A stretch of 64,000 nucleotides of DNA. Source: Eledone cirrhosa. Taxonomy: Eukaryota. Numbering within the stretch: position 1 is the stretch's first letter; every line of letters starts with the position of its first letter. A program made the position numbers and the translations under genes. The notes beneath the pieces are model-generated. The model was given only the letters and a program-made list of their open reading frames with translations. It was not told the DNA's origin and did no database searches. Positions 1-64,000 of this stretch are shown piece by piece. The stretch spans positions 130,634,001 through 130,698,000 of the forward strand of contig OZ024741.1 of the NCBI GenBank assembly GCA_964016885.1. The letters run 5' to 3'.

Positions 1-1
1 G

Positions 2-1528
2 AACGGACACCGAGCAATCTGCAAGGCAGCGAAAAATTTTTTCGAAACCCAAGAGCACTGTACGGTCACGTACCGTACAGTAAGTACAAAATCCCGTAGG
101 GTGGAAAGAGCCACAGAGGCCCAAATACAAAAAGCCTTGGGGTCTGTGTGGCAGAGGAAAACGCACATCACCCGAGGCAAAAAATACGCCACCGTAGACG
201 TACTTTTTGCCACACCCCAGGAGGCAAAGGCCCAATCAGTAGTGACCCTAAGGAGCGAGGAAATGGTGTTGGTGCCCTCCTACTGCGGGCAAAAAATTGT
301 GAGGGTCAAACTGACCCACGTCCCCCCCGGAATGACCCCTTCTTGGCTGGCCGCGTCTGTCCTCGTCGGAATCGAGGACAAAACAACTGTACTGCAAGTA
401 CAGAAAAAAGTAAGAGAAGATTGGGTCGGCTCCTCCATTGAGATGCTAATCCAAACCAACCAGGAGTGCATCGAAGCTATCCCGGATGTGATAGACTTCG
501 ATAACGGCACTCAACTGCCCATAAGTGTTGAGGGCAAACGCCCGAAATGCTTTCGCTGTGGATCGAAGACTCACCTCAGGGCCTTCTGCAACGAGAAGAC
601 CCTGAAAAAGGAGAAAACCCCCCTCCTTCCGAATCCGGCTCCACGGCTACCAGCAACAGGACAAGCGGCAACCAGGAACGATAGGTCCGTGGCACCCATA
701 CCCACTCCACGGAAATCAAAGACAGCAGCAGCAGTGGAAATATTAACAACAACAACAGCAATACCAAATGCAGCTGCAACAGAGACTCCAGTGCAAACAT
801 CACCAACAACAACAAGTGACAGAGTGGAGCTGGTACCCCTCCCCGACCTTACAGAATCAGACATGGAGTGTGAGGTGGGAGAGGGATGGCAAAAGGTCGC
901 AAGAAGGCACAAACGCAGAAGCAGCGCATCGTCGCCTTTGAAAAGGGAGGAAAGAAATGAGAAAAGGGTAAAGTCTACTGCAAAGAGACCCACAGCAGCA
1001 ACACCACCAACACCATCACCACCCACACCAGCACCACCATCACCACCGGCGACAACCCCACCGCCAACAACACCTTCAACACCACCACCACAAGCACCAA
1101 CATCGCAAACACAACAACAAAACACACACACCCAGCAACAACGACAAGAAAATAGCAGAACCACACCCCACCCCCAGAAAAACAAATGCACGGCAATAAA
1201 CACACACAACAAGAAACTAATGACTTACATAATTGAACACACAGACATTTCACAACAGGACTACATAATACCAGCACCAATCAAAACGCCAACTAACATA
1301 AGACTGCTAAAAATAGCACAGAAACAATACACAAACATTAAAACGAAATTCCCCAACGCAGTTGGTGATTTCAGGGACCTAGGAGGAACCATTAATCGAA
1401 GAGTATATTCAGACATTCTCTTAGAAGAGGCGACGACCAGCCGAAGGGACGATTCAACGGTCCCTTCACCAGACGATCAAGTGAAAAGGGATGTAAAAAC
1501 CATCCCTCCTCTACCAAAAGTACGGTAA
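2..1528 (+). CDS. Tx1 ORF1 (type A), nucleic-acid-binding protein with CCHC zinc knuckle; open from window start
   Basis: CX2CX4HX4C knuckle CFRCGSKTHLRAFC, Pro/Thr-rich linker, basic patch. Frame is open upstream of the 101 call (NGHRAICK...KSRRVERATE). Confidence 0.88.
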   Translation, partial: NGHRAICKAAKNFFETQEHCTVTYRTVSTKSRRVERATEAQIQKALGSVWQRKTHITRGKKYATVDVLFATPQEAKAQSVVTLRSEEMVLVPSYCGQKIVRVKLTHVPPGMTPSWLAASVLVGIEDKTTVLQVQKKVREDWVGSSIEMLIQTNQECIEAIPDVIDFDNGTQLPISVEGKRPKCFRCGSKTHLRAFCNEKTLKKEKTPLLPNPAPRLPATGQAATRNDRSVAPIPTPRKSKTAAAVEILTTTTAIPNAAATETPVQTSPTTTSDRVELVPLPDLTESDMECEVGEGWQKVARRHKRRSSASSPLKREERNEKRVKSTAKRPTAATPPTPSPPTPAPPSPPATTPPPTTPSTPPPQAPTSQTQQQNTHTQQQRQENSRTTPHPQKNKCTAINTHNKKLMTYIIEHTDISQQDYIIPAPIKTPTNIRLLKIAQKQYTNIKTKFPNAVGDFRDLGGTINRRVYSDILLEEATTSRRDDSTVPSPDDQVKRDVKTIPPLPKVR

Positions 1529-1563
1529 GTGGTCTTTCCCATCTTTTCCACTCTATTTTAAAC

Positions 1564-4500
1564 ATGACCTCACTCAGAATAGGCAGCATAAATGCGCGTG
1601 GCTTGGGGTCGTCATGGAAGCAGGGTCACCTGCTCAACGACCTCAGGTCACTAAACATAGATGTAGTGGCCATCAGCGAGACCAGAATCTCCGAAGCACG
1701 GGCCTTCGCACCGATCTTCGGCGGCTACGATGTGTACGCATCTCCCAGCCGTCCTGGATCGGGTGGAGGAGTTGCTGTGCTTTTTCGGAGAGGTTTGGAT
1801 CTCGCCATACGGGCCATCTTCCTGGACCCAGAGGGTAAGCTGGTGGTGCTGGACGTGACCAGCGGAGACGGGCAAGCTTTCAGGCTAGTGGCCGTCTATG
1901 CCCCGACAGGAGCAGGGCGGCCTGATTTCTTCCGGCGTCTGGAGACCTTTCTTGGAACGTCCCGCTCTTTAGTGTTAGTGGGCGACTGGAACGGGATCTT
2001 AGATGCACGCTGGGACTGTGTGGGATTAGCGGATAGGGGTGGAGGGTGCAAGAGCCTCACCAACCTGCTCAGGCGTTTTGAACTGTCTGACAGGTACCGA
2101 TTGGATTTCCCGAATGTGCCAATGTGGACTTGGACAAACCGCATAGGGTCATCCAGATCATATCTAGATAGAGTATTTTGTAGGGAAATAGATAGGTCTA
2201 GCATAGGCTGTCCACAATTCAAGATAGTCAGCTACACGGACCACAAATTCGTGATCTGTGTGCTTGACTTAGATAGGCTTCATAGACGAGGACCCGGCTA
2301 CTGGAAGCTAAACGCGTCCTTACCAGCGCGCAAGGCCTACAGAGACCGGATTAGCGAACTAGTTAAGCGGGCGTTGACGGGGGCCATCGTCAACAACAAG
2401 TGGTGGTTTGCTCTGAAAAGAGCGATTAGAATAGAATCGATTAGGTTTAGTAAGGCTTTAGCAATAGAGAAAAATAGAGCAGAGGGAGAACTAGTTAGAA
2501 AATTAGACGAGGCGCTTAGCAAAGGCATTGCGACCGACGTGCTTGCGGCGAAATTGGCCCTTGACCAATTCTTCAATGCAAAGCACGAAGGCTGCGTTGT
2601 CAGAGCTAGGGTGCGTGCTCTCAGACACGAGGGGACGAAAGCCGTTCAATGGGCCCGAGTGGCGGAGGCGCGTCGTGGCAACAAAGCCACGATCCGGTCT
2701 TTGGTGGACCACGACGGGCGCATGCTACTCGATCCCGGGCAAATGTGTGAAGCTTTTCAGCGACACTTCGCTCAGCTGTTCGGGGGCAGCGGGGGGCCGG
2801 GTAGAGGGATGGACTTTAGTGTCTACCTCGACGGACTGCCGCGGCTCTCGGCCACTGAGGCGAAGTGTTGCGAAAAGCCGATAACAGCCGCTGAAGTACG
2901 GGAGGCAATGACTGGCTGCACAAGGGGTAAATCGCCTGGTTTAGATGGTCTGCCCTATGAACTTTACGTACAGATGCCAGACTTGTTCGGAGGCCTCTTG
3001 GCGGACGTCTACTGCAACTGGCAACAGAACGGGAGAATTCCCAGTTCTGTGAGCCGAGGAGCGGTGGCACTGCTGAGAAAGGATCCGAACAAGGGAGATA
3101 ACATAGACAATTTCCGGCCCATAACTCTGCTAAACACAGAGTTTAAGATTTTGGCCAAGGTGCTAGCAAAGAGGTTGGCGCTTGTCGTTGGTGGTTTGGT
3201 GGGAGAGGCGCAGACATGCGCCATTCCCGACAGATCCATCCACGACAACCTCCACCTCATGCGATACATCGTAGAGAGGGTAGCTAGGGAACCTGGCACG
3301 GGTGGGTCCTTGATCAATTTAGATCAGTCGAAAGCTTTCGATAGGGTCGACCATCGTTACCTAGCGGCAGTCCTGAGGGCGGCTGGCTTTGGGCCCGTCT
3401 TCAGAGGCTGGATCGCTGCCATGCACAGCGACATCTGCTCTGTAGTGAGAGTGAACGGTCACCTGTCGGAACCGTTCAACATCATGCGCTCGGTCCGCCA
3501 AGGATGTCCCCTCTCGTCCCTCTTGTACGTATTGACTCTCGAGCCATTACTGCACAAACTGGAGACGTTGAGGGGAGTCCCGCGCGAACTAGGATGCGGA
3601 AGATCCGTGTCAGCATATGCGGACGATGTCACCGTAGTGGTGTCGAACGCCAAACACATCGAGGCGATCGGCACTACACTAAGAGAATACGAAGCGGTGA
3701 CAGGAGCAATGATCAACCAGGAAAAGTCAGTGGGCCTGCAGCTCGGCACCTGGAGAGGCAGGTCCATGCCGTCCAACAGCGTCGTCGGGCGCTGGACGGA
3801 CGGACCGGTTAAATTGCTAGGGGTCTGGTTCGGTCCGGACCTCCAGACGGACAAAAACTGGGACGAGGTGACGAGCAGGGTGGCTTCTCTCACCCAGAAA
3901 TGGGCGGAGAGGAAGCTATCCCTGAAAGGTCGAGCGGAGGTGGCTAACGCGTACATCGCGTCTGTCATCTGCTACCGCCTAACCGTCGTACCTTGTCCTA
4001 AGCCTCGCCTGACTGCGCTGGAGCGTTTGCTCTTTCGCTTTTTGTGGAAGGGACGTGCTCCGATGGTCAGGCGGTCCATCTGTTGTCAACACCCGCTACG
4101 TGGAGGGCTGGGCATGCCGTGGCTGATGATGCGCAGGTACGCGCTCAGGCTACGACATCTCCACCTCTTCCTCGACGGTGATCAGGTGTGGTCGCCGTTT
4201 GCTAGACGCGTTTTTCCCCAGCTCGTTTCCTTGACGGAGCTGCAGTCCTGGGTCAAGCGAAGACCGAGAGGGAGCGCCTGGAGACTGGAATGTCTTCAGG
4301 CGCTCACAGCCCTCGACCAATCGGGCAATGTGATCGGTGGAAACTCCACCTCGGCGTTCTATAGAGGATTAGTGGAGGGGAAGAGCGACGACGTACTTGG
4401 GGAAACTCTAGGCGTCGACGAAAATCAACTAGCCAATCTCTTCGGAAGAACTTTCGGGCCAGGGCCTATGGACAACTTCCAGAAATCTCTGGCCTGGCAG

Positions 4501-4983
4501 TGCTACCGAGGAGCCTTGCCAGTTCGGGATAAACTCTACAGGCATGGAGGTGCCGTCAGCCGGGCATGTCCGAGATGCGCGCAGGGCGACGAAACCGTCC
4601 TGCACGCACTCGTCCAGTGTCCGAAAATTGCTGACTTGTGGGTTTATGTCGAACACCTGCTGTCGCGTTTAGGACGGATCCAGCTATCATCTGAGTCTAT
4701 CGTGAGGATTGCCCCGCCCTCCTCCTTTAGCCGGGAAGGGCAGGCAGTTTTTATCTGTCTGGTGGCCATGGCGAAAGAGATAGTATGGTGGACACGTTTG
4801 AAAGGGCTGAAGACGAGCACTTACCTCTTCGGTGATGCTCTGATTGACTTTTTCAAATTTCATTTGAAAAGGAAAATCAGAGTAGAGAAGGAAGTGCTCT
4901 CTTCCCAACATTTTGTTGAAAGATGGGTGAGAGAAGCAAGAATGGCCCGAGTGAATGGGCCGACTCTGAGTATATATCTGTAA
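1564..4983 (+). CDS. Tx1 ORF2: APE endonuclease + reverse transcriptase + C-terminal Cys/His finger, intact 1139 aa
   Basis: APE motifs SINARGL, SETR, VYAP, GDWN, YLDR, TDH; GYWKLN; RT motifs KSPGLDG, FRPITLLN, DQSKAFDRVDH, RQGCPLS, YADD; CPRC...H...C. Confidence 0.96.
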   Translation: MTSLRIGSINARGLGSSWKQGHLLNDLRSLNIDVVAISETRISEARAFAPIFGGYDVYASPSRPGSGGGVAVLFRRGLDLAIRAIFLDPEGKLVVLDVTSGDGQAFRLVAVYAPTGAGRPDFFRRLETFLGTSRSLVLVGDWNGILDARWDCVGLADRGGGCKSLTNLLRRFELSDRYRLDFPNVPMWTWTNRIGSSRSYLDRVFCREIDRSSIGCPQFKIVSYTDHKFVICVLDLDRLHRRGPGYWKLNASLPARKAYRDRISELVKRALTGAIVNNKWWFALKRAIRIESIRFSKALAIEKNRAEGELVRKLDEALSKGIATDVLAAKLALDQFFNAKHEGCVVRARVRALRHEGTKAVQWARVAEARRGNKATIRSLVDHDGRMLLDPGQMCEAFQRHFAQLFGGSGGPGRGMDFSVYLDGLPRLSATEAKCCEKPITAAEVREAMTGCTRGKSPGLDGLPYELYVQMPDLFGGLLADVYCNWQQNGRIPSSVSRGAVALLRKDPNKGDNIDNFRPITLLNTEFKILAKVLAKRLALVVGGLVGEAQTCAIPDRSIHDNLHLMRYIVERVAREPGTGGSLINLDQSKAFDRVDHRYLAAVLRAAGFGPVFRGWIAAMHSDICSVVRVNGHLSEPFNIMRSVRQGCPLSSLLYVLTLEPLLHKLETLRGVPRELGCGRSVSAYADDVTVVVSNAKHIEAIGTTLREYEAVTGAMINQEKSVGLQLGTWRGRSMPSNSVVGRWTDGPVKLLGVWFGPDLQTDKNWDEVTSRVASLTQKWAERKLSLKGRAEVANAYIASVICYRLTVVPCPKPRLTALERLLFRFLWKGRAPMVRRSICCQHPLRGGLGMPWLMMRRYALRLRHLHLFLDGDQVWSPFARRVFPQLVSLTELQSWVKRRPRGSAWRLECLQALTALDQSGNVIGGNSTSAFYRGLVEGKSDDVLGETLGVDENQLANLFGRTFGPGPMDNFQKSLAWQCYRGALPVRDKLYRHGGAVSRACPRCAQGDETVLHALVQCPKIADLWVYVEHLLSRLGRIQLSSESIVRIAPPSSFSREGQAVFICLVAMAKEIVWWTRLKGLKTSTYLFGDALIDFFKFHLKRKIRVEKEVLSSQHFVERWVREARMARVNGPTLSIYL

Positions 4984-5234
4984 ACTAAAGGTGGAAAACT
5001 GGGAGAGGGCACTTGCCTTGGTGGTCAGGGTCATTGTGGCTTTTTACTGGGCTTTCTCCACAAATGTCCCTCCGAAGTCTCCCCCCTATTGGGGAATTTT
5101 TCATTGTTATTTTTTGTTACATCCTCTGTTTTTGTTTTTTACACGCAGAAATGCCCATTTGTACCGTCCTGCATTGTCCTGCACTGTCCTTAATGTCTAC
5201 TTTATGTAAACCCTTGTGGTTAATAAAGAAATCA

Positions 5235-5288
5235 TTATTATTATTATTATTATTATTATTGTTATTATTATTATTATTATTATTATTA
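5235..5288 (+). repeat. (TTA)n microsatellite at Tx1 3' junction
   Basis: direct reading. Confidence 0.95.
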
Positions 5289-5375
5289 AAATAAAGTACC
5301 AGTGATACACTGGAATAATTGCTGGCCTTGTGCCAAAAAGTAGAAACAATTATTATTATTATTATTAGTATTATT
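5289..5375 (+). mobile_element. 5'-truncated SINE 3' tail plus (ATT)n
   Basis: AAATAAAGTACCAGT...TTGCTGGCCTTGTGCCAAAAAGTAGAAACAATTATT matches the ends of full SINE copies such as 53640-53822. Confidence 0.85.
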
Positions 5376-5379
5376 ACAG

Positions 5380-8300
5380 TTGCATTTATCTTGCTTTATG
5401 TTCATACGAGTTATCACCAAGTCACAACCAGTGACCTCAAGAGACAAGATCCGCCATGTTCAGGAAAGAACATACATACACACACATGCATCTTTAGGTG
5501 TTTAGACTTGTGATGTACTTATATTGACAGAATCTTCCTTAGTATATGGGCAGTTCCCATTAGTACTATCTTTTGTATTTCTCCTATACGCGGGTTTCCT
5601 GGGATTTGCGATAAGTAATCAATAGACCCCTTAGGTATCATTCCCAGAGCGCCTACAACCACTGGTATTGTTTTAGTTCTCAATTTCCACATTTTTCAAA
5701 TTTCTATCTCCAGGTCCTTATACTTGCTCAATTTTCCAATGTTTTTATAGATACATTCTTGTCTATTGGAACAGACATATCAATTAGCAGGCATACCCTC
5801 TTTTTAAAGTCCTTCAATATTATATCAGGTCTATTTGCATCTATTTTTCGGTCTGTTTGGATGCTAAAGTTCCACAGGATTGAGATGTGATCTTTTTCAA
5901 GTATGGGAGGTGGTTGATGCTCCCACCAATTCTTTTGATGGGGCAGGTCAAAATGCTTACACATTATCCAATGTATGTATTGTGCAGCTCTGTCATGCCT
6001 GTTTAGGTATTCGGTTGGAGCTATAGGACTGCACGTTGAAATTATATGGTCAATGGTCTCTGGTTGTTTTTTGCATACACGGCATAATGGGCTGCATCCA
6101 TTTTTAATATGTTGGCTTGGTAATTTTTTGTTGGCAGACACTGATCTTGTGCTGATATAATCAGTCCTTCACTCTCCGATTTCAGTCCAGGGGATGCCAA
6201 CCACTGATGGGTTAAAGTTTTGTCAACATCAGGATTGTTAGCTCGTTCTGGGTATTTTCCATACTGAGGCTTTTCTTGCCATTTCTTAGCCAGTTTCTGT
6301 AGCAGTTCTTTCTTTGCAGTTACTTTTACCTGCTTTGCTTTTTCTGTGTTTTCCATTTCAGCAGTAAATGGGACTTCTGAAATTTGTAGTCCATTACTGT
6401 ATCTTTGTGCATCTTTTGTAATGGAATATGATCTTTTGATGCTTTCGTGTTTCAAAACGAGTTTGATCATCCAATCATGTGATTCCCTTAGATATGTAGA
6501 TAATCCAATTGTCGCAGTTTTCAACGCAATGTCTAACTGGATTAACCCACGTCCTCCTTCTTTCCTAGGGAGATATATTCTATCTATATCTGCCTTAGGG
6601 TGATGCATTCTGTGCATGGTTAAGAATTTTCGAATTTTTGTATCGAGCCTACGGATCTCTGTGCTTGATCAGTTGATGACATTGTAACTGTAGGTTACTA
6701 CAGGTATGGCAAGCGTGTTTATGGCATCGATCCTATTCCTTGCATTCAATTCCGTTCTTAAGATCGCTCTTACTCTGCGGTAACATTCCTTCCTTATCCT
6801 TTCCCTCATTGTCGAGTGCTTGATTCCGTCTCCTTCACAAGCACCTAGATATTTGTAAGTTTTTTCTTGATCAAGTTCTCTTATCACGTTCCCCCGATCA
6901 AGATTAATGTCTGAACTCTTCAGCAGCTTTCCTCTGGTGAACGTTGCTTTGGCGCATTTATCTAGTCCAAACTCCATTTTAATGTCATCACTGAACTGCT
7001 CCACAGTGGATAATAGCCCTTGCAATTGTTCATCATTTTTTGCAAATAGTTTCAGGTCATCCATGTAGAACAGGTGATTAATGGTTTTGTCATAGACTTT
7101 ATATCCATGTTTTGTTTCATTGAGCATTTTACTTAATGGTATAAGTGCGATGCAGAATAAAAGCGGTGATAAAGAGTCACCCTGAAAAATTCCACAATTA
7201 ATATTAACTTCTCCAGCTTCCAGTGATTTTGTTTCACTATTCAAAAGGAGTGTCGTTTTCCATGTCTTCATACTGAATGACAAAAACCTCCTGACAACGG
7301 GGGATATTTTGAAAATCTCTAAACATTTTTCAATCCAACTGTGTGGCAAACTATCGAATGCTTTTTTATAATCTATCCAAGCAATCGATAGATTTTTGTG
7401 TCTATTATGACAATCTTCCAGTATCATTTTGTTAACCAGAAGCTGATCCTTACAGCCATATGAGCCTCGTTTACACCCTTTCTGCTCAATGGGAAATAGG
7501 TCATTTGTTATCAGGTGGTCATATGTGTATTCAGTTAGGACTGATGTTAAAATTTTATACATTGTGGTCAAGCAAGTTATCGGTCTGTAATTTTGGGGAT
7601 TGTTTGTCTCATCATTCTTCGGAAGCAGGAATGTAATGCCGTTAACTAGCCATGATGGTATCTTTTCTGGCTCCTTAACTATTTCATTGTAAAGTTGGGC
7701 TAACAGCTCATGAGACTCTGTGAAGGCATTTATCCAAAAGTTTTGTATTTTGTCTTTTCCTGGGGATTTCCATTTGCTGGTTTTTCTTAGAGCCAAGCGC
7801 AACTGTTCAACTGTTATATTTTCCCATATTTGTTCCTCAAGGTGAGCTGTATCTTTCATTTGTCTGTCTATCCATGGGGCATGTATGTTATGAAATGTTT
7901 CTTCGGCCCAGATCTTTTCCCAGAATTCTTGCACTTCCTCCTTGGGTGGTATTGATTTAGCAGTTATTGTTGACTTACCAATTATTCTGTAGAAGTTTCT
8001 TTGGTTGTTTTTGAACATATTATTGTCCTTATAGAATCTAGATCGTTTTTCAAAGCGCCTTATACGAGCAGCTTTAGCCGACACTTTTTGCTTGATTATT
8101 TCTATCAACATGTCTATGTCACATGTTGATTTTATACTGTACTTTTCTTTCAATTTTCTAAGTTTAGTTTGTTTAACATGTTCACCTACTTTATATTTTG
8201 TTAAAATTTCTATGTCAGATCGGAGAAGGTTTATTTGGCGATTGATGTTCTCTTGCCAAGTAGATTTCTTGTGGGAATTCCTTTGTATTTTCATCTTCAC

Positions 8301-9340
8301 TCCACATAAGTGAGTGGTGACTTTAGCCGATGCATAATAGAGATGATTTAAATCAGTAATGTTTAGTTTGTTTGTGATGATAATGTTTTTGAGAATTATG
8401 TTAGTCTTGTGTATTATCTTTTGGTTCTGTTTGGAGTTCTGGATCTTAGGGAGGGTGTCTCGTTGTCCCATGTCAGATTCTTTCATTTTCATCCATTCGA
8501 TCAAAATTTCATCCTTCAAGTTGGCAAGTTCATTCTCATTCCTTTCTTTATCATTTACGATCTCATTATTTTCATTTGGAGTTTCATCCTGAGCATGCAC
8601 TCCCTCCACTTTTTCGATCCTTTCTTTAATTTGTTCTGTTGCCAGTGATTCCGCCCCATCCCTGGGATTCGAAGTGTTACAGTTTACCTCGTTTTCACTG
8701 ACACATGTTTCATTTTCCCTTCGCTGACTTTGTGCTAATAGCTTGATCTGATCAATTTCTATATCAGTTAGTAACTTTTTTCTTACAATATTTCTTCGTA
8801 TATTGGCTAGTTTGTTACTGTCAGTATAGCCTCTGTTTTCGGGATGTTTCTTTTTCCAGTTGATATATCTCTGTTCTGTATTCGATGTATTTGATGGGTA
8901 GTACATGGCAGTGTAGAAAGCCTCAAGGACTTCTTTATTATCTTCCCTTGACCATTTTTCTCTCTTTTTCTTTGGATTTCTTGGTGGTGAGCATGGAGGG
9001 CCAACAGTAGGAGTATTCCGGTTATGGGAGGTCTCCAGCTCCGAAGTGATGGGATGGTTTGAACCATTAGCTGATTTTTCGACCCCAGTCTGGTTCCTCT
9101 CTGAGGGACGCGGCCCTTTTTTACCCGGGTGACGGCCGATCCGGTATGAGATTTTATCATTAGACATTTACTTTATTTTGTCGCGTTTTATCCTTATCCG
9201 CCAAGGGGTAATCATTTCGTGTTACCACTTCTAGAACGAGTGTCAACCAAGACTAGAGGGGTCGTTCTCCCCTAGAGACAAGGCTATTCCCCGCCGGCCG
9301 CCATCCCGGTATTTCTTGGTCACGGGGTTTTCTTTTTGTT
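5380..9340 (-). mobile_element. R4/Dong-like RLE non-LTR retrotransposon, near full length, copy A
   Basis: Single RT-RLE reading frame with short UTRs; 3' end abuts (TAA)n on its own strand. Confidence 0.88.
5519..9167 (-). pseudogene. RT + CCHC + restriction-like endonuclease ORF, disrupted
   Basis: RT motifs WKSPGKD, YRPITCL, DYKKAFDS, GIFQGDSLSP, YMDDLK; CRVC...H...C, RHD, RPDI, IDMSVP. In-frame TGA at 6669 and two 1-nt deletions (~6100, ~5735) relative to copy B. Confidence 0.88.
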
Positions 9341-9409
9341 GTTTTTTTTAAATTGTTATTATCATGAGTGATTCCTTAATGTGAGCATTGCGTGGCTTAA
9401 GAATGAAAT

Positions 9410-9466
9410 TATTAATAATTGTCTCCACTCCAGGCACAAGGCCAGCAATCACCCAGTGCATTACAA
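9410..9466 (-). mobile_element. SINE 3' tail fragment
   Basis: reverse complement reads GTAATGCACTGGGTGATTGCTGGCCTTGTGCCTGGAGTGGAGACAATTATT. Confidence 0.7.
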
Positions 9467-10323
9467 TAATATAATATACTTTTTGCAGTAGTTGCCTGTT
9501 ATTCTTGTTGACTATGTCGGTGGTGGTGCCGGGGCTTTTTATATTGTTGGTGAGGAAGGGGTGAGCCAGCAGTCCCATATTTGTTGATGTTGACGTTTGG
9601 CCGGTGGCCAGGTCACTAAGTCAATCTATTTATATCTTTTGCTAGCCTCTCCCTTGTCTAGTGATACCGCCACCTTCCCCTTTCTCTCTCAAGTTAACAG
9701 GGGAATAGTGGTGGTAGCAATGAAGGAGTGGTGGCGGCGGCGATGGGATAGTGGTAGCAATGATGGATGGGGTGGGGTGGTGGCAGCGGTGGCGTTGTGG
9801 TTACTGATATGTAGTATCTATGAGTTTGTGTTCGCATGTTTAATATATATTGTGTTGACATATTCCCGTAAAATTGGAATTAAACATTTTGTTAAAATTT
9901 GAGACAATAATAAAAGTAATTATTATTATGATGCTGGGATTGATGGTGGTGGTGGTGAAATTGCCGTTATCTGGCTGTTATATTTAGTGTGATGGGATAG
10001 GTGGTGTATCAAGTTTTTGGTGTTGGTGAAATTGCTGATATTTGGCTGTTCTATATAGTGTAGACAGAGGGTGTTTTCTTCCATTTATAACCATTTTCTT
10101 TTTTTTGAATACAAAATATATAATACAAAATTGAATATTTGAGCGATACAACAATATAATATGGATCCGAAAATTTATGGGACCTCATTCGGTGGTTTAT
10201 GCACCATTTGTACTAAGAATTGTTATTTCACAATTGATTTAAATATGTTAAAAATCAAAAACTTACGGGAGCGATTTCATGACCTTCTACCACCTCGTGC
10301 GTCTTCTTCCCTTATTCTTCTTC

Positions 10324-10375
<52 letters not shown>

Positions 10376-10376
<1 letters not shown>

Positions 10377-11633
10377 TGCATTTATCTTGCTTTATGTTCA
10401 TACGAGTTATCACCAAGTCACAACCAGTGACCTCAAGAGACAACAAGGTCCGCCATGTTCAAGAAAGAACATACATATTCACACATGAATCCTTAGTGTC
10501 TAGACTTGTGATGTACTTATATTGACAGGATCTTCCTTAGTATATGGGCAGTTCCCATTAGTACTATCTTTTGTATTTCTCCTATACGCGGGTTTCCTGG
10601 GATTTGCGATAAGTAGTCGTTAGACCCCTTAGGTATCATTCCCAGAGCGCCTACAACCACTGGTATTGTTTTAGTTCTCAATTTCCACATTTTTCCAATT
10701 TCTATCTCCAGGTCCTTATACTTGCTCAATTTTTCAAATGTTTTTATAGATACATTCTTGTCTATTGGAACAGACATATCAATTAGCAGGCATACCCTCC
10801 TTTGAAAGTCCTTCAATATTATATCAGGTCTATTTGCATCTATTTTTCGGTCTGTTTGGATGCTAAAGCTCCACAAGATTGAGATGTGATCTTTTTCAAG
10901 TATGGGAGGTGGTTGATGCTCCCACCAATTCTTTTGATGGGGCAGGTCAAAATGCTTACACATTATCCAATGTATGTATTGTGCAGCTCTGTCATGCCTG
11001 TTTAGGTATTCGGTTGGAGCTATAGGACTGCACATTGAAATTATATGGTCAATGATCTCTGGTTGTTTTTTGCATACACGGCATAATGGGCTGCACCCAT
11101 TTTTTATTATGTTGGCTTGGTAATTTTTTGTTGGCAGACACTGATCTTGCGCCGATATAATCAGTCCTTCAGTCTCCGATTTCAGTCCAGAGGATGCCAA
11201 CCACTGATGGGTTAAAGTTTTGTCAACATCAGGATTGTTAGCTCGCTCTGGGTATTTTCCATACAGAGGCTTTTCTTGCCATTTCTTAGCCAGTTTCTGT
11301 AGCAGTTCTTTCTTTGCAGTTACTTTTACCTGCTTTGCTTTTTCTGTGTTTTCCATTTCAGCAGTAAATGGGACTTCTGAAATTTGTAGTCCATTACTGT
11401 ATCTTTGTGCATCTTTTGTAATGGAATATGATCTTTTGGTGCTTTCGTGTTTCAAAACGAGTTTGATCATCCAATCATGTGATTCCCTTAGATATGTGGA
11501 CAATCCAATTGTTGCAGTTTTCAACGCAATGTTTAACTGGATTAACCCACGTCCTCCTTCTTTCCTAGGGAGATATATTCTATCTATGTCTGCCTTAGGG
11601 TGATGCATTCTGTGCATGGTTAAGAATTTTCGG

Positions 11634-11637
<4 letters not shown>
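10376..11637 (-). mobile_element. R4/Dong-like element copy B, 5'-truncated, with open C-terminal ORF (10517-11617)
   Basis: Near-identical to 5380-6640; CCHC and PD-(D/E)xK RLE motifs intact; (ATT)n on both sides (10325-10375, 11636-11667). Confidence 0.9.
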
Positions 11638-11667
<30 letters not shown>

Positions 11668-11876
11668 GGCGACCTACGTAGGAAATCGTATTATCGTGAG
11701 CTCCGCAAAGGTTTGTTATTTCCGTTTGTTTAAAAATTGCCATTTATGGAAAATTTTATTGTAAACTGTTTATAAGCACACATACATTGTTTTCCGAAAA
11801 GGACACCCAAAAAGATTGGGGCCTTGTGCCCAAAATTTTAACTTTTATTATTATCCAAAAATTTCTTTGAAAAAAA

Positions 11877-13865
11877 ATGGCTAATTCCCCTCTGCACGAA
11901 GCAGCTGAAAGCCTTCCTCACAAAATAACACCTCACACCGACACCACCATTGTAAATGTTACTACGTTTGCCAACACAAAAAAAAATATAAGCAGTAGCA
12001 ATATTTTAAATTTGTCTCAGGCAGACATTCATTTCCCGCCATTACCAATGACTGCAGGTGTTAAACCCTCCACCACCACCACCACCGCAACAACCACCAC
12101 CACCACCACCACCACCACCGCGACAACAGAAACAAAAGAAGAAAAAAATAAATTAACTCGTGACGTCGAAATGAAATCAAGCAAAATGGACTCTTCCCCA
12201 CCAAAGACGACTGACGTCACAACCACCACAACTGAAAATAAAATTAATATTAACGATAGCAACAACAACAACAATGACATTATAAAACCGACCCTCAGTT
12301 TCGCCATCGTAGCAAAACAATTCGAAGCGTTCACGGTAACCCAAGAAGATTTAGAAAATGCCAAACAAATGGTAAAGAAAGATGGGTACAGGGTCAGCCT
12401 CACCCCCCACCTAATAAAATGGAGCATCGGCGCCTGTGCACCGTGTCGTATAGAACAATAAATGTAAAATCGCGCCGAGTGGAACGGGCATCCGAGTCCC
12501 AAATCCAAAAAGCTTTGGGACATGTGTGGGCAAGAAAAACCCACATCAGACGTGGGCAAAAGTATGGAACCGTGGATGTGTTCTTTGAAACACCAGAGGA
12601 GGCTAGAGAACACTCCATGGCCCCATTAAAAAGTGACGACCTCACACTCGTCCCAAGCTATTGTGGCCAGAGACTCGTAAAGATCAGGGTGACCCACGTT
12701 CCACCGGCCATCGAAATTCCCTGGCTAATAGCAGCTGTCCTCACCGGCATCGAAGCCAACACGAAAATAATAGCAGTAGCAAAAGAAAAGCAGGAAAACT
12801 GGTCCGGATCTGGGATGGAGCTCCTGATCCAAGCGGACCAAAAAAGCATTGAGGAGATCCCAGAGGTAATAGACCTCACTGACGGCAGCCACCTCACGGT
12901 AATTGTCGAGGGCAGAAGACCTAGGTGTGTCGTTTGTGGTGAAGGAACCCACCTAAGGGCTTTCTGCCCTCAGGCTAAAAGGTTGAGGCCACCTCTCCTA
13001 CCCACCCCAGTGACAAAACCATCAACACCACCAGTAGCAGAGATGGCAGCAACAACTGTAGCAGCAACAACAGAAGCAACTATAACAGCAACAACCCCAG
13101 CAACAGTAGCAAAACCAACACCACTACCACCACCAGCAAAACCAACACCACCACCACCCAACGCTTCAGAACTAGCACCAGCGCCTACACCATCCACCAC
13201 ACCACAACCAAAACTAACGGCTGTGGAGGATTTTCCACTCCCCGGCCTATCACAACTGGAGACAGATTGTGACGACGAGGAGTGGGAAACGATATCCGGA
13301 AAAAAAAAAAAACCAAAAAAGAAAAAATTCTCTTCCTTCCCCCTCCAAAAACAAAATACAGAGGGAAACAAATAAACTAAGAAACAAAAAAGTTAGGACA
13401 GATATGCCACCATCCACACCAGCATCACCAACCCCATCAACCCAAACACCAACACCATCACCATCATTATCCCCAGCACCACCATCACCTACACCACAAA
13501 AGTCACCAAAATTCGAAACAGAAACAAACCCACAACAAACGCAAACAAAACAAAACAACCAAAACGATACACACTACACAGCATTAAATTTGAACAACAA
13601 GCAATTATTACACTACATCCAACACAACACCAGCATCACAGAAAAAGACTACACAACAACCCCAAAATTCACACCACCTCCACACATACAAATCACTCGC
13701 ATCACACAGAAAACGTACATGACACTAAAACAAAAATTCCCCAAAGACATCGGAGACTTCCGACAAGCACTCTCCAGGAGGATTTATAAGGACATCCTTC
13801 CTGAGGAGGCCACAAGCAGTGAAAAGGATGGAAAAGCCGTCCTTCCCCTACGAGAAGTAAGGTAA
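11877..13865 (+). CDS. Tx1 ORF1 (type B), split by frameshifts at a C-run (~12405) and an A-run (~13305)
   Basis: Segments 11877-12461, 12419-13375 and 13269-13865 join into a protein homologous to ORF1 of copy 1; knuckle CVVCGEGTHLRAFC. Confidence 0.82.
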
Positions 13866-13899
13866 GTGGTCTTTCCCATCTTTTCCACTCCTTTTCAAC

Positions 13900-16800
13900 A
13901 TGACCTCACTCAGAATAGGCAGCATAAATGCGCGTGGCTTGGGGTCGTCATGGAAGCAGGGCCACCTGCTCAACGACCTCAGGTCACTAAACATAGATGT
14001 AGTGGCCATCAGCGAGACCAGAATCTCCGAAGCACAGGCTTTCGCACCGATCTTCGGCGGCTACGATGTGTACGCATCTCCCAGCCGTCCGGGATCGGGG
14101 GGAGGAGTTGCTGTGCTTTTTCGGAGAGGTTTGGATCTTGCCATACGGGCCATCTTCCTGGACCCAGAAGGTAAGTTGGTGGTGCTGGACGTGACCAGCG
14201 GAGACGGGCAAGCTTTCAGGTTAGTGGCCGTCTATGCCCCGACAGGAGCAGGGCGGCCTGATTTCTTCCGGCGTCTGGAGACCTTTCTTGGAACGTCCCG
14301 CTCTTTAGTGTTAGTGGGCGACTGGAACGGGATCTTAGATGCACGCTGGGATTGTGTCGGATTAGTGGATAGGGAAGGAGGGTGCAAGAGTCTCACCAAC
14401 CTGCTCAGACGTTTTGAACTGTCTGACAGGTACCGAATGGATTTCCCGAATGTACCAATGTGGACTTGGACAAACCGCATAGGGTCATCCAGATCATATC
14501 TAGATAGAGTATTTTGTAGGGAAATAGATAGGTCTAGCATAGGCTGTCCACAATTCAAGATAGTCAGCTACACGGACCACAAATTCGTGATCTGTGTGCT
14601 TGACTTAGATAGGCTTCATAGACGAGGACCCGGCTACTGGAAGCTAAACGCATCCTTACCAGCGCGCAAGGCCTACAGAGACCGGATTAGCGAACTAGTT
14701 AAGCGGGCGTTGACGGGGGCCATCGTCAACAACAAGTGGTGGTTTGCTCTGAAAAGAGCAATTAGAATAGAGTCCATTAGGTTTAGTAAGACTTTAGCAA
14801 TAGAGAAAAATAGAGCAGAGGGAGAATTAGTTAGAAAATTAGATGAGGCGCTTAGCAAAGGCATCGCGACCGACGTACTTGCGGCGAAATTGGCCCTTGA
14901 CCAATTCTTCAATGCAAAGCACGAAGGCTGCGTTGTCAGAGCTAGGGTGCGTGCTCTCAGACACGAGGGGACGAAAGCCGTTCAATGGGCCCGAGTGGCG
15001 GAGGCGCGTCGTGGCAACAAAGCCACGATCCGGTCTTTGGTGGACCACGACGGGCGCATGCTACTCGATCCCGGGCAAATGTGTGAAGCTTTTCAGCGAC
15101 ACTTCGCTCAACTGTTCGGGGGCAGTGGCGGGCCGGATCGAGGGATGGACTTTAGTGTCTACCTCGACGGACTGCCGCGGCTTTCGGCCACTGAGGCGGA
15201 GTGTTGCGAAAAGCCGATAACAACCGCTGAAGTACGGGATGCAATGACTAGTTGCACAAGGGGAAAATCGCCTGGTTTGGATGGTCTGCCCTATGAACTT
15301 TACGTACAAATGCCAAACTTGTTCGGAGGCCTCTTGGCGGACGTCTACTGCAACTGGCAACAGAACGGGAGAATTCCCAGCTCTGTGAGCCGAGGAGCGG
15401 TGGCGCTGCTGAGAAAGGATCCGAACAAGGGGGATAACATAGATAATTTTAGGCCCATAACTCTGCTAAACACAGAGTTCAAGATTTTGGCCAAGGTGCT
15501 AGCAAAGAGGTTGGCGCTTGTCGTTGGTGGTCTGGTGGGAGAGGCACAGACATGCGCCATTCCCGACAGATCCATCCACGACAACCTCCACCTCATGCGA
15601 TACATCGTAGAGAGGGTAGCTAGGGAACCTGGCACGGGTGGGTCTTTGATCAATTTAGATCAGTCGAAAGCCTTCGATAGGGTCGACCATCGTTACCTAG
15701 CGGCAGTCCTGAGGGCGGCTGGCTTTGGGCCCGTCTTCAGAAGCTGGATCGCTGCCATGCACAGCGACATCTGCTCTGTAGTGAGAGTGAACGGTCACCT
15801 TTCGGAACCGTTCAACATCATGCGCTCGGTCCGCCAAGGATGTCCCCTCTCGTCCCTATTGTACGTATTGACTCTCGAGCCATTACTGCACAAACTGGAG
15901 ACGTTGAGGGGGGTCCCGCGCGAACTAGGATGCGGAAGATCCGTGTCAGCATATGCCGACGATGTCACCGTAGTGGTGTCGAGCGCCAAACACATCGAGG
16001 CGATCGGCACTACACTAAGAGAATACGAAGCGGTGACAGGAACAATGATCAACCAGGAAAAGTCAGTGGGCCTGCAGCTCGGCACCTGGAGAGGCAGGTC
16101 CATGCCGTCCAACAGCGTCGTCGGGCGCTGGACGGACGGACCGGTTAAATTGCTAGGGGTCTGGTTCGGTCCAGACCTCCAGACGGACAAAAACTGGGAC
16201 GAGGTGACGAGCAGGGTGGCTTCTCTCACCCAGAAATTGGCCGAGAGGAAGCTATCCCTGAAAGGTCGAGCGGAGGTGGCGAATGCGTACATCGCATCCG
16301 TCATCTACTACCGCCTGACCGTCGTACCTTGTCCTAAGCCCCGCCTGACTGCGCTGGAGCGTTTGCTCTTTCGCTTCTTGTGGAAGGGACGCGCTCCGAT
16401 GGTCAGGCGGTCCATCTGCTGTCAACACCCGCTACGTGGAGGGCTGGGCATGCCGTGGCTGATGATGCGCAGACACGCGCTCAGGCTACGACATCTCCAC
16501 CTCTTCCTCGACGGTGATCAGGTGTGGTCGCCGTTTGCAAGACACGTTTTTCCCCAGCTCGTCTCCTTGACGGAGCTGCAGTCCTGGGTCAAGCGAAGAC
16601 CGAGAGGGAGCGCTTGGAGACTGGAATGTCTTCAGGCGCTCACAGCCCTCGACCAATCGGGCAATGTGATCGGTGGAAACTCCACCTTGGCGTTCTATAG
16701 GGGATTAGTGGAGGGGAAGAGCGACGACGTACTTGGAGAAACTCTAGGCGTCGACGAAAATCAACTAGCCAATCTCTTCGGAAGGACTTTCGGGCCGGGG

Positions 16801-17319
16801 CCTATGGACAACTTCCAGAAATCCCTGGCCTGGCAGTGCTACCGAGGAGCTTTGCCAGTTCGGGATAAACTCTACAGGCATGGAGGTGCCGTCAGCCGGG
16901 CATGTCCGAGATGCGCGCAGGGCGACGAAACCGTCCTGCACGCACTCGTCCAGTGTCCGAGCATTGCTGACTTGTGGGTTTATGTCGAACACCTGCTGTC
17001 ACGTGTAGGACCTATCCAGCTATCAGCTGAGTCCATCGTGAGGATTGCCCCGCCCCCTTCCTTTAGCCTGGAAGGGCAGGCAGTTTTTATCTGTCTGGTG
17101 GCCATGGCGAAAGAGATAGTATGGTGGACACGTTTGAAAGGGCTGAAGACGAGCACTTACCTCTTCGGTGATGCCCTGATTAACTTTTTCAAATTTCATT
17201 TGAAAAGGAAAATCAGGGTAGAGAGGGAAGTGCTCTCTTCCCAGCATTTTGTTGAAAGATGGGTGAGAGAAGCAAGTATGGCCCGAATGAATGGGCCTTC
17301 TCTGAGTATGTGTCTGTAA
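13900..17319 (+). CDS. Tx1 ORF2 (APE-RT), intact 1139 aa
   Basis: Colinear with 1564-4983; about 30 aa differences by manual comparison. Confidence 0.96.
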   Translation: MTSLRIGSINARGLGSSWKQGHLLNDLRSLNIDVVAISETRISEAQAFAPIFGGYDVYASPSRPGSGGGVAVLFRRGLDLAIRAIFLDPEGKLVVLDVTSGDGQAFRLVAVYAPTGAGRPDFFRRLETFLGTSRSLVLVGDWNGILDARWDCVGLVDREGGCKSLTNLLRRFELSDRYRMDFPNVPMWTWTNRIGSSRSYLDRVFCREIDRSSIGCPQFKIVSYTDHKFVICVLDLDRLHRRGPGYWKLNASLPARKAYRDRISELVKRALTGAIVNNKWWFALKRAIRIESIRFSKTLAIEKNRAEGELVRKLDEALSKGIATDVLAAKLALDQFFNAKHEGCVVRARVRALRHEGTKAVQWARVAEARRGNKATIRSLVDHDGRMLLDPGQMCEAFQRHFAQLFGGSGGPDRGMDFSVYLDGLPRLSATEAECCEKPITTAEVRDAMTSCTRGKSPGLDGLPYELYVQMPNLFGGLLADVYCNWQQNGRIPSSVSRGAVALLRKDPNKGDNIDNFRPITLLNTEFKILAKVLAKRLALVVGGLVGEAQTCAIPDRSIHDNLHLMRYIVERVAREPGTGGSLINLDQSKAFDRVDHRYLAAVLRAAGFGPVFRSWIAAMHSDICSVVRVNGHLSEPFNIMRSVRQGCPLSSLLYVLTLEPLLHKLETLRGVPRELGCGRSVSAYADDVTVVVSSAKHIEAIGTTLREYEAVTGTMINQEKSVGLQLGTWRGRSMPSNSVVGRWTDGPVKLLGVWFGPDLQTDKNWDEVTSRVASLTQKLAERKLSLKGRAEVANAYIASVIYYRLTVVPCPKPRLTALERLLFRFLWKGRAPMVRRSICCQHPLRGGLGMPWLMMRRHALRLRHLHLFLDGDQVWSPFARHVFPQLVSLTELQSWVKRRPRGSAWRLECLQALTALDQSGNVIGGNSTLAFYRGLVEGKSDDVLGETLGVDENQLANLFGRTFGPGPMDNFQKSLAWQCYRGALPVRDKLYRHGGAVSRACPRCAQGDETVLHALVQCPSIADLWVYVEHLLSRVGPIQLSAESIVRIAPPPSFSLEGQAVFICLVAMAKEIVWWTRLKGLKTSTYLFGDALINFFKFHLKRKIRVEREVLSSQHFVERWVREASMARMNGPSLSMCL

Positions 17320-17561
17320 ATTAAAGGTGGAAAACTGGGAGAGGGCACTTGCCCTGGTGGTCAGGGCCACTGTGGTCTTTTAATGGGCTTTCTCCACAAA
17401 TGTCCCTTGGAAGTCTCCCCCCTATTGGGGAATTTTTCTTTGTTATTTTATTTCAACCTCTGTTTTTTTACACGCAGAAATGCCCATTTGTACCGTCCTG
17501 TATTGTCCTGTACTGTCCTTAATGTCTACTTTATGTGAACCCTTGTGGTTAATAAAGAAAA

Positions 17562-17619
<58 letters not shown>

Positions 17620-20600
17620 GTTCTTTGAGTCACAGTCATTGATGTTAGTTAACTGGAAAGTTTGTTGAAATGCCCGCCCAGCCAGTGGGATGGCGTCTTC
17701 TTATGGTTAAAACAGCACGAAGAAAAGGGCCTCAGTACCCTGCGCGTCAATCGGGCCATTACACGACGGCGGAGTGCAACCCGAGCGACGAGAGGCTGCT
17801 AAGAATCACAGGTTCCCGAAGGCCGCCAAGGAACAGGACTAACTTTGCCCCATATGCACCTACAACTGAAGGTCTTTGGCAGGGGGGCAAGGACTGAACC
17901 ACCTCATGGAGGAGAAGAAGAAGATCAGGTGCGACGTGTTAGGGCTGTGCGAGACCCGCCAGAAGAAGGAGGCGAGTTTACGATGGCAAGATGGATGCGC
18001 CTTGAGACTCGGGAAAGCAGAGGGTGCCAGATCGGTCGGATGTAAGGAATGGGCTTCGAAGGTCGCTTCTTGCCAGTTCATATCGTCACGGATTGGTGTA
18101 CTGAACGCGAACCTCTCAGGGAAGGCCACCCTCACGATCGTCCAGACCTACGCTCCCACAAGTGCCAGCGACGACGATGAGGTGGAAGAATTCTATCGCC
18201 AGCTAGACAAAGTGCTAGCTGTGAAGTCCACTTACACCGTCGTGATGGGAGACTTCAACGCAAAGGTCGGACAGGGACGGCAAGGGGAAAAGTATGTTGG
18301 AAGATTCGGCCTAGGAGAGCGAAATGAGAGAGGAGAGCGTCTGGTCACCATGGCGGAGGTGAGACGGTTCTACATCGGAAACAGCCTATTCAGAAAGAAG
18401 GAGAAGAGATGGACCTGGGTATCGCCAAATTTTGAGCACCGAAACGAGATTGACTACATCTTGGTCGACAAGCGACGCATACTACAGGACGTCTCCGTCA
18501 TAACGCCATTCAACACTGGCAGTGATCATCGTCTGGTGAGAGCGAGGGTCGTCATCGACCGGACGAGGGAGAAGAACGCGCTGCATTTGGCGTCGAAGGG
18601 AGAATGCGTCCGGGTCTTCAACGAGGCGCAGCTGCAGGAAGCAGGAAAAGTGGCGTCAAGGAGACGGCATAGACGCTGACTACGACTCACTGATAAGGAA
18701 ACTGAAGGAGTGCTTGAGGAACGCTAAGGGTGTGTGCCCGAGGGAGTGGAAGAGAAGAGTCTCGGAGGAAACTATGAAGTTGCTTAAGAAGAGGAAGAAT
18801 ATGAAGAGGACACCTGAAAATCACCTCGAATATTCCCTTCTCAACAGAGTGATACGTCAACAAATGAAGAGTGAATTCGAGGCATACCGGATGGAGAAGC
18901 TCCTGAAGGCCGCAAAGGAAAAGAAGGGCCTCAAGAAATGCGAAAGGGACATGACAATGTACAGATCGGAGGTGACGACCCAGAAAAACACAGCTGGAGT
19001 ACCGGTCAGCGACAAGAGTGAGGTGGAAAAGGTTTGCGAAGACTTCTACACTAAGCTCTTCAAGTCTGCCGGGAATGTGCAGCCGTTGCCGTCACTCCAA
19101 CAGGAAGAAAATGTGCCACCCATCCTTGTCGGTGAGGTCGAAAGAGCCGTCGGCTTGATGAAAAGCGGAAAGGCGCCAGGGAAAGACGGCATAACATCGG
19201 AGGTGTTGAAGTCAGGCGGAGAGCAGCTCTGGAAAATCCTCGCCGAGCGATTCACACACTATCTTGACGAGGGAAGAATACCCTCGCAGTGGAAAGAGTC
19301 GAATACCATCCTGCTATACAAGAACGGCGATAGAGAAGATCTGAAGAACTACCGACCCATATGCCTGCTGTCTCACGTGTACAAGCTGTTCACGAAGATA
19401 ATCCTGATCAGGTTATCACGTCATCTGGACGAACAGCAACCGAGAGAGCAAGCCGGCTTCCGGAAAAACTACAGCACGATGGACCACATATTTATTCTGA
19501 CACAACGGCTTGAGCGAGCAAAAGAGTACAAGATGCCTCTGCGTCGCGTTCGTAGACTACGAGAAGGCCTTCGACAGCGTCGAAATCAATGCAGTCCTGA
19601 ACTCGCTGCAGAGGCAAGGAGTCGAGGCGCAATACGTTCAACTGCTCAGGGAGGCGAGTTCCGGATGCACCACCGACATCTGCTGTCATCACCCGTTCAA
19701 GTGCCGGTCGAGAAGGGAGTGAAGCAAGGAGATACGATCTCTCCAAAACTTTTCACCGCGTGTCTCGAGCAGATCATCAGAGGCATTGACTGGCAAGGTG
19801 GTGTCAACATCAACGGCGAGATACTTACCCACCTCCGTTTCGCTAATGACATCGTGCTCATCGCTGAAACCGCGGATCAGCTTCAGACCATGCTGACGGA
19901 GCTCGACATCAAAAGCTCTGCAGTAGGCCTCAAGATGAACCGCATGAAAACGAAGTTCATGCGGTCCGACAACGTACCAACAGGTCGAATGGTGGTTGGC
20001 GGTGATGAAATAGAGGAGGTGGAGGAGGTGGAGGAATACGTCTACCTGGGACAAGAAGTGAACATGCGCCGAGACATTGAGAGGGAGATCTCGCGGAGAG
20101 TAAGGGCCGGATGGAAGGCGTTCAACGGCATAAGGGATGTGCTCAAGGGGAGGTTGGACAAGACCACCCGCGCCAACCTCTTCAATAGCACAGTTTTACC
20201 TGCAATGTTATATGGCAGTGAAACTTGGGCTACAACGAAGAGAGAAGAGCAGAGGCTGGTAACGGCTCAAAGAGCCATGGAGAGATCAATGCTAGGAATC
20301 TCGTTGAGAGAGCACATCAGGAGCGAAGTCATCAGACAGAAGTCCGGCGTGAGGGACGTCATCACGGAATATATGCGCAGCAAGTTCAGATGAGCTAGAC
20401 ACGTCGCCTGGTTCACCGATAATCGGTGGACCCGCGCAGTTGCCGAGTGGTACCCGCGCGAGCGGAAACGACCACTCGGAAGGCCTCCATGAGGGTGGAG
20501 TTACGATTTTAAGAATACGATTGGGAATACATGGATGAGGAAAGCACGATCCAGAGAGGAATGGGCGGCGTGCTGTGACCAGCGGCGCTGAATGGACGCC

Positions 20601-20629
20601 CGACATACTGGTCAGTCAAGGTGATCAAG

Positions 20630-20633
<4 letters not shown>
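17620..20633 (+). mobile_element. RTE-clade LINE, decayed (APE-RT, stops and frameshifts)
   Basis: ICTYN*RSL, GLCETR, YAPTS, GDFNAK, EIDYIL, GSDHR; KAPGKDG, YRPICLL, FVDYEKAFDS, GVKQGDTISP, FANDIVL; tandem 3' tail (TCAAGGTGA)2 typical of RTE. Confidence 0.88.
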
Positions 20634-20680
<47 letters not shown>

Positions 20681-20814
20681 CTTTTCAGACATTTAAATTC
20701 ATAGAAAAGAAATCCCTTGATACTGAAGGCTGTTTTGATCCTTCAGCATTGTGTACTGTTGAGGGAAGCGTTGTAAGCTTCATTAAATAAGTGTTCCCCA
20801 ATTTTCAAATTCCA

Positions 20815-21410
20815 ATGAGGAGCGACTATATCAAAGAGCAATTCTTGCCCCCCAAAACATCACAGTGAATACCATCAACAAAATCTCTCACAAATGATCC
20901 CTGGAGGTAGCTAGACCTATAAATCTATTGACAAAGTTTTCGACGGGGACGATGCTTTCCATTATTCTGTTGAATTTTTCAACAATCTGGAACTGTTTGG
21001 TGTGCTGCCACACCACCTTGAATAGAGCAAAGTCACCTTAGAAACCTGGATCAGCCGAGATTGTGCAATGGGCGCATATGGTTGTGACTGAACTATAACC
21101 TCACATTATCGAAGCCAAAATCTTCACTGGATATGGTAAGGGATACATCGCATTTATATCTAGAATGCCGCTAATACCAACTGATGACCTCTTTTTGTTT
21201 CAAACGATTGCAATTCCTAGTGAGAGTCAGTTACGCAATGACTATTAACAAGTCCCATTTTCAAACCCTGCAGGATTTCGGTCAGCATCTAGAAGAGGCT
21301 ATTTCTCATATGCCCAATTGTATACAGGTTATTCCAGACTAGGAAGACCGCACAACTTCTGCATATATGCTCCAAAGAAAAAAGTTAAAAGCATTATATA
21401 TAATCACTGT
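20815..21410 (+). mobile_element. Helitron PIF1-like helicase C-terminal remnant
   Basis: Broken frames give RAILAPQN, YKSIDK, YSVEFFNNL, RNLDQPRLCNG, RMPLIPTD, KRLQF.VRVSYAMTINKS. Confidence 0.8.
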
Positions 21411-21681
21411 TTAGGCCTTACTCCTGCCATGAATCTCTCCTTTGAATTCTTTATATACCATGACAGAGCATTTTCCTCCGACTTCACACGCTTTTCCCAG
21501 CTAATGAAACTTTTCCCTCTTCTTTGCCGTGATAGATACCATTTTCAATGTCATCATTTTCCTGGCTTTTCTATCAAGTGCCTTAAGTTTATTACATTTC
21601 CACTCTATATTATAGAAATGATTTCTACATGACTAGAACAGTTTCGCTCGTAAGAAATCATTAGGATTCTACCTGCTATAT

Positions 21682-21716
<35 letters not shown>

Positions 21717-21723
21717 GTATCAC

Positions 21724-21826
21724 TTGGAGAGAGTTCAACGACTAGCGACACGAATGGTACAGGGTCTTCATGAGCTGCCCTACGAAAGCCGGCTGCAGAA
21801 GCTGAACCTCTTCTCCTTGGAGCGTG
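21724..21826 (+). mobile_element. CR1/L2-type RT C-terminal fragment
   Basis: LERVQRLATRMVQGLHELPYESRLQKLNLFSLER is a typical CR1/L2 ORF2 C-terminal motif. Confidence 0.75.
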
Positions 21827-23249
21827 TGTATACCCACTTACACATACATATACACATATCCACTTCGTACGGACGTATAACAAGCACACACACACACACA
21901 CACACACACAAACAAACACACACGCGTATAGCTCTATATACAAAACGATTATTTTCCCTTTCAAATAGACGCGGTCGATCACCACCCTTTAAAACAAGAT
22001 TATCTTCCATAAAACTCCAGCATCAACAGTTTTCCTAGAGATGGCGACATGAATGGACTTGTTTGTTGTCTCTAAAAATATTTCTTTCGTTTCCGCCACT
22101 GCTCGTCTCCGCAATCTTTCTATTTATTCTTTAATTTCTCATTTTGTTTTCTAATGAAAGGTTAGCGCCCGAATCTGTAAGACTCTTTTTCTACTAAAAA
22201 ACTAATAATATATTTCTTCATAAACACAGATATATTTATTTTCTTGATTTATTCTTAAATTGAGTCTGGCAAACCCTATTGTCCATAGTTAGTATCTTTT
22301 CCACTCTAGCGAATCTGGTCCCTTACGATTTGAACACATATATGTATATATCTGTGTTTATCTCTCTTTTATATTCAATTATACTATACGGCTCGGAAAA
22401 ATCTTTTTCCTTGAGCTATTTAATTGTAAGAAACTATTTTGAGTTTCTAACTCAATATAACAGAGAACAAAAAACAGAGAGGCTGTACAAATGATATGGT
22501 TTTAGTTTCACGCTTGAGAATGAGGGGGGAGGGGGGGACATATATATATATATATATTCATTTTTTTTTACTGATTTTAGTCAAACGCTGCATTTTCCCC
22601 AACTTTCGAACACAAGCTGGTGATCTTTTTGTATGTGTGCTTGAGTATATGCATTTATGCATGCAAGTGGACATATATGTGCATTTGTGGGTGTGCATAT
22701 GTATGTATATAGGTATGTATGTATGTATCTATGTCTCTATGTACATATGAATATGTATGTATGTATGTGTGTGTGTTTACCTTTCACTTCCAACAGTAAA
22801 CAATTGTACAAAGTGATAAGAGGCGGCATTTGCTGGAGGTCTATAATACGTGGAGACGTGACGTCCCCTAAGATCAAAGACCTCCCAATACATTACGCCG
22901 GAAATTAGGTTATCAGTACAACGACCGGGAAAGGCTGTCAACACCAGGGTGTCGTAGAGTCCTTTTAAACAGTTGAACGCCCTCAGAATGAACAAAATAT
23001 AAGAGAACATACTCTAACCGCCAACATACGCAATTACACATACGCATGCACACATGCACACACTCACACACACACGCACACACGCACACACGCACACACG
23101 CACACACACGAACACACACACACAAACATGCACATACGTATATATAAGTACTCATATAGATAAGTACATAAACATCCTTCATGATATGAGATGTTTTTGA
23201 CTCATGTTTTTTTTATGTAAGTATACACATACACACACACACATACATG

Positions 23250-23347
<98 letters not shown>

Positions 23348-23481
23348 CTGTACTGATTGTGTTGTTATTTCTGTTTACCTTTTACATACATATATATATA
23401 TACATATATAATATATATATATATATAGGAACGAGTAGGACCCCGACGGCTGAGCTCAAGCCGTTTCGACGGCTAATTCTG

Positions 23482-23556
<75 letters not shown>

Positions 23557-23586
23557 TGGGGAGGGTGGGAAATTGATAGATAGATA

Positions 23587-23642
<56 letters not shown>

Positions 23643-23650
23643 TATATATA

Positions 23651-23965
23651 TTTAAAAAAAGGAAAATTATGACTTCATTTCTAGTTCTAAACAATTTGAT
23701 ATCATTTTATAATATTATAATACTATGAGTTGGTAGATCTAGTAAGTTCTTTGTTAACTTCGGTGGGAAGATTTTTAAAGATTCCTGGTTAACTGACGAA
23801 TGCGAGAAAGTTATCCAGGAAAGTTAACCAGGAATCTTTAAAATTCTGCCCACCGAAGTTAACAAAGAACTTATTAGATCTACCAACTCATAATATTATA
23901 ATATTATAAAATTAAATCAAATTGTTTAGAACTACAAGTAAAGTCATTCTTTTCCTTTTTTCAAA
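23651..23965. repeat. Imperfect ~145-bp-arm inverted repeat between (TA)n runs
   Basis: 23651-23794 is the reverse complement of 23822-23965 with scattered mismatches. Confidence 0.85.
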
Positions 23966-24184
23966 TATACCTAAGTGTACCAAGGATTTCACACATTTTC
24001 CAATATATATATATTTACAGTATTCTTTCTGCCTTTGTTAATATTATAGCTTTAAATAATTAGCTTTTAATAAACTCCCTTTTCTTTAAATCCTTCAACC
24101 AATGACCGCCAGCCATCCCGATCCCCACCCTCTCCTACCACCAGAAAAGAAAAGATATAAATACCACCACTTACTTGGACAGCC

Positions 24185-24235
24185 AGCTTCCTGATGATTT
24201 CTCACGAATGAAACAGTTCTAGTCCTGTAGAAGCT
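24185..24235 (+). ncRNA. Type I hammerhead ribozyme motif
   Basis: AGCTTC-CTGATGA-(weak stem II)-GAAA-CAG..CTG-TA-GAAGCT; stem I perfect. Confidence 0.6.
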
Positions 24236-24273
24236 CTTCAATATTAAAACTATATATATATATATATATATAA

Positions 24274-24408
24274 TGATTATTTCTGAAGACAGCATATATA
24301 TGTGTAGGTATGTATATTCCCTCTGATAGTTTGTAAATTTTTTACATAGATCTATATGATATACATACCAACACACACATATATCCTAGAAACGATGGTA
24401 AAATGCTG
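24274..24408 (+). ncRNA. Hammerhead motif with ~100-nt stem II (decayed copy of 56940-57073)
   Basis: CTGAAGA 24283-89, GAAA 24389-92, TA 24399-400; colinear with the 56940 copy. Confidence 0.55.
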
Positions 24409-24575
24409 AATTTTTTAATATAAGGAACTGTTTCTTTGTTTTTATTCATTGTTTTTATTAATTTATCTTGACTCTGTTTTCCTGTGATTTTTTAATACAT
24501 CTTCTCTTTTCATGATATTTGGATTACATTGAGTTCTTCATACGGATTGGACACTACCGTATATTTTGGTAGATT

Positions 24576-24650
<75 letters not shown>

Positions 24651-24994
24651 TCACACATATACATATATTCACATATGCATGAATATGTACGGACACACAT
24701 ACATAAATGTGTGTATGTATGTGCAATTCATCAATCTGTAGACACAGATATGAATATTTGTAAATATTCCAATGTTACAAGCAAATACCATATTTAACTA
24801 TAGAAAGAGGTAACGGCTTTGAGTGATAGTGTTCTATGAAGTTACTGCTACGAGCTTGCAGATCATATTCGTTGATGTGAACTTATGCGTTCCTGTCGGC
24901 GAACAGGTATAGGTGAGTAGGGTATGGAATGGTCCCGTAACTCCTGATACAGTTTGAGGGTCGCCATATTGACATACGACGTTTCTTTGGCATT

Positions 24995-25250
24995 TTAGGC
25001 CTGACGGAGCCCATCCTTCTCTAGGACAGAGTACAGCAGATTTTTTCCTGAGACAGATAGAAAGTGACAGAAAGGAAGTGCGAAAGAGACACATGAAGAA
25101 TCGATCCCTGTACTAGACTGGTACTTTTTTTTTATCGACCTCTAAAGGATGAAAGGCAAAGTTGACCTCGGTGGGATTTGAACTGAGAGAGCAATGAGCC
25201 GGAACGAATACCACAACACATTCTATCCGACGTTCTAACGACTCTGCTAA
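24995..25250 (-). mobile_element. tRNA-derived SINE, variant with a different 3' tail (related copy 58762-59015)
   Basis: B-box GTTCAAATCC and shared core (CTTTCATCC...GTCGATAAAA..GTACCAGT); tail shared with the 58762 copy. Confidence 0.7.
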
Positions 25251-25293
25251 TAGATGAGTATTCAACGCCGAATATACATGCTGGCTCACGTGG

Positions 25294-25349
<56 letters not shown>

Positions 25350-25640
25350 GTGTGTATATATATATATATATCTTAATAATTTTGAAAACCATACAATGCA
25401 TTAGATTGTAATCTTGATTTTCTTAGCGATCTTGATTTTCTTTTTAATGTATAAGTTAGTTAATCAAAGAAGGGGCATGCAGCATTACAAAAGTAAGAAA
25501 TGGCAAAATTACTCATGAAAAAACTCGCAATACGTGGGGCGATTGAATAAAAACATCTATCTTTCTTTTCAGCCACACGCTGGTCAATTTCGTTAATAAC
25601 GGTGGTTATATATACAGACACACACACACGCACACACACG

Positions 25641-25768
<128 letters not shown>

Positions 25769-25874
25769 CCACTCAAGCGTGAAATTAATATTAACATTTT
25801 GTACTGCCTCTTCGCTTCCTTGTTGTTTTTTTGTTTTCTGTTTCAACTATAATATGTATATATATATATATATA

Positions 25875-26610
25875 TCGACCACCACAACCAATGGATTCCA
25901 CACCACCGGTCATCGTTCCAGCTATCCACTCCATAACGTAAATATATCCAGCAGCTCTTCGCACACTCGACGGAACTACCTTAGGAACTTACCCACGAAC
26001 AAATACTCACATTTTTTTTCGAAACACGCCACCTACATCCACACCACGTATAAACACAAACGTACACATGCTTACCCCCACATATACACACTCAGCCTCC
26101 GGAATCCACACGCCACCCTCCCCACCCTCTCCATCCACACGCACGTTCACAGCGACTTACACCCCACCCCACGCACACACCTTTTCCTGAACATGGAACC
26201 TCGTTCTTCCCCGAACTCTCACATTCACATACACACGCGCGCACACACACACGTACACCTACACACATACACAAACACCACCTTCAGCCCTCCCCTCTCG
26301 GACCCCCGCCTCCCTCTCCCAACTCCACCCGCCACCACCCCTACACGCCTCACACCCTTCCACCACTTGTTTATTTTTATGTTTATTTTAATTTTTATTT
26401 TTATTTGTACTCCTTCCTTCGTCCCCCCCCCCCTTTCTAAATGTCTTTCCACCTCTCCCCCACACACCCTCGGAACTCTCTTCCTACCCACTTTTCTCCT
26501 GATGAAGGGTTTATGCTCGAAACGTCGTTCCCCTCCCCCCACTCTCAAAAGCGTGAACCTAATAAACTCTTATTTGTACTGCCTCTCGGCTTTTGTTCCC
26601 GTCCAAGTTT

Positions 26611-26615
<5 letters not shown>
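25875..26615 (+). mobile_element. Penelope-like element 3' end/pLTR with minimal hammerhead (26499-26526)
   Basis: CTGATGAAGGGTTTATGCTCGAAACGTC resembles PLE minimal hammerheads; downstream AATAAA; (TA)n flanks; diverged tail copy at 25765-25850. Confidence 0.6.
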
Positions 26616-26661
<46 letters not shown>

Positions 26662-26857
26662 ACAGGGAGAAAGAGACGATTATGAGGAAGAAAAATAGAT
26701 TATTTTCCTTTTTTTGTCTCTCTCTCTCTCTTTTCTGGGTTAGAAAATGATTAAAACGAAATGTTTTACTTTGTGTGAAGTGTATTAGTTGATTTATTTA
26801 TTATTTTCATATATATATATATATATATATCCTAACTCGTGTGCCTCCTCTTCACAT

Positions 26858-26890
<33 letters not shown>

Positions 26891-27071
26891 CATCATCATC
26901 ATCATTCGTCGACTACTGTCGAGATGATGGATCTCACTCTCATGCCCCAGAATTCCCTGTCCCCCATCGCTGCCCCCAGGTCCTGTCTACTGATTCCCGT
27001 ATCCCTAGAGATAACGTCAGGGAATGACAGCTTCCTACTCCTAGGCAGGCTGGAGTCAGGGTTCCAGAGCA

Positions 27072-27105
<34 letters not shown>

Positions 27106-27271
27106 TTAATTTCACATTTATCAAACCATACTTGAAAACCGCGTTCTCAAGTATAGTTTGGTAATTGTTGTGAAATTAACTATATATCTTACCTGTCCTT
27201 TGGACTGAGTGCTCTATCAATTTCGATATAACCCTCTGATTTTTCACTACATTATATGTATAGGGCAGTGG

Positions 27272-27456
27272 ATTGGCAGTATCAGTAGAGGGTCGGACGT
27301 CATGTTTTGACGCGTAGAGTTACGGCCCTTTCCAATCTGAGTTCAAATCCCGCCAAGGTTAACTTTGCCGTTCATCCTTATGTGGTCGATATAAAATAAA
27401 GCACCAGTAATGCACTGGGATAATTGCTGGCCTTGTGCCAAAAGTAGAAACAATTA
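27272..27456 (+). mobile_element. tRNA-derived SINE, full length
   Basis: A-box-like TGGCAGTATCAG, B-box GAGTTCAAATCC, shared core, tail GGCCTTGTGCCAAAAGTAGAAACAATT. Confidence 0.85.
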
Positions 27457-27788
27457 TATATATATATATAACTTGTTTGCGTCTATAAGCATAAGAACAT
27501 CTTTTTTTTTATGTAAGCCTAGGGTGTAAATATTTTTATTCATTGTCGGGTTGTGATTACATGATTATTCTCTGTTACTGCAGAGATTTTTGCATTCATA
27601 CGTATACTGCTGTGAGCATAACACACACACACTCACACATATCACCCAAGCACGCACACACAATCACACACTTACACAGATAAATAAAAGCAGACAGAGT
27701 ATCACACAGGTATTGGTGTTTAGCATGTATGCAAATGACTATAAATGTGCGACTGTATATGTGCGTGTTAACAGAATAGAAACACGCA

Positions 27789-27869
<81 letters not shown>

Positions 27870-29182
27870 ATATATACATATATACATATATATAAGAGAG
27901 AGAGAGAGTGAGAGAGATGGAGAAAAGGAGGAGTAGGGGAGTAGAAATGTCTGGAAGACAGCATTAAGAGAAGAATCCCCAATAATGTGATCAGCCAATC
28001 AGAATGGTTAACACGCTAGAGTGACGTCAGACACGTGAAACGCTTGGCTGAGTCAGCAGTTAACAATAGATTATGTTAAGGTACTGGTGAGATGGTGCTA
28101 GTGGTGGTTATGGAGGTTGTGGTGTTGGTGTTGGTGGTGCTGGTACTGGTGATGGTGATAGATGATTTTGGTGGTCGTGGTAATGATGCTGTGTTGATGA
28201 TTGTAATGAGCTTATATTGATAGCCATGGTGTTGTTGCTGTTGTTTGAGGTCGGGGTGCTTATGGGGCTAATGATCGATTGGTGGGAGTAGTGATGGCAG
28301 TGTTGATGGTGATGATGACTGTTGCGATCGTGGTTGTTGTGATGGAGATAGCTGTGGTGGTGTCGGTGGTGTTGGTGGTGTTGGTGGTGGGGATGGTGAT
28401 ATTTATGATGGTTGTGGTGGTTATTGGTTGCTATTTCTGATGTTTTCGTTATTCAGACTTTTGACAATCCAGATCATGCAGACCAAGGGATAAAGTTTTT
28501 CCAACTATGACCATCACGGGATTTTTTCCAAACGTATACCGTCCAGAACTACGTTGTCAAATTTCCTTCCATTTTAAAGACAGTGAGGAGCTTCTTAGGG
28601 ACATTTGGTTGCCATTTCTAGCATATCAAGCTACTGCATAGGGAACTCCCCAGTTTATAACTTTCATTCGGTCTCGGTTAAGATTTCCAAGTATGATCTA
28701 AACCAGTAAGAGCAAACCCAATATTTGCTTACTCATTGAAAGTTGTAAAAAATGGGTTTAAATCATTTACATTTCGCAATTGATAACAGAATATTGTAGG
28801 TATACTCCAATATTAGACATTTCTGATTGTCTATTATTCTTTGGGTTGCGCACAATTATATATATATATATATACACTTGGAGTCTGGTCTGGGGTGCTT
28901 CCCAGATCACGAGCCGGATGCCTGAGAAACATTTGTAACCGAGTTGAGCAATAAATCTCATATGTAACACCTCCACTTTGTTCTTATTATATAGACTCTG
29001 CTCTGCATCGAGTGCTGATATTGGTACTCTCACCAGTTTTCTTTGGACTTTCTGAACTTATATATATAAGTGTGGTGTGCTCTTATGCGCGGAGATATTA
29101 TAAAACAGCTTATAAAATATGGTGAAAACCCTTCAGTCGGAAAAAGAAGTTGCCATCGGCAAATATATATATATATGTCTGT

Positions 29183-29299
<117 letters not shown>

Positions 29300-30029
29300 C
29301 TCATACGTAATACATAGGACGAAGGAACAAGAGCATCTAACTTCCTCAACGGCCACTCACCTACAATGCAATTTCATGCATATCCAAGAGCTGAGAGTTG
29401 CGAAAAATAAATGCTTATGTTAGTTTGTCCCAGGTTTTCGATTTTTCTGCGTCTAACTTTCCTAATAATTATTATATATACTAATGATACACGTCCCATT
29501 TTTATTATATACATGCATCCAATCATCCAAACATTCATCCATCCATCCATCCATCAATTCATAAGTACATACATATACATACATAGATAAATACACGATG
29601 ACTGCCCTCTCGATATCGAGTATGGTCATTATTATAACATTATTAATAATGCTATCGTGCAATACGTGAGAGTGAAGATTTTTTTTAAAGTGGGGAAATA
29701 CTGTGCACTGAGCCAATCCCACTCTCTGAGCGACAGTAGCCGAAAAGAAGAAAAGTAACCCGAAAAGAAGAAAAGATCAACATCGCTGTAACTACTGAGC
29801 CGCAGGTTTTATGTCGGAGTTATCCCAGTTTCCTGAGTTGCCTTCTAGAAGAATGCCCAGACAACGGCTAGGGGTCCTTCACTCCCAGTGGTTTAACCGC
29901 GCGATCGGGTATCCAGTCCGATTATTTCTACATACATACACGCGTACATACATACATATTTACATACATACGTACATACATACAAACAAACAGACAGACT
30001 ATCATATGTACGTGCGTATATACGTATGT

Positions 30030-30430
30030 ACATTCAGGGTACGTTCAATAATGAGAAAAATATCAGGAGAGACATTACTTATTTTAGTAAGCTTACAAAA
30101 CTGTGTCTCCTTCATAATAATAACATCTAGCATCTACAAACTTGCGCAGGCAGCTTCCCCAATCCTGGAAGACCTCCTCCCAGTCCTTCTTCTGAAGTCC
30201 CATCAGGACATTCGCCAATGCTTCCTTCAGCTCCTGTGTTGATTAAAATCTGATTTCCCTGAGGCTGTCTTTCATGCGTGGGAACAGGAAGAAGTTACAA
30301 GGAACCAGGTCGGGCCTGTTGATCATGCAGATGGTCACCAGCATTGACTGGTGGCAAGGGTCATTGTCCTGGTGGAACCGCCACTCTCCACTGCTGTGGC
30401 CACTTCTTCTTCACCCTCTCCTTTCACCTA
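30030..30430 (-). mobile_element. mariner (Tc1/mariner) transposase C-terminal remnant
   Basis: Minus frame reads PDLVPCNFFLFPRMKDSLREIRF*STQELKE...FQDW...KFVDARCYYYEG, matching the YSPDLAP.D..LF..MK...RF motif. Confidence 0.75.
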
Positions 30431-30553
30431 TTCCGAATTTTAAGGAAGATGTCAGTTAGTCACTTCATAAATTATATGCAAGTCTACTTCACCACGAGGT
30501 AACATTCTAATTGAATATCAAATGTCTTTCCTGGAATCTTCTCATTACGTATT

Positions 30554-30649
<96 letters not shown>

Positions 30650-30946
30650 ATATATATATATATATATTACTTGAGAATACCAAAAACACACAGAGGTTTG
30701 TTGGAATAGACCCTGAGAACATTCAAAACAAGAACACAAGAGGTCATGCTGGTTCTCTGGGTGACATTTGATTTTAGTCATCTTGATTACTATTCCAAAT
30801 TGTAGCCACCATAAACATTTATGTTCAGAACAGGACACAATGCAAAGGAAATACACAGCAGGAATGATTCTCCGCACCAAACTAGTAATAGGAATAGTGC
30901 TAAAATATAAACAAGACTGCTGCACTGTGTAAACAATTTTTTTCCA

Positions 30947-30980
30947 CTGATGAGATTGAATTAACAATCGAAACATGGTT
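30947..30980 (+). ncRNA. Hammerhead core (stem I partner not evident)
   Basis: CTGATGA-GATTG aattaa CAATC-GAAAC ATG GTT. Confidence 0.45.
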
Positions 30981-31184
30981 CCATGTCCGGGATATATTGA
31001 TAGTTGTTTTAATATTTATATTAGCCGTTCCTAGTGCATTTTTTATGTAGGAAATAGTTGGAACAGGTAGATAGTATCAGCAATGGAAAGCCCTGTGAAA
31101 ACATTGTTACCTTGGTCTAATTTGACAAGTTTCACCCCACTCAATTCGATCAATTGGATCAAATCGATATTAAATTACATTATT

Positions 31185-31240
31185 ATTAGTACCAGTAATG
31201 TACTGGGTAATTGCTGGCCTTGTGCCTAAAAGTAGAAACA

Positions 31241-31333
<93 letters not shown>
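31185..31333 (+). mobile_element. SINE 3' tail plus long (ATT)n directly upstream of Tx1 copy 3
   Basis: AGTACCAGTAATGTACTGGGTAATTGCTGGCCTTGTGCCTAAAAGTAGAAACA followed by (ATT)n. Confidence 0.85.
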
Positions 31334-33599
31334 GGCGACCTACGTAGTAAATCGTATCATCGTGAGCTCCGCAAAGGTTTGTTATTTCCGTTTGTTAAAA
31401 ATAGCCATTTATGGAAAATTTTTATTGTTAACCATATATAAGCGCACATACATTGTTTTCCGAAAAGGACACCCAAAAAGATTGGGGCCTTGTGCCCAAA
31501 ATTTAAACTTTTATTATTATCAAAAAATTTCTTTGAAAATAAAATGGCTAATTCACCTCTGCACCAAGCAGCTGAAAGTCTTCCTCACAAATTAACACCT
31601 CACACCGACACCACCATTGTAAATGTTACTACGTTTGCCAACACTAAAAAAAATATAAGCAGTAGCAATATTTTAAATTTGTCTCAGGCAGACATTCATT
31701 TCCCGCCATTACCAATGATTGCAGGTGTTAAAGCCTCCACTACCACCACCACCGCGACAACCACCACCCCCACCACCACCGCAACAACAGAAACAAAAGG
31801 AAAAAATAAATCAACTCGTGATGTCGAAATATTTTCAACCGAAATGGACTCTCCCAAACCGACTTTCACTGACGTCACCACCACCACAGCTGAAACTAAA
31901 ATTAATAATAACAAAAATAACGATAGCAACAACAACAACGACATTAAAAAAACCACCCTGAGTTTTGCCAGAGTAGCAAAACAGTTCGAAGCATTTACGG
32001 TAACTCAGGAGGATTTAGAAAATGTCAAACAAATGGTAAAGAAAGATGGGTACAGGGTCAGCCCCCCCCCCACCTAATAAAATGGAGCATCGGCGCCTAT
32101 GCACCGTGTCGTATCGAACAATAAATGTAAAATCGCGCCGAGTGGAACGGGCATCCGAGTCCCAAATCCAAAAAGCTTTGGGACATGTGTGGGCAAGAAA
32201 AACCCACATCAGACGTGGGCAGAAGTATGGAACCGTGGACGTGTTCTTTGAAACACCAGAGGAGGCTAGAGAACACTCCATGGCCCCATTAAGAAGTGAC
32301 GACTTCACACTCGTCCCAAGCTATTGTGGCCAGAGACTCGTAAAGATCAGGGTGACCCACGTTCCACCGGCCATCGAAATTCCCTGGCTAATAGCGGCCG
32401 TCCTCGCCGGCATCGAAGCCAACACAAAGAAAATAACAATAGCAAAAGAAAAGCAGGAGAACTGGTCCGGATCTGGGATGGAGCTCCTGATCCAAGCGGA
32501 TCAAAAAAGCATTGAGGAGATCCCAGAGGTAATAGACCTCACTGACGGCAGCCACCTCACCGTAATTGTCGAGGGCAGAAGGCCTAGGTGTGTCGTTTGT
32601 GGTGAAGGAACCCACCTAAGGGCTTTCTGCCCTCAGGCTAAAAGGTTGAGGCCACCTCTCCTACCCACCCCAGTGACTCAACCATCAGCACCACCAGTAG
32701 CAGAGATGGCAGCAACAACTGTAGCAGCAACAACAGAAGCAACTATAACAGCAACAACCCCAGCAACAGTAGCAAAACCAACACCACCACCACCAGTAAA
32801 ACCAGCACCACCACCACCCAACGCTTCAGAACTAGCACCAACGCCTACCCCATCCACCACGCCACAACCAAAACTAACGCCTGTGGAGGATTTTCCACTC
32901 CCCGGCCTATCACAACTGGAGACAGATTGTGACGACGAGGAGTGGAAACGGTATCAGGAAAAAAAAAAAGAAACCAAAAAAGAAAAAATTCTCTTCCTTC
33001 CCCCTCCAAAAACAAAATACAGAGGGAAACAAATAAATTAACAAACAAAAAAGTTAGGACAGATATGCCACCATCCACACCAGCATCACCAACCCCATCA
33101 ACCCAAACACCAACACCATCACCATCATTAACCCCAACACCACCATCACCAACACCACAAAAGTCACCAAAATGCGAAACAGAAACAAACCCACAACAAA
33201 CGCAAACAAAACAAAACAACCAAAACGATACACACTATACAGCATTAAATTTGAACAACAAGCAATTATTACACTACATCCAACACAACACCAGCATCAC
33301 AGAAAAAGACTACACAACAACCCCAAAATTCACACCACCTCCACACATACAATTCACTCGCATCACACAGAAAACGTACATGACACTAAAACAAAAATTC
33401 CCCAAAGACATCGGAGACTTCCGACAAGCACTCTCCAGGAGGAGTTATAAGGACATCCTTCCTAGGAGGCCACAAGCAGTGAAAAGGATGGAAAAACCGT
33501 CCTTCCCCTACGAGAAGTAAGGTAAGTGGTCTTTCCCATCTTTTCCACACCTTTTCAACATGACCTCACTCAGAATAGGCAGCATAAATGCGCGTGGCT
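31334..33599 (+). mobile_element. Tx1 copy 3: intact 5' end and type-B ORF1 (frameshifted), truncated ~40 nt into ORF2
   Basis: Colinear with 11668-13939; breaks at ...GCGCGTGGCT. Confidence 0.92.
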
Positions 33600-34030
33600 C
33601 CTGCAACTCTTGCACTTAATTCAGCCTTCTGCCTTCCATCATTCGAGAACACGGCCCCGAGATACTTGAACTTCACCTACTTCAGTGGAACTCCATTCAC
33701 ATGTTGAGTGTACTGCGCTGGCTTCCTTGAGAGGACCACTAATTTTCAATCCAGCCATGCAGCACTTGGTATCAAACCTATCAAATGCAAGTCGAAGATC
33801 GTCTTGTCGCATTAAATAACATCAAGTCGTCTGCAAATTCAATCCGACTGATTTTACAACTGCCAGTCGCGATACCACTCCATCCCGGCTTAAAATAATG
33901 ACCAGGAGACGTGACAATACGCACTCTTGGCGGCTTCCGACTCCCACATTGAACAGCTTCGATTTAGCACCATTTATCCGAACACAAATGCTCGGACATT
34001 CGTATAGAGACATCAAGTCTTTAGACATTG
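33600..34030 (-). mobile_element. RTE-type RT fragment
   Basis: Homologous to 46985-47400; GVGSRQECVLS, FADD-type motif. Confidence 0.7.
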
Positions 34031-34339
34031 ATGTTTAAATTGTAACAACGTTCATTAACATTTTAAGACCTTCTTCACCTCATCTTCTGAATGTAGTGAT
34101 GCTAGTGGCTCGTCATTGGTGCGTTTGGTAGTAGAAAATAATGAATCATGGATAATGATGCTGTAACTGATAAAATCATCGGCACGTCTAGGTTTAAAAT
34201 TGTTTAACGGATAACTCCTGATTAGTTTCACTGTCTATTCTAACATATGAACCCATGATGATTATTGTTCCAAGGTAAGCTACTCAATAGCCATAGTTCC
34301 ATACCTTTCGACCAGCTTTCTAATACTTAAACATGTGAA

Positions 34340-34455
34340 AGCACGTGGCTTAGTGGTTAGAAAATTGGATTCGCAATTGCGAGGTTGTGAGTTTGATTTC
34401 CAGACCGCGTGATGCGTTATGTCCTTGAGAAAGACACTTTATTTCACGCTGCTCT
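34340..34455 (+). mobile_element. tRNA-derived SINE of a second family (CORE/V-like GTCCTTGAG..AGACACTT body)
   Basis: A-box GTGGCTTAGTGG, degenerate B-box GAGTTTGATTTCC, then TGTCCTTGAGAAAGACACTTTATTTCAC. Confidence 0.6.
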
Positions 34456-34691
34456 TTCTGCCAGGGTTGCGACTGATAGATAGTATCAGCATATGGAAAG
34501 ATCAATGGAAACATGAGTTCCACCCCACTCAGTAAGCAAATGAGGTCTGACATTTTGTTGATCGATCCCTCAACATCCAATACATGTATTTGGCGGCGAA
34601 TTGGCAGACTTGTTAAGGCGTCGGATTAAAACAGACCTCGGTATTTGTTCCGGTTCTGAGTTCAAATCCTGCCGAGCAGAAATTTGCCTGT

Positions 34692-34756
<65 letters not shown>

Positions 34757-34997
34757 GTCGGCTATATTCCGAGATGGAGAGAGATGGTTTCTGATCGGTT
34801 TTAAAATGCCCAGGTTAAGCCCTGTGTCAAGACGGCTGCCCTACGACTCTATCAGGATTTGAGAGCCATTTACCACTAAAAAGATATCTGTAATACTTCC
34901 TAGAACTCCTTCAGCCATCTGCTTTAGAAATCGCTGTTGTTCATGACGATGGCGACCAGGTTGGAGGGTAATAGAGGTGATGATGATAGTTCTTGGG

Positions 34998-35165
34998 CTT
35001 GTATCGGACGCCATGCTTTCGAACATAGTTACGTCCATTTAAGATCTGAGTTCAAATCCCGCCGAGGTTGACTCTGCCTTTCATCCTTACGGGGTCGATA
35101 AAATAAAGTACCAGTAATGCACAGGGTAATTGCTGGCCTTGTGCCTAAAGTAGAAACAATTATTA
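34998..35165 (+). mobile_element. tRNA-derived SINE copy
   Basis: B-box, core and GGCCTTGTGCC..AGAAACAATT tail. Confidence 0.85.
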
Positions 35166-35299
35166 TATATAAGATGGTTTTGATGATGATGATGATGATG
35201 GTTGTGAGGTATTAGCGACGTGCGAGTGATTTTGCATTTGTTATGATAGTATTGGAGTGTTAGTCGGAGTATTGATGGTAATGGAGGTGTTGATGGTGG

Positions 35300-37030
35300 T
35301 AATGGTGTTGATGGTGGGGTTGGTGGCATTTGTGGTGGCCGTGGTGAAGTTAGTGTTGTTGTTGGTGGTGGTGTTGGTATTGTTGATGGTGTAGTGGTGA
35401 TGGTTGTGGTGCTGTTTGTGCTGCTGCTGGTGACGGTGAGTATGGTTTGGTGGTGGTAATGGTGGTGGTGGTGTTGCTGTTGGTGGTGGTGGTGGTGGTG
35501 GTGGTTTGTTGGTGGTAGTGGTGGTGATGGCGTTGCTGTTGGTGATAGTTGTGTTGGTGGTGGTGGTGTTGGTGATAGTGGTGTTGGTGATGGTGAGGGT
35601 GCTTTGGTGGTGGTAATGGTGGTGGTGTTACTGTTGGTGGTGGTGGTATTGGTGGTGGTGTTGTTGGTGATAGTGGTGGTGGTGGTGGTGGTGGTGAGGG
35701 TGGTTTGGTGGTGGTAGTTGTGGTGGTGGTGTTGCTGTTGATGCTGGTGGTGGTGGTGTTGCTGTTGATGCTGCTGCTGGTGTTGCTGTTGGTGTTGGTG
35801 GTGGTGGTGGTGGTGTTGTTGGTGATAGTGGTGTTGGTGATGGTGAGTATGGTTTGGTGGTGGTAGTGGTGGTGGTGGTGTTGCTGTTGGTGGTGGTGGT
35901 GTTGGTGGTGGTGTTGTTGGTGATAGTGGTGTTGGTGATGGTAGTGGTGGTGGTGGTGGTGGTGAGGGTGGTTTGGTGGTGGTAATGGTGGTGGTGTTGC
36001 TGTTGGTGGTGGTGGTGTTGGTGATAGTGGTGTTGGTGATGGTGAGTATGGTTTGGTGGTGGTAGTGGTGGTGGTGTTGCTGTTGGTGTTGGTGGTGTTG
36101 GTGGTGGTGTTGTTGGTGATAGTGGTGTTGGTGATGGTGAGTATGGTTTGGTGGTGGTAGTGGTGGTGGTGGTGTTGCTGTTGGTTATTGGTGGTGTTGG
36201 TGGTGGTGGTGGTGGTGATAGTGGTGTTGGTGATGGTGAGTATGGTTTGGTGGTGGTAGTGGTGGTGGTGGTGTTGCTGTTGGTTATTGGTGGTGTTGGT
36301 GGTGGTGTTGTTGGTGATAGTGGTGTTGGTGATGGTGAGTATGGTTTGGTGGTGGTAGTGGTGGTGGTGGTGTTGCTGTTGGTTATTGGTGGTGTTGGTG
36401 GTGGTGTTGTTGGTGATAGTGGTGTTGGTGATGGTGAGTATGGTTTGGTGGTGGTAGTGGTGGTGGTGGTGCTGCTGTTGGTTATTGGTGGTGTTGGTGG
36501 TGGTGGTGTTGGTGATAGTGGTGTTGGTGATGGTGAGGGTGGTTTGGTGGTGGTGTTGCTGTTGGTGTTGCTGTTGGTGTTGGTGGTGTTGGTGGTGTTG
36601 GTGTTGCTGTTGGTGACAGTGGTAGGGGTGTTGGTGACGGTGAAATTGGTGTTGTTTTGTTAGTGGTGGTTTGGTGGTGGTGATAGTGGTGCTGATGGTG
36701 TTGGTGGTGGGGTTGATGGTGATAGTGGTGTGCGTGATGGTGGTATTGGTGTTGGTGATGGTGTTTGTGTTGGTGGTATTGGTGTTGTATATGATTATGG
36801 TGCTTTGGTTGTGGTGGTGGTGGTGGTGGTGGGCTTGAGGGTGATAGTGGTGTCGGTGATGGTGGTATTAGTGTTGGTGATGGTGTTTGTGTTGGTGGTA
36901 TTGATGTTATTGTCGGCTATGGTGGAGTGTTGGTGGTAGCGGTAGTGTTGTGTTGATGGTGGTGGTGATGGTGGTCGTTGTATTGGTAGTGATAGTGGTA
37001 TTGTTGTTGTTGGTGACGGTACTATGGTTT
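35300..37030. repeat. GGT-derived minisatellite with a ~99-bp higher-order unit
   Basis: Recurring marker GATAGTGGTGTTGGTGATGGTGAGTATGGTTTGG. Confidence 0.85.
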
Positions 37031-38862
37031 TGTTGTTGGTGTCAATAATGTGTTGTTTGTGGCGGTGTTGTTGGTATTGTTAGTCTTGGTGGTGGTGTCG
37101 ATGATGTTTATGTCAATATGCTTGCGTCTGCGAGATTCTGTATAGATATGTGCAAACGTAAAAATGCATAGGAATGTTTGTATGTGTGTATGCGCGCGGC
37201 AAAGTGTGTATGTGTGTTTGCATGCGAGCATGCATATATGTGTGTGTGTGTGTGAATACATCTATGCATGTATGTCAGCATGAGAGTGTGTGTTTGTGTT
37301 TATTTGTTTGTCTGCGTTAGGGTGGATGTGTGTGTGCATCTACATATGGGTGTATATGTGTGTGCAGCTGTACGTGCATGACAACGTGTCAGTGTCAGTA
37401 TATATATATGTGTGTGTTGTGTGAACAAGTATTACAGCTGCAATGAAATGCACAGGTGCCCTACGGCTAATGCATGAATGTCAGTTCTCAAGTTGCAGTG
37501 ACAGACTGGAATGTCAGACTCCATCACCACCAATACTATTCCCCCGCCACTACCACAACACAAAACCTAACCCCCGCTCACAACAACACAAACTCCAAAC
37601 CCCCCACCACCACAACACAAACCATCACTCCCACCCACAACAACACAAACTCCATTACCACCACCACTCTTACTCCCCACAACCACCACCACTACCTCTC
37701 CAGAACCACCACAACTACTACCCCCTCCCCCACACACAAATCTCAAATCAACTACTCCACAATCATTAAGTATCGGGTTCGTACCCATTTCGTGATATCT
37801 TAGGCAAGTGTCATTTTCTTTTCCTAATAGTCCCATGCAAGGCGTGAAACCACTTAGTGTAAAAGACTATGAAGAAGGAGGAATTAAGACAAAAGGAATG
37901 AATTTAATTTAGACTTGAAAAAGTTCAGGTCATAAGAATGAAGAAAAGTCATAAGAATGAGGTCCAAAGTCTGGCGGTTCGAAGGAAAACGCCGTTGAAA
38001 GACTTCACTAGTAATTGTATGGAAGACCGATGGATGGACCCTCAAAGTACAACTTTGCAACACATTGTATCACGCTGAATTTTTCTGAGATGTACGTTAT
38101 GGGTGAACTAGTCTGTGAAATGTTCAACCACTTACATGTTAAAGTCATTAACAGGACGTTTCATGGATAGAACAAGTGCAACACTCATTATCAAATACTC
38201 AAAAGAGATGGTGGTTCATTCAAATCAAATGCTTTTTACGGAATTATTTGTTTTTAAATATGGGTACAATATACTATATATAATTGGGGTGATAGTTTCT
38301 AAAAATTGGGAGTATTTTGTACAACATATATTTGAGGTAATAGTTTCTAAACATTCAGGGTATTTTGTACAAGATAGTTGAGGTAATAGTTTCTTAAAGA
38401 TAGGAGTATTTTGTACAATATATATTTGAAGTGATATATATGCCATGTGATTTGAGGGTTCAGCGCCACTAAATTGGTCGAAAAGAAGTTTGAGATAAAA
38501 GTTAGCAAACGACCATAAGACTGCTGAGTCAGTAATAATCAAGGGGTATACACCACCACCACCGCCACCACCACCACCGCCACCACCATCACCACCACCA
38601 TCACAACCATCAACACCACCACAGCCATCACCACAACCATCACCGCCATCAACACCCTCCGACAACACCACCACCACCATCACTGCAACCAACACCTCCA
38701 CCAACACCAACACCATCACCACAACCATCACCGCCATCAACACCTCCACCAACACCACCAAAACTATCAACAACATCGACAACAACAGCATTATGTACAC
38801 TACCACCACCACCACCAACAACAATCACAACTTCCGCCAACAACAAAAACACTATGAACATC

Positions 38863-38879
<17 letters not shown>

Positions 38880-38893
<14 letters not shown>

Positions 38894-39085
38894 TTAATAG
38901 GACTATTTGTTCCGTGCCCTCGCTTTAAGCTACACCCCCCACAAAAAAACAACAACATTAATAGGATTACATGTCCCGTGCTCCTGTTTAAGTTACACGC
39001 CCCACAAAAAACAACAACAACAACAACATTAATAGGACTATTTGTTCCGTGCCCCTGATTTAAGCTACACTCCCCACAAAAAGAA
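38880..39085. repeat. Three tandem ~60-80-bp units
   Basis: ACAACATTAATAGGACTATTTGTTCCGTGCCC...TTTAAGCTACAC..CCCCACAAAAA x3. Confidence 0.8.
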
Positions 39086-39086
39086 C

Positions 39087-39447
39087 ATTCTGAGTTCAAA
39101 TCCAGCCGAGGTTAAGTTTGCCTTTCATCCTTACGGGGTCGATAAAATAAAGTACCAGTAATGTACTGGGTAATCGCTGGCCTTGTGCCAAAAGTAGAAA
39201 CAATTATTACTACTACAAATACGACAACAGCAACAACAACTACTGTTACTACTAAAACTACTATTAATACTAATAATTGTTTCTACGTTTGGCATAAGGC
39301 CAGCAATTACCCAGTACATTACTGGTACTTTATTTTATCGACCCCGTAAGGATGAAAGGCAAAGTTAACCTCGGCGGGATTTGAACTCAGAATGGCAAGG
39401 GCCGTAACTCTATACGTCAAAGCATGGCGTCCGACCCTCTACCGATA
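39087..39447. mobile_element. Two SINE copies in tail-to-tail inverted orientation
   Basis: 39087-39207 (+) and 39272-39447 (-) are near-identical reverse complements. Confidence 0.85.
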
Positions 39448-39648
39448 TGATTTCATTTATTGGCCACAAGGGCCGATATATAGGGGACAATACAAAAGAC
39501 TGGGACAGTGGGGTTTTACAGAAAAATCGAGTAAACAATATGAATAACAATAACAAAGTAACAATAAAAATACAACAAGAAAAATTGCCCAATAGGGAGG
39601 ATGACCACCAGGGTTCGCTGAGGTACCCCACCAATCCTGAACGAACAC
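39448..39648 (-). mobile_element. Short 5'-truncated 3'UTR of a related Tx1 subfamily
   Basis: Reverse complement has CCCTGGTGGTCA, CCCTATTGGG.AATTTTTC, TGTATTGTCC and CCCTTGTGGCCAATAAATGAAATCA, in the same order as the Tx1 3'UTR. Confidence 0.72.
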
Positions 39649-39667
39649 TATTAGTACTAATAATAAG

Positions 39668-39820
39668 AATTGTTTCTACTTTAGGCAAAAGGCTAGCAAC
39701 TTCTTTTTTGGGGGTGGGGGGAGTTGATTAAATCGACCCCAGAGCATTACTGGTGCTTTATTTTATCAACCCCATAAGACTGGAAGTCAAAGTTAACCAC
39801 GGCGGGATTTGAACGCATAA
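39668..39820 (-). mobile_element. SINE, long-tail variant (related copies 53985-54112, 59275-59478)
   Basis: Shared core, extra GTCGATTTAATC segment, same terminal tail. Confidence 0.72.
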
Positions 39821-39868
39821 CGTCATACTGCGGCTACTAATACTATTTCCACCGCCACTACTGCCCAA

Positions 39869-39912
<44 letters not shown>

Positions 39913-40121
39913 ACCTTCTGTCTGGTCAAGAACCTATCAGTTATGTGTTTAACACAGAGCGGAATGTAACGTAATGACATAAACAGTTGCTGTCATATAT
40001 ATATATATATGTGCTCTGTGCATTGTGCACCAAATGCATTACATCTGAGGCAGCATAAACAATTGCTATAACATAAGTAGTGGGAAGTAGTTTACTTTAA
40101 AATTATTATGTTATTATTCAC

Positions 40122-40192
<71 letters not shown>

Positions 40193-40354
40193 TACGCACA
40201 CACATATATATATATAAACATATATATATACATACATACACATATATATATGTGTTTATATGTGTTTATGTGTGTATGCGTATGTGTATGTAACTATGCA
40301 TATTATATGCACACACACACACACATATATATATATACATATATATATGTATGC

Positions 40355-40398
<44 letters not shown>

Positions 40399-40408
40399 AT
40401 ATGTATGC

Positions 40409-40447
<39 letters not shown>

Positions 40448-41087
40448 TAGTGTAGCAATCGGATGTGCAGAAACATTGGGAATTCAAATTTGGTGTTAAT
40501 TGAGCATGTATTGCACTGACTTGCATACGTTATGTCATGTCACAGCGAATGCAAGGTTTGCCATATAGTATTACAAGATATTTCCCTATATACACATTCA
40601 TACATACACACATGCACACATACATACATATATACATACATATATACATACACATACATGTATACATACATATATACACGCATACATACATACATATATA
40701 CATATATATATACATACATATATACATACATGCATTCATACATACATATATCCATACGTACATAAATACATTCATTTATATATACATACATGCATATATA
40801 CAAAAATTATACAAACATTATACAGACATATATACAAATATTATACAAATATTATGCAAACATAATTACATATATGCACGCATACATATATATATAGACA
40901 TACATACATATATACATACATACATTCATATATATATATATATATATATACATATATACATGCATACGTACATACAAATATTATAGAAACATACATACAT
41001 ACAAATATTATACAAAAATTATATACATACATATATATATAAACATACATATGCACATATATACAGACAAACATAAATGCATGCATG

Positions 41088-41159
<72 letters not shown>

Positions 41160-42537
41160 TACATAAAGATAAACATACATACGTATATATACATACATAC
41201 ATGGTGGCTGCCAACTCGTTTTCGAGTACGGCCACTACTTTATATCCATGTAGGAGAACCCCTACCGATGCGCTGAACGAGTGTGGCTTTTTAGTCCAGC
41301 CAGCCACTTGAAAACTCTGGTACAAACACTACACTTGTGACAATTATTGACACATAGTGCTGGGCCCATGGTACCATGTGACGACAAGTGCAGAGAGATC
41401 TCCAGATATAAAGCAATGCCTGTGCCGTGAAGCTTTTATAGTTAGCAGAGGTACTGCACAAAGCCAGTCCCACTCTCTTAACCAAGATGATATTTACCAA
41501 AAAGAAGAACAAGTCAACATCATTGGAAACCATCAGGGTTGCAGGTGTTATATCAGAGTTTTTCCTTCTGCTAGAATTCTGCCTTGACAAAGGCTAAGGG
41601 GTCATCTCTCCCGGTGATTTTGGATGGCCATTGACTCTTAAGAGCTCCTTTGCCCTTTGACAGGTTTTGTTTTTAGTCCTGCAGGATGTCCAAAGTCACC
41701 CTCCTCACCAAGAAACGTTGGTGGGGTTGCCAGTTTAGTCGCCAACGACCTGACCATACATACATACATACATACATACATACATACATACATACATACA
41801 TACATACATACATACATCAGCTCCCTAATTCATTATCTACAAATGGCTGCGATAGCCGGCACCTTCAAAATTTGCAAAACATTCTTGCGATTCAAGGGAT
41901 GACAATTTTTTTTCTTTTACAACCTTGCCATCAGGAAGGTGGCCGGTCAAAAAAATATACTCGAAATTAAGAGAAAGAGATAACATACATACAAACTTGC
42001 ATACTTATATACATATATACATATACACATACATATACAGGTACGTATATATGTGCGTATATATAGTCGTGTGTGTATGTGCAAGGATACATATAAGCTT
42101 CACACTGGTAAGATATCACTCGGAAGATGTTTTTCTTGGATTGAGAAATCGTCTGGGGAGCTGTGATCCCACAGCGAAGAAAAGCGTAAATTGTTGGAAT
42201 ATCCAAGCAGCAGCTTGCACAGCAAAACTGCAGTCAGGACATTGAAGTAAGTTAGGTCAGTTTTTATCTTGTTTTCTTTTCCCGCTTATGATTTATAACG
42301 CTCTGACTAATTGATCATTTATTTATTTATATATTTAATTGATTCATTCATCGGGCAAAACTGGCAAATGATGACCCCTTATATGTATGTCTATATATGT
42401 ATATATAAACAATGAGTTATTTCGTTTGTTGATTATTCAACAAAGTTAATTTATAACAGATTAGAAGCATTCAACGAATTTTCCGGAGTATCATTAATAT
42501 CAATAATATTATTGATATATTTATATATATATATATA

Positions 42538-43159
42538 TAAGTATGTATACGTACATACATACATATATACAGACGTACAGTAGTATGTATATATATACAT
42601 ACATGCACACATATATATATGTACGTATGGATTCACCGAACATTTATTATAATGCTCGGTGTGTTTGTAAACAAACATCTCGTATTAAGCCGTAGTGTCT
42701 AGCAACCATCATTGCTCATTTGTTCAACACTGACAAAGGAACGCTGTACTAGTTTCAAGCTTATTAGCTATCGTCAGCAACATATACCTTCCTGCCAGAT
42801 GGTTGAACGTCTTAAAGTATATACTTTCCTTATGCATATTAACGGCTGAGCAGCCTAATTTGCATATCGAGTGAGTTAATCGGCCGGGGTACCGAAAACG
42901 ATAAACGGAAAAAATGAAACGAAATTTCATTTCTCGCTCTTAGTACGGCTGTTACTTAAATATAAGTATGTATACGTACATACATGTACACAGACGTACA
43001 GTAGTATATATCTATATATATACATACATGCACACATATATGTACGTATGGATTCAGCGAACATTTATTATAATGCTCGGTGTGTTTGTAAACAAACATC
43101 ACGAATTAAGCCGAACAGTGTCTAGCAACCATCGTTCAACCATCTGGCAGGAAGGTATA
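42538..43159 (-). mobile_element. Non-coding hammerhead-bearing element, ~1.4 tandem units of ~425 bp (PLE-pLTR/retrozyme-like)
   Basis: Direct repeat 42538/42963; hammerhead 42741-42783 (TGTTG-CTGACGA..GAAACTAGTA-CAGCG); terminal inversion 43133-43159. Confidence 0.65.
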
Positions 43160-43160
43160 C

Positions 43161-44379
43161 AGTGATCTTCCCACCATCATTGGTATCTCATCGCTTTAAA
43201 GACCATATACCTCCGGTTGGTGCGAGCAACAGCTAAAGAAAGTCGTTGGGACATGTAAATAAAGGGAACGAGCGAGAGTGTAAACAAACAAAGATGGTAA
43301 AGCAACAAAAAGTGAGGAAGAAAGAGTCAAGTCCCAGATTTCCATGAATATAAGTTCGGTGAAATCGTGAACGAGAGAGAATAAAGACCATCAAACCTAG
43401 TCGAAATGTGAGCAAGGAAGGAATTCTGCACAGGTCAAACGGGAGCAAGAAGGAGTCCAGTCCGTGAATTCGGTGAACATAAGTTCTGTGAAATCGTAGA
43501 TGAGAGAGAGAAAAGGGGAACCAGCCTGGTCAAGCGTGCGCGAGAAAAGAATTACGCACAGGTCAAACGGGAGGAAGTAGGAGAGGTAGTATCAGAGAGT
43601 GAGTGATTGAAGGGTGAGGAAGAGGCTAACAGAGAGAGTGACTGTTAGAGAGGGTAAAGATACAGAGAAAGAGGAAGCAGTAAGAACGAAATAGACGGGT
43701 CACAGCGGGGGAAAATATATGTGTGAATATGAGAACAAACGTGCTGCGTTGTTGCAAATGGGTTACATATGAATAAAGTTAGTCCTTCATAAGTGATCTT
43801 CCAACCATCATTGGTATTTCATCGCTTTAAAGACCATATACCTCCGGTTGGTGCGAGCAACAGCTAAAGAAAGTCGTTGGGACATGTAAATAAAGGGAAC
43901 GAGCGAGAGTGTAAACAAACAAAGATGGTAAAGCAACGAAAAGTGAGGAAGAAAGAGTCAAGTCCCAGATTTCCATGAATATAAGTTCGGTGAAATCGTG
44001 AACGAGAGAGAATAAAGACCATCAAACCTAGTCGAAATGTGAGCAAGGAAGGAATTCCGCACAGGTCAAACGGGAGGAAGAAAGAGTCCAGCCGTGAATT
44101 CGGTGAACAGAAGTTCTGTGAAATCGTAGACGAGAGAGAGAAAAGGGGAACCAGCCTGGTCAAGCGTGCGCGAGAAAAGAATTACGCACAGGTCAAACGG
44201 GAGGAAGTAGGAGAGGTAGTAGCAGAGAGTGAGTGAGTGAAGGGTGAGGAAGAGGCTAACAGAGAGAGTGACTGTTAGAGAGGGTAAAGATACAGAGAAA
44301 GAGGAAGCAGTAAGAACGAAATAGACGGGTCACAGCGGGGGTAAATATATGTGTGAATATGAGAACAAACGTGCTGCGT
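43161..44379 (+). repeat. 631-bp tandem duplication resembling LTR end + PBS + leader of an LTR retrotransposon
   Basis: 43161-43749 repeated at 43792-44379; AATAAA...CCATCA-T-TGGTAT at 43772-43817. Confidence 0.55.
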
Positions 44380-44481
44380 GGTTAAGTGGTAAGGGAGCAG
44401 AGAGAGAGGGTGAGAAAAGCGATAGATGGTAAGAAAAAGAGAAAGAGAGAGAAAGGAGGAAGGAAATATATATACATGCAT

Positions 44482-44562
<81 letters not shown>

Positions 44563-44839
44563 TGTGTGTGTGCGTTTAATTTTTAACAAATAAAATTCAA
44601 TTAAATTTAAAAATAAAAATAGAACCCATAAATGCCTAAATAAATAAATGAAACATTTGTCACCTAAAAGAGTGTGTGTGTGGGGGGGGGGGCGATGACA
44701 GAAGCTGCCTCCAACAACTGACAACGACGATGACAACAGTAGCAATAACATAACGAACAGAAACAACAACAGCAATAACAAAGGTATGTGCTGGTCATTG
44801 ACATCTAGACAATGAGGGGTCAATTTCACCATTATTTTA

Positions 44840-44961
44840 GGTCTGAGTTCAAATCCGGCCGAGGTTAACTTTGCCTTACATCCTTACGGGGGTCGATAAA
44901 ATAAAGTACCAGTAATATACTGAAAATTGCTGGCCTTGTGCCAAAAGTAGAAACAATTATT
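44840..44961 (+). mobile_element. SINE copy (B-box, core, tail)
   Basis: Matches other copies. Confidence 0.8.
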
Positions 44962-46162
44962 TTAGAGATTAGTAGGAAATGTCAGTTACGCATGACTTGA
45001 CTTTTACTGTCAGGTGTCAGTATATATTCACTTTGAGTTATTAGAAATGTGTGTTGGGTTGTGGAATGTTGTGTGTACAGTATATGTAGCGAAAGGGATG
45101 AGGGCTAAAGGTTTGTGGTGGTGAGAGATTTAGAAGTGTGTATGAGTGTGGTGGGTAGTGGCAAGATGCCGAAATCCTGATAAAAGTGCCATGCAATAAC
45201 TGGGTTCGTTATCACCCTATATCACCTCAGATTTCTACTACATTTTCCCATTACTAAGATAGAGATCAGTTCTATCATGAAACTTTTTATTTATGGATAA
45301 TTACTATAATGGTTATCGGATGTAAGTACTGTACTTCGGGAAGTGTTGAATAGAACTAGAACTGATATATTACTTAGGGTGATGGTGCGATTCGTAGCGG
45401 TGATTTTATATGTCGGCTACTTAAACCTGTTATTATTACCTGCATCTAGTCAAGAAAGGCCTAAGTTCAAAAACAAATGCTTCCGTTCATGTTTGCAGCC
45501 CATGGTAATTTCCGATTAAATCTGTTGTTCGTTTCAGCTGTCTATTCTCTGAGTTCAAATGCCGCCGAGATCAACTTTGCCTTCCATCCTTTCAAGGTCA
45601 ATAAAAAAAGTTCCAATCAAGTACTGGATCGATTCTTTCACTATATCTCTTTCTCACTTCCTTTCCCTCACTTTCTGGAAGAAATATGCTGTACTCAAAC
45701 CTGGAGAGGGACGGGTTCCGCCAGGGTAAAAATGCCCAAGAAAGGCCGTATGTTAATGCGGTGCCCCTACAACTCCAGTTGGAGTTACGGGACCATACCA
45801 TAACTTACCCATCTTCATGCAGAACGAAGTTTTAATCATAGATCATTTGATATTTTTGAATCGCTAGACCGTCTCTGCTAATACAATCAGGAATCGTGTT
45901 TGTATTTTGAAATGAACTAACAATGTTATAATATCTACGCTTAAATACTGTGGTGGTTGTTCCGATGTAGACGTAGTCACTGTCTTTCGTGGTTAAAGTG
46001 AATTTATGTACTATGTCGGATAAAACGCAGCATAACCACTTAAGATAACTAAAACAATATGATGATAGCTATGTAAATAAAAGTCGAATAAATCCGGCTA
46101 AGTATGAAAAAAGCAGACAGATACGCCTCAGAGGAACTGAAACACCACGCATCTCTTGAATG

Positions 46163-46239
<77 letters not shown>

Positions 46240-46386
46240 AGTCAAGGATCTTTGAGTAGCACCTGTTTCTCGAAACGTCGAAGCCAACAAGAGGGCCGTG
46301 ACGATGGAGCTGCGAGGAATCCCGGGAGATTCCTTCCAGGAATGCGTGGAGCTGTGGCGGAGAAGGATTGGAAAGTGTGTAGGACT

Positions 46387-47400
46387 CTTCTTCTTCTTCT
46401 TCTTCTTCTTCTTCTTCTTCTTCTTCTTCTTCTTCTTCTTCTTCTTCTTCTTCTTCTTCTTCTTCCATCTATTCGTGAGAAGGTCATGGGAGCAGAGTCC
46501 TCAAACACGTTTTCTAGGGGGTTCTGTCAGAAGGAACCATATCCAAATGAGCCAACTGGATCCCAAGCGTGACCAGCCAAACTCATGGATGTTATCCATT
46601 TATCTTGCTCGGGGTCTACCCCCGAGTTTCCTGCCGGTTAGTTTTGCCCATAAAATCTGTCCAGTGATTCTTCCCTGAGACATTCTAACCACATGCCCAT
46701 AGTATCGGAGCTGTGATCTCTCAATTCGGAGAAGTAGTAGGTGTTCTATCTGGAGTGACTCTCTGATTTACGAGCTACACACTCTACCAAGTAACGTTAC
46801 TCCAAAGACCCTTCAGAGGAACTCCATTTCTGCCGGTTGTATTCGCGATCGTATTCTTTCAGTCATCACCCAAGATTAATACCATAGGTAAGGATTGGTA
46901 CGAAAACCGAATTGAAATCAGCAAGTTCGACTTTTACGCCTACCTCCCTTTTTCTGATTACTGAATGATGAAACTGGCGCATTACTGCACCAGCTCCAGC
47001 AATTCTTGCACTTAATTCAGCCTCTTACGTTCCATCACTCGAGATACTTGAACCTCTCTACCAGCTTCAGTGGAAATTCATTTACATGTAAAGTACACTG
47101 CGCAGGCTTTCTTAAGAGGACTAGCATCTCAGTCTCACAGCATTGGTTTTCATTCCGGCTATGCGACACTCGGCATCAAACCTATCGCGTGCATGTTGGA
47201 GATCCTCTTCTGTCGAGTTAAGTAACATCATGTCATCTGCAAATTCAAGCCGACTGATTTTATAGTGATCAGTTATGATACGACTTTCCAACGCGGCTGC
47301 GCATGTCAACCCTGTTCGTGTAAATAATGAACAGGAGAGGTGACAGTACGCACCCTGTCCGGAGTCCAACTACCAAATTAAATGGTTTATATTTAGTACG
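46387..47400 (-). mobile_element. RTE-type LINE 3' portion with (GAA)n tail
   Basis: GLRTGCVLSPLLF, LEFADDM, RT C-terminal region; (TTC)n 46387-46464 at its 3' end. Confidence 0.72.
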
Positions 47401-47559
47401 ATTTATCCGAACAAAAATACACTTAACACTTCGAAGGAGAAAACTTGTAGTTTGTAGTTTAGATTTGAAATATTTTTCCTGCGAATCCCGTTCTGTTTCT
47501 TTTCTAACACACCTCATATTATGCATACTTATATATAAAAATACTCGGACTCAAACACA

Positions 47560-47631
<72 letters not shown>

Positions 47632-47677
47632 TGTTTGTGTTTGAGGCCGTGTAAATATATATATATATTGTTTTACT

Positions 47678-48065
47678 TGGGGAGGGTTTGGAAAAAAGCG
47701 AGAAGTGACAGGGTCAGAAGAGAGGATACGGAAGGAACGGAAGATATGTCGCCGGAATGGTAGAGTCATGGGGTGGTAGGTGAGAGGGAAAGGAACACGG
47801 GTGTTTGGAGGGTGGGGCTGAGGTGAGAGGGATGTGGTGCGGTCTGTTTCACAGGCGCGGGTGAGAGCAGCTTGGATCAGGGTGGGGGGGTGGGGGGGAT
47901 ATCCACGCTGGATGAAACAGGAAACCATGCGAAGGGAATGGGTTTCGAAATCGTCGCCCTGGCTACAGAGTCGACGAAAACGGAGGAATTGGGAATATGG
48001 TATTGAATGTTTGGTGTGGGTTGGATGGGAGGAGGTGAAGTCAAGAAAAGATTGGGAGTCTGTTG
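47678..48065 (-). mobile_element. Penelope-like element RT thumb/linker fragment
   Basis: DSQSFLDFTSSHPTHTKHSIPYSQFLRFRRLCS...F.QRGYP...PLTYHP, the characteristic PLE post-RT motif; TA-rich flanks. Confidence 0.85.
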
Positions 48066-48491
48066 ATATATATATGTGACAGTCTGTTTCTCTTTCCCTC
48101 GCTCAGTGCATGTGTGTACGTGTGTGTGTGAAATTGCTACAGTGGATTTTTTCTTTATGCAACTTTTTTTTATATTTATATTTCAAATTTATAAAAGGCT
48201 AGTGAAACATGACCCTCCCACAGTATAATAAAAAGATAACACTATGAAAACCAGAAAAACATTTTCTGTTATATAATTTAATATACAAGGAAAACAACTG
48301 CGACGCACATGATTTTAGAGTTGTCTCCCATGAAAGACACGCCTTGTATCATTTAGTGACTTAATGCGTCATAAAATGTTTACACGCCTAGATACACGTA
48401 CACACATGCACGTACACACGTACACACAACCGTACATTTAATTATTTACATACCCCCTCTCTCTGTCTGTCCGTCTCTCTGTGTGTCTGTC

Positions 48492-49053
<562 letters not shown>

Positions 49054-49178
49054 ATATATATATATATATATATAAATATACCTATATACATATGTAGTTG
49101 ACAGATGAAAGAAAAAAGTACTCAATACCGAAGTAGAGTTTAAATATTCATATTAGCCATAACAAATAAATATATATC

Positions 49179-49278
<100 letters not shown>

Positions 49279-49460
49279 AGAGCAAACATCACGGACGCTC
49301 TATCTCAAATTATTTTTGAAAAGCATTAGAAATGCGCAACCGGTAAAACTTAAAACCAAAACTGAATACTAACCAATACTATTACTAATTCTCACTTATT
49401 CCTAATTAAACTATTTTTCACTGTGAACAATTCGTCAGCATTTTCTATTCCGTTTACCAA

Positions 49461-49499
<39 letters not shown>

Positions 49500-49500
<1 letters not shown>

Positions 49501-49944
49501 TTTTGAGTTTATGTTGGTTGTATAACAACACCTCAGTATGCAGGCTGGAGCACTCGACGAAGTGCGCAGATTGGTTTGGTTACTCCGGAGTAGTGTAAAA
49601 TAAAGTTAAATAAAAGTCAAATGATTAAAATTTAGCTTCGTTTATTACTGCTATATATATTTCAGTGACAGCCATCTTTGGCTGTGACCTCTTCAGGCAG
49701 TTTGAATTAGTATGGAACTGGAGTCATATGACTCCAGTTCCTCAGTGAAATAACAACCCAACAAGGAACTGGGCATATCAGAGTATTGACAATATTATAC
49801 ACCTCAACAACATATGTACTTGTCTATACCATACTAATTCAAACTGCCTGAAGAGGTCACAGCCAAAGATGGCTGTCACTGAAATATATATAGCAGTAAT
49901 AAACGAAGCTAAATTTTAATCATTTGACTTTTATTTAACTTTAT
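49500..49944. mobile_element. Fold-back PLE-like insertion: 116-bp arms with hammerheads (49647-49701 -, 49843-49897 +)
   Basis: ACTGC-CTGAAGA-stem II-GAAA-TATATA-TA-GCAGT; (TA)n flanks. Confidence 0.82.
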
Positions 49945-50185
49945 ATATATATATATATATATTCATTTAAATTATTGATGTATTGTTTTATTGATATTTT
50001 TTATGTTTGTCCCGAATCTTCTATTATCGATTTTTTATCGTATGGTTGATTGTAGACTTGTTCTATATGTGACGGTATTTTAACGATAGTTATAGCTCTG
50101 ATTCATCTGAATTATTGAGCCCTCTGCCGCTCTTTTCGAATTTTGTTTATCGTGAACTCGTGCGCCGATTTTTCGATACTCGATC

Positions 50186-50257
<72 letters not shown>

Positions 50258-50459
50258 GTAAGTATGTATGTATACGTACATACATACATGTATACAGGCG
50301 TATAGTAGTATGTATATATATACCTACATGCACACATATATATATGAACGTATGGGTTTACCGAACATTATTATAATGTTCGGTTTGTTTGTAAACAAAC
50401 AGACAGCCCGAATTACTCCGTACTAAGAGAGAAAAATGAAATTTCGTTTCATTATTTTC

Positions 50460-50520
<61 letters not shown>

Positions 50521-50523
<3 letters not shown>

Positions 50524-50930
50524 ATCAAAAGATGGTTAAAGGAGTTCCATGTATTTTATTATGCGCATTTCAAAAACAAACATCATCATGCAATAATATT
50601 TGTGTTTTCATCAGATAAAACAGGAGAACATGATATGAAGGCTAAAAAACACTTGTGGATAGTGCAGTTTTAAATCAACATATTGATTTAAAACTGCACT
50701 ATCCACAAGTGTTTTTTAGCCTTCATATCATGTTCTCCTGTTTTATCTGATGAAAACACAAATATTATTGCATGATGATGTTTGTTTTTGAAATGCGCAT
50801 AATAAAATACATGGAACTCCTTTAACCATCTTTTGATCTTATATTATGCATACTCCAGTCCTACAAACTGTAGAGTGCTTCTTATCCGATATCTGCATTG
50901 CTTTATTGTACTACAATAAAACTCACCTCC

Positions 50931-50932
<2 letters not shown>
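50521..50932. mobile_element. Fold-back PLE-like insertion: perfect 158-bp arms with hammerheads (50554-50620 -, 50741-50807 +)
   Basis: TTTTAT-CTGATGA-stem II-GAAA-TGCGCA-TA-ATAAAA; 4-nt loop; (TA)n flanks. Confidence 0.82.
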
Positions 50933-50990
<58 letters not shown>

Positions 50991-50997
<7 letters not shown>

Positions 50998-51797
50998 ATA
51001 CTTTGTGATGGTCATGTTGCCAATAAGAAACACACGCACCAGTTGCTTTCACTTCAATTTATTATAATAAATTTATAATAAATTTATAAATTTATAAATT
51101 TCTGGTTGGTTGGTTGGTTCCACAACCAGATAGTTGTTTATATATAGTCATAGTTCTTTCGTCACACACTCTGTGACCTCTTCAGTGACTGGGGATTCCT
51201 TTCTTTGTTTCTGTGCCTCTCCTTTGTTCTGTCCTACGCCATTTTGTTTCTGTGTGTGTGTTGTGTGCTCAGTCTGCGCATGCGCCACATCCGGGTGTCT
51301 GTGTGTGTGTTTATGTTCATTTATTTATTTGTTTATTTACATGTTACTGGTTGGTTGTTTGTTCTATGTGTGTGTGTGTTTTCATTTTGTCCTTAATTGT
51401 AAGTTGTGATGTTGCTGTTCCACTCATATTTTCTATTTAATTTTGGTTGTAATTCTTTTATGTTTATTGCCTCTGTAATCTGTAATGTGGCGCATACGCA
51501 GACTGAGCACACAACTGAGCACACAACACACACACAGAAACAAAATGGCGTAGGACAGAACAAAGGAGAGGCACAGAAACAAAGAAAGGAATCCTCAGTC
51601 ACTGAAGAGGTCACAGAGTGTGTGACGAAAGAACTATGACTATATATAAACAACTATCTGGTTGTGGAACCAACCAACCAACCAGAAATTTATAAATTTA
51701 TAAATTTATTATAAATTTATTATAATAAATTGAAGTGAAAGCAACTGGTGCGTGTGTTTCTTATTGGCAACATGACCCTCCCAAAGTATAACAATAT
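50991..51797 (-). mobile_element. Penelope-like 3' end (GIY-YIG C-terminus) with inverted ~300-bp pLTR copy and hammerheads (51146-51190 -, 51597-51641 +)
   Basis: Spacer encodes LQITEAINIKELQPKLNRKYEW; AGTCA-CTGAAGA..GAAAGAAC-TA-TGACT. Confidence 0.82.
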
Positions 51798-51883
51798 CGG
51801 TTTCAACACACGATTTCAGATAAAGAATCTTGCTAAACAAATTCAGAAACGATATATATATATATATATATATATATAAGAAA

Positions 51884-51976
<93 letters not shown>

Positions 51977-52019
51977 CTTCGTTTTTGAATTTGTTTCGCA
52001 AGATTGTTGGAACAGATAT

Positions 52020-52750
52020 TTTTATACTTTGGGAGGGTCATGCTGCCAATAAAAACACACGCAGCTGTTGATTTTCACTTCAATCTATTATAAATTTCCA
52101 GTTGGTTGGCTGCTTAGTTCCATAACCGAATGGGTGTTTATATATTGTCAAAGCATTTTCGTCACACATTCTGTGACCTCCGCAGTGACTAGGTTTTTAT
52201 TATGACTCTCCTTTGTTCTGTCCTACACCATCTTGTTTTTCTGTGTTGTGTGTGGTGTGCTTAGTTTGCTCATGCGTTACATCCGGGTGTGTGTCTGTGT
52301 TTTTATTTATTTATTTATGTGTTTAATTACTTGTCACTAGTTGGTTGTTTGTTTTATCTATGTTTGTCTGATTTGTTTTGTTACTTAGGTTTCTTTGTGT
52401 CTCTGTATGTCTTCATTTTGTTCTTAATTACTAGTTGTGATGTTGTTGCTATTCCACTCGTGTTTTCCGTTTAATTTTGGTAGGATTTCGTTTATGTTTG
52501 TCGCCTCTGTGATTTGTCTGAGCATTACATCTTTTCTGTGTGTGGGTATAATTTCTTTTATCTCTATGTTCTCTGTGTCCCTATGTTCTATTTTGTCATG
52601 TTGGTGGAGTACTGGTGAGTTTTTCCCATCCTGGAGTTCTCACCAGTGTTCACTTTTCCTTTCTCCTATGCTACGGGATTTGTCACCTATGTATGTTATA
52701 TTCTTATTCCTACAACTTGGGGGTCCAGCCGGTTCAAATGGAGACGGTTG
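52020..52750 (-). mobile_element. Older copy of the same Penelope-like family with GIY-YIG endonuclease remnant
   Basis: Minus frame CRNKNITYIGDKSRSIGERKSEH...LHQH...LRQITEATNINEILPKLN; mutated hammerhead 52147-52192. Confidence 0.8.
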
Positions 52751-53639
52751 ATTCTGACATGACCTGCATATACAAAAAGGTGACTTACCACTTTGATTGT
52801 GTTCGACGTAGTCATTTGGACTATGTACATCTGATATTTATTAATATTAATTGTGATATCAAGTAAGATAAATCAATCTAATATGGATAATCCACGGAAT
52901 TTTAAATATACAGGTTGATAGAAAAACAAGGGCCACATGCTGATATTCAATGAATCATTTATTAAATACTTACACATATTTCAATGTTTTACATAATGGG
53001 CCTAAGAAATCTACATTACTACGTAATCCATTATTCTACACTGCTCGAAAGTATTTAACGTATTTCTGCAAGGAAAGTCTCACTTATATAGAATATCTTA
53101 CATACATACCCACATACACGTCCACCTATACTCGTATGCATAAGATCATACATGCATATTCGTTTATAAACATACACATGCGTATGTTCATGTACAAACA
53201 ATTGCGTACAATTTGCGGTGGTGCGTTGTTTCCTCGTGCCAAATACTTTACTTCTCGTTGCTCCAGTCCACTCAGCTGGCAAATATTAATTGTACCGGTA
53301 ATTCAAGGGAGCCACTTTTGTTACATCATTTGTTTCACTGAATTATTCCCCTGAGAATATCGTTAAAATTACACGTGTCTCTGGGATGCTCAGCTACAAG
53401 CACGTTAATTTCCCTAATATGATGTTCCATTGCTCGAATCAACTTGAACTGACGTCGTCACAACCGACTGACTTCTAACACACGCATTACATAACATATA
53501 CACAGAGACAATAACATGTTCATAATGAGATGGTTCATAAAGCGATAGTAAAATTAAGGCTCAAACAATCTTAAATTTGAACCTGAGAGAGTTTTTAAAG
53601 TGTGTTAGGTTTCGTTAACATTATTTGGGGCTGTTATTG

Positions 53640-53822
53640 GATTGGCAGTATCGGTGGAGGGTCGGATGCCATGCTTTCCAGCATAGTTACGTCCCTTTAC
53701 GATCTGAGTTCAAATCCTGCCGAGGTTGACTTTGCCTTTCATCCTTACGGGGTCGATAAAATAAAGTACCAGTAATGCACTGGGTAATTGCTGGCCTTGT
53801 GCCTAAAGTAGAAACAATTATT
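53640..53822 (+). mobile_element. tRNA-derived SINE, full length
   Basis: A-box-like TGGCAGTATCGG, B-box GAGTTCAAATCC, core GCCTTTCATCCTTACGGGGTCGATAAAATAAAGTACCAG (reminiscent of the Meta-SINE domain), tail. Confidence 0.87.
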
Positions 53823-55179
53823 TGGGGCTGTTATATTATGAATAAGGTAGATGGACTTTCTTAATCACGAATATCACCTATACCTTTGGCTATCTATTCT
53901 TAAGTCCATTCATTTGGATACCAAAACACAAGAAAACGCTTCTTGTTCTTCATACAAAACTATATATATAAAAAATGAACATCACAATTGCTTCTACTTT
54001 AGGCACAAGGCTAGCAATATGAAGGGGAGGGAGAAAGTCGATTAAATCGATCCCAGTACTTATTGGTGCTTTATTTTCTCGATGCCGTAGGGATGAAAGG
54101 CAAAGCTTGCCTCGTGATATTACGTGAGAACATTCGCTAAGTTATTTTCCAAATCCCAGCTTAGTAGCTGGAGTTTGGAAAATAACTTAGAGAATGTTAA
54201 TGAGAAAGTTATGAGAAAGTTAATTATATTATAAAATGGTTTTAATATTTTCAAAATTATTTGAAAATTATAAGCAGCGACTTTCATTAGAAATAATGCA
54301 AGGACAGTATTAATTGGTCATTCAGTTTAACATCACTACCAACTGGATTTTGGCTGCCATTTAGAGGAGTTTCCTAATGTGGATAAAGATAATGACACCC
54401 ATTTTACTTTCTTTTGGGTATCATCTAACACCACTACTGGCCTTGTATTTCCTTTAGTGCAATCCACGTTTGTAGGAGATTTCACTAGTTAAAAACCACT
54501 ACCAAGTATAATTTGGTTGCCTTTAGCACAATGTACTTTTGTAGTAGACTTAATCAATCGCTCTGTTTAACACCAATCATACCTGACATTTCAGTACTAT
54601 TTTTCAGAAGTGATTATTTTACTGCAGTAATGTGCCAGCTTCAGCATTCGGCAATCAGAAGGGAGGAAAATGCCATACTTGTTATCTTCAATTCGGTATT
54701 CGTGCCAGCCTTTAAGGTCAGGAATTTTGGATAATGACTGAAAAAAAAAAGAAAATTTAAAATAAAAAAAAAAGATGATAGCTAATACAAGCAGCCGAAA
54801 TGGGGTTCCTTCGAGGGTTCTTTGGAGTAACATACTCGATAAAGTGCGTAGGTCGGAAATCAGAGAGTGGTTACAGGTAGAGCTATTGTTTCTCCAAATT
54901 GAGGGATCACAGGGCATGTGGTTAGAATTTCTTATGAAGAACCACCAGCCAGATTTTACTGGCAAAACCAACCGGCAAGAGACCAAGGGGTAAACCCCGA
55001 GCAAGATGGTTGGATAACATCCATTTCTGAAGAAGCCGCAAATAAATAGACTTACGAAACACAAGGTAAAAATAATGATTCTTATAGAAAAGAAATAATA
55101 GCAGGGGAAATAATCGGTTTTACTTTCATCGAGTAGTGTCCCTTTGGCATATTCTAAAAAAAAAAAAGTGGGGCGGAGT

Positions 55180-55360
55180 ATTGGCGGTATTGGTAGAGAG
55201 TCGGACGCCATGCTTTCCAGCATAGTTACATCCCATTACGGTCTGAGTTCAAATCCCGCCGAGGTTGACTTTGCCTTTCATCCTTACCGGGTCGATAAAA
55301 TAAAGTACCAGTAATGTACTAGGTATTTGCTGGCCTTGTGCCAAAAGTAGAAACAATTAT
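55180..55360 (+). mobile_element. tRNA-derived SINE, full length
   Basis: As 53640-53822. Confidence 0.87.
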
Positions 55361-55681
55361 TCTAAAAAATCAAATATTTTAAATGTGTTCTACATTGGGA
55401 GGGTCGTGCTGCCAATAAATAAATACACACGTACCAGTCAGGTTTCATCTCAATTTATTATTAAACATTTTCGTCACTTAGTTTAATAACAACAATTATC
55501 CGGTTATTAAACTCAACTGGTGCGTGTTTTCTTCCATTTTTTTTTTTTTTTTTTTTTTTTTGCAGCATAACCCTCCCAATGTATATCTGTGTCATCACAC
55601 GTTTTTACATAATAAAAGTCTTGCAAAACAAATACAATAATGAAGAATGTTTAAATATATATATAAAGAGAGAGAGACAGA

Positions 55682-55773
<92 letters not shown>

Positions 55774-56084
55774 TGATAGATAAACAAAATCCTTTGAATC
55801 GGACAAAATTACTCACAGTACTAATTTACGGCCTTATCCGTTTTGTGTTCAAATCTCTCCTATGGCGTAATGGTTAAACACACCTGCCCGTCGTATGAAA
55901 GATACCTGCTTCGGTTTTTCCTAAGCATTTGTGTCAACCTTTTCCTTCGCCAGGTGTACTTCACCCGATTTATTAAATTATTATTTATAGTTATCAAATA
56001 TCATAATAGTTATATGCTATGGTGACTATATTTTCAAATTTCATATTTCCTAACAAGCCTTGTATATATATATATATATATATA

Positions 56085-56221
56085 TAGAAGTGGTTACGCA
56101 ACAGTTAGTTCACTATATCGAGAACAATTGTTTCACCTTAGCGGATCCTCGAGCTGAGGATCCGCTAAGGTGAAACAATTGTTCTTGGTATGGTGAACTA
56201 ACTGTTATGTAACCACTTCTA
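56085..56221. repeat. ~65-bp-arm palindrome with a hammerhead-like core at its centre (56149-56188 +)
   Basis: CTGAGGA-TCCGCTAAGGT-GAAA-CAATTG-TT; (TA)n on the left. Confidence 0.6.
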
Positions 56222-56295
56222 CCTAACTCGTCCCATGGACTGAATGCTCTACCACTACGGATATTACCTTCCAGTGTTCTACCACTATATATATG

Positions 56296-56340
<45 letters not shown>

Positions 56341-56439
56341 ATACCTATATATATATATATATATATATATGTAGATATATATACATATATATAGATATAT
56401 ATATATTGGCTTTTTGCTACAATATTTTCTATACCTTTC

Positions 56440-56553
<114 letters not shown>

Positions 56554-56939
56554 CCCTATAAGTATACCTATCAATTAATTTAATTTCTTGTTATAGATCT
56601 AGATTCCTTGTGGTTTAAATAAGATTAGTATCTCTCACTAATACCCTTACCCTAAAATTTTATTTTCCTTCGTTTTTAACATTATTCTTTAATAACATCA
56701 AATTTTCGTGTACCCTTCACTGGCTTGACCTCTTTTCATCCCCAAAGTATTCTTTTTATTCAAAGTATTCTTTCCATTCAAAACATAAGTCTGCAGTCCT
56801 ATACCCCTAAATTAAATTTCTACTACTACTATTCTGTCAACTTGACCATTTACTACTTTTCTATTGGTCAATTCAAAACCTGTTCCCAAACAAACCTTTT
56901 ATATTAAATCTTTGTTGGTTTCTTTCAATAAACAAATCT

Positions 56940-57073
56940 CATCATTTCTGAAGACAGCATGTATATGTGAAGGTATGTATATTTCCTCTGATAATTTGTA
57001 ATATTTTTACATAGATGTATATGATATACATACCAACACACATATACATCCTAGAAACGATCGTAAAATGATG
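56940..57073 (+). ncRNA. Type I hammerhead with ~99-nt stem II
   Basis: CATCATTT-CTGAAGA-[99 nt hairpin]-GAAA-CGATCG-TA-AAATGATG; perfect 8-bp stem I, palindromic stem III. Confidence 0.72.
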
Positions 57074-57124
57074 AATTTTTAATATAATGAACTTTTTCTT
57101 TCTTTTTATTCATTGTTTTTATTA

Positions 57125-57232
<108 letters not shown>

Positions 57233-57337
57233 CTATATATATATATATATATATATAGTTATATATATATATATAGTTATATATATATATATATATATAT
57301 AGTTATATATATATATATATATATAGTTATATATATA

Positions 57338-58295
57338 TAAACAAATAACGAAACGAAATTAAATTTCGTTTCGTTTGTAACTCACTTTTGTATGACTGAC
57401 GCTTAAACAATTAAATTAAAAATGTACATCCACATATGTATACTGAAATACTAGTATGCATATGAATACACACACGTGTACATATGTAGATGTACCGAGT
57501 TTTTCACTGGACACTTTACTGTGAGTGTCCAGCTATTCTGTATGTAAACACACAGACAAACCGGTTTTTAGAGTCATACTGGTTTTCGAGGAAACACCTT
57601 TCCTCTATTCTCCAGAAAGCCAGACAAGGAATATTGGACTAGTTTCGATGTTGTTACATCTCATCAGCAATATTTACCTATCTTCCGGCCTTTCTAGAGA
57701 ATCGTAAAAGAACATATCGTTATATGCTTTTTCTATGAAAATTAGTAGTGGGCAGACTAATTCATAGTGTATTCATATGCATACTAGTATTTCAGTATAC
57801 ATATGTGGATGTACATTTTTAATTTAATTGTTTAAGCGTCAGTCATACAAAAGTGAGTTACAAACGAAACGAAATTTAATTTCGTTTCGTTATTTGTTTT
57901 TATCGTCTCCGCTGAACCGGTACGTACTCACGCTCTATGCAAATTAGTCTGCCCACTACTAATTTTCATAGAAAAAGCATATAACGATATGTTCTTTTAC
58001 GATTCTCTAGAAAGGCCGGAAGATAGGTAAATATTGCTGATGAGATGTAACAACATCGAAACTAGTCCAATATTCCTTGTCTGGCTTTCTGGAGAATAGA
58101 GGAAAGGTGTTTCCTCGAAAACCAGTATGACTCTAAAAACCGGTTTGTCTGTGTGTTTACATACAGAATAGCTGGACACTCACAGTAAAGTGTCCAGTGA
58201 AAAACTCGGTACATCTACATATGTACACGTGTGTGTATTCATATGCATACTAGTATTTCAGTATACATATGTGGATGTACATTTTTAATTTAATT
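57338..58295. mobile_element. Retrozyme-like non-coding element: 466-nt permuted monomer (1.13 units) plus inverted 425-bp copy, hammerheads 57630-57674 (-) and 58030-58074 (+)
   Basis: AATATTG-CTGATGA-GATGT aaca ACATC-GAAACTAGTC-CAATATT; direct repeat 57767/58233; (TA)n flanks. Confidence 0.8.
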
Positions 58296-58405
58296 ATATA
58301 TATATATATAGTTATATATATATATATATAGTTATATATATATATATATAGTTATATATATATATATAGTTATATATATATATATAGTTATATATATATA
58401 TATAG

Positions 58406-58540
<135 letters not shown>

Positions 58541-59963
58541 AAAGAATAGAGGTGTAACACACAAGTTATTATATATTGGTAAACGGAATAGAAAATGCTG
58601 ACAAATTGTTCACAGTTGAAAAATGGTTTAATTAGGAATAAAAGAGTATTAGTGATTGCATGGGTTAGTATTCAGTTGTGGTTTTAAGTTTTTAAGTTTT
58701 TACCGGTTGCGCATTTCTAAATGTTCGTTTTCTTTTATTTTTGTTTTGACATTTTTTTTTAAAGCCTGACGGAGCCCATCGCTCTCCAAGTCTGAACACA
58801 TCAGAGAAGGATAGAAAGTGAGAGAGAGGAAGTGAGTACGAGATATAGAGAAAGAGTCGATCCCAGTGCTAGACTGATACTTTTTTTATCGATTCGATTT
58901 CGAAAGAATGAAAGGTAAATTTGATTTCGGTGGGATTTGAACTCAGAGAGCAGTGAGCCGGAATGAATACTGCAAAGCATTTTATCCGACGTTCTAACGA
59001 CTCTACCAATTCACCGTCCTAACACCAATAATGATTTCTGATAAAGTAACAAAGCTAGTTATTTTGAGTAGAGGAGGATATGAAAATAACATTAACATCA
59101 GTGCATGACTGATCCTTTTTTTCCACCTCGGAATGATGAAAGACAAAGTTGTTTTCTGAGGAATTTGAATTCAGAATTCATAGAGCCATAACTAAAAGCC
59201 TCAATTCATTGTGTCCAACATTCTAACAATTCTACCAAACCATCTTTTACCACCATCTTAACAACAACAGTAGTAATTGTTTCCTCTTTTGGCACAAGAA
59301 CCGCATCTTGAAAGGTAAGAGGAGCGTCGATTTTAACAACCCCAGCGCGTTACTGGTACTTTATTTTACCGACATCGTAAAGATGAAAGGCAAAGCTAAC
59401 CTCATCGGAATTTGAACGCAGAACATAAAGTGTCGTAACTATATGTCGCAAGTATAGTTCTACCGATTCTGCCAAACACCAACTACAATACGTTGGAACC
59501 TCAGTCGCTTCTGAATATGGGTTTCCTCTTTGTTTGAATAACGGAATAGTCTACTCCTATAATAAGCTGGCAAGTGGCTGAGATTTCCACAGACACGTGC
59601 ACTCTTAACGTAGTTCTCAATGTGATTCGGTGTGAGTGACAACGTTGGCGCTTTGAAATACAATAAAACTCATTTTTGCCAGCCGATTGAAGTGGAGTAA
59701 CATGAATAAAGTACTCAACGCACTGCCGAGTATCGAACACACGTCTTTACGATCATGAGCCGAGCACTCTAACTATAAGCTATGTGCCTTCACATTTGTA
59801 CTATTGTTGTTGTTGTTGTTGTTGTCTTCGTCATTGTTAGTATTTTTGTGGTCTTCGTAATTGGCGTCGATGTCGTCATCATCATCTCTGTTGTTTCTGT
59901 TGCATTTGTTGTTGTTGACATCGTTTTTGTTGTTGCTGTTGCTGCTGTTGTTGTTGTTATTGC

Positions 59964-60003
<40 letters not shown>

Positions 60004-60049
60004 GCTGCTGATGTTGCGGTTGTTGTTGCTGCTGCTGTTGTTTTTGTTT

Positions 60050-60605
60050 TTTACCGCAGGCGCCTGAGGATTACCCTCAGTAGCGCTAGACTGAGGTGTG
60101 GGAGACGCACGAGTTCATCCATGCTGGAGCCGAGTTGGTTGGTTTGGTGTTTGTGCGGATCTTTCCTTGGCATAGGTGGCATCGGAGATTTTGATCACTT
60201 GCTGGCGATAGATGCGTTGGCTCGACGGCTGTTCCCCCGGCAGAGACTGCAGACGAAGGTTTGATGACTCTTCTGTTGAACTCGAGTGAAGCCGCTACAT
60301 TTCCTGTGGAAATCACGTCTGCAGGTCGTGCAGATGAATGGTGCGAAGTCACGGCGAATCGTCTTGGCACACCCTGGGCAGATGGGTCCGGGGTTGATCT
60401 CGATGTCGCCCGACAGGAGGAGGATTAACTGGAGATACAGGGCGGGAGTTGCACCCCTGGTTGTAGAAAAACGGTGCGTCTCCCACGACGCAGTCTCGGT
60501 AGGATATGGTGCGAGTTCGTAAGTCGCCTGGAGGTGACCCCAACACAGCACAGCTCTGTAAGGTCTCGGTCCATATAAACGTGCTACCGCCACTGTCACC
60601 ACAAG
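60050..60605 (-). mobile_element. 5' fragment of an APE-type LINE encoding a 2A-like peptide and PHD finger
   Basis: LLLSGDIEINPGP (DxExNPGP at 60384-60407) followed by CPGC..CTTC..H..C..CSLC (C4HC3). Confidence 0.8.
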
Positions 60606-60629
60606 TGTTATCGTCAATACCGCCGCCGC

Positions 60630-63600
60630 TGCTTCTGTTGTTGTCGTTGTCGTCGTTGTTGATGCTGTTGTTGTTGTTGCAGCTGCTGGTACTGTCGTTG
60701 TCATTATTGTTGTTGTTGCTGCCGTCGTTGTTATTGTTGTTATTGCCGTTGTTGTTGTCGTTGTCATTATTGTTGTTGTTGTTGCTGTCGTCATTGTTAT
60801 TGTTGTTATTGTCGTTGTTGTCGTTGTCATTATTGTTGTTGTTGTTGCTGTCGTCGTTGTTATTGTTGTTGTTGTTGCTGTCGTCATTGTTATTGTTGTT
60901 ATTGCCGTTGTTGTCGTTGTCATTATTGTTGCCGTTGTTGCTGTCGTCGTTGTTATTGTTGTTATTGCCGTTGTTGTCGTTGTCATTATTGTTGTTGTTG
61001 TTGCTGTCGTCGTTGTTATTGTTGTTGTTGTTGCTGTCGTCGTTGTTATTGTTGTTATTGCCGTTGTTGTCGTTGTCATTATTGTTGTTGTTGTTGCTGT
61101 CGTCGTTGTTATTGTTGTTATTGCCGTTGTTGTCGTTGTCATTATTGTTGTTGTTGTTGCTGTCGTCGTTGTTATTGTTGTTATTGCCGTTGTTGTCGTT
61201 GTCATTATTGTTGCCGTTGTTGCTGTCGTCGTTGTTATTGTTGTTATTGCCGTTGTTGTCGTTGTCATTATTGTTGTTGTTGTTGCTGTCGTCGTTGTTA
61301 TTGTTGTTGTTGTTGCTGTCGTCGTTGTTATTGTTGTTATTGCCGTTGTTGTCGTTGTCATTATTGTTGCCGTTGTTCCTGTCGTCGTTGTTATTGTTGT
61401 TATTGCCGTTGTTGTCGTTGTCATTATTGTTGCCGTTGTTCCTGTCGTCGTTGTTATTGTTGTTATTGCCGTTGTTGTCGTTGTCATTATTGTTGTTGTT
61501 GTTGCTGTCGTCATTGTTATTGTTGTTATTGCCGTTGTTGTCGTTGTCATTATTGTTGCCGTTGTTCCTGTCGTCGTTGTTATTGTTGTTATTGCCGCTG
61601 TTGTCGTTGTCATTATTGTTGTTGTTGTTGCTGTCGTCATTGTTATTGTTGTTATTGCCGTTGTTGTCGTTGTCATTATTGTTGTTGTTGTTGCTGTCGT
61701 CGTTGTTATTGTTGTTATTGCCGTTGTTGAGGTTGTCATTATTGTTGTTGTTGCTGTCGTCATTGTTATTGTTGTTATTGCCGTTGTTGTCGTTGTCATT
61801 ACTGTTGTTGTTGTTGCTGTCGTCGTTGTTATTGTTGTTATTGCCGTTGTTGTCGTTGTCATTATTGTTGCCGTTGTTCCTGTCGTCGTTGTTATTGTTG
61901 TTATTGCCGCTGTTGTCGTTGTCATTATTGTTGTTGTTGTTGCTGTCGTCATTGTTATTGTTGTTATTGCCGTTGTTGTCGTTGTCATTATTGTTGTTGT
62001 TGTTGCTGTCGTCGTTGTTATTGTTGTTATTGCCGTTGTTGAGGTTGTCATTATTGTTGTTGTTGCTGTCGTCATTGTTATTGTTGTTATTGCCGTTGTT
62101 GTCGTTGTCATTACTGTTGTTGTTGTTGCTGTCGTCGTTGTTATTGTTGTTATTGCCGTTGTTGTCGTTGTCATTATTGTTGTTGTTGTTGCTGTCGTCG
62201 TTGTTATTGTTGTTATTGCCGTTGTTGTCGTTGTCATTATTGTTGTTGTTGCTGTCGTCGTTGTTATTGTTGTTATTGCCGTTGTTGTCGTTGTCATTAT
62301 TGTTGTTGTTGCTGTCCTCATTGTTATTGTTGTTATTGCCGCTGTTGTCGTTGTCATTATTGTTGTTGTTGTTGCTGTCGTCATTGTTATTGTTGTTATT
62401 GCCGTTGTTGTCGTTGTTATTGTTGTTGTTGTTGCTGTCGTCATTGTTATTGTTGTTATTGCCGTTGTTGTCGTTGTCATTATTGTTGTTGTTGTTGCTG
62501 TCGTCATTGTTATTGTTGTTATTGCCGTTGTTGTCGTTGTCATTATTGTTGTTGTTGTTGCTGTCGTCATTGTTATTGTTGTTATTGCCGTTGTTGTCGT
62601 TGTCATTATTGTTGTTGTTGTTGCTGTCGTCGTTGTTATTGTTGTTATTGCCGTTGTTGTCGTTGTCATTATTGTTGTTGTTGCTGTCGTCGTTGTTATT
62701 GTTGTTATTGCCGTTGTTGTCGTTGTCATTATTGTTGTTGTTGCTGTCCTCATTGTTATTGTTGTTATTGCCGCTGTTGTCGTTGTCATTATTGTTGTTG
62801 TTGTTGCTGTCGTCATTGTTATTGTTGTTATTGCCGTTGTTGTCGTTGTTATTGTTGTTGTTGTTGCTGTCGTCATTGTTATTGTTGTTATTGCCGTTGT
62901 TGTCGTTGTCATTATTGTTGTTGTTGTTGCTGTCGTCATTGTTATTGTTGTTATTGCCGTTGTTGTCGTTGTCATTATTGTTGTTGTTGCTGTCGTCGTT
63001 GTTATTGTTGTTACTGCCGTTGTTGTCGTTGTCATTATTGCCGTTGTTGCTGTCGTCGTTGTTATTGTTGTTATTGCCGTTGTTGTCGTTGTCATTATTG
63101 TTGTTGTTGCTTTCGTCGTTGTTATTGTTGTTACTGCCGTTGTTGTCGTTGTCATTATTGTTGTTGTTGCTGTCGTCATTGTTATTGTTGTTATTGCCGT
63201 TGTTGTCGTTGTCATTATTGTTGTTGTTGCTGTCGTCATTGTTATTGTTGTTATTGCCGTTGTTGCTGTCGTCGTTGTTATTGTTGTTATTGCCGTTGTT
63301 GTCGTTGTCATTATTGTTGTTGTTGCTGTCGTCGTTGTTATTGTTGTTATTGCCGTTGTTGTCGTTGTCATTATTGTTGTTGTTGTTGCTGTCGTCATTG
63401 TTATTGTTGTTATTGCCGTTGTTGTCGTTGTCATTATTGTTGTTGTTGCTGTCGTCGTTGTTATTGTTGTTATTGCCGTTGTTGTCGTTGTCATTAGTGT
63501 TGTTGTTGCTGTCGTCGTTGTTATTGTTGTTATTGCCGTTGTTGTCATTGTCATTATTGTTGTTGTTGCTTTCGTCGTTGTTATTGTTGTTATTGCCGTT

Positions 63601-64000
63601 GTTGTCGTTGTCATTATTGTTGTTGTTGCTGTCGTCGTTGTTATTGTTGTTATTACCGTTGTTGTCGTTGTCATTATTGTTGTTGTTGCTGTCGTCATTG
63701 TTATTGTTGTTATTGCCGTTGTTGTCGTTGTCATTATTGTTGTTGTTGCTTTCGTCGTTGTTATTGTTGTTATTGCCGTTGTTGTCGTTGTCATTATTGT
63801 TGTTGTTGCTTTCGTCGTTGTTATTGTTGTTATTGCCGTTGTTGTCGTTGTCATTATTGTTGTTGTTGCTGTCGTCGTTGTTATTGTTGTTGTTGCTGTT
63901 GTTGTCGTTGTCATTAGTGTTGTTGTTGCTGTCGTCATTGTTATTGTTGTTATTGCCGTTGTTGTCGTTGTCATTATTGTTGTTGTTGCTTTCGTCGTTG
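60630..64000. repeat. AAC/GTT-derived minisatellite, ~60-63-bp unit with higher-order duplications, runs off window end
   Basis: Unit like GTTGTCGTTGTCATTATTGTTGTTGTTGCTGTCGTCGTTGTTATTGTTGTTATTGCCGTT. Confidence 0.92.

Follow-up and report, generated by a model that had tools for sequence, protein, structure and literature searches.

Hybrid subfamilies of a Tx1-like LINE in Eledone cirrhosa are joined at a conserved splice-donor motif at the end of ORF1

One of the LINE copies examined here is a hybrid, in which the 5' part of one lineage, ending exactly at its own 5' splice-site motif, is joined to the ORF1 tail and ORF2 of another family immediately after a CAG, and two further subfamilies of the same genome carry the same signature. 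The hybrid origin of this copy and of the two like subfamilies is a new result: no report of ORF1 swapping through a donor belonging to a LINE was found in the literature searched, as far as the sources were available and with Repbase entries and subscription journals excluded. Judging from the joins in the genomic sequence, it is probable that the hybrids arose by splicing. It is an open question how LINE families come by a new 5' UTR and ORF1, and in the portion of PMC13174262 available to us splicing is shown so far for host-exon hybrids alone and speculated for L1. Three family-founding swaps with exact donor/CAG joins, both parents being present in the genome, make the idea testable.

The window, i.e. 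the whole stretch of 64,000 nt that was analysed, comes from a host genome of 3.0 Gb and carries three copies of one two-ORF LINE, all features described below being on the + strand. The ORF2 start of family A, to which these copies belong, has 4,613 exact matches genome-wide. The elements start and finish in (ATT)n runs, and head-to-tail arrays are formed. Copy 1 (subfamily A1) is represented by the 3' part of its ORF1 (2..1528), the full ORF1 being ∼695 aa long and the element starting ∼770 nt ahead of the window and being preceded there by an (ATT)n run. Its intact ORF2 of 1,139 aa has its own ATG (1564..4983) and contains an APE endonuclease (PF03372), a reverse transcriptase (PF00078) and a C-terminal zinc-binding domain (PF13966). 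The 3' UTR contains an acceptor-like site (5120..5148), with a U-rich tract and a CAG at 5146–48, and the element is closed by a poly(A) signal at 5222–27 and an (ATT)n tail or target that extends to 5287. The separate ORF1 did not match any Pfam family, and a CCHC knuckle (C-x2-C-x4-H-x4-C) is readable in its translation. An element of the copy 1 type measures 6,018 nt, and all 40 scored copies of A1, among 515 candidates, are near-identical. Copy 2 (subfamily A2; 11668..17617, ORF2 at 13900–17319) is full length and differs from copy 1 in its 5' UTR and ORF1, and copy 3, of the A2 type (31334..33599), ends after 13 ORF2 codons; ORF1 is frameshifted in both. The LINE thus appears to be a two-ORF, microsatellite-targeting, Tx1-like element, the Tx1 label following this architecture and an earlier sequence-only reading of the window, and the ORF2 tree being limited to families of this genome.

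In copy 1, the stop codon of ORF1 (TAA at 1526–28) is overlapped by a 5' splice-site consensus matching at 8 of 9 positions (1522..1530, GT at 1525). The corresponding donor of copy 2 matches at all nine positions (13859..13867, GT at 13862), and that of copy 3 has its GT at 33522, all of these positions agreeing with the sequence-only reading. A consensus donor of at least 8/9 is expected by chance in ∼1.8% of 60-nt segments, and the sense strand of the 6,018-nt element contains no other besides this one. The inter-ORF spacer that follows (1529..1563) lacks an AG and is pyrimidine-rich, as had been claimed (76–81% pyrimidine, as against 43–48% in the flanks); its predicted folding is weak. 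It had further been argued that the donor is kept even though ORF1 has diverged. Within the window this is not independent evidence: copy 1 is a hybrid joined 43 nt upstream of the donor, and consequently an identity of 96% is shared by copies 1 and 2 all the way from 1480/13818 to the 3' end, so that the agreement of their donors reflects inheritance. The argument does hold for more distant lineages, considered below.

The join in copy 1 lies at 1481..1482. Position 1481 is the last base of the 5' parent, a C-like ORF1 of lineage G/C that ends exactly at its own donor, and 1482 is the first base derived from the copy 2 family. The 43-nt ORF1 tail so acquired (1482..1524) is bounded in that family by a CAG and the donor, and duplicates the homologous segment immediately upstream of it. 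In copy 2 the CAG is found at 13817..13819, 42 nt upstream of the donor, and the A2 part of the hybrid begins right after it. The two further hybrid subfamilies, F and F', came to light in a search anchored on the donor of lineage B, in which the 26 matches not continuing with GT comprised 17 copies of hybrid F, three of hybrid F' and six small deletions. In hybrid F, B is followed by a 23-nt tail, a donor, a spacer and an ORF2 that are all foreign to it; in the copy tested, 432 of 450 positions of the ORF1 tail are identical to B, and the ORF2 is 95–96% identical to that of lineage F0 and 79–81% to that of B. Hybrid F' is B joined at an upstream point of F, with one more copy seen elsewhere. 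In all three hybrids the 5' parent extends to its exact donor, the contribution of the 3' parent begins with the base following a CAG and the homologous segment is duplicated, and at each join the parents share just the two nucleotides AG. The predicted native parents were also found. Among 48 F-type ORF2 starts, 16 were hybrids and 14 ended or were rearranged before the join; the remaining 18 were informative, and in 17 of these, representing F0, a CAG stands directly before the join. For A1, the ORF1 tail of locus L353 is that of A1, and at the precise position of the join it gives way to a donor, with a different ORF2 beyond, a match judged by eye, with ∼2 differences in 69 nt relative to L246.

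The exactness of the donor/CAG joins indicates that the spliceosome probably used the donor, in combination with distal acceptors. Alternatively, the motif might be a U1-binding site alone, with the hybrids produced by template switching of the reverse transcriptase at AG microhomologies and no exon ligation, an account that we consider improbable. The AG shared by the parents would suit it as well, and these families often show in-register template switching (L235, L272 and L274). Moreover, ∼20 of the 48 F-type copies lose element sequence within the 85 nt that precede the ORF2 ATG, a loss zone that suggests a stop zone for the reverse transcriptase, and in L129 a single-copy deletion begins at the A donor boundary without involving an AG. 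The acceptor of A2, for its part, has a poor pyrimidine tract. Against template switching stands the placement of the joins: across two sets of ORF2-start regions, of 189 and 59, A1, F and F' are the sole out-of-register inter-family joins, the remaining rearrangements being within-family indels or truncations, and each of the three lies at the donor boundary and follows a CAG (three events in total, on two distinct donors, F and F' having first been found by the donor-anchored search). Given AG microhomology, such placement would be expected with a probability of ∼1e-3 on the donor side and ∼1e-2 for the CAG by a hand estimate, values that become less extreme if few breakpoints are viable. 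The partners of each hybrid share their target microsatellite, (ATT)n flanking A, C and D and (TATC)n flanking B and F, and mixed tandem arrays occur, as in L278, where a C'-type element is directly followed by an A2 5' end. Same-family tandems are common, yet no same-family duplications were found at these sites, which weighs against a splice origin.

Relatives of the LINE were gathered genome-wide through their ORF2 starts, and a donor-like 5' splice site was recognized at the end of ORF1 in nine lineages (A, B, C, D, E, F0, G, H and I, of which E, G, H and I are represented by one copy each) in a comparison read by eye. The ORF2s of C and D are 86–89% identical to that of A at the nucleotide level, those of B and F ∼70%. 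A donor of at least 8/9 is carried by 15/18 copies of A1, 33/40 of A2, 28/33 of B, 32/35 of C, 7/11 of D, 16/19 of F, 6/6 of F0, 2/5 of C' and 0/7 of B'. The stop codon overlapped by the donor, or following it, varies among lineages (TAA, TGA or TAG), and the nine types of inter-ORF spacer tabulated are dissimilar in sequence, measuring 28–52 nt with 73–81% pyrimidine. Because it is present across lineages with differing stops and spacers, the donor motif looks selected. All lineages have a common ancestor, and the motif could simply have been inherited, a stop that follows an Arg or Gly codon resembling a donor by chance; A2 carries a second 9/9 donor-like site within ORF2 that is a consequence of coding sequence. 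Such passive inheritance is very improbable, however, since the motif has outlasted changes in the stop codon, in phase and in both the length and the sequence of the spacer, since the chance occurrence is low, and since the hybrids break exactly at the motif. When metagenomes were scanned with P0010, no locus came up.

The sequence-only reading had seen in the donor the start of a 52–53 nt intron, the removal of which would fuse ORF1 and ORF2 into a Gag-Pol-like protein. Its measurements are correct. The first AG lies within ORF2 codon 5 (1576–77 in copy 1, 13912–13 in copy 2), giving introns of 53 and 52 nt, and joining the donor to it, or to the AG 9 nt downstream, stays in frame. These candidate acceptors belong to a set of three AGs in ORF2 codons 5–8 (1575..1586; phases 2, 1 and 2). 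An extra TAG between the two (1581–82), overlooked earlier, is out of frame here. The fusion itself, which would act in trans on unspliced RNA, is unsupported and seems to us distinctly unlikely. A gapped-pattern search comparing joins to any of the three AGs with unspliced copies sharing the same anchors retrieved not a single genomic copy precisely lacking the intron, against 4,261 unspliced copies (95% upper bound 0.07%); in human L1, ∼2% of full-length copies are spliced (131/6,609; PMC5860796, as far as available). Among continuations of the donor other than GT, joins to the element's own ORF2 start numbered 0/9 in A, 0/6 in C and 0/26 in B, the donor-anchored patterns being blind to joins in which the next base is G or the second base is T; on reading, the nine in A were eight small changes and one deletion not ending at an AG, and the six in C were all small changes.

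Across relatives the donor is conserved but the phase is not. The first AG is in frame, at ORF2 codon 5, in A1, A2, E, F0, H and probably B. In C, C', G, B' and probably D, by contrast, it is out of frame, the donor having shifted phase between sister families. C, for example, is set apart from A2 by an indel of 1 nt immediately upstream of the donor, as a result of which its first AG leads to an immediate stop; C would be rescued by the next AG, and in B' and G, of which there are few copies, no in-frame AG is found near the ORF2 start. Being in frame is in any case a weak criterion, since AGs in two phases occur within 10 nt. The ORF1 phase is ambiguous in old B copies (6, 6 and 2 of 14 in phases 0, 1 and 2), as it is in D. 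The distance from the donor to the first AG is 34–54 nt across lineages, only 42 nt in F0. Introns of 40–50 nt are spliced in flies, with a minimum of ∼35 nt between 5' site and branch and ∼15 nt between branch and 3' site (PMC5762160), and human introns of 43–56 nt exist (PMC4463651), which favours the fusion; the distances observed here are nevertheless at or below the fly minimum of ∼50 nt that the available part of PMC5762160 implies. ORF2 retains its own ATG across lineages, which also speaks against a fusion, and none of 7,999 longer protein candidates matched ORF1 in a weak search for a longer, fused relative. In protein searches, the best 150 representatives are devoid of an ORF1-sized N-terminal extension, the latest match starting at residue 110. 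Among the contigs obtained for copy 1 from runs of unknown type, the junction is crossed unspliced in X5, X6 and X7 and has no coverage in X1; none of the 15 joints listed out of 48 is at the donor, nor is any of the four listed for copy 2 (all from X2, with 143 loose ends outside the listing). Since contigs drop rare forms, these observations weigh neither for nor against the fusion.

We favour a reading in which splicing from the conserved donor at the ORF1 end probably targets distant acceptors, and not the one beyond the 52–53 nt spacer. The RNA copied into DNA would be unspliced, in keeping with the retention of the spacer in genomic copies, and ORF2p would be made by termination-reinitiation. 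In read-through RNA from head-to-tail arrays at shared microsatellites, or with a second RNA in trans, the donor of one element would occasionally join a cryptic CAG 23–98 nt upstream of the donor of the next, which would likely help to define the cryptic acceptor; upstream trans-splicing has been demonstrated in a plasmid system (PMC6381186, in the part available). The product, bicistronic and complete, would have acquired another 5' UTR and ORF1 and be able to amplify. The donor itself is likely to be kept for a spliced ORF1-only RNA and/or for protection of the full-length RNA through U1 anti-termination. For its everyday role, an ORF1-only RNA is a tentative choice, and U1 binding alone is unlikely. 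A regulatory U1 site, the fallback of the sequence-only reading, fits a conserved and very likely used donor, the role of U1 itself being what we infer. The CAG at 5146–48 is a candidate acceptor partner for an ORF1-only RNA; an acceptor-like site is present at this place in A and D and absent from it in C, C', B and F0, and donor-anchored searches found no ORF1-only processed genomic copy. A reading that takes all of this together appears to us evenly balanced: one built-in donor would both make an ORF1-only RNA and serve as a recurrent shuffling joint, at which the host spliceosome, in tandem arrays, would graft the promoter and ORF1 of one family to the ORF2 of a second and so found new autonomous families, among them one of the youngest in the genome.

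The comparisons that follow rest on the available portions of the papers cited. SVA_F1/MAST2 and LAVA (PMC4859970) likewise have a 5' partner that ends precisely at a donor and is joined to a retroelement acceptor, and the mRNA/L1 5' chimeras of Law and Burns (PMC13174262) show a similarly precise donor–acceptor join into a retroelement; as proposed here, the products of such splicing retrotranspose and can found a subfamily. In these hybrids, however, the donor is that of a host exon, by which a promoter or a 5' end is added, and swaps of L1 5' UTRs by splicing are so far a speculation (PMC13174262). The present hybrids involve no host gene exon: the donor is a conserved site belonging to the LINE itself, and what is exchanged among autonomous families is the entire 5' UTR together with ORF1. 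Human L1 SpIREs (PMC5860796) are also genomic fossils recording the splicing of LINE RNA; they are intra-element deletions, mostly dead on arrival, whereas the joins described here are inter-element, carry a short duplication and have been amplified. We considered and rejected an identity with SpIREs, given the inter-element joins and the near-identity of the scored A1 copies.

In the shGAG system of the Arabidopsis Ty1/Copia element EVD (PMC5580714), a U1 site is conserved at the end of the structural ORF, as in the present LINE; in EVD, splicing yields an RNA for the structural protein and U1 protects the full-length RNA. EVD differs in being an LTR element; it has a single ORF, its intron has been demonstrated and it shows premature polyadenylation, and in the LINE, where the 3' UTR CAG is confined to A and D, no conserved acceptor was found. 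The donor at the ORF1 end suggests that some LINEs tune the ratio of ORF1p to ORF2p by RNA processing, like the plant Copia element. For L1 and SART1, termination-reinitiation (PMC5972666) similarly involves a bicistronic RNA, a short spacer and an ORF2 with its own ATG; it is by analogy with these elements that it is suggested for the present LINE, and we found no spacer donor described in the available part of that account. The Tx1 elements Kibi and Koshi (PMC4494074) share with it a zinc-knuckle ORF1, an APE-RT-zinc ORF2 and insertion into microsatellites, and the L1-Tx1 families of Octopus vulgaris (PMC13282606) were compared as LINEs of the same kind. A donor at the ORF1 end was not found described in the available parts of either account, and the string 'splic' has no match in the main text of the octopus paper as available. 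A protein search with the APE region gave four matches, with a 64%-identical endonuclease fragment located in an Octopus sinensis gene model.

Mosaics of the B and F0 lineages of these LINEs were encountered at the loci L272, L274 and L235, where the two types of sequence are joined in register, either as an F0-type 5′ part followed by a B-type 3′ end or as an F0 element carrying a B-type ORF1. Such in-register mosaics suggest that template switching is frequent. In the hybrid F subfamily, in which B ORF1 up to the B donor precedes the F0 tail, donor, spacer and ORF2, the join shifts the frame and, as judged by eye (e.g. in copy L192), ORF1 consequently appears to run beyond the ORF2 ATG before reaching its stop; the subfamily has been amplified despite this apparent overrun. 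In approximately 20 of the 48 F/F0 copies (L211–L240 and L321–L333), element sequence is lost in the 85-nt stretch that precedes the ORF2 start codon, chiefly through 5′ truncations into microsatellite that fall around the donor; comparable loss was rare among the C copies read.

A second site matching the donor consensus at 9/9 positions (window ∼14168–14176) lies inside ORF2 of copy 2 and is accounted for by the coding sequence. Copies 1 and 2 are separated by a further RT element (RVT_1; 6042–9167) and an unassigned 371-aa frame (10517–11635), both on the minus strand. Copy 2 is closely followed by a frameshifted, putatively RTE-like APE-RT element (17870–20393). Long spurious ORFs at 60693–64000 and 35282–36903 are due to a tandem array (53 copies of a 63-bp unit) and a TGG-rich repeat, respectively.

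A fragment of the LINE endonuclease (the APE domain of ORF2; residues ∼38–101 of protein P0001) was also found, with 64% identity, within a 'tectonic-3-like' gene model of Octopus sinensis, reflecting either exonisation or an artefact of the model.

Follow-up and report, generated by a model that had tools for sequence, protein, structure and literature searches.

The window, by which we mean the whole 64,000-nt stretch of DNA that was analysed, contains three LINE copies, all on the + strand and all belonging to one non-LTR retrotransposon. Copy 1 starts beyond base 1 of the window and extends to an (ATT)n tail at 5234. Its ORF1, designated type A, is an open frame at positions 2 to 1528 whose 5' end, like the type A 5'UTR, lies outside the window. 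The core of this ORF1 (35 to 589) is predicted to contain a pair of RRM-like domains and, after them, a CCHC knuckle, and its C-terminal region (1103 to 1462) showed homology to that of type B, the ORF1 of the other two copies, and to other ORF1 relatives (matches to P0054, P0088, P0070, P0058, and P0060). A splice-donor-like GTAAGT (1525 to 1530) overlaps the ORF1 stop of copy 1 and is followed by an intact ORF2 of 1139 aa (1564 to 4983) with APE endonuclease, reverse transcriptase, and zf-RVT domains; by a predicted acceptor-like site in the 3'UTR, composed of a pyrimidine tract and CAG (5124 to 5148) and identified with a simple pyrimidine score; and by AATAAA at 5222 with the (ATT)n tail at 5234 to 5288. 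Copy 2 is full-length (11668 to 17562) and has a (TTA)n microsatellite at its 5' end (11636 to 11667). It consists of a 5'UTR and type B ORF1 (11668 to 13865, ATG at 11877), a donor-like GTAAGT (13862 to 13867), an intact ORF2 (13900 to 17319), and a 3'UTR region (17320 to 17619) containing an acceptor-like site ending at 17477, AATAAA at 17551, and an (ATT)n tail at 17563 to 17619. The ORF1 frame of copy 2 is interrupted twice, in a C run near 12405 and in an A run near 13305; these breaks are either real or assembly errors. Copy 3 (31334 to 33599) lies just downstream of an (ATT)n run at 31241 to 31333 and consists of a 5'UTR and type B ORF1 94.3% identical to those of copy 2; it ends 40 nt into ORF2.

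The ORF2 protein scored above the Pfam cut-off for Exo_endo_phos, RVT_1, and zf-RVT, and its closest PDB sequence match was human L1 ORF2p (residues 5–855, E 3e-52), with R2 giving only 1e-21. As the element has two ORFs and ends in AATAAA and a simple-repeat tail, and no terminal repeat was found when the window was compared with itself for LTRs, both its ORF2 domains and its overall organization identify it as an L1-superfamily non-LTR retrotransposon. The ORF1 core was modeled with a pLDDT of 95, giving a pair of RRM-like domains and a CCHC knuckle; the best fold matches of this model are the tandem RRMs of HuD, HuR, and IMP3 (E 9e-5 to 9e-4), and the core fell in the Atlas zf-CCHC and ZCCHC3-RBD clusters. 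RRM domains and a CCHC knuckle in ORF1 are typical of the Tx1 clade, and the element has both as predicted domains; we call this L1-clade LINE Tx1-like by resemblance. (TTA)n adjoins both of the two visible 5' ends and both of the two intact 3' ends, a count drawn from three copies only and with target duplications unreadable inside the repeat. In the accessible text of PMC4494074, Kibi and Koshi are described as Tx1-clade elements that target microsatellites, and they resemble our element in having an L1-like ORF2 and a microsatellite association, although the repeat unit differs and the Tx1 placement here is by resemblance. The available part of a paper on octopus LINEs treats an RTE element, without mention of Tx1 (PMC9115989).

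Searches with the ORF1-A protein, whole or as the C-terminal region, gave no match among the lengths searched (279–889 aa only). A profile search with ORF1 yielded 513 relatives, those with names being from Octopus and Argonauta, so that the host is likely an octopus; among the 150 of them that were listed none was close (best 36–52% identity) and there was no clean ORF1-ORF2 fusion. One profile relative, P0194, was a degraded fragment. No relative was found among viral contigs, and a literature search short on subscription journals and without Repbase and supplements returned no description of this LINE family.

Copies 1 and 2 were originally predicted to carry divergent ORF1s on a near-identical ORF2, and the counts on which that prediction rested were reproduced. 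The two ORF2s (1564–4983 and 13900–17319) differ at 32 of 1139 aa, where about 30 had been given, and at 108 of 3420 nt, corresponding to a dS of 0.096 and a dN of 0.013, with dS even along the length (0.05–0.15 across six blocks). For ORF1, a hand count of the alignment gave the same 57 matches in the first 94 core residues as before; over the entire core, 105 of 185 aligned positions are the same in types A and B, with a pS of 0.775 and a pN of 0.27. The linker, which had been called poorly alignable, matches at 35 of 111 aligned residues, and the C-terminal domain at 45 of 108 aa with a pS of 0.74. Types A and B are homologous throughout, including the C-terminal domain, which makes them diverged lineages rather than unrelated modules. 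Because the silent sites of ORF1 are saturated, fast protein evolution does not explain the gap between ORF1 and ORF2; rather, the contrast in silent sites indicates that the two halves of the element differ in age. Between copies 2 and 3, ORF1 has a dS of 0.12–0.13 and a dN of 0.06–0.09, so that the internal depth of type B is about that of the ORF2 split between copies 1 and 2. These results support a recombinant history of the copies, not a difference in rate.

A 20-mer placed by the original prediction at the point where identity begins was present at 1524, 13861, and 33521 and did not occur in 100 shuffles. When a two-rate fit of mismatch was applied to copies 1 and 2, the best change point was 1524, with a support range (positions within 2 log-likelihood units) of 1518–1528. 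The rise in identity had been described as abrupt at the ORF1 end; its position was confirmed, but it proved to be stepped, since mismatch was about 40% at 1200–1437, fell in a transition zone of intermediate identity at 1480–1523 (8 substitutions and 1 indel, about 80% identity), and was then about 3%. The two copies align collinearly across the junction; the sequences on either side of it are homologous, and no bases have been added. Only one exchange event is visible in the window.

Contigs from four of 24 listed public runs (X1, X2, X6, and X8) were compared with positions 1–5220. One contig from X1 covers 901–3270 (2370 letters) with 10 differences from copy 1 and no gap, and crosses the junction, extending 623 nt upstream of it and 1746 nt downstream. 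With 43 differences between copies 1 and 2 in 1564–3063 alone, the 10 differences place ORF1-A on the copy-1 ORF2 haplotype. An X6 contig also bridges the junction (1202–1590); X6 differs from X1 in study and organism label, and X1 is possibly related to the source sample. An assembly chimera in copy 1 had been named as an outcome that would overturn the prediction, and contigs of two studies bridging the junction are a strong argument against one. We concluded that the reality of the copy-1 junction is strongly supported. Type A contigs differed from copy 1 at only 4 of 883 and 10 of 2370 letters, supporting the conclusion that type A is young. In X2 and X8, type A sites lay under tens of contigs, with common differences from copy 1, and type B's one-base-shorter spacer was present in X2 and X6. 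The recombinant form has thus been amplified as a family, with type A in many contigs, type B in two copies in the window, and the types of a sister family (below) on several contigs. In X2, X6, and X8 summed contig depth climbed at the junction, but such depth is not equivalent to copy number and was given no weight.

A genome search yielded 42 loci, 38 of which belong to one sister family arranged in tandem arrays in a single assembly; 54 distinct copies were recovered, 49 of them long enough for clustering. Sister ORF2 is 41% identical to that of the window, and sister ORF1 is homologous to the window ORF1 core (24%, E 8e-10). Sister ORF2 groups are at most 7.4% apart and ORF1 C-terminal types up to 50% apart, and three ORF2 haplotypes each occur with two ORF1 types (30%, 40%, and 37% apart). 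Among pairs with both ORF2 segments less than 1% apart, 139 of 298 have ORF1 C-terminal DNA more than 20% apart, whereas among pairs with C-terminal DNA less than 3% apart, 0 of 153 have ORF2 more than 2% apart, the pairs in both counts being non-independent. In the sister family, therefore, a single ORF2 goes with many ORF1s, whereas a single ORF1 never goes with many ORF2s. For three pairs sharing an ORF2 (1155/1155, 1155/1155, and 990/992 identical aa), the ORF1 core pS was 0.76, 0.81, and 0.47, and the last 25 ORF1 codons had a pS of 0.05–0.10. These three sister cases support the conclusion that the exchange recurs in the clade. The ORF2 identity in this family could also stem from polishing or assembly collapse, and arrays ease exchange at the DNA level relative to dispersed copies. 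No RNA-gene target was found in the sister arrays (Rfam, four loci).

Sister breakpoints were read from 24 hand-picked pairwise profiles and numbered from the ORF2 ATG. The stretch of dense differences stops at −137 in one case and at −87 in the two others, and the donor lies at −13, so that the three ORF1/ORF2 switches fall about 75–125 nt upstream of the donor and none downstream. One array unit switches inside ORF1 (about −1400), and arrays compared with one another have a patchy ORF2 identity (0–16% difference per 200-nt bin). Between −81 and +3, sites that distinguish the ORF2 groups mostly go along with ORF2, and identity declines stepwise toward the ORF1 end, as it does in the window copies. 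The original prediction was that whole cassettes are exchanged at a fixed junction on the donor. Exchange of ORF1 on a shared ORF2 is borne out by the silent-site contrast, the real junction, and the three sister cases; the fixed junction failed in the sister family, where switches lie away from the donor and ORF2 is patchy, and is not supported.

Recombination of this general kind has been described in other LINEs. As set out in the accessible text of PMC3600994, the mouse L1MdTf and L1MdGf families are recombinants that arose in three events with different breakpoints, for which three mechanisms were proposed, including strand switching and an RNA/DNA heteroduplex. As in Tf and Gf, the ORF1 and 5' end of one lineage are found here on the ORF2 of another, the 5' and 3' parts differ in divergence, and the recombinant has been amplified as a family. 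In contrast, according to the same part of that source, breakpoints in mouse fall within the 5' part of ORF2, and the 3' half of mouse ORF1 is very conserved across families, whereas here the switches are at the ORF1 3' end and the ORF1 cores are about 57% identical with saturated silent sites; our ORF1, predicted to be RRM-RRM-CCHC, also differs from that of mouse Tf and Gf. CR1/L2 elements are reported in the available portion of PMC4120745 to show reticulate ORF1 evolution with whole-ORF1 transfer, and they share with our element a constrained ORF2 and a variable ORF1 transferable as a whole; their transfers, as described there, are ancient and between clades, whereas here homologous ORF1s occur on 97–100% identical ORF2s within one family. 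The mosaic is therefore real and recurrent in the clade, and is a variant of known LINE recombination with an unusually deep ORF1 divergence on a common ORF2. As families defined by reverse transcriptase conceal several deeply diverged ORF1 lineages, classification or dating based on reverse transcriptase misjudges this clade. The presence of many ORF1s per ORF2 also provides a natural system for asking why ORF1s and 5' ends are kept diverse, whether by host silencing, promoter, or RNP specificity.

GTAAGT was present at the ORF1 end in 54 of 54 sister copies, which had been selected by a pattern that includes the motif. A protein-based search gave 40 loci, of which 38 had it and two belonged to different families. 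The strict motif was seen in none of 63 other loci and in 10 of 3810 background windows. The 63 loci comprised 61 of 80 metagenome loci, taken as a control, whose matches (22–32% identical) start near the ORF2 start, together with L112 and L119; one more was dropped for its short flank. L112 has an ORF2 that is as close (41–48%) but lacks the strict motif, which thus occurs in two of three near families. In the sister family the ORF1 stop precedes the motif, and in the window copies it falls within the motif; retention of the motif across 41% ORF2 identity and a different stop frame points to a constraint on RNA, not protein, and identity at this position is therefore partly expected from constraint.

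The acceptor-like site ending at 5148 in copy 1 and 17477 in copy 2 ranked first of 175 and 185 YAG sites, respectively, by the simple pyrimidine score, and in each copy the donor tied for first with two other sites by U1 complementarity. The predicted joining would remove ORF2 (3624 nt in copy 1 and 3616 nt in copy 2), leaving an RNA with 19 extra codons, then a stop and AATAAA. That the element splices out its whole ORF2 to produce an ORF1-only mRNA is a real possibility, which from these motifs we would place slightly short of an even chance. The 3'UTRs are T-rich, so acceptor-like sites arise easily, and since the whole 3'UTR is conserved in the sister family, its acceptor-like site is not distinctive in that respect. 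No ORF2-less unit was found in 50 spacings of 65 sister sites (49 at 6.4–6.9 kb and one at 5.3 kb). None of 15 joints examined in the public contigs ran from the donor to the 3'UTR; with 2334 further joints and 7208 loose ends beyond these, this weighs neither for nor against the splice. If the predicted splice is true, a LINE could set its ORF1:ORF2 ratio directly. HAL1, or 'half-L1', elements are ORF1-only, genomic non-autonomous families of the L1 clade; unlike these, no ORF2-less processed copy was found here in the sister spacings or the loci examined. In the accessible text of PMC5580714, splicing of Ty1/Copia yields a short GAG-only subgenomic RNA, and control of premature termination by U1 snRNP is named; Copia, however, is an LTR element using a local splice and premature termination, whereas the intron predicted here, in a non-LTR element, is 3.6 kb and comprises the whole of ORF2. 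An ORF2-skipping splice in a LINE was not found in a literature search with thin coverage of subscription journals and with supplements unopened. Two further candidates were rejected. A shared hairpin across the donor was predicted in copies 2 and 3 (z −2.5 and −2.0) and not in copy 1 (z −1.3), and splicing to nearby AGs would fuse ORF1 and ORF2 in frame in the window, but as a clade-wide role this is ruled out by the sister stop, which precedes the donor.

We consider it probable that homology-dependent exchange has repeatedly set a young ORF2 and 3'UTR module behind old ORF1 lineages, halting where homology ends near the ORF1 end. ORF2 would stay similar enough between co-resident subfamilies for exchange, whereas ORF1 would not. 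Among dispersed copies the exchange may occur during reverse transcription, by a template switch or an RNA/DNA heteroduplex, and in tandem arrays conversion or unequal crossing-over may also take part. Repeated tracts of differing age would produce stepped identity in the last 50–200 nt of ORF1, and the donor motif would be a separate clade-conserved RNA signal, forming a conserved stretch at the edge and not a required crossover site. The window change point, a single event, does lie exactly on the donor (1518–1528), which is a point against exchange to the edge of homology.

That position speaks for a swap coupled to splicing, a recast form of the original prediction, in which the donor would serve to make an ORF1-only RNA. 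Reverse transcriptase would copy ORF2 from a full-length RNA and then jump to the ORF1-only RNA of a different subfamily packaged alongside, so that crossovers would fall on the donor or shortly upstream of it. The three sister switches upstream of the donor with none downstream, the motif counts (54 of 54 sister copies against none of the 63 other loci and the few background windows), the first-ranked acceptor-like site in both window copies, and the many ORF1s per ORF2 are also in its favor. We nevertheless regard this mechanism as unlikely, as breakpoints occur inside ORF1 and within ORF2 too, the sister spacings revealed no ORF2-less unit, the related family L112 lacks the strict motif, and homogenization to the edge of homology predicts equal positions. 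The fuller proposal, that an ORF2-skipping splice makes abundant ORF1-only mRNA and that this RNA is the template-switch partner, keeping ancient 5'UTR-ORF1 alleles as interchangeable heads on one reverse transcriptase/endonuclease pool, seems to us improbable as a whole. Nested insertion, in which a 5'-truncated, ORF2-only copy lands directly behind the ORF1 of another element to form a hybrid, was proposed for ORF1 shuffling in CR1/L2 (available portion of PMC4120745) and would yield a sharp junction between the ORFs. It has little chance of applying here, since the junction is collinear without extra bases, the elements sit in (TTA)n runs and the junction has no such run, and the sister switches fall within the coding end of ORF1. 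ORF1 is less constrained than ORF2, as the dN between copies 2 and 3 illustrates, but much faster ORF1 evolution under positive selection with no recombination is scarcely credible when silent sites are saturated in ORF1 and have a dS of about 0.10 in ORF2, the sister pairs behave likewise, and the ORF1 core pN of 0.27 is far below its pS of 0.78. An assembly chimera in copy 1 might be suspected from the repeat-rich window, the homopolymer frame breaks in copies 2 and 3, which hint at assembly errors, and the chance that one of the public runs is the source sample, but it too can hardly be entertained, as the junction is spanned by contigs from two studies, one of them on the copy-1 ORF2 haplotype, and ORF1-A and its ORF2 are both open.

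Just within ORF2 lie two AGs, at 1576-77 and 1585-86, downstream of the donor-like GTAAGT at the end of ORF1 (window 1525-1586 in copy 1; 13862-13922 in copy 2). As judged from the sequence, splicing to these AGs would remove predicted introns of 53 or 62 nt, so that the ORF1 reading frame would run on into that of ORF2. By a simple pyrimidine score, the first AG inside ORF2 ranked 4th among the 185 YAG sites of copy 2. Past the predicted acceptor-like site in the 3'UTR, the frame in which ORF1 would continue ran for 19 codons before reaching a stop (5149-5209 in copy 1 and 17478-17538 in copy 2), which was TAA in copy 1 but TGA in copy 2, and AATAAA was located a short distance 3' of this stop.

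At least half of the words from window 1-2600 were present in 11 public sequencing runs carrying 8 organism labels, and haplotypes of type A, the ORF1 lineage of copy 1, from organism labels A and C were each >99% identical to copy 1. In both type B copies, the frame was lost at the same two homopolymer runs (12400-12412 and 13298-13312 in copy 2; 32062-32071 and 32958-32970 in copy 3), which could stem from errors in the assembly or from mutation by slippage; programmed frameshifting is a less likely cause. Copy 3 stops at 33599, 40 nt inside ORF2, where it abuts an older repeat with a 68% match to 46996-47418; its 3' loss is likely a later deletion.

In the sister family, a related LINE, a second donor-like GTRAGT was observed about 14 nt 3' of the ORF2 stop; it was present in all 36 of the 36 copies of sufficient length, with both the A and G forms occurring, and was not seen behind the ORF2 stop in the window copies. 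Loci L081-L121, most of them sister copies, are on 16 contigs of CAXXMW01, a bacterial MAG, and comprise tens of head-to-tail LINE copies, mostly intact, in arrays of 6.4-6.9 kb. These arrays are likely animal DNA binned together with the bacterium.

An 11-base motif of the type B 5'UTR (11820 and 31487) recurs at two nearby short repeats (5325 and 31217), just 5' of (ATT)n runs, and was also found in the sister spacer; it is possibly a common SINE-tail-like element. (TTA)n also bounds two minus-strand elements between copies 1 and 2, an unrelated RT-encoding element (5349-9167) and a partial copy of it, 96.6% identical (10344-11637). On the plus strand, 3' of the copy 2 tail, is a disrupted element carrying both an endonuclease and an RT (17650-20630), which we take to be RTE-like from its resemblance. 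At 60636-64000 and 35250-37110 the window has long tandem arrays, degenerate in sequence, in which both strands contain open frames. Outside the window, a distant L1-like element at locus L119 (ORF2 identity 28%) is flanked by two U1 snRNA matches (L119:3036-3199 and 9961-10137), an arrangement that may represent a U1-targeting family.
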